A stretch of DNA of 61,448 nt. Source: an uncultured Anaeroplasmataceae bacterium. GTDB lineage: Bacteria; Bacillota_I; Bacilli_A; Acholeplasmatales; Anaeroplasmataceae. The translations under genes and the position numbers were made by a program. Of the stretch, positions 1-61,448 are shown piece by piece (position 1 is the first letter of the stretch; each line of letters opens with the position of its first letter). Location of the stretch: positions 1-61,448 of the forward strand of contig CAZQOM010000001.1 of the NCBI GenBank assembly GCA_964595145.1. The letters are read 5' to 3'. A model generated the notes under the pieces. The model was not told where the DNA came from and searched no databases. It saw only the letters and a program-made list of their open reading frames with translations.

Positions 1-3000
1 TTTTTTCTTTTAATATATTATCATTTACTGTTACAATACCATCATTATTAACATTAGATTCAGATAATGTATATGCGTTAATATTATAAGATTTAAATTC
101 ATAGCCTTCATAAGAGCCTTTAAATGTTATTTTAACCGCAATACCAATTTGAACATTTGTTGTATTCGATGATACAACAAAAATATCGTAATCAACACCA
201 TTTAAAAGCGTAATAGGAGTGCTTGATGATGTTGTATCTTTTATTTCAAATGTTGGTATTTGTGATGTTCCATTATATATTAAATTAGAATTATAGGCAT
301 ATGATATAACAGCTTCTGTTTTATTTTCACCATCAACATGATATATAGTATTACCACCGCCTATTATATTAAATGTTTTATAAACATAACCTGATGATTC
401 TTGTTCAGTAGTATAATTACCTTGTCCTATAACATATACATAGCCTTCATTAGATATATTAGCTCCACCAAATGTTGTATAATCAACACCTTGAACAAGT
501 GTTATAGTTTCATCTTCTATAGTATATGAAATATTAATTATAGGGATGATTTGAGTACCTGTATAACTTTGATCTTCTATATTAGAAATCATTTGAGAAT
601 TAATTTGTTTTTTATTAATTGTTAAATATGTTTCTGTTATTATTTCATCATAAATATCATCACTAGCTACTTTTATTTTCATAGAATAAATGCCAGCATT
701 AACAGGTTTTAATACACTTATACCATTTAATTTAAATTCAATAGTTATATTTTCCGGTATATTAGATAAATCAATATTTTTATCTTCATTATTATAATTA
801 AATTTAATATTATTTATTGGTTTTGTATCATATGTTTTAGTTAGTGTATTAGAATCATTTATTGATATATTTGTAATACTTGGAGCATTAGATCTAACAA
901 TAACTAATATTTTTGATTTCAATTCATCATAAATATTTTTATATTCTCCTCTTGGCTTACAAACTACATCTATTACAAAAGAACCTAGTTTTAGTACTGT
1001 TGCATAACTATAATCTTCTGTATAAACAAATTCCCATAATGCAGGATATGAATCTAAATTATTATTTAAATCTAACTCTCCAAGAAGAGTTCCTGCATTA
1101 GCTTCTATGTAATATGGTAATTCATAATACATAGTTAATTCTTCAGTATTAGATAAAGACTGACCAACAATATTAAATATTAATTCAATATTACCTGTAT
1201 AATTATTAATACCAACAATTTTTACTTTAGCTTCACCTTTATTTAAATTATCTTCATAACTTGCGGTAAAATCGCCTTCACCTGAAATAGATAATACTAA
1301 TTCTTCTAAATTATTATTATTAATTATATAAATGGTTGGCTTAACAGCAACCCCTTTATAAACTTGATCTTCTATTTCTTTAATATCACATGTATTAATA
1401 TTTTTTCTTTCAATAACAAGACCTTCAGTAATAGTTAAATTAGTAACAGAATCATAAACATCATCTGCTAGTTTATTTAATTTAATCGAATATTTACCTA
1501 CTTCAGTTGGTAAATTTGTTGTCCAAATATTATTTACATAATATTCTAAATTTAAAATATCATTTAATCTATTACTATTATTTTTATCTATTACGCTATA
1601 TACTATATCATTAGCAGAATATTCAAATGTTGACTTAGAATTTTCATCAATTGCTGATGTTACATCATATAAGAATTTAGGATATAATGTAATATCACCA
1701 AATGAAGTCGATGTTAAATTTGTAGCCTTGGTATTAAATTTATCATCTAAATACCACCCTTTAAAATTATAATTTTCTTTAGTTAATATAATATTATCAA
1801 TATTTAGTCCTTGTGTATAAATATACTCATCAACTTGTGTAGTAGTAAATGTCATAGTATCATCTTTAATGTAATTAACATCAAAGACTCTTAAAAAACG
1901 CATACATGTCAAATATTCATCAAAAACATTAAATTGTTCATTAAAATCATTACATTCAACAAAATACATATCAAAAGTTTGGAGGTTAATATTTGAATTA
2001 AATCTTTTTGGTGTAATTAATTCATTTAAAGAATTACATTGATATATCATCTTACAATTATAATAAGTAGTTTCAGAACCTGACAATGTATACGAATCTT
2101 TTTCCATATTACTTAAATCAAAACTGCTTAAGTTTAGAGACTCTAATGCATCACAAAATGCAAAAGTTTCTGATGCATATTCTAACGATAATGTATTAAA
2201 ATTAGTTACATCTATTTCTTTAAGTTTCTTACAATTATAAAACATATGCTGAATATTAACTACATTTTTAGTGACAAAATTAGATACATCTATTGATTCT
2301 AATAATAAACAATTAGAAAACATAGAACACATATCTGTGACATTTGAAGTATCAAAACCACTTACATCTATTGATGTTAATTTATGACATCCAGAAAACA
2401 TATGATTCATATTTGTGACATTTGAAGTATCAAACCCACTTACATCTAAATTTTCTAGTGAATGACATTGATGAAAAAGACCTGCCATATTTGTTACTTT
2501 TGTTGTTTTAAACAATGAGGGATCTATTATTATTGATTTTAATTTACTACAAGCATAAAATAGATATGTCATAGAATTGACATTACCAGTGTTAAATGAA
2601 CTTAAATTTAAGGAAGTTAAATTTTGGCAATAATAAAACAAAGAATCCATATTTGTAACATTTGATGTGTTAAATGAAGTCAAATTTAAAGATTTCAATT
2701 CATTGCAATGACTAAACATATACACCATATTTGTCACTTTTTTTGTATCAAAGTTACTTAAATCTAGAGAAGTTAAATTTTTACAGTTATAAAACATACG
2801 CCCCATATCTGTAACATTTGATGTGTTAAATGAACTTAAATCAACAGATTTAAGAGATTCACAACTGTGGAACATAGAATTCATATTAGTAGCACTAGAA
2901 GTATTTAGTCTACTTAAATCGATAGTCTCTAATGATTTACATCCTTTAAATGTCTCAATAAATTTTATTACTTTTGAACAATCTAAACCACCAAAGTCAA

Positions 3001-3985
3001 TTTTTTTTAATTTTTCACAATCGCGAAAAACACCACCAAAATGAATGAGATTAGTATTCATTTGTTTTGGAAAAATAACTTCAGTTAAATTTTTACAACT
3101 TGAAAAAAAATTAGAAATATTTCTGCATTTTTCTGAAAAATTCCAACTACTTAAATCAATTTTTTTAAATGCTGTACTATAAAAAAAACTAGCGAATTCG
3201 TAAGCATTAGAAAAATCAAAACCTGTTAAATTAACATCATTTAATTTATTACACCCTGCAAAAAAAGATCCAAAGTTTTCAATTTTAGATGTATTAAATG
3301 TATGCAAATCTAAACTTTCAATATTATTGCATCCAACAAACATGTTACACATATTTGTAGTATTACTAGTATTAAAATTTTCAAAATAAATATTTGTTAT
3401 ATTTTCCAAATATGCTTCAGGAGGAGAAGCCGATGTACCTCCCCAAGTTCCAAAAAAACCTCCACAATTCTCAGTTGCATATATTTGGCCATTATTATCA
3501 AGTGTTACTGCTACATCTCCTAAATTAGTTTTATTATAATAAATTGAAACTGAATGTAAATCACCTACTTTAACATAATCACTAATTAAATTTCTAGAAT
3601 AAATAAAACTAAGTTTTGTAATACTTGCTTTTGTATAAAATCCAGCAAGATCTTTTATAAATGAGTTTGGTATAATAACACTATTTTCAGCAACAGCAGC
3701 AACCCCTTCATTTTCTACACTATATGAAGCAATTTCACTATCTTCTTCTATTTCTTCTATATATTCTTCATCGCTATACATATCATTTTCAAAAAAATTT
3801 TCATTTTTTGATATATTTATGTCTTTATTATATTGCTCCTGTAATGAATTTTCACTATCATTAATAGTATTTGAATCTAAAGATTTAGCTTCTATAAATA
3901 CTGTTCCTAGCATAATTAAACATAAAATAAAACAACTAATTGCAAATTTAGATATAAAAAGTATCTTTTTTTTATTTTTTTTCAT
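1..3985 (-). CDS. Large secreted/surface protein, C-terminus beyond the left window edge (at least 1328 aa in window). It has an N-terminal signal/anchor, about 16 DUF285 / 26-residue (BspA-like LRR) repeats, a Listeria-Bacteroides (Flg_new) repeat, then MBG-type repeat modules.
   Basis: Reading the reverse complement from the ATG at 3985 (GGAGGA 10 nt upstream) stays open to position 1. The track lists no minus-strand ORF fragments in 1-4000, which fits a single ORF with no stop inside the window. The translation starts MKKNKKKILFISKFAISCFILCLIMLGTVF. It continues with units like FNTSNVTNMDSLFYYCQNLTSLNLSS, then YNFKGWYLDDKFNT..ITLYPKF, then modules like IEDQSYTGTQIIPI..GVDYT..GNYT. Confidence 0.8.
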   Translation of the reverse strand, partial: MKKNKKKILFISKFAISCFILCLIMLGTVFIEAKSLDSNTINDSENSLQEQYNKDINISKNENFFENDMYSDEEYIEEIEEDSEIASYSVENEGVAAVAENSVIIPNSFIKDLAGFYTKASITKLSFIYSRNLISDYVKVGDLHSVSIYYNKTNLGDVAVTLDNNGQIYATENCGGFFGTWGGTSASPPEAYLENITNIYFENFNTSNTTNMCNMFVGCNNIESLDLHTFNTSKIENFGSFFAGCNKLNDVNLTGFDFSNAYEFASFFYSTAFKKIDLSSWNFSEKCRNISNFFSSCKNLTEVIFPKQMNTNLIHFGGVFRDCEKLKKIDFGGLDCSKVIKFIETFKGCKSLETIDLSRLNTSSATNMNSMFHSCESLKSVDLSSFNTSNVTDMGRMFYNCKNLTSLDLSNFDTKKVTNMVYMFSHCNELKSLNLTSFNTSNVTNMDSLFYYCQNLTSLNLSSFNTGNVNSMTYLFYACSKLKSIIIDPSLFKTTKVTNMAGLFHQCHSLENLDVSGFDTSNVTNMNHMFSGCHKLTSIDVSGFDTSNVTDMCSMFSNCLLLESIDVSNFVTKNVVNIQHMFYNCKKLKEIDVTNFNTLSLEYASETFAFCDALESLNLSSFDLSNMEKDSYTLSGSETTYYNCKMIYQCNSLNELITPKRFNSNINLQTFDMYFVECNDFNEQFNVFDEYLTCMRFLRVFDVNYIKDDTMTFTTTQVDEYIYTQGLNIDNIILTKENYNFKGWYLDDKFNTKATNLTSTSFGDITLYPKFLYDVTSAIDENSKSTFEYSANDIVYSVIDKNNSNRLNDILNLEYYVNNIWTTNLPTEVGKYSIKLNKLADDVYDSVTNLTITEGLVIERKNINTCDIKEIEDQVYKGVAVKPTIYIINNNNLEELVLSISGEGDFTASYEDNLNKGEAKVKIVGINNYTGNIELIFNIVGQSLSNTEELTMYYELPYYIEANAGTLLGELDLNNNLDSYPALWEFVYTEDYSYATVLKLGSFVIDVVCKPRGEYKNIYDELKSKILVIVRSNAPSITNISINDSNTLTKTYDTKPINNIKFNYNNEDKNIDLSNIPENITIEFKLNGISVLKPVNAGIYSMKIKVASDDIYDEIITETYLTINKKQINSQMISNIEDQSYTGTQIIPIINISYTIEDETITLVQGVDYTTFGGANISNEGYVYVIGQGNYTTEQESSGYVYKTFNIIGGGNTIYHVDGENKTEAVISYAYNSNLIYNGTSQIPTFEIKDTTSSSTPITLLNGVDYDIFVVSSNTTNVQIGIAVKITFKGSYEGYEFKSYNINAYTLSESNVNNDGIVTVNDNILKEK
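2006..3403 (-). repeat. Coding tandem-repeat array of about 75-78 nt units (the DUF285/LRR units of the surface protein)
   Basis: Near-identical DNA blocks recur, for example tgacatttgaagtatcaaa(a/c)ccacttacatct at about 2338 and 2413, and taacatttgatgtgttaaatgaa at about 2657 and 2812. The period matches a 25-26 aa protein repeat. Confidence 0.8.
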
Positions 3986-4048
3986 AAATAATTTCCTCCT
4001 TGTACTTTTTTTATAAAAAACTAAATTTAAATATATTTTTACACCTTA

Positions 4049-4076
4049 ATTATACTCTTTTTTTCAATCCTGTCAA
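4049..4076 (-). promoter_or_regulatory. Consensus sigma-A type promoter for the surface protein gene
   Basis: The minus strand reads TTGACA (4071-4076), a 16-nt spacer, then TATAAT (4049-4054). This lies about 65 nt upstream of the ATG at 3985. Confidence 0.55.
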
Positions 4077-4354
4077 ATTATCTTGTATTTTTGTCAAGCA
4101 ATTTTGAACAAATATGCTTATTTTTGGAGATTTTAGCGTTTTTTAGATAATTTTTATAAAAATTTGAAATTATTTTAAAAAAATTAGAATTACATTTTTT
4201 TATAATTTTTATATGGTTTTGTATCATTTTTTTGAAAAGTCAAATATTAAAATACTTTTATATTTATATTTTGGTCCACTTACAATTTAAAATTATATAA
4301 GGGATTTGCTTTACTATAAGAAAATCCAAATTTGATTTATAAGAGGTAATTAAG

Positions 4355-4681
4355 ATGATTCAAAAAACAACAGTATTAGAAAGTAAAAAAACATTTAATG
4401 AAAGATTAAAAGATCTTAGAATTGCAAGGAGATTAAATCAATCAGATGTAGGAAAAGCATTAGGCGTAACCAAACAATCAGTATCCAATTGGGAAAATGA
4501 TAATATTCTACCATCAATGGATTTAATTATTAAGCTTGCTAAATTATTTAATTGTACAGTAGATTATTTAGTTTGTATGACAGACAAACATTTAATTGAT
4601 ACAGAAGGACTAACTGATTCTCAAATTGAACATTTAAATTTGATAATTGAAGATTTGAGAACAGTAAACAAAAATAGATAA
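4355..4681 (+). CDS. XRE-family helix-turn-helix transcriptional regulator (108 aa)
   Basis: The ORF contains the HTH_3 pattern LKDLRIARRLNQSDVGKALGVTKQSVSNWEN. AAGAGG precedes the ATG. Confidence 0.85.
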   Translation: MIQKTTVLESKKTFNERLKDLRIARRLNQSDVGKALGVTKQSVSNWENDNILPSMDLIIKLAKLFNCTVDYLVCMTDKHLIDTEGLTDSQIEHLNLIIEDLRTVNKNR

Positions 4682-4705
4682 TTAAACTTAATAAACTGTA
4701 TAATA

Positions 4706-4770
4706 AAAAGGGCTTTAAAAACCTTTACTTTAAAAAGCTAGGTTTTTAAAAGCCCTTTTTTATTTTTTAT
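4706..4770. terminator. Bidirectional rho-independent terminator between the convergent XRE gene and rlmN
   Basis: aaaaagggctttaaaaacct (4706-4725) pairs with aggtttttaaaagccctttt (4741-4760) with one bulge. It is flanked by A-runs and T-runs on both sides. Confidence 0.8.
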
Positions 4771-4800
4771 ATTTCTATTTCTTCTATTAACATTGATTTA

Positions 4801-5823
4801 TCAACATATATGTTTGCTTCTAAGTTGACCACATGCTGCATCAATATCCGAGCCTTGTTCCTTACGAAGTTGAACATTTATTCTTCTTTTCTTAAGCCAA
4901 TCAAAAAAAGCTACCATATCTTCTTTTTTAGAACGTTCATAAGGTTTTGATATAACTTCATTATAAGGAATTAAATTAACATATACATTTAATCCATGTA
5001 ATAATGTAGCTAATTCATCAGCACAAGCTATAGTATCATTTATACCCTTAATTAAAATATATTCAATAGTTACTCTACGATTTGTTTTATTTATATAATA
5101 TTTAATTGCATCAATTAATTCTTCTATTTTATAAACCTTATTAATAGGCATAATCATATCTCTTATATCATTATTAGGTGCATGTAGACTTATCGCAAGA
5201 TTTACCTGTAAATCAAAATCTGCATATTCCTTAATTTTTGGGACAAGTCCACATGTTGATACTGTAATATGTCTAGCACCTATTTCTAATCCTAAAGGAT
5301 GATTAATTATCTTTAAGAAAGATATAACATTATCATAATTATCAAAAGGTTCTCCTATCCCCATAACAACAACATGACTAACTCTAACATTTGCTAAAAT
5401 TGATACGGTTAAAACTTGTAAAACAATTTCTTTTGTTAAAAGATTTCTTAGTTTTTTCTTCATTCCGCTTGCACAAAACTGACAGTTCATATTACAACCA
5501 ACTTCAGTTGTAACACAAACACTATAACCATAATCATGATTCATTAATACAGTTTCAATTAAATTACCATCTTCTAATTTAAATAAAAACTTTTGAGTAC
5601 CATCACTTGATATTTGATTAGTTACACACTCTAATTGACCAAATGTAAAATCATTATTAAGTCTTTCAATAATTGATTTTTTCATATTAGTTATTTCGTT
5701 AAAAGACTTAATTTTATGTCTATAAAGCCATTCCATCATTTGTGATGAACGAAATGGCTTTTCACCAATCGAAATGAAATATTCTTTAAGCATATCAGAA
5801 GTATAATTATATATACTATTCAT
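4801..5823 (-). CDS. rlmN: 23S rRNA (adenine2503-C2)-methyltransferase, radical SAM RlmN family
   Basis: The 340-aa ORF has the radical-SAM motif CNMNCQFCASG, MGIGEP, and a C-terminal GSDIDAACGQL typical of RlmN/Cfr. Confidence 0.85.
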   Translation of the reverse strand: MNSIYNYTSDMLKEYFISIGEKPFRSSQMMEWLYRHKIKSFNEITNMKKSIIERLNNDFTFGQLECVTNQISSDGTQKFLFKLEDGNLIETVLMNHDYGYSVCVTTEVGCNMNCQFCASGMKKKLRNLLTKEIVLQVLTVSILANVRVSHVVVMGIGEPFDNYDNVISFLKIINHPLGLEIGARHITVSTCGLVPKIKEYADFDLQVNLAISLHAPNNDIRDMIMPINKVYKIEELIDAIKYYINKTNRRVTIEYILIKGINDTIACADELATLLHGLNVYVNLIPYNEVISKPYERSKKEDMVAFFDWLKKRRINVQLRKEQGSDIDAACGQLRSKHIC

Positions 5824-5827
5824 ATAA

Positions 5828-8200
5828 TTACCTCAATTTAGCTTTATAAACATAATCTAATCTATTTACTATAGATTTAATTATTTTATCGACATCTTCT
5901 GTTTCTAATGTTTTAGTATTATCTTCAAAAACAAGTTTAAATGCTAGAGATTTTTCATCTTCTAAAACATTTACTCCAGTATAAACATCAAATAATTCTA
6001 TACTTGTTAATGTCTTTTTACCTGTTTGTTTAATTAAAGCCTCAATATCAGATGATGGAATATCTTTTTTACAAACTATAGCTAAATCTCTAACAATACT
6101 TGGAAATTTATTTAACGGTTTATAACTAAATGGTTTTTCTTCTTTTAATATTTCATCAATACTAATCTCTAATGCTACAGTATTTCCAACACCCATTTTT
6201 TTACTAAAACGTGGATGAAGTTCTCCTATTACACCTATCATTTTATCTTTATATACTATAGCTGCAGTTCTACCTGGATGAAAACTTTTTAAATTATTAT
6301 AAGGTGTAAAAGAAACATTAACATTAAGTTTAGCAAATAAATCTTCTAATATTCCCTTTAATAAATAGAAACTAGCCTCTTGTTTTACACCATTCCATAA
6401 ATGAGAAGAATATAGACCTGAAATAGCTATAGCTAATTTAGTTTCTTCTTTATCAACACTATAAGTTTTACCAATTTCAAATAAACAAATATTATCCTGT
6501 TTACGTGCCTTATTATAACTAACTGCATCTATAACACCATTTAATAGACTTTGACGCATAACTGATCTATCTTCTGTCATAGGCATCATTACACAAATAG
6601 GCTCTAATTTAGATGTAGTATATAAATCTAAATCTTTTTTAGCAATTAATGAATAGCTTACCACTTCATTTAATCCCATATTAGCTAATATTTGACGCAT
6701 TAATCTAGTTCTTTTTTGAACATAAGTTAAGCCACCTTTTGATTCTGTTTTAGCTAATGTAGTTGGTATATTATCATACCCATATATTCTAGCTACATCC
6801 TCTGTAATATCTTGAATAGATGGTTCTAAATCCATTCTTCTTGATGGTATATAAATAACGAATGTAGAATCATTTTGTTCATAACTATAATCTAAACGAT
6901 TAAAGATATCTATTACATCACTATCATTTAAATTAGTACCTAATATAGAATTAATTTTATTTGTAGTAACTTCTACAGATTTAGTTTCAATTTCAACTTT
7001 TATTTCTTTATTTACACCGCTATATACTTCTGCTTCACATAATTCTTCTAATAATTGTGCAGCATAATCTAAAGCTCTTTCAACACGATTATAATCTATT
7101 TTACGTTCAAATCTTGTTGATGATTCACTTTTTAATCCTAAACGATTAGATGTTTTTCTAATTGATAATGGTTCAAAATAAGCTGCCTCTAAAACAATAT
7201 TTGTTGTAGTATTAGTAACTTCTGTTGATGCTCCACCCATAATTCCTGCAACACATAATGCTTCATTTCCATTACTAATTACTATATCATCTACAGTTAA
7301 TGTTCTTGATATATTATCTAAAGTAATTATTTTTTCATTTTCATAAGCACATCTTACAACAATATTATTACCTAATTTATCTGCATCAAATGCATGAAGT
7401 GGTTGTCCTAATTCAATTAAAACAAAATTAGTAATATCAACAACATTATTAATAGGTCTTATTCCACTTGCGATTAATCTTGATTTAAGCCATTCAGGAG
7501 AGCTTTTAATTTTAACATTACTAATATATCTTGTTAAATATTTATAGCATTTATCGGTTTCAACTTTAACATTTATTGGATTTATTTTATCACTTAATGT
7601 TATTGTAGGTTCAATAGGATATATTTTTTGTTTTAATGAAGCAGCAATATCATAGGCTACACCTTCAATTGATAATAAATCAGAACGATTAGATGTTACA
7701 TCTAAATCAATAACAATATCATCTAAACCTAAATATTTTAAAGGATTTTCACCAACAGGAGCATCATCATTAAATAAATATATACCATCTTTAAATCTTT
7801 CATCAATATATTTTTCTTCAATACCAAGTTCTTGTAATGAGCATAACATACCAAATGATTCTACACCTCTAATTTTAGATGGTTTAATCTTAAAATCACC
7901 TGGTAAAACTGCACCTGGTAAAGCAACGATAACCTTAGCACCACTACATACATTAGGAGCTCCACATACTATTTGTGAAACTTCATTTTCTTTTATTTCA
8001 ACTTGGCAAACATGTAGGTGATCACTATCAGGATGCATAACACATTCTAATACCTTACCTATAGTTAAATTAGTAGCTTCAACTAATTTCTTATATGATT
8101 CAATTTCACATACATGAAAACTAATTAAATGATGAAGTTCATCATCTGTAATATTATCTAAATCTAAATAATCTTTTAACCAATTTTTAGAAACCTTCAT
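5828..8200 (-). CDS. pheT: Phenylalanine--tRNA ligase beta subunit
   Basis: The 790-aa ORF has an N-terminal tRNA-binding domain (GKVLECVMHPDSDHLHVCQVEI) and B3/4-B5-FDX-ACB architecture. It sits directly downstream of pheS. Confidence 0.95.
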   Translation of the reverse strand: MKVSKNWLKDYLDLDNITDDELHHLISFHVCEIESYKKLVEATNLTIGKVLECVMHPDSDHLHVCQVEIKENEVSQIVCGAPNVCSGAKVIVALPGAVLPGDFKIKPSKIRGVESFGMLCSLQELGIEEKYIDERFKDGIYLFNDDAPVGENPLKYLGLDDIVIDLDVTSNRSDLLSIEGVAYDIAASLKQKIYPIEPTITLSDKINPINVKVETDKCYKYLTRYISNVKIKSSPEWLKSRLIASGIRPINNVVDITNFVLIELGQPLHAFDADKLGNNIVVRCAYENEKIITLDNISRTLTVDDIVISNGNEALCVAGIMGGASTEVTNTTTNIVLEAAYFEPLSIRKTSNRLGLKSESSTRFERKIDYNRVERALDYAAQLLEELCEAEVYSGVNKEIKVEIETKSVEVTTNKINSILGTNLNDSDVIDIFNRLDYSYEQNDSTFVIYIPSRRMDLEPSIQDITEDVARIYGYDNIPTTLAKTESKGGLTYVQKRTRLMRQILANMGLNEVVSYSLIAKKDLDLYTTSKLEPICVMMPMTEDRSVMRQSLLNGVIDAVSYNKARKQDNICLFEIGKTYSVDKEETKLAIAISGLYSSHLWNGVKQEASFYLLKGILEDLFAKLNVNVSFTPYNNLKSFHPGRTAAIVYKDKMIGVIGELHPRFSKKMGVGNTVALEISIDEILKEEKPFSYKPLNKFPSIVRDLAIVCKKDIPSSDIEALIKQTGKKTLTSIELFDVYTGVNVLEDEKSLAFKLVFEDNTKTLETEDVDKIIKSIVNRLDYVYKAKLR

Positions 8201-8201
8201 T

Positions 8202-9242
8202 TTATTTTTCCTCCTTAAATTGATTTAAGAAACGAATATCATTTGTATAGAAATTTCTAATATCATCTATACGATATTTAAGCATCGTAATTCTTTCAAC
8301 ACCTATACCAAACGCAAATCCTTGAATTTCATTTGGATCATAGCCGCACATCTTAAGTACATTATTATTAACCATACCAGCACCAAGTATTTCAATCCAA
8401 CCAGTATTTTTACAAACTGAACAACCTTTACCACCGCATAATCCACATGAAACATCAACCTCTACTGATGGTTCAGTAAATGGGAAAAATGAAGGTCTAA
8501 GACGTATATTTCTATTTTCATCAAACATCTTTTTAACCATTTCTAATAAAGCTCCCTTTAAGTCAGCTAAAGTAATATCTTTACCTAATACTAGTCCTTC
8601 ACATTGCATAAATTGATGTGAATGTGTTGCATCATCTGCATCTCTTCTGTATACTTTACCTGGACAAATAATCTTTATAGGTTTACCTGTTTGTTCAAGC
8701 ATTGTTCTAACTTGTACTGGAGATGTTTGACTTCTAAGTAATAATTCTGGATTAATATAAAAAGTATCTTGCATATCACGAGCAGGATGTCCTTTAGGTA
8801 AATTAAGCTTTTCAAAACAGTTTTCATCTGTTTCTATTTCAGGACCCTCAGCTACAGTATAACCCATACTAATATATAAATCCTCTAAATCCATAATAGT
8901 TTGATTAAGTGGATGAATACCACCAACAGGAAGTTTAACTCCAGGAAGTGTTACATCTATTGTTTCACTTTTTAATTTATGTTCAATAATTGCATCTTCT
9001 ATTGCTATTCTTTTAGCTTCAAATTTTTCTTCTATCATTTGTTTTATTTTATTTGAACGCATACCAAATTCTTTTCTAGCTTCACTAGATAAATTACGCA
9101 TATTAGCCATAGCATTTGCTATAATACCTTTTTTACCTAAGTAATTAGCTTTCTTTTGTTGTAAAGTATTTAAATCAGCAACCTCATTTAAATCATCATC
9201 TAAAGAATTAACAACTTTTTCTAAATCATCTAATTCATTCAT
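8202..9242 (-). CDS. pheS: Phenylalanine--tRNA ligase alpha subunit
   Basis: Class II aaRS motifs are present: [26 protein letters not shown] and [11 protein letters not shown]. Confidence 0.95.
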
Positions 9243-9486
9243 TTTTAATTTCCTCCTAAAATAAAAAATCCTTAAAAGAATAATCTTCTAAGGACGAATT
9301 ACCGTGTTACCACCTTAGTTCTATATTACTATAGCACTCATTAAAGGTTAACGCCCTACTACGGATGTTATTAGCATCACTTAAAAGGTGAATTCATAAA
9401 GCTATTTATAGAGGTTTCCACCAATCCCTCTTCTCTAAAATAAAATCACTTTATTACTAGTCCTTTATCATCATTTTAATTATTAC
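9243..9486 (-). promoter_or_regulatory. T-box leader (Phe specifier) with terminator/antiterminator, controlling pheST
   Basis: The minus strand carries an AGAGA box and a specifier context AUGAAUUCACC, with UUC at 9390-9392 followed by a purine. It also has the T-box sequence AAGGUGGUAACACGG (9301-9316 region) and an 11-bp terminator hairpin (9269-9294) followed by UUUUUUAUUUU. Confidence 0.85.
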
Positions 9487-9492
9487 TTCACT

Positions 9493-9521
9493 ATTTTATC
9501 AAAATATAACTATTTTAGCAA
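9493..9521 (-). promoter_or_regulatory. Candidate sigma-A promoter for the pheST T-box leader
   Basis: The minus strand reads TTGCTA (9516-9521), a 17-nt spacer, then TGA-TAAAAT, an extended -10 at 9493-9498. Confidence 0.45.
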
Positions 9522-9535
9522 TGTTTTTTTATCAA

Positions 9536-9937
9536 TTAATCTTCTTTATTCTTTTTATTTTTTCTTTTTCTTCTTATTGTTATACTATATCCATATGATA
9601 AAATGAAAATAACAATAGAGGGCATAAAAATCCAACCAGTAGCATATAACCATTGCCAACCTGTTAATGAATATAAAATTTTATGAAGATCTAAAATTGA
9701 AGATAAACCACTAAATGATAATTCAATTAATAATATCATATCTTGATTAGATTTAAATATTAACAAAAGTAACTGAGATATACCACAAAATATCATAGGT
9801 ACAGAAAAAATACTTAAAATAGCTTGTAAAATACCATATTTTTTATAATGAAAACAACATATTAAAAAAGGTATTATTGTAATTACAATTGCAATTAATA
9901 TAATATATATTTGATTTGATAAAATATTATCTATCAT
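9536..9937 (-). CDS. Small hypothetical integral membrane protein (133 aa, about 4 TM, Lys/Arg-rich C-terminal tail)
   Basis: The ORF is in the track and has a hydrophobic segment pattern. It lies 4 nt downstream of yhaM. I recognised no motif. Confidence 0.6.
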   Translation of the reverse strand: MIDNILSNQIYIILIAIVITIIPFLICCFHYKKYGILQAILSIFSVPMIFCGISQLLLLIFKSNQDMILLIELSFSGLSSILDLHKILYSLTGWQWLYATGWIFMPSIVIFILSYGYSITIRRKRKNKKNKED

Positions 9938-9941
9938 TTTT

Positions 9942-10820
9942 TTACTCCTTAAATATTTTTGTTTTATCTAAAACACCAATAGTATCAGTAAAAGAATTAT
10001 TACATGTTTTTTCTAATTCTTCACCTAATACTCTGAATTTAGAATCAATAGTATCAATATACCATAACGCAACAGCCTCAGCAGTCATAGGTCTTTTAGC
10101 TGCCCCAAATTGTGGCTGACCATGATGAGATATAAGCATATGTTCTAATGTTCTTAATTCTTTAGTATTATAATATCCCAATTCACAACCACATTTATTT
10201 ATTTCTAAAGCTCCTATTACAAGATGACCTAATAGCTGTCCATCTACAGTATATTCAGTAGCTTCAACTCCTGTTAATTCTTTAGTTTTACCAATATCGT
10301 GTAAAATAATTCCTGCATACAAATAATCCTTATTTAAAAATGGATAATTAAAAATGAAAGAATCTGCAAGTCTAAGCATGCCTATCGCATGATATGAAAG
10401 TCCACCAACATAAGCGTGATGCATACGTGAAGCGGCAGGGAAAACAAAGAATGTTTTTTCATTTTCAGAAATTAATTTTTTTGTAATATTATATATTATT
10501 TCATTATCAATTTTTTCAATATATTCATAAATGATTTTTATAGATTCTTCTAAAGATAATTCAGAATGAGCAAAAAATTTTCTTAAAATATTATCTGCCT
10601 CACTAATTTCTAGTGAATCTACCTTAACATATTCTTCAATTTGATAGCTTATTCTTTCGCCATAATTTTTCTTTACCTCAAAAACATAAACATGTCCGAT
10701 AAGAAAATTTACATCTATTGAAGCTTTTAAATTATATGATAATTCATCTTCATCAATAATAGAAATATTATGCATACCATCTGAGGTATTAATCGCAATA
10801 ACCTTACCTATTAATCTCAT
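9942..10820 (-). CDS. yhaM: 3'-5' exoribonuclease YhaM-like (OB-fold plus HD domain)
   Basis: It has an N-terminal OB-like region followed by HD-domain motifs (HHAYVGGLSYH, ILHDIGK, ISHHG). Confidence 0.7.
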   Translation of the reverse strand: MRLIGKVIAINTSDGMHNISIIDEDELSYNLKASIDVNFLIGHVYVFEVKKNYGERISYQIEEYVKVDSLEISEADNILRKFFAHSELSLEESIKIIYEYIEKIDNEIIYNITKKLISENEKTFFVFPAASRMHHAYVGGLSYHAIGMLRLADSFIFNYPFLNKDYLYAGIILHDIGKTKELTGVEATEYTVDGQLLGHLVIGALEINKCGCELGYYNTKELRTLEHMLISHHGQPQFGAAKRPMTAEAVALWYIDTIDSKFRVLGEELEKTCNNSFTDTIGVLDKTKIFKE

Positions 10821-12889
10821 AATTTATCCTCCTTAAATATATATACACCAGCATCAATTAGATCATATTCATCTTGAAAATACTTTACTTTTTCAAAAGC
10901 ATTAAATAACATTTGACTTCTATTTAATAAAAACTTAAATGGTTCATTATTATTCTTTATAACTATAGTTAATCTATAGTCTAAAGAATCTATATAATAG
11001 CATAATCTATGATCATTTGATAATTCATCTATTAAAACAATATTCCTTTTTATATCATAAGGATTATGTAATCTAAATTCTTTATATTCTTTTCTAATAC
11101 TTAATAAATCCCTTAATCCTTTAATATCATTTTCATAAATGGATTTTCTATCATAGTCAAATAAATTAAAATAGTCATCTGATTTATAAGAATTTTCAAT
11201 ACCTTTTTTAGTTCTATAAAATTCCTCTCCAGCATGTATAAAAACAATACCAAGTGATACAGCAATCATTTGAAGAGCTACTCTAGAACCTCTAATTGAT
11301 TCTTCTCTACTAACCTTACTTGCGTAATTAGCAAAATCAAACATAGTATAATTGTCATGACATTCAACATAATTTATACTTTGATTTGGAGATAAGAAAT
11401 TATATCCTCCAAAAATACTACCTGTAACTAAATTAAATACATCCTTATAATACATTGGACTACCAAATGCATAACCTAAGCTATGATTCCACTGATTCCC
11501 TTTTAATGCTTCACGATATTTATCGTTAAAAAAACCATAATCAGGCATTTTAAAAGCATTATAAGCATGTGGTCTATAAGAATCAGGAATAGTATTAGGC
11601 ATATTCCAACCCTCACCGTATAATAAGATATTTGGATCAATATTTTTAAGTTTTTTTAAAGCTACTTCTAATGTTTCTATATCTAATAATCCCATTAAAT
11701 CAAATCTAAATCCAGATATTTGGAAAAATTTAGCCCAATATACTAAATTATCAACAACAAATCTTGAACACATTCTTTTCTCAGTAGCAAGATCATTACC
11801 ACATCCTGATGTATTAGTATAATTGCCATACGCATCTACACGATAAAAATATCCAGGAACAAGTTTTTCTAAAGGGAAGTTCTTTCTATCATAGACATGA
11901 TTATAAACCACATCCATTACAACACGTAAGCCTTTTTTATGACATTCATCAATTAATCTTTTTAATTCATTTATTCTACTATAAGCATCATCTGGATTTT
12001 TTGAATACCAACCACTTGGAACAAAATATTGTTCAGGATTATATCCCCAATTATAATATAAATCCTTCTTTTTATCATCTATTCCACCAAAATCAAAAAT
12101 AGGCATTAATTGTAGATGTGTTACACCTAATGATGATATATAATTAATTCCTTTATTATTATCCTCATCAATAAGCCCTTCAAACGTTCCTTTTGAATTA
12201 TCATTTAATAAACAAGTCATATCTCTTATACTTGCTTCATATAAAACTGCATCAACAGGAATGCCTGAGAAAAATGGTTTTTCATTTTTTATTTGATAAC
12301 ATTTATTAATATCAATAACATAATTACATTCTAAATTAGCACGAGATGAAATACCATAAGGATCTAACACCTTTTCATAATAATCAAATATTTTAACATA
12401 ATATGCATATGATACACCATCTAAATCACCATTAATTGTTGTTGTCCATAGTCCCTTATCTTTATATTCTAAATCACTTCTATGATACGTTCCGTCTTTA
12501 TAACAAATACTAACATATATAGCCTTAGCTACAGGAGACCATACATTAAATACAGTTTTTTCTTTTGTATAATCAAAGCCTAATTTACCTTCATAAAAAA
12601 ATTCAGATTCAAATTCTGTTGTTCTAACAATACTACCTGAGTATACAGGAACATGATGTCCTAAATCATCAACAATATAATAATTATGATGTAAAATAGG
12701 TTTGTGATTAAATCCTAATCCTATTTTAACCATATTATGCTCACTTGCATTATATTTAACATTTAATTCTTCAATAAATACATCATCTTTATATAAATTA
12801 AATTTTTTTGCTTTAAATCTATTTTTTCTTTGAACAATAAATGTTATTTCATTATATGTATCAAAAAAAGCCATCATTGTATAACGCAT
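10817..12889 (-). CDS. pulA: Type I pullulanase (GH13, CBM48-like N-terminus), no signal peptide
   Basis: GH13 conserved regions are present: VVYNHV, GFRFDLMG, YGEGW and VECHDN. The pullulanase motif YNWGYNP is also present. Confidence 0.85.
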   Translation of the reverse strand: MRYTMMAFFDTYNEITFIVQRKNRFKAKKFNLYKDDVFIEELNVKYNASEHNMVKIGLGFNHKPILHHNYYIVDDLGHHVPVYSGSIVRTTEFESEFFYEGKLGFDYTKEKTVFNVWSPVAKAIYVSICYKDGTYHRSDLEYKDKGLWTTTINGDLDGVSYAYYVKIFDYYEKVLDPYGISSRANLECNYVIDINKCYQIKNEKPFFSGIPVDAVLYEASIRDMTCLLNDNSKGTFEGLIDEDNNKGINYISSLGVTHLQLMPIFDFGGIDDKKKDLYYNWGYNPEQYFVPSGWYSKNPDDAYSRINELKRLIDECHKKGLRVVMDVVYNHVYDRKNFPLEKLVPGYFYRVDAYGNYTNTSGCGNDLATEKRMCSRFVVDNLVYWAKFFQISGFRFDLMGLLDIETLEVALKKLKNIDPNILLYGEGWNMPNTIPDSYRPHAYNAFKMPDYGFFNDKYREALKGNQWNHSLGYAFGSPMYYKDVFNLVTGSIFGGYNFLSPNQSINYVECHDNYTMFDFANYASKVSREESIRGSRVALQMIAVSLGIVFIHAGEEFYRTKKGIENSYKSDDYFNLFDYDRKSIYENDIKGLRDLLSIRKEYKEFRLHNPYDIKRNIVLIDELSNDHRLCYYIDSLDYRLTIVIKNNNEPFKFLLNRSQMLFNAFEKVKYFQDEYDLIDAGVYIFKEDKL

Positions 12890-12892
12890 ATA

Positions 12893-13996
12893 TTATTCCT
12901 CAATTTCTAAATACTTCTTTAATTTACTTTCCTCATTTTCTACTTTGCCATTTAAAATAGCTTCCTCAAGGAGTTTAGTTATTTTACCTCTATTTTTATT
13001 ATTATCCCAAGTATATAAAATATCTTTAGAACTATTAATAGGTAAATTATTAATCAATTTATTAATATCATTAAAACATATATTAGTTTTATTTAAAGCA
13101 TTAAATAAATTTATAGCTTTATTTAAAACATCTTTATTACCATAATATAAAGAAACGTTATTAAATTTATTTCTTACAAAATAAGCTATATCTTTAGCTT
13201 CATTAAATTCCATTTTAGATAATTTAATATTAGTTGGAATAAAATTATGTTTGGCATAAAATAACGCAAAGCTATTTTCTTTATATCCTAATTCATATAC
13301 TTCATCGCATAATACTTGATAAAAAGGAAAACTTCTTAATAATTTATATTTATATATATATTCTAATCCTATATTATATTTATTAGAAATAATCTTTTTT
13401 ACCATAGATAATATATATTCTTCTTTTAAAAAACCTATATAATCATTTTTAAAGCTAGCGATAATTAATTCATCTAATTTAAAATTAAATCTAGAAGAAA
13501 AATCTAATGCTCTTAAAACTCTTAAACCATCTTCATTAAAACGTTTATTAGGATCGCCAATAGTCCTTATAATACCTTTTTTTAAATCACTTATACCATC
13601 AAGTATATCAATGATATCCATATTATAATCCATAGCTAAGGCATTAATAGTAAAATCTCTTCTTAATAAATCTGTTTTTAAATCAAAAGCTTTTACTGTT
13701 TGTGGGTGTCTATGGTCTATATATGAAACATCAATTCTATATGTAGTAACTTCGAATGTTTCATTTTTATAAAAAATTCTACAACTTAAATAATTATCTA
13801 TAGATTCAACAAAAGAAAAAATTTTTTTTAAATCATCATAACAAGCAGAAGTTGTTATATCAACATCAATAATATCCTTATTATAAATGTAATCACGGAC
13901 AGCTCCGCCAACAATATAAGCTTCAAATGAATTATCATTTATTTTTTTTATAATTTCAAGACCTAATTCTAATTTTTTCACTCGTAAACACCACAA
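12893..13996 (-). CDS. cca: CCA-adding tRNA nucleotidyltransferase
   Basis: Motifs GGAVRD, DVDITT and RRDFTINA are present. The track start is a TTG, so the true start may be the GTG five codons in (about 13981). Confidence 0.85.
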   Translation of the reverse strand: MWCLRVKKLELGLEIIKKINDNSFEAYIVGGAVRDYIYNKDIIDVDITTSACYDDLKKIFSFVESIDNYLSCRIFYKNETFEVTTYRIDVSYIDHRHPQTVKAFDLKTDLLRRDFTINALAMDYNMDIIDILDGISDLKKGIIRTIGDPNKRFNEDGLRVLRALDFSSRFNFKLDELIIASFKNDYIGFLKEEYILSMVKKIISNKYNIGLEYIYKYKLLRSFPFYQVLCDEVYELGYKENSFALFYAKHNFIPTNIKLSKMEFNEAKDIAYFVRNKFNNVSLYYGNKDVLNKAINLFNALNKTNICFNDINKLINNLPINSSKDILYTWDNNKNRGKITKLLEEAILNGKVENEESKLKKYLEIEE

Positions 13997-14066
13997 CTAT
14001 TATAAAACAAAATAAACATATTTGCAAAGAAAAAATAATTCTTGTATAATGTATTTGGTGATATTT

Positions 14067-14675
14067 ATGAAATATATTCAAAAAAGATATGAAAATACTT
14101 TAATTATTCAAAAATCAAGATTTATTACAGAAGCATATAGAGTAAATAGTATTGAAGAAATCGAAGAAATTTTAAATAATATAAGAAAAAAATATTATGA
14201 TGCAACACATCATTGTTATGCATATAGATTAAATGATAATATTCAAAAAATGAGTGATGATGGAGAACCAGCAAAAACTGCAGGTGCACCAATATTAGAT
14301 GTTATATTAAAACAAGATTTAACAAATATTTTAATTGTAGTTACAAGATATTTTGGTGGAACATTACTTGGAGCTGGTGGACTTGTAAGAGCTTATAGTT
14401 CTTCTGCAAGTGAAGTATTAAAGGATAAAGAATTTTATAAGCTTGCATACCAAAATAGATTTATTATGACTTGTAGTTATTCATCATATCAAACAATATT
14501 AAAAACAATGAAATATATAAAAATAGAAAAAACCTCATTTTTAACTGAGGTTACAATAGAAGGTTTTTGTGATGTAGAACTATTTAAAAAATTAAAAGAA
14601 GATTGTTATACCTATAAAATATCTGATACTCAAATTAAGGATTTAGGTATATTTTCAATCGAAGTTCGTTGTTGA
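14067..14675 (+). CDS. YigZ / IMPACT-family protein (UPF0029)
   Basis: Family-typical motifs are KSRFI..A, HHCYAY, DDGEPAGTAG-like DDGEPAKTAGAPIL and VVTRYFGGTLLG. The track start at 14022 is a TTG, and the ATG at 14067 (MKYIQKRYE) is more plausible. Confidence 0.8.
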   Translation: MKYIQKRYENTLIIQKSRFITEAYRVNSIEEIEEILNNIRKKYYDATHHCYAYRLNDNIQKMSDDGEPAKTAGAPILDVILKQDLTNILIVVTRYFGGTLLGAGGLVRAYSSSASEVLKDKEFYKLAYQNRFIMTCSYSSYQTILKTMKYIKIEKTSFLTEVTIEGFCDVELFKKLKEDCYTYKISDTQIKDLGIFSIEVRC

Positions 14676-14908
14676 TATTTTAGTTTTGTTGCTTGTCCGC
14701 CCCTTAAATGGCGGATTTTTTTATTATATTCTAATAATTTTTTAACTTCAACATAAAGATTATAATCTATATATTTTAATTTAGTAGTCAAATCATAATG
14801 AACAGTAGATTTAGAGTATCCTATAATATTAGCTACTTCTCTTACTGTTCTTCTTTTTTCTAGCATTAAATTAGCCATTTTTATTACTCTATTTTCATAT
14901 TCAAGCAT
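14630..14908 (-). CDS. spoIIID: Sporulation transcriptional regulator SpoIIID
   Basis: The 92-aa ORF contains TVREVANIIGYSKSTVHYDL and KIRHLRGGQATKLKY. These match the B. subtilis SpoIIID HTH and C-terminal basic region as I remember them. Confidence 0.85.
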   Translation of the reverse strand: MLEYENRVIKMANLMLEKRRTVREVANIIGYSKSTVHYDLTTKLKYIDYNLYVEVKKLLEYNKKIRHLRGGQATKLKYQQRTSIENIPKSLI

Positions 14909-15038
14909 TTTATCACCTAATAAATAAATATGTTTAGGTAATAATACTTATTCTATAAAATAAAAATATATAATTTATAAAAGTTTTCAAATTGTTTATT
15001 AAAACGGTAATACTCATTTATAATAAGAACATAAATAA

Positions 15039-15080
15039 AAGGCTTAATTTAATTTTTGTAAAAAAATCAAATTAAACCTT
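15039..15080 (-). terminator. AT-rich long hairpin downstream of the spoIIQ-like gene (candidate terminator)
   Basis: aaggcttaatttaattttt pairs with aaaaatcaaattaaacctt (2 mismatches), with loop gta. A U-rich stretch follows on the minus strand. Confidence 0.4.
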
Positions 15081-15146
15081 AAGTTTTATATTATATATTT
15101 AATATTTGCATAGTTTTCTAATAAAGAAAGGGCATATAGCCCAAAA

Positions 15147-15839
15147 TTATTTAGTTGTACTTACATCAGACATTTCTTTACCAAATACACTTGTTGGATT
15201 AACATAAGAATTGTTGATTTTAACCTCTAAATGCATATGTACTCCAGCCTCAACATCCATAAGAGTTGCTGAAGCTTTACCAATTACTTGTCCTACTTTA
15301 ATAGTATCATTAACTTTAACAGTAACATCACTTAATGAAGAATAAACACTTACAATGCTATCAGAGTGTTTAATAGTTACACATACACCTGATAATTCAT
15401 CTTCTAAAACAGATATTACAGTTCCATCATATATAGAACAAACATCAAATACACTATTATCTGATTTAGCATAACTTATACCTTTAGATTCTAAGAAGTA
15501 TCCTCCTGTTTCTATAATTGCTTTTTCTAATTCTTCATCAGATAAAGATAAATCAAAATATTTTCTAACAATTTCATATTCTCCTGTTACTGGTAATGAA
15601 AATTTAATAATTTCAGTTACAGGTTCATCTGGTGTAATAGGTTCATCTGGTGTAATTGTTGGATTATCTGGTTTGCTAGGTTCTACAGTTGGATCATCTT
15701 TAGCTACTGGAGTATCATTTAAAGCCATTGTTGCTATAGTTATAACTGTTGCAAAAACGACTATAACTACCGCAATAAATATTAACAATTCCTTTTTGTC
15801 AATGAAAAATCTTTTAATTTTGTCTTTCATATATTTCAC
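15147..15839 (-). CDS. spoIIQ: Stage II sporulation protein Q-like: N-terminal TM anchor plus degenerate LytM/M23 domain
   Basis: It has a single N-terminal TM, a Pro/Asp/Glu/Thr linker and a LytM fold. SKGISY replaces the HxxxD metal site, while GVHMHLEV is retained, as in B. subtilis SpoIIQ (SQGIDL ... HVHFEI). It sits next to the atp operon, as in Bacillus. Confidence 0.7.
   Translation of the reverse strand: MKYMKDKIKRFFIDKKELLIFIAVVIVVFATVITIATMALNDTPVAKDDPTVEPSKPDNPTITPDEPITPDEPVTEIIKFSLPVTGEYEIVRKYFDLSLSDEELEKAIIETGGYFLESKGISYAKSDNSVFDVCSIYDGTVISVLEDELSGVCVTIKHSDSIVSVYSSLSDVTVKVNDTIKVGQVIGKASATLMDVEAGVHMHLEVKINNSYVNPTSVFGKEMSDVSTTK
15612..15647 (-). repeat. Perfect-but-one 18-nt tandem duplication in the SpoIIQ-like linker
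   Basis: ggttcatctggtgtaata is followed by ggttcatctggtgtaatt. Together they encode TPDEPI-TPDEPV. Confidence 0.9.
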
Positions 15840-15884
15840 CTCAGTAGTAGTATGGTCTACTAGCTTAGTGCTTATACAAAAATA

Positions 15885-16097
15885 TTAAATTTTTTTAAAA
15901 TTAAATGAATCTATTATGTAAAAAAATCCAAATGTTATTAAAAACGCAATTATAAAAGATAGCATAAAATAGGCAAGTCTTATATGAACTATTTTTCCTT
16001 TTTTAAAGCATTCTTCTAATCTAGAAGCTTGTAACACTAAAAATGCTACAACAAAAAATATACAAAAACAAGTTGAGAATAATATTCCTTCAATCAT
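15885..16097 (-). CDS. DUF1146 (YwzB-like) small membrane protein
   Basis: The 70-aa, 2-TM protein lies immediately downstream of atpC, the same position as B. subtilis ywzB. The pattern LQASRLEECFKKGKIVHIRLAYFMLSFII resembles that family. Confidence 0.55.
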   Translation of the reverse strand: MIEGILFSTCFCIFFVVAFLVLQASRLEECFKKGKIVHIRLAYFMLSFIIAFLITFGFFYIIDSFNFKKI

Positions 16098-16111
16098 AAT
16101 TGTCTCCTCCT

Positions 16112-16141
16112 ATAATAAAAAGAACTCGAAATAGAGTTCTT
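16112..16141 (-). terminator. Rho-independent terminator directly after atpC
   Basis: The minus strand reads AAGAACUC-UAUUUC-GAGUUCUU followed by UUUUAUUAU. The hairpin abuts the atpC stop codon. Confidence 0.7.
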
Positions 16142-18812
<2,671 letters not shown>

Positions 18813-18824
18813 ATCATCACCTAC

Positions 18825-20330
18825 TTAGAACTTTTCAATAAATGAATTTAGATAATTATCTAAAACATTATTTTCAGGTAAAACCTTATTTTCCTTTATA
18901 TAATTAGAAATTTCTTTACCCTTTTCATCAATCTTTAAATCTAAATAAAGTTTTTCTTCAAATAAAGCTAAATCTTCAATTGCAATTTTATCTAATAATC
19001 CACTAGTTAAGCAATAAAGAATAATAGCCTCTTCTTCCATAGCAAGTGTCTTATGTAGGCCTTGTTTTAATATTTCTTGAGTTCTTCTACCTCTATCTAA
19101 TCTAGCTTTAGTAGATGCATCTAAATCAGAACCAAATTGACTAAATGCTTCTAATTCTCTAAAAGAAGCTAAATCTAAACGAAGTGTTCCTGAAACTTTT
19201 TTAACAGCTTTAGTTTGAGCAGCTCCACCAACACGTGAAACTGATAAACCTGGATTTATTGCAGGTCTAATACCTTTATAAAAATAATCAGATTGTAAGA
19301 ATATTTGACCATCTGTTATTGAAATAACATTTGTTGGAATATATGCAGAAATATCTCCTGCTTGAGTTTCAATAATAGGTAAAGCTGTAATACTTCCTCC
19401 ACCTAATTTATCAGATAATTTTGCAGCTCGTTCAAGTAATCTTGAATGTAAATAAAAGACATCACCTGGATATGCTTCTCTTCCTGGAGGTCTATGTAAT
19501 AATAAGGACATCTCACGATAAGCAACTGCATGCTTTGATAAATCATCATAAACAATTAAAACATCTTTACCCTGAAACATAAAATATTCAGCTAAAGATA
19601 CACCTGAATATGGTGCTAAATATAATAAAGGTGCAGGGTTAGAAGCTGATGCAGAAACAATTATAGAATACTTCATAGCATTATGAGCCTTTAATGTTTC
19701 ATAAACATTAGAAACAGTAGATTCCTTTTGACCAATAGCTACATATATACAAATAACATTTTGATTTGCTTGATTTAAAATTGTATCAATAGCGATAGAA
19801 GTTTTACCAGTTTGACGGTCTCCTATTATTAGCTCTCTTTGACCACGTCCGATAGGAACTAAAGCATCAAGAACCTTAATACCAGTTTGTAAAGGTGTAT
19901 TAACACTACTTCTATCCATTACACCTGTGGCTTTAACCTCAATTGGTCTAGTTTTTGTAGCCTTAATAGCTCCATTTCCATCAAGAGGTTGTCCAAGTGG
20001 ATTAATAACACGACCAATAAATTCTTCACCTACTGGTATTTATAATACTCTTCCACTACATTTAACAATATCTCCTTCTTTTATTTTAGAACAATCACCT
20101 AAAAGAATAACACCAACACTGTCTTTTCTTAAATCTTGAACCATTCCATATACATCATTAGGAAATATTAAAAGTTCTGATGCCATCGCATTGTCTAAAC
20201 CATATACAACTGCAATACCATCACCAACCTCAACCACACGACCAACATTTTCTGTATAAATCTGTTCTTTATAAGCCTTTATTTGTTCTTTTATAAGGCT
20301 TGAAATTTCAGATAAATTAATATTTGCCAT
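18825..20330 (-). pseudogene. atpA: F-type ATPase alpha subunit interrupted by a single in-frame TAA at codon 97 (20040-20042)
   Basis: The track shows a 96-aa N-terminal piece (20040-20330) and a 364-aa C-terminal piece (18825-19919). Reading through the gap gives ..[52 protein letters not shown].., all in one frame. The stop sits where homologues have Glu (..RIMEVPVGEE..). The Walker A GDRQTGKT is present downstream. Confidence 0.85.
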
Positions 20331-20344
20331 ACATTTATCCTTTC

Positions 20345-20863
20345 CTATAATGAATCCTTTAGCATCATTAAACGATTCTTTAAACTAATATCTAAACTTT
20401 GTCCGTTACATATAATTTGAAGACCATATAATATTTTAGGATTCACTGTATTTTCTATTTTTAATTTTTTATCAGGATATTTCTTTTCTAAAGCTTTTTT
20501 CACTTCATTAAAATTCGCTTTAGAAAGTTTTTCCGAACTAATTACTTCAACATTTAATATAGAATTATAGTCACTTAAAAGATTATCATATTCTACATTT
20601 ATTTTTTCTATTAAATTAAAACGGTTATTAGTAACTAATACACATAAAAAATTTTTAAATGTTTCATCAAAACTATCAAAAACATTTAAAATAATTTTTT
20701 TCTTTTCTATTAATTCTATAAGAGGAGATGAAATCATCTTATAAAATTCATTATTATTACTCATAACATCCATTATTTTTGTTAAATAATCTAAAAATAA
20801 TTCTGTTTTCTTCTCTTCAACAGCTAATTCAAATAATGCTTGAGCATATTCATGTTCTACCAT
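20345..20863 (-). CDS. atpH: F-type ATPase delta (OSCP) subunit
   Basis: The 172-aa ORF lies between atpF and atpA. The N-terminal YAQALFELA motif is typical of OSCP. Confidence 0.85.
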   Translation of the reverse strand: MVEHEYAQALFELAVEEKKTELFLDYLTKIMDVMSNNNEFYKMISSPLIELIEKKKIILNVFDSFDETFKNFLCVLVTNNRFNLIEKINVEYDNLLSDYNSILNVEVISSEKLSKANFNEVKKALEKKYPDKKLKIENTVNPKILYGLQIICNGQSLDISLKNRLMMLKDSL

Positions 20864-20864
20864 A

Positions 20865-21410
20865 CTATGCCCCCTTTAAAATTTCATCAACAATATCCAT
20901 ATATTTATTTTGATCAATTTCTTTAGCAACTATTTTTTCTGCAGCAGCAAAAGCAATATCAACAATTTCTTTTCTAATTTGTTTTTGCATATTATTTTTT
21001 TCTTGTTCTAATTCAAGTTCAAGATTTTCTAAACGTTGTTTAGCTTCTAATTTAGCATCAGCTATAATTTGTTCTTTTCTTAAATTACCATCTTTTTCAG
21101 CTTTAGCTAATATTTCTTGAACTGAAGCCTTAGCATTTGCAAGTTCATCAGCTAATTCTTCTTCTAATGCTTTTGCGTTTTCTTTTGACTGTTTCGCATC
21201 CTCTAAAGCTTTATCAATAGCCTGTCTTCTTGTTTCAAGAATATTAGTTATAGGTTTCCATAAGAAAATACGAATAACAACAAATAAAATAATAGTAGCA
21301 AAAAGTTGAATGAGTAAATCGCGAACATCAGAACCTTCAATTTTTAGATCTTTAAGAGGGCCTAAGCAACTATTAATTGCCTCAGCAATATTATCTAAAA
21401 TCTCAGTCAT
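20865..21410 (-). CDS. atpF: F-type ATPase b subunit
   Basis: It has a single N-terminal TM followed by a long Ala/Glu/Lys-rich helix. Its operon position fits. Confidence 0.85.
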   Translation of the reverse strand: MTEILDNIAEAINSCLGPLKDLKIEGSDVRDLLIQLFATIILFVVIRIFLWKPITNILETRRQAIDKALEDAKQSKENAKALEEELADELANAKASVQEILAKAEKDGNLRKEQIIADAKLEAKQRLENLELELEQEKNNMQKQIRKEIVDIAFAAAEKIVAKEIDQNKYMDIVDEILKGA

Positions 21411-21453
21411 TTTTCTTAATTCATTGTCTAAAACAATGATCCTTTCTCTTATC

Positions 21454-21735
21454 CTATTTACCTAAAAGCATTAATGCAACAATGAAACCATATAAACCTG
21501 TAGTTTCTGATACTGCTTGACCAATAAGCATTGTTATTGTAATTTTTCCTGAAGCTTCAGGTTGTCTACCAATAGCCTCAACAGCCTTTGCAGCAACATT
21601 ACCTTCACCTATAGCAGCACCAACACCTGTAAATACTGCAATACCAGCTCCTATATAAGCCATACCACTTTTGAAAAATTCATTATATGAAGCAACAGCT
21701 TCTAAAAATTGTGTAATAAATGTTAAAATTTGCAT
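21454..21735 (-). CDS. atpE: F-type ATPase c subunit (two-carboxylate, Na+-type site; N-terminal extension)
   Basis: It is a hairpin protein with the RQPE loop. GVGAAIGEGN...GQAVSETTGLY aligns without gaps to the Ilyobacter tartaricus c subunit GIGPGVGQGY...GQAVAESTGIY. Confidence 0.9.
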   Translation of the reverse strand: MQILTFITQFLEAVASYNEFFKSGMAYIGAGIAVFTGVGAAIGEGNVAAKAVEAIGRQPEASGKITITMLIGQAVSETTGLYGFIVALMLLGK

Positions 21736-21754
21736 TTTTTTATTTCTCCTTTAA

Positions 21755-22438
21755 TTAAAATATTTTTTCTTCATCATCAATTTTCATTGATGTAAAAATT
21801 ATTGTTAGAATTACAAACACTGCTGTTTGTATTATACCAAAACCAATATCAAATACGATATTTATTAGAGGCATAACAGGAATTGCAAACCATCCTAAGA
21901 ATCCTTTAATAAGTAACGCTATAACACTACCACTAATAATATTACCAAATAAACGTAAACATAAAGAAATCGGTAATGAAAATTCACTAATTATATTCAT
22001 TGGTAGCATTACAGGATTAGGACTTAAAAATCCCTTTAAATAGCCTAAAAATCCATTAGAAGCAATGCCAGCTCCTTGAATAACAAAAAATGATGTTAAA
22101 GCTAAAGCAAGTGTAATAATTATATAGCTTGTCGGATTTTCAAGTAAAAATACTGCAGAAATATTCGAAAAGAATATAAATATTGTTATTGTTAAAAACC
22201 ATGGTGAAAAAGATTTCCATCTTTTCCCTATATTTTGTTTAACAAAATTATTTATTATATCAATAAGCATCATAAATGGCATAAGCCATAATGGTGTTTT
22301 CTTTAATGGGTCTACCTTTTTAATTTTAAAACTCATCAAAATAAATATGATTGATAAAACGACTACTATGATAAGCGTTGAAACAATTGGCTTTGGAATT
22401 GTACTTATATCACAAAAGCTTCGCCAAAATTCTTCCAC
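21755..22438 (-). CDS. atpB: F-type ATPase a subunit
   Basis: It is polytopic, with the conserved Arg in LCLRLFGNIISG. Its operon position fits. Confidence 0.9.
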   Translation of the reverse strand: MEEFWRSFCDISTIPKPIVSTLIIVVVLSIIFILMSFKIKKVDPLKKTPLWLMPFMMLIDIINNFVKQNIGKRWKSFSPWFLTITIFIFFSNISAVFLLENPTSYIIITLALALTSFFVIQGAGIASNGFLGYLKGFLSPNPVMLPMNIISEFSLPISLCLRLFGNIISGSVIALLIKGFLGWFAIPVMPLINIVFDIGFGIIQTAVFVILTIIFTSMKIDDEEKIF

Positions 22439-22854
22439 TAGTTATTCACCTTCTTTCTAAAGATTAAATAAACTATAACCATTACAACCTTTATAGTAGC
22501 ATAGCCACCAAAAGCTATAACGATATTCCAATTATTTTCATTATTATTATAAACTTCTTTAAAGAAAATAGCCAAAAATATGCCAATAAATACAAGCATC
22601 CTTAATCCAAGCCCAATCCAAGCTTGTTTTTTTGCCATAGCTGAAGCTGTATCAGGATAAAGCTCAGATAATCTTAATATTCTTCTATTAGTTTTCATCA
22701 TTAAACCGAAATTTAATAGTCCTGTACATACACCAATTAGATAATACATCCAATCATAGCCAAGACAACCAATAATAATTGCAACAATAGCAGCAACAAC
22801 CCAGGTTATTGGAACAACTAATAAACTAAATTTATAATCACTGGTTTTTTCCAT
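22438..22854 (-). CDS. atpI: ATP synthase protein I-like membrane protein
   Basis: The 138-aa, 4-TM protein is immediately upstream of atpB and shares 1 nt with it. This is the classical atpI position. Confidence 0.55.
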   Translation of the reverse strand: MEKTSDYKFSLLVVPITWVVAAIVAIIIGCLGYDWMYYLIGVCTGLLNFGLMMKTNRRILRLSELYPDTASAMAKKQAWIGLGLRMLVFIGIFLAIFFKEVYNNNENNWNIVIAFGGYATIKVVMVIVYLIFRKKVNN

Positions 22855-23062
22855 TTTTATCCTCCTCTTTTGACATTTTTAAAAGAGTATAAATAAAGCT
22901 AACTAAACCACAAAATCCTAATATCACAGCTAATACTGCTGGCCATACTGAATCCTTATTTATTGCTTTACCAATAAAAAAGCCTATTAACACAAGAACT
23001 ACTATAGTTAGTAGCCCTTGTGTTGCTAAAACATAAAATTTAGCATATTTAGAAAACTTCAT
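22838..23062 (-). CDS. AtpZ/AtpR-like small membrane protein (F0F1-associated, 2 TM)
   Basis: It is a small 2-TM protein upstream of atpI. The likely start MKFSKYAKF at 23062 overlaps the upp stop as TAATG. The track's longer form (to 23092) would overlap upp by 31 nt. Confidence 0.5.
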   Translation of the reverse strand: MKFSKYAKFYVLATQGLLTIVVLVLIGFFIGKAINKDSVWPAVLAVILGFCGLVSFIYTLLKMSKEEDKNGKNQ

Positions 23063-23685
23063 TATTTTGTTCCAAATAAACGGTCGCCACAATCACCAAG
23101 ACCGGGAACAATATACCCATTTTCGTTTAATTTCTCATCTAGCGCAGCTAAATAAATATCAACATCTGGATGTTTTTCCTTTAATAATTCAACACCCTCA
23201 GGCGCACCAACTAAACCAACATAGCGAATATCTTTACATCCTCTAGCTTTAAGCATAGATATAGCTGCTGCAGCACTACCTCCTGTTGCAAGCATAGGAT
23301 CAACAACTAATACAATTGAATTAGTTATTGTTTCAGGAAATTTAGCATAATATTCACAAGGCTCTAAAGTTTCTTCATTACGATATAAACCAATAAAGCC
23401 TACCTTTGCAGTTGGAATTAATCTTCTAATACCTTCAACCATACCAAGACCTGCTCTTAAAATAGGAACGATAACAACATCATTAGCAAGTTCATGTTGA
23501 ACTGAATCACAAATAGGTGTAGATATTTCTACTTCTTTTAATGGAAAATCTCTTGTGATTTCATATGCCATTAAGCCAGCAATTTCTTCAACATTTTGAT
23601 AGAAATCTTTCATCTTAGTATCCTTTTTTCTAATATTAGTAAGCTTATGCTTAATTAGTGGGTGATTTAATAATACAAAACTCAT
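23062..23685 (-). CDS. upp: Uracil phosphoribosyltransferase
   Basis: Motifs include the PRPP loop [13 protein letters not shown] and the C-terminal [16 protein letters not shown]. Confidence 0.95.
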
Positions 23686-24131
23686 AAATTCTTCTCCTCA
23701 TATTCTTTAATTTTTTCTACTCTTTTTACATGTCTTTCTCCAAAAGAAAAGGGTGTATCTAGCCATACTTTAACAATTTGTTTTGCAAGTTCTTTATCTG
23801 TATATTTAGCAGATAAAGCTAAGCAATTAGAATCATTATGTTCTCTTGTCAAAATAGCTTCTTCAACATAGTGAACTAATGAACAACGAACACCTTTAAC
23901 CTTATTTGCGATGATAGACATACCAATACCTGTATAGCAAATAACTATACCACGATCGGCATTTCCATTTTTTAAATCCTCAGCTACTTTAATACCAAAA
24001 TCAGTATAATCACAACTATCTTTTGTAAATGTACCATAATCTATGACATCATTTCCTAAAGTTTTAAGATAACTTACAACTTCGTTTTTTAACTCTAGTG
24101 CAGAGTGATCACAGCCTATTGATATTCTCAC
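23682..24131 (-). CDS. rpiB: Ribose-5-phosphate isomerase B
   Basis: Motifs [10 protein letters not shown] and [17 protein letters not shown] are present. The GTG at 24131 has AGAGGTGA 7 nt upstream and is preferred over the track start at 24164. Confidence 0.88.
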
Positions 24132-24352
24132 CTTTTCTTCACCTCTTCTTATATTTTTTACCATGATTTTTTAATCATAGTACTTCATTAAAATTATATC
24201 ACAAACACAATAAAATAAAAAGATAATATTTTTACTTATTTTGTTAATTCTTCACTTACAAATAATACTTAAAATTAAAAAATTATTAGATAAAATAAAA
24301 AGGATAACCTTAAGCTACCCTAATTATCATTTATTTTATAGTAATTATACTA

Positions 24353-24502
24353 TTATTCATAAGTTATTAGCCAATCATTAATATCAATTATTCTTATTCC
24401 CTCATAAATATATTCCGGATGTTTTGTTCTGGCAATTAATAATTTAGGATATAAATCCTTTATTTTTAACAATGATTCTATTTCTCTATCAATTGTTTTC
24501 AT
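24353..24502 (-). pseudogene. 49-aa ORF resembling only the extreme C-terminus of an AAA_14/DUF4143-type ATPase. It is a probable gene remnant, or possibly a genuine small gene.
   Basis: It is not in the track. The minus strand has AGGTGA, 5 nt, then ATG. The translation is MKTIDREIESLLKIKDLYPKLLIARTKHPEYIYEGIRIIDINDWLITYE. The RE..L...LLI....I..I..WL pattern is what I recall for the tail of DUF4143 ATPases. No upstream ATPase body is present. Confidence 0.3.
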
Positions 24503-24621
24503 TTTTTTCACCTGCAGTTATTATTTTAATACTTTTTTTGAAAAAACAATTATTTTTTTATTTTTTTCGAAATGAACTTGTGTTTAAACTTCAAGAAAAT
24601 AAAATTTATAGTAATGATTAT

Positions 24622-24652
24622 ATAAAAAAGACATACCAACTTGATATGTCTT
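24622..24652 (-). terminator. Rho-independent terminator after the second flavoprotein gene
   Basis: The minus strand reads AAGACAUA-loop-UAUGUCUU followed by UUUUUAUAUAA. Confidence 0.7.
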
Positions 24653-24663
24653 ATACTATAAAA

Positions 24664-26601
24664 TTAATTTATTGAATTAGCAGCAAGATAACCAGTAGTT
24701 ATTGCGTTATCTACTGTACAAGGAGCTTCTTGTTTGCAGTCACCTGCATAAATAACATTAGCATTAACACCTGTTAAATCTAAAGCTAATTTCTTACTAG
24801 ATAAAGCACGAATAATTGTATCTGCTTCTATAAATTCTTTAGATATAACATTATTATCTTTATCAATTACTTCTGTTTGAATTCCATTTTCTTTTATTTC
24901 TACAATCTTATGTAATGTATATGTCTTTACACCACAAGTCTTAAATTCAGCCATCATTGTAGGTAAAATAGTCTTAGATTCTTCTTTAGCTACTGTATCT
25001 TGCATTTCAACTATTCCAACCTCATAGCCCTTTGTCGCAAGTAATTCAGCAGTTTCACAACCTACTAAACCACCACCAGCTATTAATACCTTACCACTTG
25101 CAAGGCTTGGATTTTTTAATACCTCCCAAGCATCAAGAGTATGCTCGATACCAGGTATTCCTGGAGTTGAGTTTACTGCTCCAATACAAACTATAATATC
25201 ATCATAATTATTAGCTTCATCTTTATTAAATGGATGATTTAATAATACTTCAATATTATATTCTTTAATTATATTATCATAATATTTGCAAACTCTAAGC
25301 ATTTCATTTTTTCTTGGTGGAAGTGATGCAACTTGAATTTGACCATATAATTTATCTGTTTTTTCTATAACAGTAACCTTATGTCCCTTTAATGTTGCAA
25401 CTCTTGCAGCTTCTAAACCAGCAAGACCTCCACCAACAACTAATACCTTATGTTGTTTTTCTGCTTTAGTGATAAATCTTTCATATTCATAACCATTTTC
25501 AGGATTTAATACACATGAAATAAAACGAGATGCCATAATTGAATCTGTACAGCCCTTATTACAGCAAATACATTGTCTAATTAAATGTTTTTGATTATTT
25601 TCTAATTTTCTAACCAAATCCTCATCAGCAAGTAATCCTCTACCAAAAGCAACAATATCACAAGTACCTTCTTCAACTAGCTTTTCAGCATCATCAATTA
25701 AAATACGACCAACAGTTGAAACAGGAATAGATACTGCATTTTTTACAAGTCTACATTCTTCCACCATAAAAGAATAATCTCTTGTTCCCATAGCTGGAAT
25801 TGTATCATTCATATTACCAGTATGATTTGCTTGAGCAACATGAATTGTATGTACTCCAGCAGCTTCTAATCTTTTAGCTAATTCAACAGCTTCTTCAATT
25901 AATAAGCCGCCTTTTCCTATTAATGAACCATCCTTTTGAACAGTTACAATAGGTAATTTATAATCAATAGTGATAGTTGAACTTGCGGCTTTAATAGCCT
26001 CTACTACTTCTAAAGCAAAACGAATACGATTTTCAAAACATCCACCATATTCATCTGTTCTATGATTTAAAATAGTTGAACATAATGATCCTACTAAACG
26101 GTCACCATGTACCTCGATAACATCAACACCAGCTTTCACAGCACGTTTAACACATGCAGTTATTTTATCTAAGATAACTTTAATTTGATCATGTGAAACC
26201 TCAGAAACATAATGTTGCATATCATAATGTAATTTAGCAAATATTTCTTGTCTTGATTTTCCTTCCTTCATCATTTGCATTAATGCATCACAATCATAAT
26301 CTGGATGGAAAATTTGAAGTCCTAATTTACAATCAAATTCATGACAAGCATCTGCTAATTTTTTATATGATTCAATTTGTGAATCTAAATATAATTTTGG
26401 TGTAGGTGATAATGTAGCTGTTGGAACAACATCTCCTATAACAATATATCCTACTCCACCTTCAGCTAATCTTTTATAAAAATTAAAAGATTTAGGTCCA
26501 ATTGTACCATCTTTTTCCTCATAACCTGTAGTTAATGGTGGAAACATTATTCTATTTTTAAAGGTAGTATGTCCTACCTTAATTGGTTCTAATAATTTCA
26601 T
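24664..26601 (-). CDS. Enoate-reductase / 2,4-dienoyl-CoA-reductase-like flavoprotein (OYE-type FMN domain, 4Fe-4S motif, FAD/NAD(P)-binding domain), copy 2
   Basis: The 645-aa ORF has the N-terminal OYE pattern FKNRIMFPPL, the Cys cluster CICCNKGC...C, and Rossmann motifs VVGGGLAGLEAA and IAGGGLVGCE. Confidence 0.8.
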   Translation of the reverse strand: MKLLEPIKVGHTTFKNRIMFPPLTTGYEEKDGTIGPKSFNFYKRLAEGGVGYIVIGDVVPTATLSPTPKLYLDSQIESYKKLADACHEFDCKLGLQIFHPDYDCDALMQMMKEGKSRQEIFAKLHYDMQHYVSEVSHDQIKVILDKITACVKRAVKAGVDVIEVHGDRLVGSLCSTILNHRTDEYGGCFENRIRFALEVVEAIKAASSTITIDYKLPIVTVQKDGSLIGKGGLLIEEAVELAKRLEAAGVHTIHVAQANHTGNMNDTIPAMGTRDYSFMVEECRLVKNAVSIPVSTVGRILIDDAEKLVEEGTCDIVAFGRGLLADEDLVRKLENNQKHLIRQCICCNKGCTDSIMASRFISCVLNPENGYEYERFITKAEKQHKVLVVGGGLAGLEAARVATLKGHKVTVIEKTDKLYGQIQVASLPPRKNEMLRVCKYYDNIIKEYNIEVLLNHPFNKDEANNYDDIIVCIGAVNSTPGIPGIEHTLDAWEVLKNPSLASGKVLIAGGGLVGCETAELLATKGYEVGIVEMQDTVAKEESKTILPTMMAEFKTCGVKTYTLHKIVEIKENGIQTEVIDKDNNVISKEFIEADTIIRALSSKKLALDLTGVNANVIYAGDCKQEAPCTVDNAITTGYLAANSIN

Positions 26602-26624
26602 TTTATTTACTTCCTTTTCTTTTT

Positions 26625-28568
26625 TTAAATATTTTTTGTAAGTTCAAACGCATCTGATATTGCTTCTTTAACTGAAGCTGAAGCTTTCGCATCTCCTATA
26701 ATATGAACAGTAAGATTATTTTGTTTTAATTCATTTATAAATGACTCATTGCTTTTATAACCAACAGCAAATAATAAACTATCTGCATCATTAATAATAG
26801 TTTTATTACCATTTACGCTATATTCAATTTCATTTTCACTTACGTTTGTAACTGTAGCGTTATTTATTAATTTAACACCCTTAGCTAATAATCTTTTCAT
26901 AACAGCAGAACGACCTGCACCACTATCTTTCATCATCATAAAGCTTTGAGACTCTATTACTGTTATATCTCTATTTCTAGGAGCTAAATCATTAATCATT
27001 GGCGCTAAATAATCTGCAGTTTCACATCCTACTGCTCCGCCACCAATTATAACAACCTTTCTACCTGGATTAACTCGACCAAGCAATACATCCTCACAAG
27101 TTGCGGTTAATTTAAAGTTTGCAAGAGATTTTATAATAATTGGATCAGCACCAATTGATAAAATTATTTCATAGTCTTTAAATTCATTTAAAATTAATTC
27201 TTTTGTAGCAAGAGTATTAAATCTAACATCAATACCTTCATTTTCAACTCTTTTATACAGATATTTAATTAATTTTGATAAATCATTTTTAGCAATAGGA
27301 ACACTTGCAGCATTTAAAAGTCCACCAGGTCTTATATCTTTTTCTAATACAACAACATTATGTCCTCTTTTTTTAGCAATATATGAAGCCTCTAAACCAG
27401 CAGGACCTGTTCCTATAACTAATATATTTTTCTTAATCTTAGAAGGTAAAATAGTATCCTCATTTAAAAGTTCAAATGAAGGATTAACAGAACAAGCTAT
27501 TCTTTTACCAAACATTATTCCGTTTAAGCATTTTAAGCAACCTATACAAGGTCTTATTTCATCTGTTTTGTTAGTTAAAGCTTTATTAGCAAAATCAGGG
27601 TCACATAAATTAGGTCTACCTATTAAAACTGCATCACAACTACCATTTGCAATTAATTCATTAGCTATCCAAGGCTCTAAAATACGTCCAACTGTTGCAA
27701 CAGGAATAGAAACATGTTTTTTTATTTCTTTTGCAGCATCAGCATGACTTCCCATTTTAGTTCCTGAAGCTGGTATAGCAGATCCTCTTAGAATAGTCAT
27801 ACCACCTGATACATGAAGCATATCAGCACCTTCTTCTTCTAAACGCTTTGCAACATATATCATATCATTAATATTATTTCCGCCGTCCTGATAATCATCA
27901 CCAGAAATTCTTACATCAATGATAAAATCATTTCCACATTTTTCTCTAACAGCTCTTAAAACCTCTAAAGTTAATCTTAATCTTGATTCTAAATCTCCAC
28001 CATATTCATCTGTTCTTTTATTATAATATGGTGATAAAAATCCTCCTAATAATCCATGTGAATGGGCTGCATGAATTTCAACACCATCACCACCAGCCTG
28101 TTTAACACGATAAGCTGCATCACTAAACTGTGAAATAATTACCTTTAATTCTTCTTTAGTTACTTCTCTTGGAGCTTGTTTTAAATAGCTAGGTCCAATC
28201 CATGATGGAGCAATAAGTTGTGGTGTATTAGGCATTGGAAATGCCATAAATGCAGGGTGAAATAATTGTGGTAATATTAATGAATTATATTCATGTACAC
28301 CATCAACAAGTTTCTTCCAACCTTCAATAAATGAATCATCATATATTGACATATCACCAGGTAAATATACATAGGTAGGTTCTACTGTTACAACCTCAGT
28401 TATAAATAAACCTACGCCACCCTTAGCTCTTCTTCTATAATGATTTACAAGTTCATCTGTAACATAGCCATTTTTTCCTAAATTAGTTGATAATGGTGGC
28501 ATAAATATTCTATTTTTAACTATTTTATTACCAATTTTAATTGGTTTATTTAATTCTTCAAATTTCAT
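26625..28568 (-). CDS. Enoate-reductase / 2,4-dienoyl-CoA-reductase-like flavoprotein, copy 1
   Basis: The 647-aa ORF contains VKNRIFMPPL, EIHAAHSHGLL, CIGCLKC...C, VIGTGPAGLEAS and IIGGGAVGCE. It is a diverged paralogue of the downstream gene. Confidence 0.8.
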   Translation of the reverse strand: MKFEELNKPIKIGNKIVKNRIFMPPLSTNLGKNGYVTDELVNHYRRRAKGGVGLFITEVVTVEPTYVYLPGDMSIYDDSFIEGWKKLVDGVHEYNSLILPQLFHPAFMAFPMPNTPQLIAPSWIGPSYLKQAPREVTKEELKVIISQFSDAAYRVKQAGGDGVEIHAAHSHGLLGGFLSPYYNKRTDEYGGDLESRLRLTLEVLRAVREKCGNDFIIDVRISGDDYQDGGNNINDMIYVAKRLEEEGADMLHVSGGMTILRGSAIPASGTKMGSHADAAKEIKKHVSIPVATVGRILEPWIANELIANGSCDAVLIGRPNLCDPDFANKALTNKTDEIRPCIGCLKCLNGIMFGKRIACSVNPSFELLNEDTILPSKIKKNILVIGTGPAGLEASYIAKKRGHNVVVLEKDIRPGGLLNAASVPIAKNDLSKLIKYLYKRVENEGIDVRFNTLATKELILNEFKDYEIILSIGADPIIIKSLANFKLTATCEDVLLGRVNPGRKVVIIGGGAVGCETADYLAPMINDLAPRNRDITVIESQSFMMMKDSGAGRSAVMKRLLAKGVKLINNATVTNVSENEIEYSVNGNKTIINDADSLLFAVGYKSNESFINELKQNNLTVHIIGDAKASASVKEAISDAFELTKNI

Positions 28569-28580
28569 ATACTATCCTTT

Positions 28581-28611
28581 AAAAAAGACACTATGATAAG
28601 CTCATAGTGTC
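28581..28611 (-). terminator. Rho-independent terminator after uxuA
   Basis: The minus strand reads GACACUAUGA-GCUUA-UCAUAGUGUC followed by UUUUUU. Confidence 0.75.
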
Positions 28612-28617
28612 AAAATG

Positions 28618-29655
28618 TTACTTTTTTAAATCTTTTTCAACTGCTTCAAATAAACCACTTAAATAAGCAGCACCAAGTGCTCTATCATATAATCCATATC
28701 CAGGCTTTGCATCCTCGCCCCAAATATTTCTACCATGATCTGGTCTTAAATAGCAATCAGAACCATTTTCTACTAATGCTTTAACTATTTCATATATATC
28801 AACATTACCACAAGCTGTTTGATGACCGTTTTCAAAGAAATCAGTATCATTTGTAAATTTAAGTTGTCTTAAATGAGCAAAATAAATACGATTAGCATAT
28901 TTTTTAGCCATTTTAGGTAAATCATTAAATCTACCAGCACCTAAGCTACCTGTACAGAATGTAATACCATTATGCTTATTAGGAACAGCCTTAAATAATC
29001 TATCATAATCAGCCTCACAGCCAACAATTCTAGGTAAATCAAAGATATCCCAAGGTGGATCATCTGGGTGAATAGCCATATTGATACCAGTCTCCTCACA
29101 TGCAGGCATAATTCCGTTTAGGAAATATACAAGATTTTCAAATAGTTTTTCATGAGTCATACCCTTATATTCATCAAGAAGTCCATTTAATTGTTCACTT
29201 GTATAACTTTCATCCCAACCAGGTAATCTTAAATTATGCTTATCTAGTTTAATAAAATCCTCTTCACTATATGATAATGAAGTAGAACCATCAGTATGTT
29301 TATAATATAAATTAGTTCTAAACCAATCAAATACTGGCATAAAATTATAACAAATACATTTTACGCCATATTTACCTAATCTTCTTATATTTTCTGCATA
29401 ATTAGCAATTAATACATCACGATTAGGTTTACCAAGCTTAATATCTTCATGTACAGGAACAGATTCTATTACTTCCATTTCAAGACCTGCCTCTAAAGTA
29501 AGCTTCTTAAGTTTTTCAATACGCTCAATAGGCCATACCTCACCAACTGGAACATCATAAACAGCTGTTACAACACCAGTCATGCCTTGAATTTGTTTAA
29601 TATAATTTAATGGAATACAATCTTTTTCGCCATACCAACGAAAAGTCATCTTCAT
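28618..29655 (-). CDS. uxuA: Mannonate dehydratase
   Basis: The N-terminus MKMTFRWYGEKD and a TIM-barrel xylose-isomerase-like pattern are typical of UxuA. It is adjacent to a mannonate oxidoreductase-type SDR. Confidence 0.85.
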   Translation of the reverse strand: MKMTFRWYGEKDCIPLNYIKQIQGMTGVVTAVYDVPVGEVWPIERIEKLKKLTLEAGLEMEVIESVPVHEDIKLGKPNRDVLIANYAENIRRLGKYGVKCICYNFMPVFDWFRTNLYYKHTDGSTSLSYSEEDFIKLDKHNLRLPGWDESYTSEQLNGLLDEYKGMTHEKLFENLVYFLNGIMPACEETGINMAIHPDDPPWDIFDLPRIVGCEADYDRLFKAVPNKHNGITFCTGSLGAGRFNDLPKMAKKYANRIYFAHLRQLKFTNDTDFFENGHQTACGNVDIYEIVKALVENGSDCYLRPDHGRNIWGEDAKPGYGLYDRALGAAYLSGLFEAVEKDLKK

Positions 29656-29667
29656 ACTTTATTCCTC

Positions 29668-30516
29668 CTAAACTCCAGAATAAGATGAGAAGCCACCATC
29701 AATAGGAATACAAATACCTGTAACAAAAGATGCAGCCTCAGGTGAAACTAAGAATAATGTAGCACCAACTAAATCATCTACTACACCAAATCTATTCATT
29801 GGTGTTGCAGCTAATATTTTACCAGTTCTAGCTGTAGGTGTTCCATCAGGATTCCATAATAATTTTTCATTTTGTTTTGTTGAGAAGAATCCAGGAGCTA
29901 TTGCGTTTACTCTTATACCAACATGAGCAAAATGAACAGCTAACCATTGTGTAAAGTTACTTACAGCAGCCTTAGCACCACTATATGCTGGAATCTTAGT
30001 TAATGGTGTATATGCATTCATTGATGAAATATTTAAAATAGAACAATCTTTTCTACCAACCATATCACTTGCAAAAACTTGTGTTGGAAGTAATGTTCCA
30101 ATAAAGTTTAAATTAAATACAAATTCAACACCTGATTGATCTAAATCAAAGAAAGTTTTCATTTCTTTAATTGAATCATCTAATTCAGCATATTCATTAT
30201 CAGTTGTAGCTCTTGGATTATTTCCACCAGCACCATTAATTAATATATCACATTTACCAAATTCTTTTAAAACTTGTTCATGACATTTAATCAAAGATTC
30301 TTTAACTAAAACGTTAGCTTCAAAACCTTTAGCAATACCACCTTCAGCAACAATTAAATCTGCTTGTTTTTGAGCTGCTTCACAATTTAGGTCAAGTAAT
30401 GCTACCTTAGCACCACATAAAGCTAAAGCCTTAGCTAAATGAGAACAAAGTACTCCACCAGCACCAGTAACAACAGCTACCTTGTTTTTTAAATCTATTT
30501 CAAAAGGTAATTTCAT
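29668..30516 (-). CDS. SDR-family oxidoreductase of the D-mannonate/fructuronate reductase type
   Basis: It contains TGAGGVL, NGAGGNNPRATT, the YSGAK catalytic motif and the C-terminal DGGFSSYSGV. It is coupled to uxuA. Confidence 0.7.
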   Translation of the reverse strand: MKLPFEIDLKNKVAVVTGAGGVLCSHLAKALALCGAKVALLDLNCEAAQKQADLIVAEGGIAKGFEANVLVKESLIKCHEQVLKEFGKCDILINGAGGNNPRATTDNEYAELDDSIKEMKTFFDLDQSGVEFVFNLNFIGTLLPTQVFASDMVGRKDCSILNISSMNAYTPLTKIPAYSGAKAAVSNFTQWLAVHFAHVGIRVNAIAPGFFSTKQNEKLLWNPDGTPTARTGKILAATPMNRFGVVDDLVGATLFLVSPEAASFVTGICIPIDGGFSSYSGV

Positions 30517-30571
30517 AATAAATCCTCCTTTTAGATGAAAGGGGAATTCATCCCCTTATATCTAAATTATA

Positions 30572-32011
30572 TTATTTTTGTAAAACAAATTCGATTGCTT
30601 CACCATTAAAGAATGATGTAGTTGTTAATTTAGAAAAATCGTTAGCCATAGTAACTGTTATAGTTGTATTAACAACATTAAAATACTTCATATTATTAGA
30701 TGTTAATGTTAAAGTTAAACCATCTTTAGTATAAGTACCATTTCCAGCTTCTGCACCATTAAAACCTGGACAAGTAACTGTAAAAGTACCATCTTTATAT
30801 ACATTAATATCCATTACAGTTCCATTTGAAGCAATACCTTGATATTTACCTAATAATTCTTTTGCAGGAGCTTCTCCTGATTTTTTGAATTTAACAACAA
30901 CATTTAAATCATCCATATTCTTAACTTCAAAACAATAAATACCTTGAACAATAACAGTTTCTTTAACACCATTTACAGTAACTGAATCAATTTCATATGA
31001 AGAATTTGCATTTGGTTTAACACCTAACCACATACCAACTCTAACTTTATCGTTATTAGCAACTGGATTCATTTGGAAATTATTATTAGCATAATCAAAC
31101 CATGCAACAGTAAATGTTCCATTTTCTGCAGTACCATAAGTTACCTTAGCTTCTGAAGTCTTATGAGTGATATCAGCATCAGTCTTAGTAGTTAAACTAA
31201 CACCATATTCTGCATTAAAGCTTCTTGAACCAATAATACCTACAGTTGGAGCAGGTGTCATAATGGCAAAGTCTAATCCTGCATGATATTCTTCATTCCA
31301 AGATGTTACATATCCTAATTCATTAACATTAATAGTAATATCAGCAGCTGTAGTTTTACCCTTTGCAGCAGGGAAATCTGACATACCATTATCTGTTTGA
31401 TAACCAACATAATCTGGTTTATAATCAACAACTAAATTATTATCTTTTACTGAATATGAAATAAATTCAACTAATTCATCAGCACCAAAAGTTGGTGTTA
31501 ATCCAAAAGTATTTAATTCATAATTACCATCCTTAGAATAAATGAATGTATCTAAAGAAATGCTTCCAGCTTGTTCTTTTGTAACAGAAGTTAAAATTTC
31601 ATTAATCTTAGTTTTAACATCAGTAGTTACTAAAACTGGTTCATCATATGTATTTGAATACATATATTTTCCATTATCCTTATATAATAATTCTTCTGTA
31701 ACAGAACTTGAATCATTAACTAATTTATCTTCCCAAGTCTTTTTAGCATAGAAATAGAAATCATCACCTAAAGTAAATTCAAAATCTACAGTAGATTCAA
31801 TTTTGTGTTTGAAACTAGAGAAATCAGCAGTTCCTCCATTTGCATCAACTGTAATTTCATAATTGTTCTTGAAAGTACCTTTTACACTTCCACTTTCTAA
31901 TTCTGTTTTAAAACCTGACATAACTTCATCAACACTCTTACCACCACAAGAAGTTAATGATAGTGCTGTAGCTAATGTTGCCGCAGCTAATAAAATTTTT
32001 TTTGCTTTCAT
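30572..32011 (-). CDS. Hypothetical lipoprotein (479 aa)
   Basis: It has a signal peptide plus lipobox (LSLTSCGG). I recognised no domain. It is embedded in the ABC/uronate operon. Confidence 0.7.
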   Translation of the reverse strand: MKAKKILLAAATLATALSLTSCGGKSVDEVMSGFKTELESGSVKGTFKNNYEITVDANGGTADFSSFKHKIESTVDFEFTLGDDFYFYAKKTWEDKLVNDSSSVTEELLYKDNGKYMYSNTYDEPVLVTTDVKTKINEILTSVTKEQAGSISLDTFIYSKDGNYELNTFGLTPTFGADELVEFISYSVKDNNLVVDYKPDYVGYQTDNGMSDFPAAKGKTTAADITINVNELGYVTSWNEEYHAGLDFAIMTPAPTVGIIGSRSFNAEYGVSLTTKTDADITHKTSEAKVTYGTAENGTFTVAWFDYANNNFQMNPVANNDKVRVGMWLGVKPNANSSYEIDSVTVNGVKETVIVQGIYCFEVKNMDDLNVVVKFKKSGEAPAKELLGKYQGIASNGTVMDINVYKDGTFTVTCPGFNGAEAGNGTYTKDGLTLTLTSNNMKYFNVVNTTITVTMANDFSKLTTTSFFNGEAIEFVLQK

Positions 32012-32028
32012 TTTCTTTTCCTCATTTC

Positions 32029-32760
32029 TTATTTTATAAATTTTATTTGCTTGAAGTATTCAAATACATTAAATACCTCATTAGACCAAGTTGACCATGA
32101 ATGATTAGCATTCGGAATATATTTATAGCTTATATCAATATTATTTTCTTTAAAGAATTCATCTAATTCTTTTGAAGCCTTAATGATGAAATCATTTTCT
32201 CCAACAGATAAATATACATTTAACTTTTCATTAGCATGAGCTAAACTCACACTTCTTAGTGAATAGCTTTCATCCATATAATCTGGCTTAGTTGCAGGAG
32301 ATAAGCTTACAGCACAATAATATTTATCTAAATTATTCAAATAATGATATAAAGCTCCATATCCACCCATTGATACACCACAAACAGCTAGTGGCATATC
32401 TTTACTTAATGAATTAAAGTTACCATATAAGAAATCTAATATATCCTTTTCAATAAGGTTATAAAAATCATCTATAGCACCCATTTTTAAATACCATTTA
32501 TTCTCGCCATTAACAAAACATGCAGCAACATTGTTTTCTTCACAAAGTTTAATTATTTGTGAATTATTTTGCCAACCTTTTTCATCATCTCCAAAGCCGT
32601 GAAAGAATAAAGCTAGTGGATATTTTTTATCCAAATTAGAATAATAATTATCATCTTTATTACTTAAACAGCCTTGAAGATTTAAGGAAGGAATTACTAC
32701 ATCAAATCTTACTTTTCTGGCAACTGATTTTAAATATGCTTCTATTTGATAATGTGCCAT
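32029..32760 (-). CDS. Esterase-D/CE1-like alpha/beta hydrolase (no signal peptide)
   Basis: It has the nucleophile elbow GVSMGGYGA, an HG oxyanion region (FFHGFGDD) and the C-terminal NHSW pattern of the esterase_D family. Confidence 0.7.
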   Translation of the reverse strand: MAHYQIEAYLKSVARKVRFDVVIPSLNLQGCLSNKDDNYYSNLDKKYPLALFFHGFGDDEKGWQNNSQIIKLCEENNVAACFVNGENKWYLKMGAIDDFYNLIEKDILDFLYGNFNSLSKDMPLAVCGVSMGGYGALYHYLNNLDKYYCAVSLSPATKPDYMDESYSLRSVSLAHANEKLNVYLSVGENDFIIKASKELDEFFKENNIDISYKYIPNANHSWSTWSNEVFNVFEYFKQIKFIK

Positions 32761-32761
32761 A

Positions 32762-34138
32762 TTATTTTTCCTCTAAAGTTATACCCTTATAATTTGCTTG
32801 CCATTCAACTAAATCACCTTTAGCTCTATGAATCATACATTGTAAATAATATTCAGTCATTTCCTTTGCAGCTCTTCTTTCTTCATCAATAGATGTTCCA
32901 ATAGAACCTACATAATAAGGAAGATTTTTTACTAGTTCATAATCTATAGGATTTTGAGTTGTACCAGCAATACCATAGTAAACACCTTTACTATTAGCTA
33001 TTTCAATAGATTTATTTCTATTTGTATCATCTTGAAGTGAAATAATAAAATCACAACCTTGAGCACATAATGTAGTTGCTCCTACATCCTGTGTATTTGA
33101 TGATGTAACAGGATATGTAACAATTTCTAAATTATAGATATCTGCACAATAACCTTTAATATAATCAATATATTTTTGAACTTGGTCATTTACTGAAGAT
33201 GGTACTAAAAGACCACATTTAAGTTTTTCACCAGTTCTTTTTACATCTTCACTAGCATTTGTACCATTAAGTTCATATAATTGCTTGATATCATTTTTAG
33301 ATGATTTGCTAACCCAGCTTGTTAAATTTTCAGAACCATAATTAGCATTAGATTTATCAAAGAATTGCTCAATATTACAATTTCTTAGAGTTGGATGTTC
33401 TTTATCAATTGAATCTATTATTTCCATTGCTTCATATTCATCTAAAGTTTGAATAGCCCAGTTTTCAATTGATAAGCTAAGGGCAGTACCATCAGCATTT
33501 TTCATAGAGCCCTTATTATCAACTGCATCAACACAAGCCTTAACAATAGGTAAAATATGTGCAGCATATTTAGCACTTAAATAAGATAAAGTACCTTGTT
33601 CAAATGCACTTTTATAAACTGTCGAAAAACCAGCCATTGTAGCATTTGAAATATGAATTCCTGAAGATTTAATAGGATCTGATGCGAATTCTACACCATT
33701 ACAAGTAGAAATAACTGCCATAGGCTTATAATTAGCAAAAGGCTTTTTAAATTGAATACTTGAATCCCAGTTTTGATTATTTACCATATAGATAACTGCA
33801 TCTTCTGGTAAATCGCAATTTGCTTCTCTTTTAATTTTAAATGTTTTAGCATCCTTATTACCAGCATCATTAGTTACTGTTATACCATGATCTGCTAAAG
33901 CATCCTTCATTCCTAACCATTTATTAGTGAAATGCTGACCTTCAAATCCATAATAATTATAAAGAGCAAAGAATATAGCATTTTCACAACCCTCAAATGT
34001 TTCTATTTGAGTAGAATCAACTTCAAATCCACCACCAAGTATAAATGCTTTTTCAATAGCACATGATGAAATTGTAGCTGTTACACCTAAAGAAAGAAAT
34101 ACAAGACCTAACTTTTTAAGATATTTTCTTAATCCCAT
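32762..34138 (-). CDS. Lipoprotein, probable type-I periplasmic-binding-protein fold substrate-binding component of the adjacent CUT2 ABC importer
   Basis: The lipobox is TATISSC. It lies directly downstream of the two RbsC-type permeases. The C-terminal half has an alternating beta-alpha pattern. It is larger than a canonical RbsB. Confidence 0.55.
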   Translation of the reverse strand: MGLRKYLKKLGLVFLSLGVTATISSCAIEKAFILGGGFEVDSTQIETFEGCENAIFFALYNYYGFEGQHFTNKWLGMKDALADHGITVTNDAGNKDAKTFKIKREANCDLPEDAVIYMVNNQNWDSSIQFKKPFANYKPMAVISTCNGVEFASDPIKSSGIHISNATMAGFSTVYKSAFEQGTLSYLSAKYAAHILPIVKACVDAVDNKGSMKNADGTALSLSIENWAIQTLDEYEAMEIIDSIDKEHPTLRNCNIEQFFDKSNANYGSENLTSWVSKSSKNDIKQLYELNGTNASEDVKRTGEKLKCGLLVPSSVNDQVQKYIDYIKGYCADIYNLEIVTYPVTSSNTQDVGATTLCAQGCDFIISLQDDTNRNKSIEIANSKGVYYGIAGTTQNPIDYELVKNLPYYVGSIGTSIDEERRAAKEMTEYYLQCMIHRAKGDLVEWQANYKGITLEEK

Positions 34139-34139
34139 A

Positions 34140-35249
34140 TTACTTTCCCTCCTTTGGATTTAAATATTTTTCTTTTCTTAAATACCTTCTCATTTTTATC
34201 CAGTTAATAAATCTATTTTTATCTACCATATAAACTAATACAGCAAATACAGAAAATCCATTTAATAAAGCAGAAACTGTAGAGCTCATATTAACTGCAT
34301 CAAAACCATAAGAGTATAGAATTGTTACACTTACTACTGCAAGTAATAAACCAACAATTTGATTATTATATTTAGCAAGAATACCACCAATAAATATTGG
34401 TAAGAAATTCTTAAATACAGAACCTGATGAACCTAAGTCAACACTCATTGTAATTTGTGTTCCACAAGATGAAATAACTTGATATAAAGCAATTAATGCA
34501 CCAGCGATAATAAATGAAACAACACAATGTAAGAATTCATTTATACCTGTATCAACAGATATTTTTTGATTATAAACTAATGCAAGCTTATTATAACCAT
34601 ATCTTGTATAGCATAATGCTGAAGCCATTAATAAACAAACAATTATAGCAATAGGAATTATAATAACAGGTTCCATAAAGAAGTTTGAAGCTGAATAGCT
34701 ACCTGTAGGAATATTAACTTGTGTAGTTCCATAAACTGACTTAGAAATTACATAAGCAATACCTTCATATATTAAACACATACCTAATGAAATAACAATA
34801 GGTGGTAATTTAGTAAAACATAGAATAATTGAATGAATAAAACCAATTATCATACCAAAAATAATAGACCATAAAATAAATAGGAATATATTTTCAGCTG
34901 AATCAAAGCCAGGTACTATTAATGATGCTAATAAAACTGATAAAATACCTGTAGCACCAAGTGAAAAATCCATACGACCTGAGTTAAGGTTTGTATTTAA
35001 CGCTAAAGCTGCAATTAATACTAATACTGAAGCCTTAATTATAGACATAACATTAATTATTGTTGCATGTCCATCAGTTCCGATAAATAAATGATTTCCA
35101 CCAATTACATTAGCCATAAATACAGCAATAACAACCATTAATACTGGACAAAATAAACTCCAGAATGTTTTTCTTCCTGCACTTTTAAGCTTACGATTTG
35201 AAGTAATTGGATTTTTATTATACTTAATAGGTTTAGAATAATCCATCAT
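34140..35249 (-). CDS. ABC transporter permease, RbsC/AraH (BPD_transp_2) family
   Basis: It is polytopic and has a GRMDFSLGATG motif equivalent to GGIDLSVG. It overlaps the upstream permease by 4 nt. Confidence 0.8.
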   Translation of the reverse strand: MMDYSKPIKYNKNPITSNRKLKSAGRKTFWSLFCPVLMVVIAVFMANVIGGNHLFIGTDGHATIINVMSIIKASVLVLIAALALNTNLNSGRMDFSLGATGILSVLLASLIVPGFDSAENIFLFILWSIIFGMIIGFIHSIILCFTKLPPIVISLGMCLIYEGIAYVISKSVYGTTQVNIPTGSYSASNFFMEPVIIIPIAIIVCLLMASALCYTRYGYNKLALVYNQKISVDTGINEFLHCVVSFIIAGALIALYQVISSCGTQITMSVDLGSSGSVFKNFLPIFIGGILAKYNNQIVGLLLAVVSVTILYSYGFDAVNMSSTVSALLNGFSVFAVLVYMVDKNRFINWIKMRRYLRKEKYLNPKEGK

Positions 35250-36766
35250 TGTATACTACCTCCTGAAGCTAATCTACTTGTTCTTGTATCCCACATATTT
35301 GCTAAAGATACTATAATAAATACCATACCCTTAACAATATATTTATAATCACCTATAGGTGCAACCATATTTAAAGCATTAAAGAATTCCTCTAAGAATA
35401 CCACGAAGAATGCACCAATAACTGCACAACTAACCTTAGATTTAGGACCACCTGATGTTGTCATACCACCAAAAACAATAGCTATAATGACATTTAAACC
35501 AACTTGTCCTAATACTGAACCAGATGGATTAAAGATTTGACCACTCATTGAATTGATATAAACAAATCCACAAATACCTAAACCAACACCAGATATAGCA
35601 AATGAAACAATACCAGCTTTCATTAGATTAATACCATTAAATTTAGCAGCAACCTTATTTGAACCGATAAATTTATTTCTTCTACCTACCTTAGTATAAT
35701 TAAAAATAAACCAACATAACAAGAAGAACACAAGTAGGAATAGAGCATATATCCAAGCATTAGTAATCATACCTGCACCATAAGAGCCACTTAAATCAAA
35801 CATTTTACCATCAATTATTGCATCATTAATAGCTGCAATAATATTCATCATAGTAAGAGTCATAACCATTACTGGTAAATTAAGCATTGTTGCAAATACA
35901 GCATTTATAACACCTAATAAAGCACCAACTAATACTGCAATTAATAATGATAAGAATAAATTTTGTGTACCCTTATAAACTAAACCAGCAATTAATGCAC
36001 ACATTAAAGCAGCATTACCAAGTGACATATCAAATCCACCCTGTGAATATATAAATACCGCTCCTGTAGCTACTAAAGCAACAAATATACCGGAATTAAT
36101 AATAGCAGTTAAATCACCATTATAATTACATAAATTTTTAGCAATAGCATAAGCTAAAATCATAACTATTAACATAAATAATGGAATTAAATTTGTCCAA
36201 AATTTTCTATTAGTTAAAGTTCTTTTTAAATCAAATTGAGCATTTTCTTCTATCACTTTTGATCTTAAATTATCAACAGGAGATATTTTTTCATTAATGT
36301 AGTACATTAAATTAACATATTCAACATGTAAATCATATCTTTTTATTTTTTGAGCTTTTCTTGCTTCATAATTAGCATTATTAGCTTTGATTTTAGCTCT
36401 TTTTGCAACTATTTCAACGCCCTTAATTACATTTGAATATTCTTTTTTATCATCCTTAGTTGGATTTGAAATATTTGAATAATCGATTTGAGCAGTAGCT
36501 AAACCTTTTTCTTTATTAATAGCTATTTCTTCTATTTCTTTTGCAGTAGCAGAATTAATTTCTAAAATACTATCATTAATACTCTTTTTTAATTCAGAAT
36601 CCTTTAATAAATATTCTTCCTTAATTTTTTTAGCAAATTCTTTTCTAGCTTCTTTAGTCTTATTATCATCAGATAAATAGAAAGCATAAGCACTATCAAC
36701 TAATTCTTGGCTAAAATATTTAGGATTTATTTTTTCTAATTGACTTTTATCTATAATCTTTTTCAT
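35246..36766 (-). CDS. ABC transporter permease, RbsC/AraH family, with an N-terminal Lys/Glu-rich extension of about 185 aa
   Basis: The core carries the GGFDMSLGNAAL motif. The first roughly 185 aa are hydrophilic and low in complexity (KEARKEFAKKIKEEYLLKDSELKK...). Confidence 0.8.
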   Translation of the reverse strand: MKKIIDKSQLEKINPKYFSQELVDSAYAFYLSDDNKTKEARKEFAKKIKEEYLLKDSELKKSINDSILEINSATAKEIEEIAINKEKGLATAQIDYSNISNPTKDDKKEYSNVIKGVEIVAKRAKIKANNANYEARKAQKIKRYDLHVEYVNLMYYINEKISPVDNLRSKVIEENAQFDLKRTLTNRKFWTNLIPLFMLIVMILAYAIAKNLCNYNGDLTAIINSGIFVALVATGAVFIYSQGGFDMSLGNAALMCALIAGLVYKGTQNLFLSLLIAVLVGALLGVINAVFATMLNLPVMVMTLTMMNIIAAINDAIIDGKMFDLSGSYGAGMITNAWIYALFLLVFFLLCWFIFNYTKVGRRNKFIGSNKVAAKFNGINLMKAGIVSFAISGVGLGICGFVYINSMSGQIFNPSGSVLGQVGLNVIIAIVFGGMTTSGGPKSKVSCAVIGAFFVVFLEEFFNALNMVAPIGDYKYIVKGMVFIIVSLANMWDTRTSRLASGGSIQ

Positions 36767-36778
36767 ACCTTAACCTCC

Positions 36779-38848
36779 TTAGATCATATATTCAACAATT
36801 TCTTCTTGAGTTAAATCTTCACTTCTAGTAAATTCATGTGATATTTGGCCATCCTTCATAATTAAAATACGGTCAGACATACCAATAAGTTCTGGAAGTT
36901 CCTCAGAAATCATTAAAATTGCTTTTCCTTCTTTTTTCATTTTATACAATAATTGATAAATAAATTGTTTAACACCAATATCAACACCACGAGTTGGACA
37001 GTCTAATATTAATATTTCTGAATCATTGGCTATCCACTTAGCTAAAGAAACTTTTTGTTTATTACCACCTGATAATCTAGAAACTAAATCCTCAGTTGAA
37101 TTACATTTGATTTGTAATTCTCTAGCTTGTTTATTAACTAATTTCTTTTCTGCTGATTTTGTTACAAAGAAATTATATTTAGCAACATTATTAATTGAAG
37201 CTATTGCAATATTATCAAAAATTGAAGATTTTAAAGCTAATGCTTCAACATCTCTATTCTTTGATAAATAACCGATTTTTTGTTTCATTGCAAATGTTTC
37301 ATTTTTAACTAATAAATCAAGATTTTCACCACAGTATACAAAACCACCATCTAGGTGAATATTACCAAATAATGCTTTACCTAATTCATGCATACCACAT
37401 TCAGATAAACCACCAATACCAAGTATTTCACCTTTATGAAGTTCTAAATTAATATGTTGTAACTGTCTTGCATAAGATGCATCTACCATTTTTAAAACAA
37501 CTTCATCACTAAATGAGCCATCATAATCTGAACGATAATAATCACCTTGAAGTTCACGACCAATCATATATTTCTTAATCGCATCAGCATCAAATTCGCC
37601 CTTTGCTTTATCAAGATTTGCAACTATATTACCATCTCTTAAAACTGTTAAAGTATCACATTTTTCCATTAATTCTTCTAAATCGTGAGAAATAAATAAA
37701 ACTGATTTACCTTGTGATTTTAATTCATTCATCTTTTTATATAATAAATTTCTACCAGTTTCAGATAAAGCCGTTGTAGTTTCGTCTACGATGAAAATTT
37801 CAGGATTCTTATTTAAACATTTAGCAATTTCGATTAACTTTCTTTGTTGCATATCATAAGCAGCAGTTATCATACCTGGATTAATATCATTAACACCGAT
37901 TTTTGATAAAGCATAAGCTGCTTGTTTTCTCATTTTTTTACCATTAACGAATAAACCAAAAATTGCAGTTAAAAAGAAATTCTTAATTTTTCTTAAACAT
38001 TTTGATTCATGAATTTTCTTTAATTCATTAATAGAATTAATATAATGATTTTTTAAATATATTACATCATTATTAATAGAAGTTCTAATTCTATAAGAAT
38101 CATTATCAATTTTCTTACAAAGTTTTCTATAAGCTGTCTTATGCTCATTATGAGCATTTTCTCTTCTACGAGCTACTAGATATTCTTCAACATTATCTTC
38201 ATTTTTGTCATAGAATTCATCAATCTCTTTTTCTCTTACAACAAACTCATTGAAAATCTTTCCTGCTTCTAAATCAAATCTCTTATCTTCATTTTCAATT
38301 TTTCCTACATTAGATTCAATTAATTTTTTATTCAATTCTAAATAAAGATTCTTTAAAGTAGTTTTTATTTCCTTTAAAATCACTTTAATTTGTGCTTTAT
38401 CATTAGTATTTTCTAAATCTTCTTTAGCCTTTAAGTAGTGTTTGTCAAATTCTTCTAATGATAAATTAAAAAAGTTAGAGAAATCTTCAATTTTTTTATC
38501 TTCAAAATAATTAACACCTGAGAATTTTTTTAATTCACCTAAGAAAATATTCTCAGCAACTGAAATCTCTGAAATAGTACCACTTTCTTGAACAATAATA
38601 CCAATTCCATTTTCTAACGCATCAATCATAGATGCTGGTTCCCATATTTTACCGTGATATTCCATTGATCCAGAAGTTCTAGGATAAATACCAGTCATAA
38701 TGGCAGACATTGTAGATTTACCACTACCATTTTCACCAATAAATCCTCTTATTTCACCAGGATAAATTTCAATATCAACATCATTTAGAGCTATAGTAGG
38801 CCCAAATTGCTTAACAATATGAGTAGCCTTAAAAATAGGTTTTTTCAT
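36779..38848 (-). CDS. CUT2-type (RbsA/MglA-like) tandem-NBD sugar ABC ATPase with an insertion of about 190 aa in NBD1
   Basis: NBD1 has Walker A GENGSGKST, the Q-loop IIVQESG, Walker B IFIVDETT and FISHDL. NBD2 has LSGGNKQKV and ILILDCPTRGVD. A Lys/Glu/Asn-rich block at about aa 108-305 separates the NBD1 Q-loop from the signature region. Confidence 0.85.
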   Translation of the reverse strand: MKKPIFKATHIVKQFGPTIALNDVDIEIYPGEIRGFIGENGSGKSTMSAIMTGIYPRTSGSMEYHGKIWEPASMIDALENGIGIIVQESGTISEISVAENIFLGELKKFSGVNYFEDKKIEDFSNFFNLSLEEFDKHYLKAKEDLENTNDKAQIKVILKEIKTTLKNLYLELNKKLIESNVGKIENEDKRFDLEAGKIFNEFVVREKEIDEFYDKNEDNVEEYLVARRRENAHNEHKTAYRKLCKKIDNDSYRIRTSINNDVIYLKNHYINSINELKKIHESKCLRKIKNFFLTAIFGLFVNGKKMRKQAAYALSKIGVNDINPGMITAAYDMQQRKLIEIAKCLNKNPEIFIVDETTTALSETGRNLLYKKMNELKSQGKSVLFISHDLEELMEKCDTLTVLRDGNIVANLDKAKGEFDADAIKKYMIGRELQGDYYRSDYDGSFSDEVVLKMVDASYARQLQHINLELHKGEILGIGGLSECGMHELGKALFGNIHLDGGFVYCGENLDLLVKNETFAMKQKIGYLSKNRDVEALALKSSIFDNIAIASINNVAKYNFFVTKSAEKKLVNKQARELQIKCNSTEDLVSRLSGGNKQKVSLAKWIANDSEILILDCPTRGVDIGVKQFIYQLLYKMKKEGKAILMISEELPELIGMSDRILIMKDGQISHEFTRSEDLTQEEIVEYMI

Positions 38849-39089
38849 AAATACACCTCTTCTATAAATTTTTTCTAAACATAAAAATACTACACACTAC
38901 TAGTATGTATATTTTAACAAACATAAAAACGTTTTTTAATCACTTTTCTAGTACATTTTACTTCGTTTTTTTGTCATTTAATAATGAAAATAACAAAAAA
39001 ACTTTCAAGAATGACAAAAAACTACACTTTTTATTAGATTTTTTTTAGTTTATAGTTTATAATTAATATATAAGGAGGTTAGATTATTT

Positions 39090-41408
39090 GTGAAAACTGA
39101 AATAGATTTAATAAAAACTAGTAAAAATAGACTTATTCGTGTTATTGCGGCAGAATTTGATTATTATCCAATGCATTCTCATGCATACACAGAACTATTA
39201 ATAGTCTTAAAAGGCAGCACAACTCTTATACTTAATTCTAAAACATATCAATTAAATGAAAAAGATGTTGTAATTATTAATCCAAAAGAATTACATCATT
39301 TAAAAAGTGATTCCTCTTGTATAATATTATCTTCTTTTTTTAATGTTTCTACCTTTTTAGATGATAAACAAAATGAAAAAATTATTTTCGACCTTAATTC
39401 TTGTGAATATCCAAATAATCCTAACTATGAAAATATTAGATATTTTATTTACAGTATAATAAGATTAAATAGTCAAAATAACGTAAATGCATATTATAAT
39501 ACTCGTGCAATTTCTTATTCTTTATTTGCTCAACTTGTAAATAATTTCAAAAATGATATATCTTCTTCTACTACCTCAAAAAATGAAGATGATACTATTT
39601 CTTTAATTACCTCATATATAAATGAACATTATTCTGAATGTTTATCATTAAGTCATATCTCAAATGTTTTTAAATATAGCGAATCACACGTTTCTAAAGT
39701 GTTTAAAAAATATCTTAATAAAACCTTCATCCAATATTATGACACTTTAAGAGTTAATTATTCAATTGATGATTTAACTTTAACAAATAATTCTATTGAA
39801 GAAATATCCTATATTCATGGATTTGATTCATCAAGAAGCTATGTTAGAGCATTTAAAAATGTTTATAATTGTTATCCAAGCGAATATCGTAAAAATAATA
39901 ATAAAAATAATGAGGTTTCAATCAGTGATAGTAATAATCTTTTAAAAGAAGTTTTAGATATTATTATGGCAAAATATTTAAGATATATTAAAAGAAAAAA
40001 TATTAAAGAAACTGTAAGAACAACTAAAGAATTAATTACAATTGATGGATTAAATAATTATATTAAAGTAAATAATCCTTCTAAAATGATTATTAGACTT
40101 GGTAATATAAATTTCTTATATAATGCGAGTATAATTTCTGAACTTAAAGAAATTCAAAATGAAATGAAATATAAATATATCGAATTAACTTCAATTTTTC
40201 ATCAAACTCAAAGATTATATAAAATAAATTCAAATGAAATAATGCTTAATAAGCCTATGATGGATAACATTGCTAAAATGATATATGATTTAAAGTTGTC
40301 ACCGTATTTTAAATTTAAATATAGTATATTTTCTGAATCACCTGATTTAATTACATTTTTTTTGAAATATTTTATAAAAAGTTCACCATATCAATTTAAT
40401 GATATATTAATATCTATAAATTATGAACATGATATTGAATATACAAAAGAAGAAAAATATACATATACTTATAAAATAATCACCTATTATAAAAAACTTA
40501 GAACATTTTTTGGAAATAAAATCAGATTTATTTCACCTTCAATTTTAAGTATAGAAGACTACAAAACTGCAATATCTGTTGATAGAGGTCATAATGTATT
40601 TGATTACTATTCTATCAATTATATAGCAGCAACAAATAATATAATAGCTAAAGATCCAGATCAAGTTAAAAAATTTATCGATGAATTAGATAAAATATCC
40701 CCAACAAAATTAAATAATATTTTATTAGAAAATATTAATTTTACTAATCATGTAAATTTATTAAATGATACTTTATTTAAATCATCTTATCAATGTAAAA
40801 ATATAATAGATATTTGGGAGAATATATCTGCATATGTAATGAATAATATGTTTGATATTACTATAGAAAACTTTTTCGATAATAATCCATATTTAGGATA
40901 TAACGGTTATTATACGTTTAATTATACAAAAAAAGCATCATATTATGCTAATCTATTTTTATCGAAACTTAAAAATAAAGTATTAAAAAAAGGTAAAAAT
41001 TTCATTGTTACCTTTGATAATGATAAAATAGTAATATTGATTAATAAATATCTTCATTATTCTGAATTATATGCTGAAAGTGAATATTTTGAATTAACAG
41101 ATCAAGATAGATACAGTTGTTTTGCAAAATATACAGACATTGATTTTATATTTGAAATTTCAGGATTAGAATATCAATCAGCAAGAATAAAAACAACCTA
41201 TATTAATAAATCAAGCGGTTCTTCTTATGATATATATAAAGAAATATCTAAACAAAATATATTAACAAATGATGAATTAAATCAAATGAAAAATTTATGT
41301 GTACCTAAGTTTAAAATAGAAATTTCAAAAATAAATAAAGGTGTATTAAAAATAGATTCAACAGTAGAACCTTTAGAAACAAAAATAATTGAAATAACTT
41401 TAAGTTAA
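39090..41408 (+). CDS. AraC-family regulator (cupin plus HTH_18) fused to a C-terminal domain of about 480 aa of unknown function
   Basis: It starts at a GTG after AAGGAGG. The cupin region is YPMHSHAYTELLIV. The AraC HTH region is ...IEEISYIHGFDSSRSYVRAFKNVYNCYPSEYRK at about aa 170-270, followed by about 480 further residues. Confidence 0.8.
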   Translation: MKTEIDLIKTSKNRLIRVIAAEFDYYPMHSHAYTELLIVLKGSTTLILNSKTYQLNEKDVVIINPKELHHLKSDSSCIILSSFFNVSTFLDDKQNEKIIFDLNSCEYPNNPNYENIRYFIYSIIRLNSQNNVNAYYNTRAISYSLFAQLVNNFKNDISSSTTSKNEDDTISLITSYINEHYSECLSLSHISNVFKYSESHVSKVFKKYLNKTFIQYYDTLRVNYSIDDLTLTNNSIEEISYIHGFDSSRSYVRAFKNVYNCYPSEYRKNNNKNNEVSISDSNNLLKEVLDIIMAKYLRYIKRKNIKETVRTTKELITIDGLNNYIKVNNPSKMIIRLGNINFLYNASIISELKEIQNEMKYKYIELTSIFHQTQRLYKINSNEIMLNKPMMDNIAKMIYDLKLSPYFKFKYSIFSESPDLITFFLKYFIKSSPYQFNDILISINYEHDIEYTKEEKYTYTYKIITYYKKLRTFFGNKIRFISPSILSIEDYKTAISVDRGHNVFDYYSINYIAATNNIIAKDPDQVKKFIDELDKISPTKLNNILLENINFTNHVNLLNDTLFKSSYQCKNIIDIWENISAYVMNNMFDITIENFFDNNPYLGYNGYYTFNYTKKASYYANLFLSKLKNKVLKKGKNFIVTFDNDKIVILINKYLHYSELYAESEYFELTDQDRYSCFAKYTDIDFIFEISGLEYQSARIKTTYINKSSGSSYDIYKEISKQNILTNDELNQMKNLCVPKFKIEISKINKGVLKIDSTVEPLETKIIEITLS

Positions 41409-41422
41409 TTATAATTTTATCT

Positions 41423-41472
41423 AAAAAAGACTACCAAATTGCTAATAAAATAGCTTTGGTAGTCTTTTTTTA
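41423..41472. terminator. Bidirectional rho-independent terminator
   Basis: aaaaaagactaccaaa (41423-41438) pairs with tttggtagtctttttt (41455-41470). An inner gcta/tagc stem extends the hairpin. Confidence 0.8.
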
Positions 41473-41499
41473 TTATACTTCTATTTCTTCTATTATAGT

Positions 41500-41946
41500 T
41501 TAATGATTATATGCTTCATCATAATTTATACCTACAAGCATTACTTTACCTTTATATGATCCTAATATATCTAAACATTTTTTCTCTTTTATTTGTTTTA
41601 TAGCTCCACTTGCTTCTTTATTCACCTTTAATTCAATTATTATTGCAGGAACTATTCCTTTTGGTATAAATACTATATCAGTTCTACCTGATATTGTTGA
41701 TGCTTCCTTTAATACATAATGTGTTTCTAATAGTGGTAAAAATGTTAATACTTTTAGGGCTGCATCTTTTGAATTTATTTCTGTTATATCATTATCAAAT
41801 CTATCTATGCTTACTCTTTCTGATTTTCCATTATATAAATCTAATGATTCAGAATATAGGTTATTATCCTTAAATTTTAAATAATTTTTTATAGCCTCAA
41901 TTGTTGATGTCTTTGTCCAGTAATTACCAAATCTTCTTCTTGTCAT
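41500..41946 (-). pseudogene. 5'-truncated remnant of an AAA-ATPase-like / PD-(D/E)XK (PDDEXK_9, DUF1703-type) gene
   Basis: Only the C-terminal nuclease-like module is present (GRTDIVFIP...IIIELKVNK...AIKQIKEKK). Full-length family members have a large N-terminal ATPase-like domain. The upstream in-frame sequence (..GHDDTYNPKTVVEA) is cut off by TAA codons at about 41990. Confidence 0.6.
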
Positions 41947-42039
41947 TGCTTCTACTACTGTTTTTGGATTATATGTATCATCATGTCCTTAATATTAGGA
42001 TATCATATTTTAACATAATAATCTATAAAAGATTAAAAA

Positions 42040-42075
42040 GAACCTATTTTTATAAATAGATTCTTATATTTTACT
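42040..42075 (-). terminator. Rho-independent terminator ending the pectin ABC/GH28 operon
   Basis: A 12-bp stem (aagaacctattt / aaatagattctt, 1 mismatch) is followed by UUUUAAUC on the minus strand, directly after the GH28 stop. Confidence 0.55.
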
Positions 42076-42076
42076 T

Positions 42077-43615
42077 CTAATTTTCTATAAATTCTTTTAC
42101 AAATTTTTTTATATATTTTTCTTTTTTCAAACCTTCAAATGACACATTATTTAATTTAACATTATCTACGTAATTAAATAATAAACCTTCACCTACTAAA
42201 GGACCTACACCATCCATCATAGCAGCTGTACCTGGAGTAGGATTAGATGCATATTTAAAATTCACATTATCAATTGTAATAGATTTAATAGGTGCTTCTG
42301 GTAGGCCATAAAATGCTCCTGCAGCTACATTAACGTTTTCACAATTAATATTTTTGAAACAAAAATCACCTAAATATGGTGTTCTATCATCTACAGGTAG
42401 TTTTTCTTTTGTTTGAACATATTCAGTATGTCCATCTGGATCACAAAAATAAAACATATTAATTACAAGCGGTGTTAATACATCTTGCATTTTAATATTT
42501 TCAAAAGTAATTCCACTTATAATTGCGTCCTTACCTCTTCCTCTTCTTGTTTTAATACGAAGACCTCTGTCTGTTTGATTAAATAGACATTTAGAAACAT
42601 TAATATCTTTTATTCCACCGCTCATTTCACTACCTAAAACAACTGCACCATGGCCGAAATTCATTGAACAGTTTCTAATATTAAAATTAGATGATGGTTT
42701 TTTATATTTTCTACCCATATATATTTTTCCTGCTTTAATCGCAATACAATCATCACCAACGCTAAAATATACACCTATAATATCAACATTATCACAAGAT
42801 TCAGGATCACAACCATCTGTATTAGGTGAATTTTTAGGACTTATTAATTTCATATCAATAAACCTAATATCACTAGAAAAATATGGATGTAAATTCCAAG
42901 ATGGTGTATTAGTTACAGTAACACCTTGAAATGAAATATTTTCACAGTGATTTAAAAAAACACCTCTTGGTCGCCAAGCTATTCTTTTAGTTCTAACGTC
43001 TACCCACCAATCAGCATTATGAGCATTACCATCAATAATACCTTTACCAATTATTTTTACATTTTGAACATTAATACCAGTAATAATACTTGCAAAACAA
43101 TCTAAAGGATTTCCTTCCCAAGAACCTAAATTATATTCATCTTTTTCATCTGTTGTATAGGTCATACCTGGTAATATAGGATAATTATTTCTGTCAATAT
43201 CACCAATTAATCTTGCATTTGCTGCAAGTTCAATAGTAATATTACTTCTTAATAATAATGGGCCAGTATAATAATTACCATCTGGTATATAAACTCTTCC
43301 TCCATCAGGACAAGCATATATACATGCTTGAATAAAATTAGTATCTAATGTAATACCATCACCTTTAGCACCAAAATTTTTAACATTCAAACACACATAT
43401 TCATCATCAGTTATAACTTCTTTTTCAAAATCATTTATTTTAATTAAATATTTTGTGTTAGGAACTAAATTATATAATGAATAAACATTAGTAGTGATAT
43501 TTTCTTTATAAAGTACATCATTTAAATATATATCATATTTATTCGTTTCATATATATCATTATTATTTAATTCAATTGTTATACTTGTAGAACTTTTAAA
43601 TATTATATCAAACAT
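42077..43615 (-). CDS. GH28 polygalacturonase-family enzyme (probably exo-acting, intracellular) with an N-terminal FN3-like domain
   Basis: GH28 signature residues are present: NTDGCDP, GDDCIAIKAG, GHGAVVLGSE and RGLRIKT. It also has FGAKGDG. There is no signal peptide. Confidence 0.85.
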   Translation of the reverse strand: MFDIIFKSSTSITIELNNNDIYETNKYDIYLNDVLYKENITTNVYSLYNLVPNTKYLIKINDFEKEVITDDEYVCLNVKNFGAKGDGITLDTNFIQACIYACPDGGRVYIPDGNYYTGPLLLRSNITIELAANARLIGDIDRNNYPILPGMTYTTDEKDEYNLGSWEGNPLDCFASIITGINVQNVKIIGKGIIDGNAHNADWWVDVRTKRIAWRPRGVFLNHCENISFQGVTVTNTPSWNLHPYFSSDIRFIDMKLISPKNSPNTDGCDPESCDNVDIIGVYFSVGDDCIAIKAGKIYMGRKYKKPSSNFNIRNCSMNFGHGAVVLGSEMSGGIKDINVSKCLFNQTDRGLRIKTRRGRGKDAIISGITFENIKMQDVLTPLVINMFYFCDPDGHTEYVQTKEKLPVDDRTPYLGDFCFKNINCENVNVAAGAFYGLPEAPIKSITIDNVNFKYASNPTPGTAAMMDGVGPLVGEGLLFNYVDNVKLNNVSFEGLKKEKYIKKFVKEFIEN

Positions 43616-43616
43616 A

Positions 43617-44204
43617 CTATACCGCCTTCATTTCTCTATTATATTTTATACGCTTATGTAAATCTAAAAGAAGATTTTTTAAAAATAAGAATACAAAATC
43701 AACAATAATATAGCATAATGCATAAGTAAATGGTTCAATACCTGACCCTTCAGCTGTTCCAAATAAATCTAAAACAAGTCCATGTTCGCTTAACCAAATA
43801 GTAATAAAGAATAAAATAATAGATAAAATGAAATGATATCCTAAATTAATAAATAAAGAAGGAATACCTTTTACATTAACCATATTATATTTATATGTAT
43901 TATTAACTCTTGAATACATTAATCTAACAATAGGTCTAATCATATAATTCATAAATAAACCCATAAATAAGCCTAAAATTAGAATAATAACAATAGACAC
44001 AGTTAAATTTGCTGCAGCATCGCCATTTTCAATTTGACTAAAATCTAAAATGTCAGAGCTAATTATACTAAAGAAAACGGCAGCTGCCGCTGCCCAATAC
44101 TTTAGTAAAAGAATAATTAGCCATGACGGAACCTTAGAAACTTTATCTAAAACACTAGAGTTTTGTTCACCTATGATTTGTTCTTCTTTTACTTTTTTAC
44201 TCAT
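43617..44204 (-). CDS. Hypothetical 4-TM membrane protein (195 aa)
   Basis: The ORF shares 1 nt with the upstream gene (TAATG) and ends 1 nt before the GH28 start. It has four hydrophobic segments and no recognisable motif. Confidence 0.7.
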   Translation of the reverse strand: MSKKVKEEQIIGEQNSSVLDKVSKVPSWLIILLLKYWAAAAAVFFSIISSDILDFSQIENGDAAANLTVSIVIILILGLFMGLFMNYMIRPIVRLMYSRVNNTYKYNMVNVKGIPSLFINLGYHFILSIILFFITIWLSEHGLVLDLFGTAEGSGIEPFTYALCYIIVDFVFLFLKNLLLDLHKRIKYNREMKAV

Positions 44205-44851
44205 TAAAACTTTACCTTTTTATAATTTCTATTATATTTGATAAATCCTAGAACACATCCAACTACAGAACAAGCCATAGCTAAAACAACTGATACAATT
44301 GACATTATAGTTGCAAAATCGAATGTATATCCACCACTAATATTATGTCCACCTTGATCAAATGGTATAGTACATAAATAATTAGAATAGAATATCTTTT
44401 GAATCCAGAATATACCACAAACTACTATTACAGCAGTACATAAAGTTGATGTAATAACAGTTCCTAAATTTCTTTTTGAAGATAATGTAACACCATTAAA
44501 GATATTAATACATCCCATTAAGATAAGTAAGAACATTAATAATCCTGAAAAGTCAGCTTCCTTAGCAACTAATACTACACCATCAACTATAACTTCATGT
44601 TTTACTAAGAATAAAACTTGACTATGGAATCCTAAAAAGAAACCAATAAATAAACCTGGTAAGGCAACCAATATACCTGCAAGTTTACAAGGATTATATT
44701 TAAATGAATCAATAAAGTTATACCAAATACCATATAAATAAGCTAAAAATTTATTATTAATTTGTTTTGGTTCCTTACTTGCATTTTTATTAATAGGTTC
44801 TTGATTAAGCTCAGTAGTTTCTAAAACTACATTTTCATTTTTTTCTTCCAT
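44204..44851 (-). CDS. Hypothetical 4-TM membrane protein (215 aa)
   Basis: It starts 8 nt downstream of the ATPase gene. It has a hydrophilic N-terminal tail, four TM segments, and a loop of about 30 aa before TM4. No motif was recognised. Confidence 0.7.
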   Translation of the reverse strand: MEEKNENVVLETTELNQEPINKNASKEPKQINNKFLAYLYGIWYNFIDSFKYNPCKLAGILVALPGLFIGFFLGFHSQVLFLVKHEVIVDGVVLVAKEADFSGLLMFLLILMGCINIFNGVTLSSKRNLGTVITSTLCTAVIVVCGIFWIQKIFYSNYLCTIPFDQGGHNISGGYTFDFATIMSIVSVVLAMACSVVGCVLGFIKYNRNYKKVKF

Positions 44852-44859
44852 TTTAGCAC

Positions 44860-45987
44860 CTACCTAATTCTAACTTCTGTTTCTTTATCATAGAATAACA
44901 TTTTTTCAGCCTTAAAACAAGCTTTAATAGTTTTTTCTGTGATATCATCTTTACCATTGATTTTAGCAGTAATTTTTTCTCCACCAAAGAAACCATATAC
45001 TAATTTATAAGAACCTAAGAATTCATAATAATCTACATCTAAATCAAATATTTGTTTTTCATTTTCTTTTAATGTAATATCATCAGTAAATACATAATCT
45101 GGTCTTGAAGCCATTACAACTTCCTTTCCAGCATAATCCTTTAAAATTGCAGATTGTTCTTTTGTAAGACCTATTTCATTACCAGAAACATGAATGAATT
45201 TAGTTACTTTATCATCGATATGTCCATTATAGAAGTTACATGGAGGAGTACCAATGAAACCAGCAACGAATAAATTTTCTGGATATTCAAACATTTCTTT
45301 TGGTGTTGCGATTTGTTGAACATATCCATCTTTCATTACAACAATTCTTGTAGCTAAAGTTAAAGCTTCAATTTGGTCATGTGTTACATAAACAAATGTA
45401 GAACCTAATCTATCATGTAATTCAGTTAATTCTTTACGCATTTGACCTCTTAATTTAGCATCAAGATTTGAAAGTGGTTCATCAAGTAAGAATACAACTG
45501 GGTCACGAACTATAGCACGACCAACAGCAACTCTTTGACGTTGTCCACCAGATAATTGTTTAGGCTTTCTATTTAAATAAGGAACTAAACCTAAAACTGT
45601 TGCAGCATACATAACTTGTTTATGAATAAAAGCTGGATCTTTTTTTCTAATTGTTAATGAGAAAGCAAGATTTTGATAAACTGTCATGTGAGCATATAAT
45701 GCATAATTTTGGAAAACCATCGCAATATCTCTATCTTTAGGAGCAACATCATTAACCTTCTTACCATTAATAATTAAATCTCCTGTAGAAATTTCTTCAA
45801 GTCCTGCAATCATACGAAGTGTAGTAGATTTACCACAACCAGAAGGACCAGCTAAAACGATAAATTCTCCTTTTTCAATACTTATATTAAAATCATACAC
45901 AGCATGAAATCCATTAGGATAAATTTTATTAACATCACGAAGTATAACGTCATAAACTTTTTCATTTTGTAATTCTTGTTTTTCCAT
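44860..45987 (-). CDS. MalK/MsmK/MsmX/UgpC-type sugar ABC ATPase with a C-terminal regulatory (TOBE-like) domain
   Basis: Motifs are GPSGCGKST, LSGGQRQRVAVGRAI, FLLDEPLSNLD and VTHDQ. The length is 375 aa. Confidence 0.93.
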   Translation of the reverse strand: MEKQELQNEKVYDVILRDVNKIYPNGFHAVYDFNISIEKGEFIVLAGPSGCGKSTTLRMIAGLEEISTGDLIINGKKVNDVAPKDRDIAMVFQNYALYAHMTVYQNLAFSLTIRKKDPAFIHKQVMYAATVLGLVPYLNRKPKQLSGGQRQRVAVGRAIVRDPVVFLLDEPLSNLDAKLRGQMRKELTELHDRLGSTFVYVTHDQIEALTLATRIVVMKDGYVQQIATPKEMFEYPENLFVAGFIGTPPCNFYNGHIDDKVTKFIHVSGNEIGLTKEQSAILKDYAGKEVVMASRPDYVFTDDITLKENEKQIFDLDVDYYEFLGSYKLVYGFFGGEKITAKINGKDDITEKTIKACFKAEKMLFYDKETEVRIR

Positions 45988-45989
45988 TG

Positions 45990-46589
45990 TTATACCCCCT
46001 TAGAAACATCTTGTGTAGCCATATAATTAGCATATCTTTTTGCTTTAATAATACCGATAATACCTGCAGAAATAAATAATGTAGCAGTTAAAGCTAATAA
46101 TACAATAGCAATTATACCTCTAACATAACCATTTTGTGGTAAATAAGCTTCAGTAATATAAGAACCAGTAATTGTTGGACCTAAATGTTCTTTAACTTCA
46201 ACATCTTCTGGATTTGCTAAAAATCTACCATACCAAACCATAATTTGAATAGGACACCAGAATATTCTAGCAACACATACAGCACCAATACCACATAATA
46301 CATAACTATATTCTTTAGAATATGCTTTTACTTTTTCAATAGATAAAAATCCAAATAATAATATAATTATATTACCTAAGATTTTAATTATAACAGAAGC
46401 ATTCCAAACAAGTGTATTTAAACTTATAAATGCAGCAAGTACACTACAAAGAATCGCTCCCATACCAAGTTTATAAGATAAAGAATTAGTACGATATCTA
46501 AGCATTTGACCTTCAATATCATGTTCATCATAATAAATCTTTTCAGATGTAGATTTTACTTCTTCATTATTTTCTAAATTATTAAGCAT
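45990..46589 (-). CDS. Hypothetical 4-TM membrane protein (199 aa)
   Basis: It overlaps the upstream gene by 8 nt and ends 2 nt before the ATPase start. Its architecture resembles the 215-aa protein at 44204-44851. Confidence 0.7.
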   Translation of the reverse strand: MLNNLENNEEVKSTSEKIYYDEHDIEGQMLRYRTNSLSYKLGMGAILCSVLAAFISLNTLVWNASVIIKILGNIIILLFGFLSIEKVKAYSKEYSYVLCGIGAVCVARIFWCPIQIMVWYGRFLANPEDVEVKEHLGPTITGSYITEAYLPQNGYVRGIIAIVLLALTATLFISAGIIGIIKAKRYANYMATQDVSKGV

Positions 46590-47310
46590 TTACCTCAACC
46601 ATCCTTTCAGAAGATTGTTCTAAAGTTTCATTAGATTCAACACTTTTTAAAGTTAATTCCTTTTTAGTATCTAAATATCTAAATACATTGTATGCAATTA
46701 ATGCACCACTAGCAACGATAAATAATACTGTTATAACAATAAAGATAAGTAAAGGTGTTGAATTAACATAAAATGCAGATGTATCTCCATTTAAGAACAT
46801 AGCAGCAGCTTCATTATAATTATCGCTATTACCTAAAGAAGCCCAGTTTAAAGTCTCATAATTAGCATTAATATCACCAACGCAAATTGCCATAAATGCA
46901 ATTGCAACAATACCCATTATAATACAAACACTTGGACATGCAATACCAGAAACTAAATTAGAAATATAATATTTCTTTCTAGTAGCATTTGCACAAATAA
47001 ACATAATAGCTACCATTACTAATGAAACAACACCAAGATATAAAACTATATTATTTGCCATTTGTAGATTTGCATTAACATCAAACATTAATCCATATAA
47101 ATCTGCATAAGCAAAATCAGTTTTTTTACAAAATGTATTTAAACCAGTTAAAATAGTAGGTTTTCCAGTAATAAGGAAATCTTGAGTATATTCAACAGCT
47201 ATTCTATTATAAGTTGTCATAAAAAAACAAGCTATTAAAATAAATACAAAACTGAAAACTGCAAATAAAATATAAAACAATTTTGCATTTTTCTTTAAAA
47301 ATTGAGTCAT
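46582..47310 (-). CDS. Hypothetical 4-TM membrane protein (242 aa from MTQFLKK)
   Basis: AGGGGG lies 6 nt upstream of the ATG at 47310. The longer track form (to 47373) would include an intercistronic hairpin. It has two extracytoplasmic loops of about 45-60 aa. Confidence 0.7.
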   Translation of the reverse strand: MTQFLKKNAKLFYILFAVFSFVFILIACFFMTTYNRIAVEYTQDFLITGKPTILTGLNTFCKKTDFAYADLYGLMFDVNANLQMANNIVLYLGVVSLVMVAIMFICANATRKKYYISNLVSGIACPSVCIIMGIVAIAFMAICVGDINANYETLNWASLGNSDNYNEAAAMFLNGDTSAFYVNSTPLLIFIVITVLFIVASGALIAYNVFRYLDTKKELTLKSVESNETLEQSSERMVEVNA

Positions 47311-47340
47311 ATTAAACCCCCTAAAATATAGTAGTGGTAA

Positions 47341-47362
47341 GGAAGACAGAAACCTGTCTTCC
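47341..47362 (-). other. Intercistronic 9-bp hairpin after the substrate-binding-protein gene (candidate attenuator or mRNA-stabilising element)
   Basis: ggaagacag-aaac-ctgtcttcc is present. No long U-run follows on the minus strand. Confidence 0.4.
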
Positions 47363-47391
47363 ATTACACACATATAAATCTTTTAAATTAA

Positions 47392-49506
47392 TTATTTTCC
47401 TAAATAATCGTTATAGAATGTTAAATATTTAGCATCAGAAGTTGCCCATAAAGCTCTTAATTGATCTTTAGTTGTTGATTCCCAACCATGATTAATTACT
47501 GCTCTCCAAGCTGTATCTCCTAAGCCTTGTTTCCAGAAATCAACTAATTCAGTAATATCTGTAGTTGTAGCATTTTCTGAATAATATGCAGGAACAGTAG
47601 CACCAAATCCAGCAGTACGAGCTGTAGTAGCACAAACTAATGCACCAGAACTAATTGCACTTAATACATTATTTAAACCTTTTTGACCAACAGGGTGAGT
47701 AACTTGGTAATCTAAACCATCAGAACGAACATGACCAATACCTTGAGTAGAACCAATAGCATCTCTCATAAAGTCATTCCAACCTAATTTAGAAGCATTA
47801 ATTGCAGATTGAACAGCTAATTTAATTTTTGGATAAGTTACACCAGCAACAGTAATAGTACCATCTTGATATTCACTTGGACCATAATCTTGTAATTTAG
47901 CTCCTTCTTCACCATAGAAATAGTCAATTAATTGACAAGAAGCAATAATTTGTTCTTCATCAGTATCTTTAAATACTACTGAACCAGCAGATTTAAATGC
48001 ACGAGAATCTTCAGTATATCTTGTATATAGATATTTTTCTGAATTAATGTAGTTTTCTTCCCAAACAGTTACTGGAGGTAATACAGGTCTTAAACCATTA
48101 TATTTAGAAGATGAAGTACCAATACCTGTAGTTGCATCTAATTTATTATTAACAACTTGTGTAGCATTATAGTCATAAATCATTAAAGAAGCTCCAGCTT
48201 CACCAGTTAAGTATGAATAATAATAAGTGCCGGCTCCGCCACCTTTTTCATCCCAACCATCAATGATTAAGCCTTCTTGTTTTAATTGATGTAATCTATC
48301 TAAAGCTTCTAAACCTTTTTCACTAGTTCTTAAGTCAACTAATTTACCATTATTATCATAATATAAATAATCTTTTTCAGAAGTTAAACCACGAACACCC
48401 CAAATTTGAGCTAATTGAAGAATTGTGATAACACGGTTATTAGCTTGTCCACGAGGTACAATACCTTGAACACAATTAGCTTTTCCATATAAATAAACTG
48501 AGTTATTAACAGCACAACGCATTAATGCGATCATATCATCTGTAGAATAACATGCTTTTTCAGAAGTAAATACTTCAGAACGTTTAGTATATTCACCAGA
48601 AGTCATATAAGCAGCATCAATATAAGCTCTTAAAGCTTCAGTATAAGTTTTACCATTTTTAACTTCTAAAGCATTTTGAGCTGCAACTGGGTTAGTTGCT
48701 TTTTTAACAGTTAAATCTTTAGCAACACCATTATCAGAAATAAGAATCTTATAATCCTTTGTTGTGTCAATGAATGGTTCATAAGCTGTAGCTTGAGCTG
48801 CAGTTTCATCAAACTTAGGATTTTCTTCATCTAATAATTTTTCAACTAATTCAGTATTGAAAATAAACATTTTTTCAATTGTATCTAGACCATCGAAATA
48901 TGGTGCAATATAGAAATCACCATTAGCATCTGTTAATTCACCATAAACAGATGGATGTTCTTGGAAGAATTTATATAAATTAGGCATATATTGTAAATAA
49001 TCTGCTAAATTTACTAAATTATTATCAGTTGCATATTTAACAGCATTTACAGAGTTAGTCATCATAATATCGATATCTTGGATATTAGTTGAAGAACCGA
49101 TTGCAGTATAAATATCATCTTCTTTTGTTTTTGTATAAGAATCTTCAGTAAAATCCCAAACTGAATCGTGGATAGTAACTCCTAAATTAGTTTGAACTTG
49201 TTTCCACATTGGTAATAAATCTTTCTTAGAATATGAATTACCATCGATTGGGTTAGCATATGTTGAACCTAATTTTGATTCATTACCAGTATATGTAACA
49301 CCTGATTTTCCTTTATAGTTTACATACATATTAACTGTTCTACCATTTAAACGTGATGTAGTATCAAATTTATCAACAGTTGGTAACGTAACAGTTCCTC
49401 CTCCTGTAGGTGGTTTAACAGCAGGTCTTGATGTTCCACCGCCACAGCTTGCTAATGTTACAACTGAAAGAGCAGCAACACCAGCTAAAATTAATTTCTT
49501 TTTCAT
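47392..49506 (-). CDS. Large (704 aa) lipoprotein, extracellular solute-binding protein of the CUT1 / LplA-like class
   Basis: The lipobox is VTLASCGGG. It lies directly downstream of the LplB/LplC-type permeases. It is unusually long for the class. Confidence 0.75.
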   Translation of the reverse strand: MKKKLILAGVAALSVVTLASCGGGTSRPAVKPPTGGGTVTLPTVDKFDTTSRLNGRTVNMYVNYKGKSGVTYTGNESKLGSTYANPIDGNSYSKKDLLPMWKQVQTNLGVTIHDSVWDFTEDSYTKTKEDDIYTAIGSSTNIQDIDIMMTNSVNAVKYATDNNLVNLADYLQYMPNLYKFFQEHPSVYGELTDANGDFYIAPYFDGLDTIEKMFIFNTELVEKLLDEENPKFDETAAQATAYEPFIDTTKDYKILISDNGVAKDLTVKKATNPVAAQNALEVKNGKTYTEALRAYIDAAYMTSGEYTKRSEVFTSEKACYSTDDMIALMRCAVNNSVYLYGKANCVQGIVPRGQANNRVITILQLAQIWGVRGLTSEKDYLYYDNNGKLVDLRTSEKGLEALDRLHQLKQEGLIIDGWDEKGGGAGTYYYSYLTGEAGASLMIYDYNATQVVNNKLDATTGIGTSSSKYNGLRPVLPPVTVWEENYINSEKYLYTRYTEDSRAFKSAGSVVFKDTDEEQIIASCQLIDYFYGEEGAKLQDYGPSEYQDGTITVAGVTYPKIKLAVQSAINASKLGWNDFMRDAIGSTQGIGHVRSDGLDYQVTHPVGQKGLNNVLSAISSGALVCATTARTAGFGATVPAYYSENATTTDITELVDFWKQGLGDTAWRAVINHGWESTTKDQLRALWATSDAKYLTFYNDYLGK

Positions 49507-49533
49507 TTTCTTTTCCCTTCCTTTTTTTCTTTT

Positions 49534-50421
49534 CTATTCTTTGACTCCACCAACATTAACACCAGCAGCAAAATACTTTTGTATTTTTGGGTAGATAATG
49601 ATGATAGGAATAATAGAACAAACTAATAATGCATATTGCATTGAATATGGTGAATAATTCACCTCGGCTGCAGCCTGATTATCTTGCATTACATCTTCTA
49701 ATACACGACGAATATATACTTGTAATGGTTGATCTTCAGGTCCTAAAAGCATTTGAGCCCATAAATATCCATTCCATCTAGATATTGCATAAAACATTGT
49801 TACCGTTGCAATTGATGCTTTAGACATTGGAATATAAATTTTAGTTAATAATTGGAATTCTGTTGCACCATCAATTGTAGCAGCTTCTTCTATTTCTGTT
49901 GGAACAGATGAGAAATAATTTCTTAATAAGATAATATTAAATGCATTAAATCCTAAAGCAATAATATACATATATCTATTATTAACACCTAAATTAACAA
50001 AGTTATTATATGTAGGAATCATACCAGCACTAAACCACATTGTAAATACTAGCATGAAATTAAATCCTCTACCAAACATTAATCTTGTTTTTGATAAAGC
50101 ATATGCACCAGTAATCGCAACAAGCATTGAAACTACTGTACCATACATAGTATAGAATAATGTATTACAATATGATAACCAGAATCCTGATTCACTAAAT
50201 ATTTGCATATATGCATCAAATTGTAATCCACCACCAGTTCCATTAGCACCAGCCATAGGATTTGGCCATAAATATACTTTACCAGCATCTACTGCAAATT
50301 TACTTGATACAGATGCAGATAGTAAATATATAAATGGATATAAACATGCTAAGGCAAATATTGTTAAAATAACATACGCAACAATTTTAAATATAACTTC
50401 AGAACGGTCTAATCTTTTCAT
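49534..50421 (-). CDS. Carbohydrate ABC transporter permease (LplC/YtcP-like, BPD_transp_1)
   Basis: It has 6 TM segments and an EAA-loop region IEEAATIDGATEFQLLTKIYIP. Confidence 0.88.
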   Translation of the reverse strand: MKRLDRSEVIFKIVAYVILTIFALACLYPFIYLLSASVSSKFAVDAGKVYLWPNPMAGANGTGGGLQFDAYMQIFSESGFWLSYCNTLFYTMYGTVVSMLVAITGAYALSKTRLMFGRGFNFMLVFTMWFSAGMIPTYNNFVNLGVNNRYMYIIALGFNAFNIILLRNYFSSVPTEIEEAATIDGATEFQLLTKIYIPMSKASIATVTMFYAISRWNGYLWAQMLLGPEDQPLQVYIRRVLEDVMQDNQAAAEVNYSPYSMQYALLVCSIIPIIIIYPKIQKYFAAGVNVGGVKE

Positions 50422-50440
50422 AATTCAATCCCCTTTTCTA

Positions 50441-51460
50441 CTAGAATAATGAAGTAGATGATACCCTTCTACTAATTGCATTTGCTCCTAATACTAAGCA
50501 CATAGCAATTAATGAATTAAATAAGTCAGCAACAACACCAAGATTTTGAGCCGCACCACCAGAAATGGTTATTGTACTATTTTCAGCTCTACCCGAACAT
50601 CGATAAACAAATGTCGAAATAACTTCAGATGTTTCATATGATTTTTCTTGGCTTCCAACTAATAAAATAATCTTTTCATAACCAACATTTAATATTTGAC
50701 CAATACGCATAATAAGCATAATTGTTAATGTTGGAGCCATACCTGGTAATGTAACATATCTAATTTGTTGTAATTTTGATGCACCATCAATTCTTGCAGC
50801 CTCATAATTAGTAGGTGAAATAGCCATAACTGCAGCAAAATATACTATTGAACCATAACCAGAGCCTTCCCAAACACCTGAGATTTGGTATATAGGTCTA
50901 AAGAATCTTGGAGAAGCTAAAACATCTGTTTTAATATCAGTCATACCAAGATTTGCAAGTAATTGATTTATAATACCTGCTGAGTGTGTTGTAGTCTCTC
51001 TTTGACACCATAATGTAATAAGTGTTGTAACAACAACGGCTGAAACAAAGTGTGGTAGGTAACAACAAACTTGTAAAACACTTCTGTATTTTTCATTTTT
51101 AATTTCACTAAATAATAATGCTAGGAAAATTGGGATAGGAAATCCAAATAATAATCCATACATACTATTAACAAATGTATTTCTAAATGCACGCCAGAAA
51201 TCATGAGCAAATGATCCAGTAAATAACATCTTAGCATAGAATAAACCATTCCACTGATCATCTCTAAATTGTCCAGCTTCTTTCCATTTGAAACCTTGTA
51301 ATATACCAGCAATTGGTAAATACTTAAAAAGAATTAAGAAAGCTAGCATTGGAATTAACAATACATATAGCCTCCAATCCTTAGCTAATTTATGAAGAAT
51401 AATTTTCCAACGATCACGTTCAACTTGATCTACAACATTTTGATCAACAATTTTCTCCAT
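50441..51460 (-). CDS. Carbohydrate ABC transporter permease (LplB/YteP-like)
   Basis: The N-terminus LAKDWRLYVLLIPMLAFLILFKYLPIAG is typical of LplB-type permeases. The EAA loop is YEAARIDGASKLQQIRYVTLP. Confidence 0.88.
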   Translation of the reverse strand: MEKIVDQNVVDQVERDRWKIILHKLAKDWRLYVLLIPMLAFLILFKYLPIAGILQGFKWKEAGQFRDDQWNGLFYAKMLFTGSFAHDFWRAFRNTFVNSMYGLLFGFPIPIFLALLFSEIKNEKYRSVLQVCCYLPHFVSAVVVTTLITLWCQRETTTHSAGIINQLLANLGMTDIKTDVLASPRFFRPIYQISGVWEGSGYGSIVYFAAVMAISPTNYEAARIDGASKLQQIRYVTLPGMAPTLTIMLIMRIGQILNVGYEKIILLVGSQEKSYETSEVISTFVYRCSGRAENSTITISGGAAQNLGVVADLFNSLIAMCLVLGANAISRRVSSTSLF

Positions 51461-52106
51461 CTTTTAAATCCCCTTTCTCTTCTTCCAAATCATCACTAAT
51501 TCTAAAATCAGTATCTTTTATTTCTTGACTTTTTTCTATCATATCTTTTTCTACATCAACTAATACTGTTTGTCCTCTTATACACATTACACCAACAATT
51601 AAAATTACAAAAGAAAATAAATTCCATGCCATAAAGGCTAAAAAATTGAATTGTTTTGTAAAAATCATAAATACAAGAGATAAACTTAATTGAGAAATTA
51701 AAATATCTATAAAACATAGTAACAAAGTGTAACGTATACTTTTAAATGTTTCTTTATAATTCTTATATTTAAACCATAATAGATTTATAGATAAGGATAA
51801 TAAAGATACTAAACTAGAGATAAACATCGCAACACCATAAGCATCCTTATATTCTTGATGCGGATTAAAAAATCTTCCACCAATCCATGTCGCAAGAACT
51901 AAAAACGGTGCTACAATAAGTCCTTTCCAATTCCACCTTGTTATAGATATAAACATTATCAATAGTGAACATGCAGTAGTCATTAAAGTTGCATTTATCA
52001 TAGTATTAAAAGCTACCATACCAACAGCCTCAACAATCACACCTATTACAATTAATAATGTCAAGTCAATTAACATATATTTTTTTATTTTCACAAAATA
52101 CCTCAC
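51444..52106 (-). CDS. Hypothetical polytopic membrane protein (up to 220 aa, about 5-6 TM, acidic C-terminal tail), first gene of the operon
   Basis: The ORF overlaps the LplB-like permease start by 17 nt. No motif was recognised. The start may be the internal MLIDL. Confidence 0.65.
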   Translation of the reverse strand: MRYFVKIKKYMLIDLTLLIVIGVIVEAVGMVAFNTMINATLMTTACSLLIMFISITRWNWKGLIVAPFLVLATWIGGRFFNPHQEYKDAYGVAMFISSLVSLLSLSINLLWFKYKNYKETFKSIRYTLLLCFIDILISQLSLSLVFMIFTKQFNFLAFMAWNLFSFVILIVGVMCIRGQTVLVDVEKDMIEKSQEIKDTDFRISDDLEEEKGDLKDGENC

Positions 52107-52185
52107 ATTAAAAAATAATATGTTATTATTTAATTTTTAACAAAAATACAAAAAAATGATAACGCTTTCGTATTTTTACTTCTTA

Positions 52186-52214
52186 ATTATAACACTTTTA
52201 TTTTAATAAGTAAA
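52186..52214 (-). promoter_or_regulatory. Candidate sigma-A promoter of the pectin ABC operon
   Basis: The minus strand reads TTTACT (52209-52214), a 17-nt spacer, then TGT-TATAAT, an extended -10 at 52186-52191. Confidence 0.45.
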
Positions 52215-52256
52215 TAATAATTATTTAAATTATTTCTTTGTTTTTTATATATTTTA

Positions 52257-52290
52257 TATGATAAAACCAGGAAAACCTGATTTTATCATA
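52257..52290 (-). terminator. Hairpin directly after the beta-helix lipoprotein gene (candidate terminator; poor U-run on the minus strand)
   Basis: tatgataaaaccagg-aaaa-cctgattttatcata is present with 1 mismatch. The T-run lies on the plus-strand side only. Confidence 0.4.
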
Positions 52291-52298
52291 TCTTTTTA

Positions 52299-55200
52299 TT
52301 ATTTTAAGGTAAGTACCTTACTATTTTCATCAAAATTCCAAATATTTTCTAAATCATATCCTAAAGTATTTTTAATAAATTCTTTATCTGTAATACTTTC
52401 TTTGAAATATTCTGCAGTACTACCATAATCAGTTATATATTCACTATATGTAGCATAACAATTAATTACATAAGTAATACCACCATTTATTCTTGAAGTA
52501 TTTCTACCGATAATTGGACTACAATTCTTTAAAGCAATAGTAAATGGAGTTTTGTTGTATTCACATTCAAAATCACTAATTGAATTTGAAATTGAAATTA
52601 AACTATGACCATAGTTATAACCACCTAAAATACCACCAGCATATGTTTTAGCAATTATCTTACCTTCATAATAAACCTTATCAATAGTTAAAGTCATAAA
52701 TGATTGTCTATTATCAAATCTTCCAATAAAACCACCAACATATTGGTCTCCATCTTTACCAATATTACTCTTAACAACACAGTTTTTAATTTCTACTTCT
52801 AATTCTGTTGCTTGAGATTCATCTTGGATAAAACCAATAAGACCAGATGATCTAGAACCACTTATAATATGATTTTCATCATTTATAACCGAAATTGATG
52901 AAAAATAATTTTTACCTACACCAACTTGTCCTGCAATAGCACCAACACGATCAGAACTCTTTAAATCTATATTAGTAACTTTTACATTATGAACATATCC
53001 ACCAGACATAGTTCCTATAATACCAGATTTTTGAGCATCCTTACCTTCACTGTTAATTACAATGTTTTCAAAATTTAAATTCATTATAGTACCTTCAGAT
53101 ACTTTATAAATTAATGCAGGAGCACTTGTAGTAATATTAGTTAATTTATGACCATTACCATTTAATAATCCTTTAAATGATGCAGATGTTGTTTGCCAAT
53201 TAAATTCAGCAAAATCTAAATCAGTAGTTAAAGAATAAATTGTTGTACTATTTGTAGAATCAGTAAATAATTTATAAAAATCTTTTGTTGTAGAAATAGT
53301 ATTTAAAGTAACAGAATTAGTATATACATCTGATGTATGTGTTTTTGCATTATTTTCAACAACAGCATGAACATAATACGCTTCTTCATTTGAACATTCA
53401 ACGTTAAATGAAACAATATCATCAAAGAATTCAAACATTTTTCCATTTGTTTTTATTTCTTCTTTTGTTGCAGAAGCATTTTTTGATGTTAATACATATA
53501 TTTTACCAATAGGATAATCCATTTCAGCAGATAGATTAACACCATCACGGTTAACATATAATTCTAAATCTTTTGCAAAATCAACATTAAATGAAGGATT
53601 ACAAACAAATACTTGGTAACTATATTCATTAGTTTCACTAGCATCATTCTTTAATGAAACTTTATGTGTAACAGTATAAACACCTGCTTTAGATGTATAT
53701 ACGCCATTAACTTCGTATGCTTTTGAACTCTTAGTTTCTTGATATATATATGAAGTAGATAAATCATATAATGCTTTATCTAAAGCTTTACCTGAATAAT
53801 CAGATGAATTTGTAACTATTAATGATGGTTCATAAAATCTTTCATATTGATTCATAATAATCTTATTATCTACCACATTATTAACATATATATTACCAAT
53901 ACCAGGTTTATCAGCTACTACATTTAAAACAAATTCTTTTGTTTTAGAATAAGAACCACATTCTATTTCTGCTTTTAAAGTAACAGTTTTATCAACATCT
54001 TGTCTATTTACAGAAATAGTTATTTCCTTTGTTCCAGATACAGAACTTGAAATAGTATCACCAACAGATAATACACTTGGATCTGAAGAAATCCAATATA
54101 TTTCACAGTCAGCATAGTTAGATGGTGCTAAGAAGTTTTGATAAACTGCTTTAGAATTACAATTAACTCTTAATGAATCATATGCAGAAATAACGCTTAT
54201 TTCTTCATTTGTTAAATTTTCACCTATTTCTGTTGGTTCAAAATGATTGTACTCTTCATATCTAGTTTTAGTTAAATCAGCACCAATGTTAGAATTTTTA
54301 AATTCACCAGGAACTAAGTTTAAGAAACTTCCTAATTGAACAGAACCATCATCATTTCTCATTGTTTTATGAATTGTTGTATTAGCTAAGCCATTAGGAG
54401 CTTCTAACGAAACAAAACTTTCACTTGTTAACTCAAATGCTTCACCTTTTTTATCACTATATAAGCAAGATGCATCAATATTTTTATCAATTTTATAATA
54501 TTTATTTCCACCTGCATAGAATACTGAATTTTCTGTAGCTCCTATATAACGGTCAGGTTGTGCAGTTTTATTAGTTACATATGATAATAAGTTTGTATAA
54601 TTATTATAACTTTTTTCATCACGTGCAAGATCAAAATTACTTGATTCTGCTTCATTTGAAGCACTTGATGTTGCTTCAGCAGCTAATACTTTACCATTTT
54701 CATCAATTGCAGCACAGTTATTAAAAGTTGTACAGTTATTAACTGAAATAACACCAGGATTTGAATTATCACCAATACCATGTAGACGGTTATTAAAAGC
54801 AACACAGTTTTCTAATACTACATCACCTTTCATAGTACTACCACCAAGTTTAAAGCCTATACCATCACCATCACGTGTGATAAATCTTTCAACTCCAGAT
54901 TCATTAGTTTTTTCCATTAAAAAACCATTTTCAAAAGAAACACAGTTATATAAAAATACTGTACCTATATTACCACTATCAACTTTAGCAAATAAATCCC
55001 AACCATCATCACTATTTCTATAAGCAATACAGCCATCAAATACATTACCATAGCCAACTGTTAATTTAGCAGCAAAACCATCAGCATTTTCACCAAATGT
55101 TTCATCGTCATAATTATTATATGATGTACAGTTTTTAATTAAATTATAAGATGGCCATTCAGATATATTAGCAAATGAACCACTTGCACGACCTAATTGT

Positions 55201-55691
55201 AAACCTGTATCTCTATTTTCATGGAATAAACAATTTTCAATTATATTATGACTTCCACCAATATACATTCCGTTATCACCAGCATTTACTATTTCAATAT
55301 TATTAAAATGCCAATAATTACCATTTAATTCAATACCTCTATTTAAACTATCAAAAGCTTGTACACTAAAATCAAATATTGCAGCATCATTAGATTCATT
55401 AACAACATTTATATAATTGTGTGCATCTCCTGATTTATATGTAGTTATTCTTTTTGGAACCATATATCTACCAGGTAAAACCTTGATTGTAGTTCCTTTT
55501 TCTACATTGCTAAAAGCAGATATTATATCAAGAGGACTTTCTTCAGTACCTTTATTTGTTGAAATTCCAGTAGGACTAATATATACTGTTTTATTTTCTT
55601 CTACAGGAGTTTCTTTTTCGCTATCATTACATGAAGCAAGTCCTAAAATAGCTAATAATAGAGTAGGAATAATTAATAATTTCTTTTTCAT
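52299..55691 (-). CDS. Extracellular lipoprotein with an N-terminal right-handed beta-helix polysaccharide-lyase domain (PL9-like pectate lyase), central Ig-like region and a C-terminal GLUG-like repeat region
   Basis: The lipobox is ILGLASC, with the start MKKKLL at 55691 (AAGGGTGGA upstream). Beta-helix repeats include GENADGFAAK, NSDDGWDLFAK and DGIGFKLGG. The C-terminal FKGLLNGNGHKL is followed by G-rich repeats. Confidence 0.65.
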   Translation of the reverse strand: MKKKLLIIPTLLLAILGLASCNDSEKETPVEENKTVYISPTGISTNKGTEESPLDIISAFSNVEKGTTIKVLPGRYMVPKRITTYKSGDAHNYINVVNESNDAAIFDFSVQAFDSLNRGIELNGNYWHFNNIEIVNAGDNGMYIGGSHNIIENCLFHENRDTGLQLGRASGSFANISEWPSYNLIKNCTSYNNYDDETFGENADGFAAKLTVGYGNVFDGCIAYRNSDDGWDLFAKVDSGNIGTVFLYNCVSFENGFLMEKTNESGVERFITRDGDGIGFKLGGSTMKGDVVLENCVAFNNRLHGIGDNSNPGVISVNNCTTFNNCAAIDENGKVLAAEATSSASNEAESSNFDLARDEKSYNNYTNLLSYVTNKTAQPDRYIGATENSVFYAGGNKYYKIDKNIDASCLYSDKKGEAFELTSESFVSLEAPNGLANTTIHKTMRNDDGSVQLGSFLNLVPGEFKNSNIGADLTKTRYEEYNHFEPTEIGENLTNEEISVISAYDSLRVNCNSKAVYQNFLAPSNYADCEIYWISSDPSVLSVGDTISSSVSGTKEITISVNRQDVDKTVTLKAEIECGSYSKTKEFVLNVVADKPGIGNIYVNNVVDNKIIMNQYERFYEPSLIVTNSSDYSGKALDKALYDLSTSYIYQETKSSKAYEVNGVYTSKAGVYTVTHKVSLKNDASETNEYSYQVFVCNPSFNVDFAKDLELYVNRDGVNLSAEMDYPIGKIYVLTSKNASATKEEIKTNGKMFEFFDDIVSFNVECSNEEAYYVHAVVENNAKTHTSDVYTNSVTLNTISTTKDFYKLFTDSTNSTTIYSLTTDLDFAEFNWQTTSASFKGLLNGNGHKLTNITTSAPALIYKVSEGTIMNLNFENIVINSEGKDAQKSGIIGTMSGGYVHNVKVTNIDLKSSDRVGAIAGQVGVGKNYFSSISVINDENHIISGSRSSGLIGFIQDESQATELEVEIKNCVVKSNIGKDGDQYVGGFIGRFDNRQSFMTLTIDKVYYEGKIIAKTYAGGILGGYNYGHSLISISNSISDFECEYNKTPFTIALKNCSPIIGRNTSRINGGITYVINCYATYSEYITDYGSTAEYFKESITDKEFIKNTLGYDLENIWNFDENSKVLTLK

Positions 55692-55710
55692 TTTTCTATC
55701 CACCCTTTCT

Positions 55711-57147
55711 TTAAGCACTTAAAACAAGTGAAGCAATTCTACCAGCTCTTGAAACACTTTCAGGAACATCTTTATTAGCTGAATCATCAATTGCTGAAAC
55801 AAATGTAATTGTATAAGTTCCAGGTTTTAAAGCAAATATAACTGTTGTTTCACTTCCAGATGATCCCTTAAGTGATATAAATCCTTCAGATGTAGTTAAA
55901 ATACCTTCATTATATGCTTCTAATAAATTACCTTCACCATCTGTGACACTTAATAAAGATGTATTAGAAGAACCATTAGAACATGCAGATAATGTTAATT
56001 TAGTTATACCAGTAACAGTAAATGAAATACTATTTCCAGGAAGTACTTCAATAGAACGAACTGTTGTATGAGCACTATTTAAATATTTAACTAAAGTACC
56101 TGAGATAGTAAAGAAATCATCAATTTCACTTGGAAGTAAATCCTGTTTATGACTTGATGTTATTTCAACACCAGTATCAGTAGTTAATTGAGTAGCATCA
56201 ATGGATTTATCAATTGTATAATCTGGTTGTGGATTATCTTTTATTAATACTTTAACTTGAACAGCTTTATAAACTCCCATTTCTGTATAAGATGCTTTTA
56301 CATTTCTTTCTCCTGATGTAAAAGTATCAATTTTTGGAACATTTACTTTTTTTGTAGTTATTTCTGCTTGTTCTCCACTTTCATATGTTGCTTTAAAAAT
56401 CCAATCAGATGTATCAACTTTACCACCAAAATCAAATTCAGTAGTACCACTAACAAATTCAATTGACAATAAAGTATCATTAACTGTAATTAAGACAAAA
56501 TTCTTAATTGTATATACTTCTTCAGCTTCACCTAAACTATATTTTTCAGAATATGAAATAACAAGTGGATAAATATTAGCCCTATTCATATTTACATTAG
56601 ACGAATCAATAATATATTGTTCACTTGTAAGTTCTACTATTGTTGAATCTGAATATAAAACAGATACTTTAATATCATCAGTTTTTAATTCTTCTTTTGT
56701 TTTATATGAAGTTATTGTTTTAGAAACATCTAAACCAATTATATGTTTTTCAATATTATCAACTAATGATGTTACTTTAACCTCATAAGAGTTTCTTTTA
56801 ACTCTTCCTTCATATGTATATGATACTATAATAGGATATGTACCAACAGTTGTATTATCAAAACTACTATAATCGATTTCAACTGTATTAGAAACATCTT
56901 CTAAAGTACCATCAGAAAATCTAGCATTAGCTCCTAATTTATCACTAGAAAAACTTTCACCTATGTAATATGATTTTTTTACATCAGATGTATTTAATTG
57001 TAAAGAACTAATAGATTTCTTTTTAGTTGGTGTTTCAACTGGTGGTGTAGGTGAAACAGGTTCTTTTGATTCTTCATCACAAGAAGCTATAAAAAATACA
57101 CCAAAAGCTAAAATAAAAGCCATTAAAAGCTTACCTATTTTTTTCAT
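55711..57147 (-). CDS. Lipoprotein with repeated bacterial Ig-like (Big_3-type) domains
   Basis: The lipobox is FFIASC, with the start MKKIGK at 57147 (GGAAGGAAG upstream). Repeats resemble YYIGESFSSDKLGANARFSDGTLEDVS...VGTYPIIVSY. Confidence 0.65.
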   Translation of the reverse strand: MKKIGKLLMAFILAFGVFFIASCDEESKEPVSPTPPVETPTKKKSISSLQLNTSDVKKSYYIGESFSSDKLGANARFSDGTLEDVSNTVEIDYSSFDNTTVGTYPIIVSYTYEGRVKRNSYEVKVTSLVDNIEKHIIGLDVSKTITSYKTKEELKTDDIKVSVLYSDSTIVELTSEQYIIDSSNVNMNRANIYPLVISYSEKYSLGEAEEVYTIKNFVLITVNDTLLSIEFVSGTTEFDFGGKVDTSDWIFKATYESGEQAEITTKKVNVPKIDTFTSGERNVKASYTEMGVYKAVQVKVLIKDNPQPDYTIDKSIDATQLTTDTGVEITSSHKQDLLPSEIDDFFTISGTLVKYLNSAHTTVRSIEVLPGNSISFTVTGITKLTLSACSNGSSNTSLLSVTDGEGNLLEAYNEGILTTSEGFISLKGSSGSETTVIFALKPGTYTITFVSAIDDSANKDVPESVSRAGRIASLVLSA

Positions 57148-57213
57148 TTTTTTCTTCCTTCCTATTTCCAATTAATACAAAAACAATCAAGCGTTTTCAT
57201 AAAATATAAACCC

Positions 57214-57242
57214 ATTTTATCATTTTAAATCTAACTAGTCAA
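57214..57242 (-). promoter_or_regulatory. Candidate sigma-A promoter for the Ig-lipoprotein / lyase genes
   Basis: The minus strand reads TTGACT (57237-57242), a 17-nt spacer, then TGA-TAAAAT (57214-57219). Confidence 0.5.
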
Positions 57243-57344
57243 TAATACAATTTAATCAAAATAATTTTTTTGTCAAAGATACTATACAAAAAATAGAAAA
57301 TCTTTTATAATATTTTATAATAATGAAGAAAATGAGGTTTTTTT

Positions 57345-58256
57345 ATGCAAATAGAAATTTCTATAAACAATAGTATTAATCAAGAATTAAAAAAATTAAA
57401 AGATGGTGATACATTAATATTAAATGATGGTATTTATAACGAAAAGGTTGAAGTATGGAATAACAATATTACAATTGTTGCTAAAAATAAACATAAGGCA
57501 ATAATTTCTAATATGGATTATTATCATAAAATAATGCCTGATAATAATGAATGTAATACATTTAGAACATATACATTATATGTAGGTGGTAATAATGTAT
57601 TATTAAAAGATTTAGTTATTGAAAATAGATCAACACCTTCTTCTATTTATGGACAGGCTGTTTCATTACACGTTGATGGTAATAATTTTATTTGTAGTGA
57701 ATGTATTATTAAAAGTGCTCAAGATACTCTTTTTACAGGTCCTTTACCAAAGGATTTATTAAAAAGATATGAAAACTTTTATCCAAAAGAAAAATTAAAG
57801 GGTAATCCATCAAAACAAAAATATATTAACTGTCAAATAATAGGTGATGTAGATTTTATATTTGGTTGTGCAACAGCATTATTTGAAAACTGTGAAATAA
57901 TTTCTTTAGATAGAAATTCAAACAGTCCAAGTTATATATGTGCTCCTGCCCATGATAAAAATACAATATATGGATATTTATTTTATAATTGCCATTTGAT
58001 AGGTAATAATCCTACATTTCTTGCAAGACCTTGGCGAGACTATGGTAATGCTGCGTTTATCAATTGTATATTAGATAATCATATAATACCTGAAGGTTTT
58101 AATAAGTGGAATGGTACACAAAGAGATAAAACTGCAAAATTTTATGAATACAGTAAATATTATACAAATAATGATAGAGTATCATGGTCAAAACAAATGA
58201 CTTTTGATGAAGCAGAAGAATTTGTAACAAAATTTAAAGAATATTTAAATTTATAA
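57345..58256 (+). CDS. Pectinesterase (CE8), no signal peptide
   Basis: CE8 motifs are present: GQAVSLHV, AQDTLF, DFIFG and LARPW. Confidence 0.88.
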   Translation: MQIEISINNSINQELKKLKDGDTLILNDGIYNEKVEVWNNNITIVAKNKHKAIISNMDYYHKIMPDNNECNTFRTYTLYVGGNNVLLKDLVIENRSTPSSIYGQAVSLHVDGNNFICSECIIKSAQDTLFTGPLPKDLLKRYENFYPKEKLKGNPSKQKYINCQIIGDVDFIFGCATALFENCEIISLDRNSNSPSYICAPAHDKNTIYGYLFYNCHLIGNNPTFLARPWRDYGNAAFINCILDNHIIPEGFNKWNGTQRDKTAKFYEYSKYYTNNDRVSWSKQMTFDEAEEFVTKFKEYLNL

Positions 58257-58266
58257 TATTACAGAA

Positions 58267-58282
58267 TTCGACAAATTCGACA
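58267..58282 (+). promoter_or_regulatory. Two tandem Spo0A boxes upstream of spo0A
   Basis: TTCGACA occurs at 58267-58273 and again at 58276-58282. Each is the exact reverse complement of the 0A-box consensus TGTCGAA. They lie about 140-150 nt upstream of the spo0A ATG. Confidence 0.55.
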
Positions 58283-58420
58283 CAAAACAACATTATTTAA
58301 CACAATAAAAAATAAAAATTTGTTAATTATAAAAAAATTATTAATTAATTTTTAATAAACTATTGTATTTTATTCTTTTTTCAATTATCATATCACTGTA
58401 AAAATTGGGAGGAATAAAAT

Positions 58421-59203
58421 ATGACAAAAATTATTGTGGCTGATGACAATAAGGATATATTATCTATGATCAGCGAATTTTTAAAAATGCAACCTAATAT
58501 GGAAGTTGCAAAAACTTTTACTAGTGGAAAGGATGTATTAAGCTATTTAGAAGCTAACAAAGTTGATATCTTACTACTAGATATATTTATGCCAGATTTA
58601 GATGGCATAAATATTTTAAACGAAATAAGGTCTAATACAAAATATAATAGACCAAATAAGATTGTAGCAATAACAGCATTTAACACTGAAGCTATTATGA
58701 ATAAGGCATGTGCATTAGGAGCTGATTACTTTATTGTTAAACCTATTGATTTAAATAATCTACAAAAAACTATTAACCAATTAATAAACATTGATTCTAA
58801 TAAAGGTAATACATATAATTTAAAAGAAAAAAGTAAATCAGAAAGCCTTGATTTAAATACCGAAATAACTGAAATATTACATGAAATAGGTGTACCGGCG
58901 CATATAAAAGGATATTTATATTTAAGAGAATCTATTACTATGGTATATAATAATATTGATATTTTAGGAGCAATTACTAAATATCTTTATCCTACGGTTG
59001 CTAAAAAGTTTAAAACCACTTCTTCAAGAGTTGAACGCGCAATAAGACATTCTATTGAAGTTGCTTGGAATAGAGGTAATATAGATGCAATATCACAAAT
59101 ATTTGCTTATACAATAAGCTATAATAAAAGCAAACCAACAAATTCTGAATTTATTGCAATGATTGCTGATAAACTAAGACTTGCACATAAAATAACATAT
59201 TAA
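58421..59203 (+). CDS. spo0A: Sporulation master response regulator Spo0A
   Basis: It has a receiver domain ([14 protein letters not shown]) and the diagnostic effector domain [17 protein letters not shown]...[32 protein letters not shown]. Confidence 0.95.
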
Positions 59204-59206
59204 GTT

Positions 59207-59234
59207 ATGGGACAATTAAGTCCCATTTTTATTT
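59207..59234 (+). terminator. Rho-independent terminator of spo0A
   Basis: atgggac-aattaa-gtcccat is followed by tttttattt. Confidence 0.75.
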
Positions 59235-59380
59235 AAATTTAAAAATATATAGAAAAATAATTTATTTTAATCTATATTTTTATTATCTAACTATTGGTTG
59301 TTTAATATTCAACTATTTAGTTATTAAAACAACTAATAATCGCTTAATATATTAGTTAAATAATATAATTAAAGTATAAA

Positions 59381-59405
59381 AAAAATCTGAAAAATTCAGA
59401 TTTTT
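59381..59405. terminator. Hairpin overlapping the methyltransferase stop codon, flanked by A-runs and T-runs (candidate bidirectional terminator)
   Basis: aaaaatctgaa-aaa-ttcagattttt is present. Confidence 0.55.
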
Positions 59406-60517
59406 TCATTATCACAAAAACATAATTCATAAAGTTTTTGTTTAATATTTAATTCATCTAGCCATTTTGTTATTTCTTCTTTTAAATCTTCTTTATAATT
59501 ATTTTCTAAACAAGCTCTAATTAATACATTTTTAGGAGTAGCCTCTAAATCCACAAATTCTAAAACTTGAGTTTTATAACCATAATATTCTAAAATATTT
59601 GCTCTTATTGAATCAGTTAGTATTGCAGAAAATCTTTCCTTTAATAATCCATATTTTGAAATTAAAGACATAGTTTTGTTGTTTAATTGTAGATTTATTT
59701 CATGTTGACAACATGGAACAGAAAATATATATCTACATTTCATTTTAATTGCATAATAAAGTGCATAATCTGTAGCTGTATCACACGCATGAAGAGTTAT
59801 TATCATATCAACATCATTATCATTTTTAAAATTCGCAATATCGCCTTTAAAGAAACATAAATCATTGTAATTATATTTTTTTGCAATAGCATTACATTTA
59901 TCAATAACATCATCTTTTAAATCTAATCCAATGATTTTACATTTTATATGTTTAATATTAACTAGATAATAATATAAAATAAATGTTAAGTAACTTTTTC
60001 CACAACCAAAATCTATTATTTTTAATTCTTTTTCATTTTTTATTGAATCATCAATCATTTCTAAGAAACGATTAATTTGTTTAAATTTATCAAATTTAGC
60101 TTTAACAACCTTTCCTTCACAAGTCATTATACCTAAATCAATTAATGGTTGAACAATAGTTCCTTCTTCTATAAGATATTGTTTTTTCTTATTGTGTTCT
60201 AAAACAACAAATTCTTTTCTTTGTAGTTTTTTATTAGTTAATAATTTTTTCTTACTAGATATTTTATATGAATATAAATACTCTTTTGTATTTAATTCAA
60301 TACTACGAAAATAATTGTTTAAAATGTCATTTAAATAATCATTTAAATCATTTTCTTCAACATTATTATGAAAAACTTGTTTTTCAGTAAAAAGACTAAC
60401 TTGGATTATTTCTTTTCCTTTAATAATTATTCTTTGTAACTTACCTTTTTTATAATTACATTCTTTATATGGAATAGAAAAAGTACCAGTTATAATATTT
60501 GTTGGAAATTCATACAT
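59396..60517 (-). CDS. Class I SAM-dependent methyltransferase (Methyltransf_32-like)
   Basis: The SAM motif I is IIDFGCGKSYL, with an acidic motif II at GLDL. The length is 373 aa. Confidence 0.7.
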   Translation of the reverse strand: MYEFPTNIITGTFSIPYKECNYKKGKLQRIIIKGKEIIQVSLFTEKQVFHNNVEENDLNDYLNDILNNYFRSIELNTKEYLYSYKISSKKKLLTNKKLQRKEFVVLEHNKKKQYLIEEGTIVQPLIDLGIMTCEGKVVKAKFDKFKQINRFLEMIDDSIKNEKELKIIDFGCGKSYLTFILYYYLVNIKHIKCKIIGLDLKDDVIDKCNAIAKKYNYNDLCFFKGDIANFKNDNDVDMIITLHACDTATDYALYYAIKMKCRYIFSVPCCQHEINLQLNNKTMSLISKYGLLKERFSAILTDSIRANILEYYGYKTQVLEFVDLEATPKNVLIRACLENNYKEDLKEEITKWLDELNIKQKLYELCFCDNEKI

Positions 60518-60534
60518 GATAATATTCCTTTCTT

Positions 60535-60565
60535 GAAAAAAGCATCAGCTTAAAACTGATGCCTT
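60535..60565 (-). terminator. Rho-independent terminator after the DUF1508 gene
   Basis: The minus strand reads GCAUCAG-UUUUAAG-CUGAUGC followed by UUUUUUCAA. Confidence 0.75.
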
Positions 60566-60570
60566 TGAAA

Positions 60571-61448
60571 TTACTTCTTTTCTTCTATTTCAGCATTTTT
60601 GAAGAATGATACAACAGATAATGCTGCAGATTCTGCTAATTGTTTAGAATTATACGTTTCACCAATATTTGCAAGTCTACCACTAGCAGTATATAAATTA
60701 TAATGATAATGTTCATTTTTATCCTTTAAGATTTTAAATGTTCCAGTTTCAACATTATGTTTAAAGCTTTCAATAGAACTCATAACACCTGTTTTTGATG
60801 TATAACCTTCAGCTTGACATAAAATTTGACCATTAGAAGCTTTTAAATCCCAGCTATATTCACCATCAAATTTTTCAACTAAATATTTACCACCATTTTT
60901 TTCTTCTGCAGAAGATGTATCAACAAGTGCTTCAACAATATTATCTTGATTAGCAGGAGTTTCAATTTCAACAACATTAGAATTTAATGCAAACTTTTTA
61001 AAAGATTCAGAAGCACTTGTAGCTCTCTTTTCAGTTGCATAAGATGATCCTAACGCAATAACACGATAATTTTTAGAAGTTAATTTAAATTTAAATAAAC
61101 CTTTTTTATCTTTGAAAATTCTTATTTCACCAGTTTCAACATTTCTCTTAACAGCTTCAATAGCTTTTAAAGTACTATCTTTAGTTGTATAAACTTCACT
61201 AACTACTAATAATTCACCATTAGAAGCTTTTAAACGATATTGATATCCATCACCACTTGGATATACTTCATATTTACCTGAATAAACTCTACCCTTTTGT
61301 TCTGTAGTTTCTTCTACTTTAGGAGTAGTAGCCTTTTTAGTTGTAGTCTTCTTTGTAGTAGGTTTTTCTTCTGTCTTTTCTTCAACAGGTTTTTCTTCTA
61401 CTTTTTCTTCTGCTTTAGTAGCTACTTTTTTAGTTGTAGTTTTCTTTG
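60571..61448 (-). CDS. YegP/DUF1508 repeat protein (four DUF1508 units) with a Lys/Thr/Glu-rich N-terminal region. The N-terminus lies beyond the right window edge.
   Basis: The track shows only the last 70 aa, from an internal Met. The same frame stays open to 61448, as I verified by reading it. The translation is ..KKTTTKKVATKAEEKVEEKP..GKYEVYPSGDGYQYRLKASNGELL.. followed by three more units. Confidence 0.8.
   Translation of the reverse strand, partial: KKTTTKKVATKAEEKVEEKPVEEKTEEKPTTKKTTTKKATTPKVEETTEQKGRVYSGKYEVYPSGDGYQYRLKASNGELLVVSEVYTTKDSTLKAIEAVKRNVETGEIRIFKDKKGLFKFKLTSKNYRVIALGSSYATEKRATSASESFKKFALNSNVVEIETPANQDNIVEALVDTSSAEEKNGGKYLVEKFDGEYSWDLKASNGQILCQAEGYTSKTGVMSSIESFKHNVETGTFKILKDKNEHYHYNLYTASGRLANIGETYNSKQLAESAALSVVSFFKNAEIEEKK

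Follow-up and report, generated by a model that had tools for sequence, protein, structure and literature searches.

The galacturonide importers YtcQP-YteP and YesOPQ of Bacillus subtilis are energised by the multitask ATPase MsmX, whose gene is unlinked and shared, and YtcQP-YteP/MsmX has been described without extra membrane subunits (PMC5730181). We analysed a stretch of 61,448 nucleotides from an uncultured gut bacterium of the Anaeroplasmataceae (the window), which, like YtcQP-YteP, encodes a type I CUT1 system for pectic oligomers that combines two BPD_transp_1 permeases (P1 and P2) and a lipoprotein SBP with an MsmX-type ATPase. In contrast to the Bacillus system, the ATPase gene of the window lies within the operon and is bracketed by four tetraspan genes (M2 to M5), a fifth membrane protein gene (M1) stands in front, and the SBP, for which Pfam has no match, is longer by 200–400 aa. 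The system also resembles AlgM1M2SS-AlgQ1/Q2 of Sphingomonas A1 (PDB 4TQU), a CUT1 importer of long acidic uronate oligomers. AlgQ1 and AlgQ2 are the closest solved relatives detectable for the window SBP (E 0.003–0.1, over ∼70–90 residues only), and AlgS is the third-best solved match of the window ATPase (2e-101). The solved alginate importer complex reportedly consists of TMD2-NBD2-SBP alone, with no accessory membrane proteins, and our literature search found no description of a CUT1 importer with these five extra membrane proteins.

Operon organisation and canonical components

Positions 42077–52106 of the window form a single minus-strand operon in the order M1, P1, P2, SBP (704 aa), hairpin, M2, M3, ATPase, M4, M5 and GH28. 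All ten ORFs lie where an earlier note on this DNA had placed them, with the tight junctions it had described: M1 and P1 overlap by 17 nt, M2 and M3 by 8 nt and M4 and M5 by 1 nt, and the gaps around the ATPase and GH28 genes are 2, 8 and 1 nt. Judged by junction distances, translational coupling is kept across loci (median −8 nt for M2>M3), the M4-M5-GH28 junctions being the tightest in the operon (medians −1 nt for M4>M5 and 0 nt for M5>GH28) and SBP>M2 the widest (median 83.5 nt). In the window this 81 nt spacer holds a GC-rich stem-loop without a U-tract (47334–47371, minus strand; ΔG −26.1 kcal/mol, z −3.5), so the hairpin that had been proposed 3′ of the SBP gene is real; other loci have a strong stem of different sequence at the equivalent position. 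It probably stabilises the mRNA or forms a partial barrier, dividing the operon into two blocks that are each translationally coupled. At the 3′ end of the proposed promoter-to-terminator unit, a terminator-like 12-bp stem is followed by a U-run (42038–42065, minus strand). Upstream of M1, the promoter-like site TTTACT-17-TATAAT with TG (52186–52214, minus strand) is present as a consensus match only, sites of this kind being no commoner than shuffled sequence would predict (115 vs. an expected 116).

The earlier description as a pectin-type CUT1 operon is upheld, and the five extra proteins are not needed to complete a canonical importer. Both permeases are BPD_transp_1 proteins, P1 (50441–51460) being MalF/UgpA-like and P2 (49534–50421) MalG/UgpE-like, with the canonical EAA loops EAARIDGASKLQQIRYVTLP and EAATIDGATEFQLLTKIYIP respectively; such loops occur in 82/82 P1 and 88/88 P2 family sequences vs. 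3 of the 338 from the M families. The SBP (47392–49506; lipobox LASC) has as its sole similarity among PDB sequences a weak one to AlgQ1/AlgQ2 and family-1 SBPs (E 0.003–0.006). Its relatives across loci measure 637–901 aa, and it belongs to a cassette-specific family, distantly AlgQ1/AlgQ2-like. Profile and PDB matches identify the ATPase (44860–45987) as MsmX/MalK-type, with every catalytic motif and the C-terminal regulatory domain; it scores 430.6 bits against the UgpC subfamily, just under the cut-off of 432, and matches B. subtilis MsmX (6YIR) with E 1e-116. The GH28 protein (42077–43615) is exo-polygalacturonase-like and PglA-like by Pfam/NCBIfam profiles, and is predicted to be cytoplasmic, as a hydrophobic, signal-like stretch is missing from its N-terminus. 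An AraC-type regulator is encoded nearby in the window.

Five membrane protein families and their conservation

Hydropathy and the positive-inside rule predict six TM segments for M1 (51444–52106), a protein of unassigned family. GAGG lies 6 nt upstream of a GTG at 52094, so translation probably starts there rather than at 52106, where the earlier note had put it. M1 orthologues occupy the equivalent position in 80 loci, and its dN/dS is 0.11. Small polytopic membrane proteins of the DUF624/YesL type are encoded at the head of Firmicute pectin-related CUT1 operons, and M1 is identical in position and similar in size. Among the recurrent Pfam matches listed for 28 scanned members of the M1 family, DUF624 did not appear, even with E values up to 10 admitted, and essentially nothing was found in the literature on DUF624 function.

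For each of M2–M5 the same two methods support four TM segments, as suggested earlier, with both termini inside. M2 (46582–47310) most likely starts at the proposed 47310, an ATG preceded by AGGGGG; the longest ORF extends to 47373. Its outer loops are long and variable, whereas a cytoplasmic loop, R132..Y136.SNL, is conserved (numbered on the longest ORF, of 263 aa). M3 (45990–46589) has a conserved N-terminal RY..N...Y motif and, like M2, a conserved cytoplasmic loop (E85..K88.Y90). M4 (44204–44851), a tetraspan by sequence and AF2 model (pLDDT 81.5), is predicted to form a four-helix bundle with an amphipathic N-helix and a β-hairpin in outer loop 1, and ends in the conserved C-tail NYKKVKF. 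M5 (43617–44204; AF2 pLDDT 79) has a conserved TM1 motif, P.W...LK.W.A.A..F, and a cytoplasmic loop of 27 aa; E157-P158 and D169 are also conserved.

That these proteins belong to no recognisable family was confirmed: searches of Pfam, NCBIfam and PDB sequences gave no significant match for any of the five, and Foldseek found none in the PDB for the AF2 model of M4 or that of M5. At best, M4 returned weak tetraspan look-alikes (E at least 0.03, TM 0.4–0.5, 9–17% identity), headed by eukaryotic TARP/GSG1L/claudin/MS4A proteins, whose four-helix bundle with an outer loop 1 β-hairpin its model resembles; as modelled, this likeness is one of generic topology, not evidence of homology. M3 and M4, which the earlier note took for a paralogous pair, gave a BLASTP E of 0.30 and an hhalign probability of 2%, vs. 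93–96% for the P1/P2 control, and paralogy is unsupported. No pair within M1–M5 showed reliable homology in profile-profile comparison, the best being M1/M4 at 62%.

The tetraspan quartet with its MalK-type ATPase recurs in related genomes. SBP-M2-M3-ATPase-M4-M5 are contiguous in 76 of the 125 fetched loci, within the full conserved order M1-P1-P2-SBP-M2-M3-ATPase-M4-M5(-GH28); the remainder are contig-end truncations with unchanged order, orphan SBP paralogues, one frameshifted assembly and two unscanned duplicates. The order was the same whether M4, M5 or the SBP was used to fish for loci. These span several bacterial classes and GC contents of 27–57%, with source names that include Anaeroplasmataceae, Erysipelotrichaceae, Candidatus Coproplasma and Lachnospiraceae. 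Recurrence in 76 related loci places the arrangement far beyond chance. All M genes seen, including those for the weakest M5 relatives examined from an exhaustive search, lay within the cassette.

All five M genes are under purifying selection (dN/dS 0.11–0.19; SBP 0.18). Mean distances within the M families are 1.06–1.92, vs. 0.34–0.48 for P1, P2 and the ATPase, i.e. the M proteins evolve 2–5 times faster than the ABC core, a rate typical of peripheral subunits and not of a translocation pathway. In M2–M4 the short cytoplasmic TM2–TM3 loop is the most conserved part (0.70–0.76) and the outer loops are the least conserved (0.21–0.40); M5 departs from this pattern (cytoplasmic loop 0.55, second outer loop 0.56).

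Possible roles of M1–M5

Because the interleaved gene order is kept in 76 loci across several classes, M1–M5 probably belong to the transporter. Of three readings in the earlier note, a second transmembrane module served by the same ATPase and accessory importer subunits both survive, while an unrelated hitch-hiking complex is disfavoured by the invariant order and the confinement of M genes to the cassette. We tentatively favour the second of these, in that M1–M5 may well be obligate, cassette-specific supernumerary subunits of a single oligogalacturonide importer. EAA loops on P1 and P2, and essentially not on the M families, point in this direction, as do the faster evolution of the M proteins, purifying selection on all five with conserved translational coupling, and conserved cytoplasmic next to variable outer loops. 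It is likewise in outer loop 1 that M4 carries a ∼250-aa insertion in three loci (L029, L037 and L038). An exploratory analysis of rate covariation, confounded by shared phylogeny, adds support, since M3-ATPase (0.41), M5-P1 (0.49) and M4-GH28 (0.47) gave values comparable to those of two control pairs, P2-SBP (0.55) and P1-ATPase (0.50); M1 and M2 gave no signal. The reading is weakened by the failure to find a gene fusion of any M family with an ABC component, by the bracketing of the ATPase and not of the permeases, and by lack of precedent: we know of no type I ABC importer with five extra membrane subunits, and the Bacillus counterpart is described without any.

Under this supernumerary-subunit reading, the whole operon would encode one uptake machine for oligogalacturonide around a canonical type I (CUT1) core. 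The oversize lipoprotein SBP would capture acidic pectic oligomers, P1 and P2 would form the channel and dock the MsmX-type ATPase dimer through their EAA loops, and the putatively cytoplasmic GH28 would cleave the oligomers after import. We infer that M1 and the tetraspans would assemble around this core, their conserved TM2–TM3 loops and juxtamembrane tails contacting the ATPase, P1/P2 and possibly GH28 at the cytoplasmic face. On the substrate side, their fast-evolving outer loops could serve to bind the oversize SBP or to steer long anionic chains; in some lineages one such loop is enlarged into a β-rich domain of ∼250 aa.

In the main alternative, which we consider less likely, M2–M5 would form a hetero-oligomeric 16-TM unit powered by the bracketed ATPase and working beside the canonical P1/P2/SBP importer. 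It could provide a second translocation path, or act as an FtsEX/MacB-like mechanotransmission device that does work at the outer face. The symmetric placing of M2-M3 and M4-M5 around an ATPase to which they are translationally coupled would suit such a unit, as would the conserved hairpin and widest spacer between M1-P1-P2-SBP and M2-M3-ATPase-M4-M5-GH28, and the charged residues conserved inside predicted TM segments (e.g. M5 K35, M5 D169 and M3 R108). High-GC, Lachnospiraceae-like operons moreover carry a second, catalytically intact MsmK-type ATPase gene before M1, after M5 or after GH28 (products 48–53% identical to the bracketed ATPase and 66–72% to one another), as expected of two modules with two ATPases and better fitted by them than by supernumerary subunits; most operons, however, have a single ATPase gene. 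Topology offers a further parallel. FtsX and MacB have four TM segments, an inside N-terminus, a variable or large TM1–TM2 loop, and a conserved TM2–TM3 cytoplasmic loop and C-tail. M2–M5 match these type VII proteins in their N-in/C-in tetraspan layout, in a main outer loop that joins TM1 to TM2 (and is large in some M4 proteins) and in having the TM2–TM3 cytoplasmic element and C-tail best conserved, but there is no relationship in sequence or fold. The Pfam FtsX model matched 2 of 26 M4 members, below threshold, neither the M4 nor the M5 model gave a Foldseek match to MacB, FtsX or LolC, and FtsX, MacB, FecCD and ECF proteins gave no significant match to the M proteins by Pfam or Foldseek. 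The partner ATPase is also MalK-type, whereas those of FtsX and MacB are MacB/FtsE-type. The near absence of EAA-type docking loops from the M families and their evolution 2–5 times faster than that of genuine TMDs argue further against a second module, and the M2–M5/ATPase block was never found without P1-P2-SBP among the loci scanned.

It is improbable that the tetraspans, chiefly M4 and M5, serve as a metabolon scaffold that tethers GH28, and perhaps enzymes further along the uronate pathway, where oligomers leave the transporter, for their immediate hydrolysis. The M4-M5-GH28 junctions and M4-GH28 covariation noted above are consistent with such tethering, as are the conserved 27-aa cytoplasmic loop of M5 and the long cytoplasmic tails, charged or coiled, that it has in L041 and L043. 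One gene call (P0255) even joins an M5-like protein to a KDPG aldolase, but this fusion may be a gene-calling read-through. Against a scaffold, M4 and M5 persist in L086, L089, L101, L104 and L117–L119, where at least 4 kb of sequence lies beyond M5 and GH28 is not the next gene, and M1–M3 and the M4 outer-loop insertion are left unexplained.

More improbable still is the reading in which M1–M5 only happen to share the operon, as an unrelated membrane complex or as a sensor, e.g. one that reports pectin or transport status to a regulator: no functional motif links M1–M5 to transport and an AraC-type gene is close by, but no signalling domain was found in any M family or length variant, the interleaved order does not vary across 76 loci and the M families never occur alone, and the flanking regulators change from AraC here to GntR or HTH_3 elsewhere.

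The pectin-type importer operon and its relatives

Ten ORFs run along the minus strand of the window (GC ~27%), from 52106 down to 42077, and the nearest relatives of the window's proteins are found in Anaeroplasmataceae MAGs. M1 (51444-52106; 220 aa, six TM segments) is followed by the CUT1 permeases P1 (50441-51460; 339 aa) and P2 (49534-50421; 295 aa) and by the lipoprotein substrate-binding protein, SBP (47392-49506; 704 aa). The membrane proteins M2 (46582-47310; 242 aa) and M3 (45990-46589; 199 aa) come next, then an MsmX/MalK-type ATPase (44860-45987; 375 aa), M4 (44204-44851; 215 aa), M5 (43617-44204; 195 aa) and an exo-polygalacturonase-like GH28 enzyme (42077-43615; 512 aa). M2-M5 are predicted tetraspans and, like M1, belong to no known family. 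Junctions are as tight as the earlier note had described, with overlaps of 17, 8 and 1 nt and gaps of 1-8 nt. The M2 start at 47310 is preceded by an AGGGGG ribosome-binding site, and the more likely start of M1 is a GTG at 52094 with GAGG ahead of it. A stable stem-loop lies 3' of the SBP gene (47334-47371) and a stem with U-run marks the operon end (~42038-42065); a promoter-like site (52186-52214) amounts to no more than a match to the consensus.

P1 and P2 belong to BPD_transp_1 (Pfam PF00528; 3e-11 and 6e-11), and both carry the EAA..DG...LP docking-loop motif, which is present in 82/82 P1 and 88/88 P2 orthologues. The ATPase aligns over its full length to MsmX (6YIR, 1e-116), scores 430.6 bits with the NCBIfam model of the UgpC subfamily (cut-off 432), and has a C-terminal regulatory domain with a weak OB_MalK match. 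Walker A/B, signature, D- and H-loops are intact in all 81 core ATPases, i.e. those located between M3 and M4. Two EAA-loop permeases and a MalK/MsmX-type ATPase are as expected for a CUT1 type I importer (TC 3.A.1.1). The SBP has a lipobox and occupies the expected operon position; it matched nothing in Pfam or NCBIfam, and its one similarity, weak and local, is to AlgQ1/2 and family-1 SBPs (E 0.003-0.006). The GH28 enzyme is PglA-like, and its N-terminus lacks a signal-like stretch. Collectively, these parts make up an unremarkable CUT1 importer of the oligogalacturonide type, to which a cytoplasmic GH28 is coupled; the closest characterised analogue is YtcQP-YteP/MsmX of B. subtilis (PMC5730181). 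The surroundings are in keeping with a pectin locus, with genes for a pectinesterase, UxuA, an SDR, an AraC-type regulator and a Pel9A-like lipoprotein of 1139 aa.

The distribution of this cassette was determined with several profiles. The M4 profile recovered 34 species-representative genomes, all of them Anaeroplasmataceae or Acholeplasmatales-type MAGs, in which the ten genes keep an identical order wherever contig extent permits. An exhaustive M5 HMM search returned 184 cluster representatives; five of them, with E-values spread as far as 1e-6, were examined, and all lay in the cassette. Scanning metagenome contigs with the SBP profile added 80 further loci with the same gene order; by SBP-based scanning there are at least 490 relatives, and metagenomes from gut and rumen commonly contain the cassette. 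A plasmid tblastn search with the SBP, made to find cultured carriers, returned nothing. Recurrence of the tetraspan quartet with a MalK-type ATPase in other genomes, which the earlier note had put forward as a check, was borne out: the contiguous SBP-M2-M3-ATPase-M4-M5 core is present in 76 of 125 fetched loci, and 44 of the remaining 49 are contig-end truncations with unchanged order. The other five are a frameshifted locus (L036), two orphan SBP paralogues (L075 and L085), and L040 and L042, which are duplicates of L039 and L041 and were left out of the scan. GC content of the loci ranges from 27% to 57%, and by source name their hosts are Anaeroplasmataceae, Erysipelotrichaceae, Candidatus Coproplasma (Clostridia) and Lachnospiraceae. 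Anaeroplasmataceae are wall-less Mollicutes; we rejected the idea that the extra proteins compensate for the missing cell wall, because the cassette is also found in the other three groups.

Across loci, the median junctions are -8 nt for M2>M3, -1 nt for M4>M5, 0 nt for M5>GH28 and 10-13 nt on either flank of the ATPase gene. Of all the spacers, SBP>M2 is the longest in every case (median 83.5 nt), and it contains a strong stem-loop whose sequence varies by locus. M1 is absent only from L039, which has a second SBP copy ahead of the permeases, in the usual place of M1. Oversize-SBP orphan paralogues without adjoining permeases were observed at L039:497-2587, L075:9779-12187 and L085:10001-12055.

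Families, folds and constraint of M1-M5

The five additional membrane proteins had been noted as lacking any recognisable family, and this holds: the window proteins matched nothing in Pfam or NCBIfam, and their profiles matched nothing among all PDB sequences. Length variants, distant relatives and the families taken member by member likewise gave only sub-threshold noise in Pfam and NCBIfam. The most recurrent of these signals was the DUF2207 C-terminal domain (PF20990), seen below threshold in 16/28 M3 (best E 0.005), 9/28 M2 and 2/26 M4 members, which could reflect composition or very distant kinship; we know of no function for this family. When M1 and its 27 orthologues were searched at E<=10, DUF624 (PF04854) was not among the 25 most recurrent of the 37 families matched. 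ECF S and T components were found at noise level only (CbiM, E 0.004 for M1; ECF_trnsprt in 4/28 M2 and 2/26 M4 members, all at E>=0.037), and the partner ATPase is of MalK type. FecCD (PF01032) was matched weakly by three distant M5-like proteins (E 0.001-0.06, under the 26.5-bit cut-off), and the M5 AF2 model had no BtuC-like Foldseek match. One M5 homologue from Coproplasma is labelled 'DUF1097' by PGAP; Pfam did not reproduce this label, which was discarded.

Hydropathy and the positive-inside rule indicate that M2-M5 are N-in/C-in tetraspans, with 11-15 K+R inside vs 0-4 outside. Together with the AF2 models and an insertion in loop 1, these analyses predict a topology as in FtsX/MacB, i.e. 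an inside N-terminus and four TM segments, the first two of which enclose the main extracytoplasmic domain. FtsX itself (PF02687) was matched below threshold by 2/26 M4 members (best E 0.001); Foldseek gave no FtsX/MacB/LolC match for M4, and for M5 only the FtsEX structure 8tzj (E 5, TM 0.18). Structure prediction, which had also been proposed, yielded fair models of M4 and M5 and, by Foldseek, generic tetraspans for the former and nothing for the latter. In the M4 model (pLDDT 81.5), an amphipathic N-helix accompanies a bundle of four helices, and outer loop 1 includes a small beta-hairpin; the PDB matches of this model are weak TARP/claudin/MS4A tetraspan look-alikes (best E 0.034, TM 0.41-0.53). 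The M5 model (pLDDT 79) comprises four long helices, and its 20-residue cytoplasmic loop forms a further, short one; it has no structural match in the PDB, claudin, TARP and MS4A included.

The proposal that M3 and M4 are a paralogous pair was supported neither by all-against-all BLASTP nor by hhalign on shallow and deep family alignments, and no other pair was reliable. With alignments of 61-74 sequences, hhalign probabilities for the M1-M5 pairs were 0.2-62%, the best being M1/M4 (62%), vs 96% for the P1/P2 control (93-96% over both alignment depths); a few M2 or M3 members matched the M4 HMM at E ~1e-4, which is too weak for use. We infer that a shared binding partner, and not common descent, may explain the basic...Y tails and the juxtamembrane N..KL motifs. 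A Rosetta-stone search found no ORF fusing an M family to an ABC part. In the JGI metagenome protein P0255 (402 aa), an M5-like domain and a KDPG aldolase share one gene call; we rejected this fusion as probably a read-through of adjacent genes in gene calling. The M3 orthologue of L045 (L045:7160-8251) has an extra N-terminal 4-TM domain of ~190 aa, which is unique and unlike any cassette family.

Compared with locus L005 (91-99% identical), dN/dS was 0.11-0.19 for M1-M5, 0.18 for the SBP, 0.07 for GH28 and 0.03-0.05 for P1, P2 and the ATPase. Mean Kimura distances across 44 complete, non-identical cassettes were 0.34-0.48 for the ATPase, GH28, P2 and P1, 1.06-1.07 for M3 and M5, 1.33-1.37 for the SBP and M4, and 1.74-1.92 for M1 and M2. 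Therefore, M1-M5 are real, constrained genes, and their pace of evolution resembles that of the SBP, not that of the transport core. In M2-M4, conservation peaks in the short cytoplasmic TM2-TM3 loop (mean 0.70-0.76), with near-invariant residues R132, Y136, S138, N139 and L140 in M2, E85, K88 and Y90 in M3, and N128 in M4, and it is lowest in the outer loops (0.21-0.40). M5 differs in that TM1 ranks highest (0.73), while its cytoplasmic loop reaches 0.55 and its second outer loop, which includes G155, E157 and P158, 0.56. The length variants point the same way. In three Acholeplasmatales-type loci, outer loop 1 of M4 carries a ~250-aa beta-rich insertion without a Pfam match, and M5 variants have long charged or coiled tails at their cytoplasmic ends. 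The insertion-bearing M4 orthologues (414-461 aa) are L029:9164-10408, L037:8960-10339 and L038:4216-5601.

One importer or two modules

Three readings of the extra proteins had been put forward, namely a second transmembrane module, accessory subunits of the importer, or a hitch-hiking complex. Of these we favour the second, if tentatively: M1-M5 may be supernumerary subunits of one holo-transporter. Rate covariation was calculated in an exploratory manner, with the mean of the other families partialled out. Values were 0.41 for M3-ATPase, 0.49 for M5-P1, 0.29 for M5-ATPase and 0.47 for M4-GH28, with 0.55 and 0.50 for the control pairs P2-SBP and P1-ATPase; they are weakly suggestive of, and compatible with, all parts belonging to one assembly.

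The main rival, which we consider unlikely, is that the tetraspans form a second ATPase-coupled module. It draws on a second, intact MsmK-type ATPase inside several high-GC, Lachnospiraceae-like operons, located before M1 in L089 (157-1194), L118 (6058-7095) and L104 (283 onward), after M5 in L101 (15878-16957; Lachnospiraceae by source name), L117 and L119 (15411-16493), and after GH28 in L125 (19402 onward). These extra ATPases are catalytically intact and share 66-72% identity with one another vs 48-53% with the bracketed ATPase, the positions that separate the two groups including N94, K115 and A128. This identity gap suggests a specialisation of the bracketed ATPase to its M2-M5 surroundings. 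However, a canonical second TMD set would carry the EAA docking loop, and this motif occurs in 3 of 338 M-family sequences, i.e. at chance level. A more specific proposal, and a rather doubtful one, is that M2-M5 and the ATPase constitute a new kind of ABC module, in which a hetero-tetrameric 16-TM unit would dock a MalK-type ATPase by means other than EAA loops and work alongside the canonical importer. If true, such a unit could pass ATP-driven motion to outer-face domains handling polymeric pectin or the oversize SBP, and the cassette would be a two-engine uptake machine. It is improbable that the proteins are a scaffold tethering GH28, and an unrelated complex or sensor is the least likely reading.

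The textbook type I ABC importer has five parts, i.e. an SBP, two TMDs and two NBDs. What is unusual here is the presence of five obligate, cassette-specific membrane-protein families, kept in place within an importer operon in gut bacteria of Mollicutes-like, Erysipelotrichia and Clostridia affiliation; all five lack annotation, and no solved protein resembles them by PDB-sequence profiles or, for M4 and M5, by Foldseek. Our literature search found no description of this arrangement, and in a 2026 review Bacillota are still described as taking up pectin by plain TMD2-NBD2 transport (PMC13501991). If M1-M5 are true subunits, this would be the first case known to us of an ABC importer surrounded by a belt of extra membrane subunits, and Gram-positive glycan uptake loci would have to be read differently; the system would be categorically new only if the tetraspans are a second module. 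Given how often the cassette occurs in metagenomes from gut and rumen, the M proteins may be of importance to how uncultured Anaeroplasmataceae, Candidatus Coproplasma and Lachnospiraceae use dietary fibre.

Neighbouring genes

Directly upstream of the operon, the 1139-aa lipoprotein with a Pel9A-like beta-helix (52299-55718, minus strand) is followed by a 486-aa Big_3 protein (55711-57171, minus strand); the two are likely to be surface pectate lyase machinery feeding the importer. Further on, a Spo0A-type response regulator (58421-59203, plus strand; Spo0A_C, 2e-43) is encoded, in a genome that has the wall-less Anaeroplasmataceae as its nearest relatives, and the same gene adjoins the cassette in the related loci L001 and L002. 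On the other side, the operon terminator is separated from the 772-aa AraC-type regulator (39090-41408, plus strand) by a 148-aa PD-(D/E)XK_9 ORF (41500-41946, minus strand), perhaps what is left of a once larger gene. A second ABC system (34140-38848) comprises BPD_transp_2 permeases and a 689-aa double ATPase; beside it are a 479-aa and a 458-aa protein without Pfam match (30572-32011 and 32762-34138, both minus strand). Two tandem ~645-aa paralogues (24664-28568, minus strand) combine Old-Yellow-Enzyme and pyridine-nucleotide-disulphide oxidoreductase domains, are 2,4-dienoyl-CoA reductase-like, and adjoin UxuA and the SDR. A T-box leader (9287-9480, minus strand; Rfam RF00230, 105.8 bits) is located upstream of the gene at 8202-9242. 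Finally, a block of rpiB/LacAB, UPRTase and F-type ATP synthase genes (16142-24164, minus strand) is separated from the cassette by ~18 kb that hold the uronate pathway, the second ABC system and the AraC regulator; the same block is syntenic with the cassette, downstream of GH28, in L001, L003 and L039.
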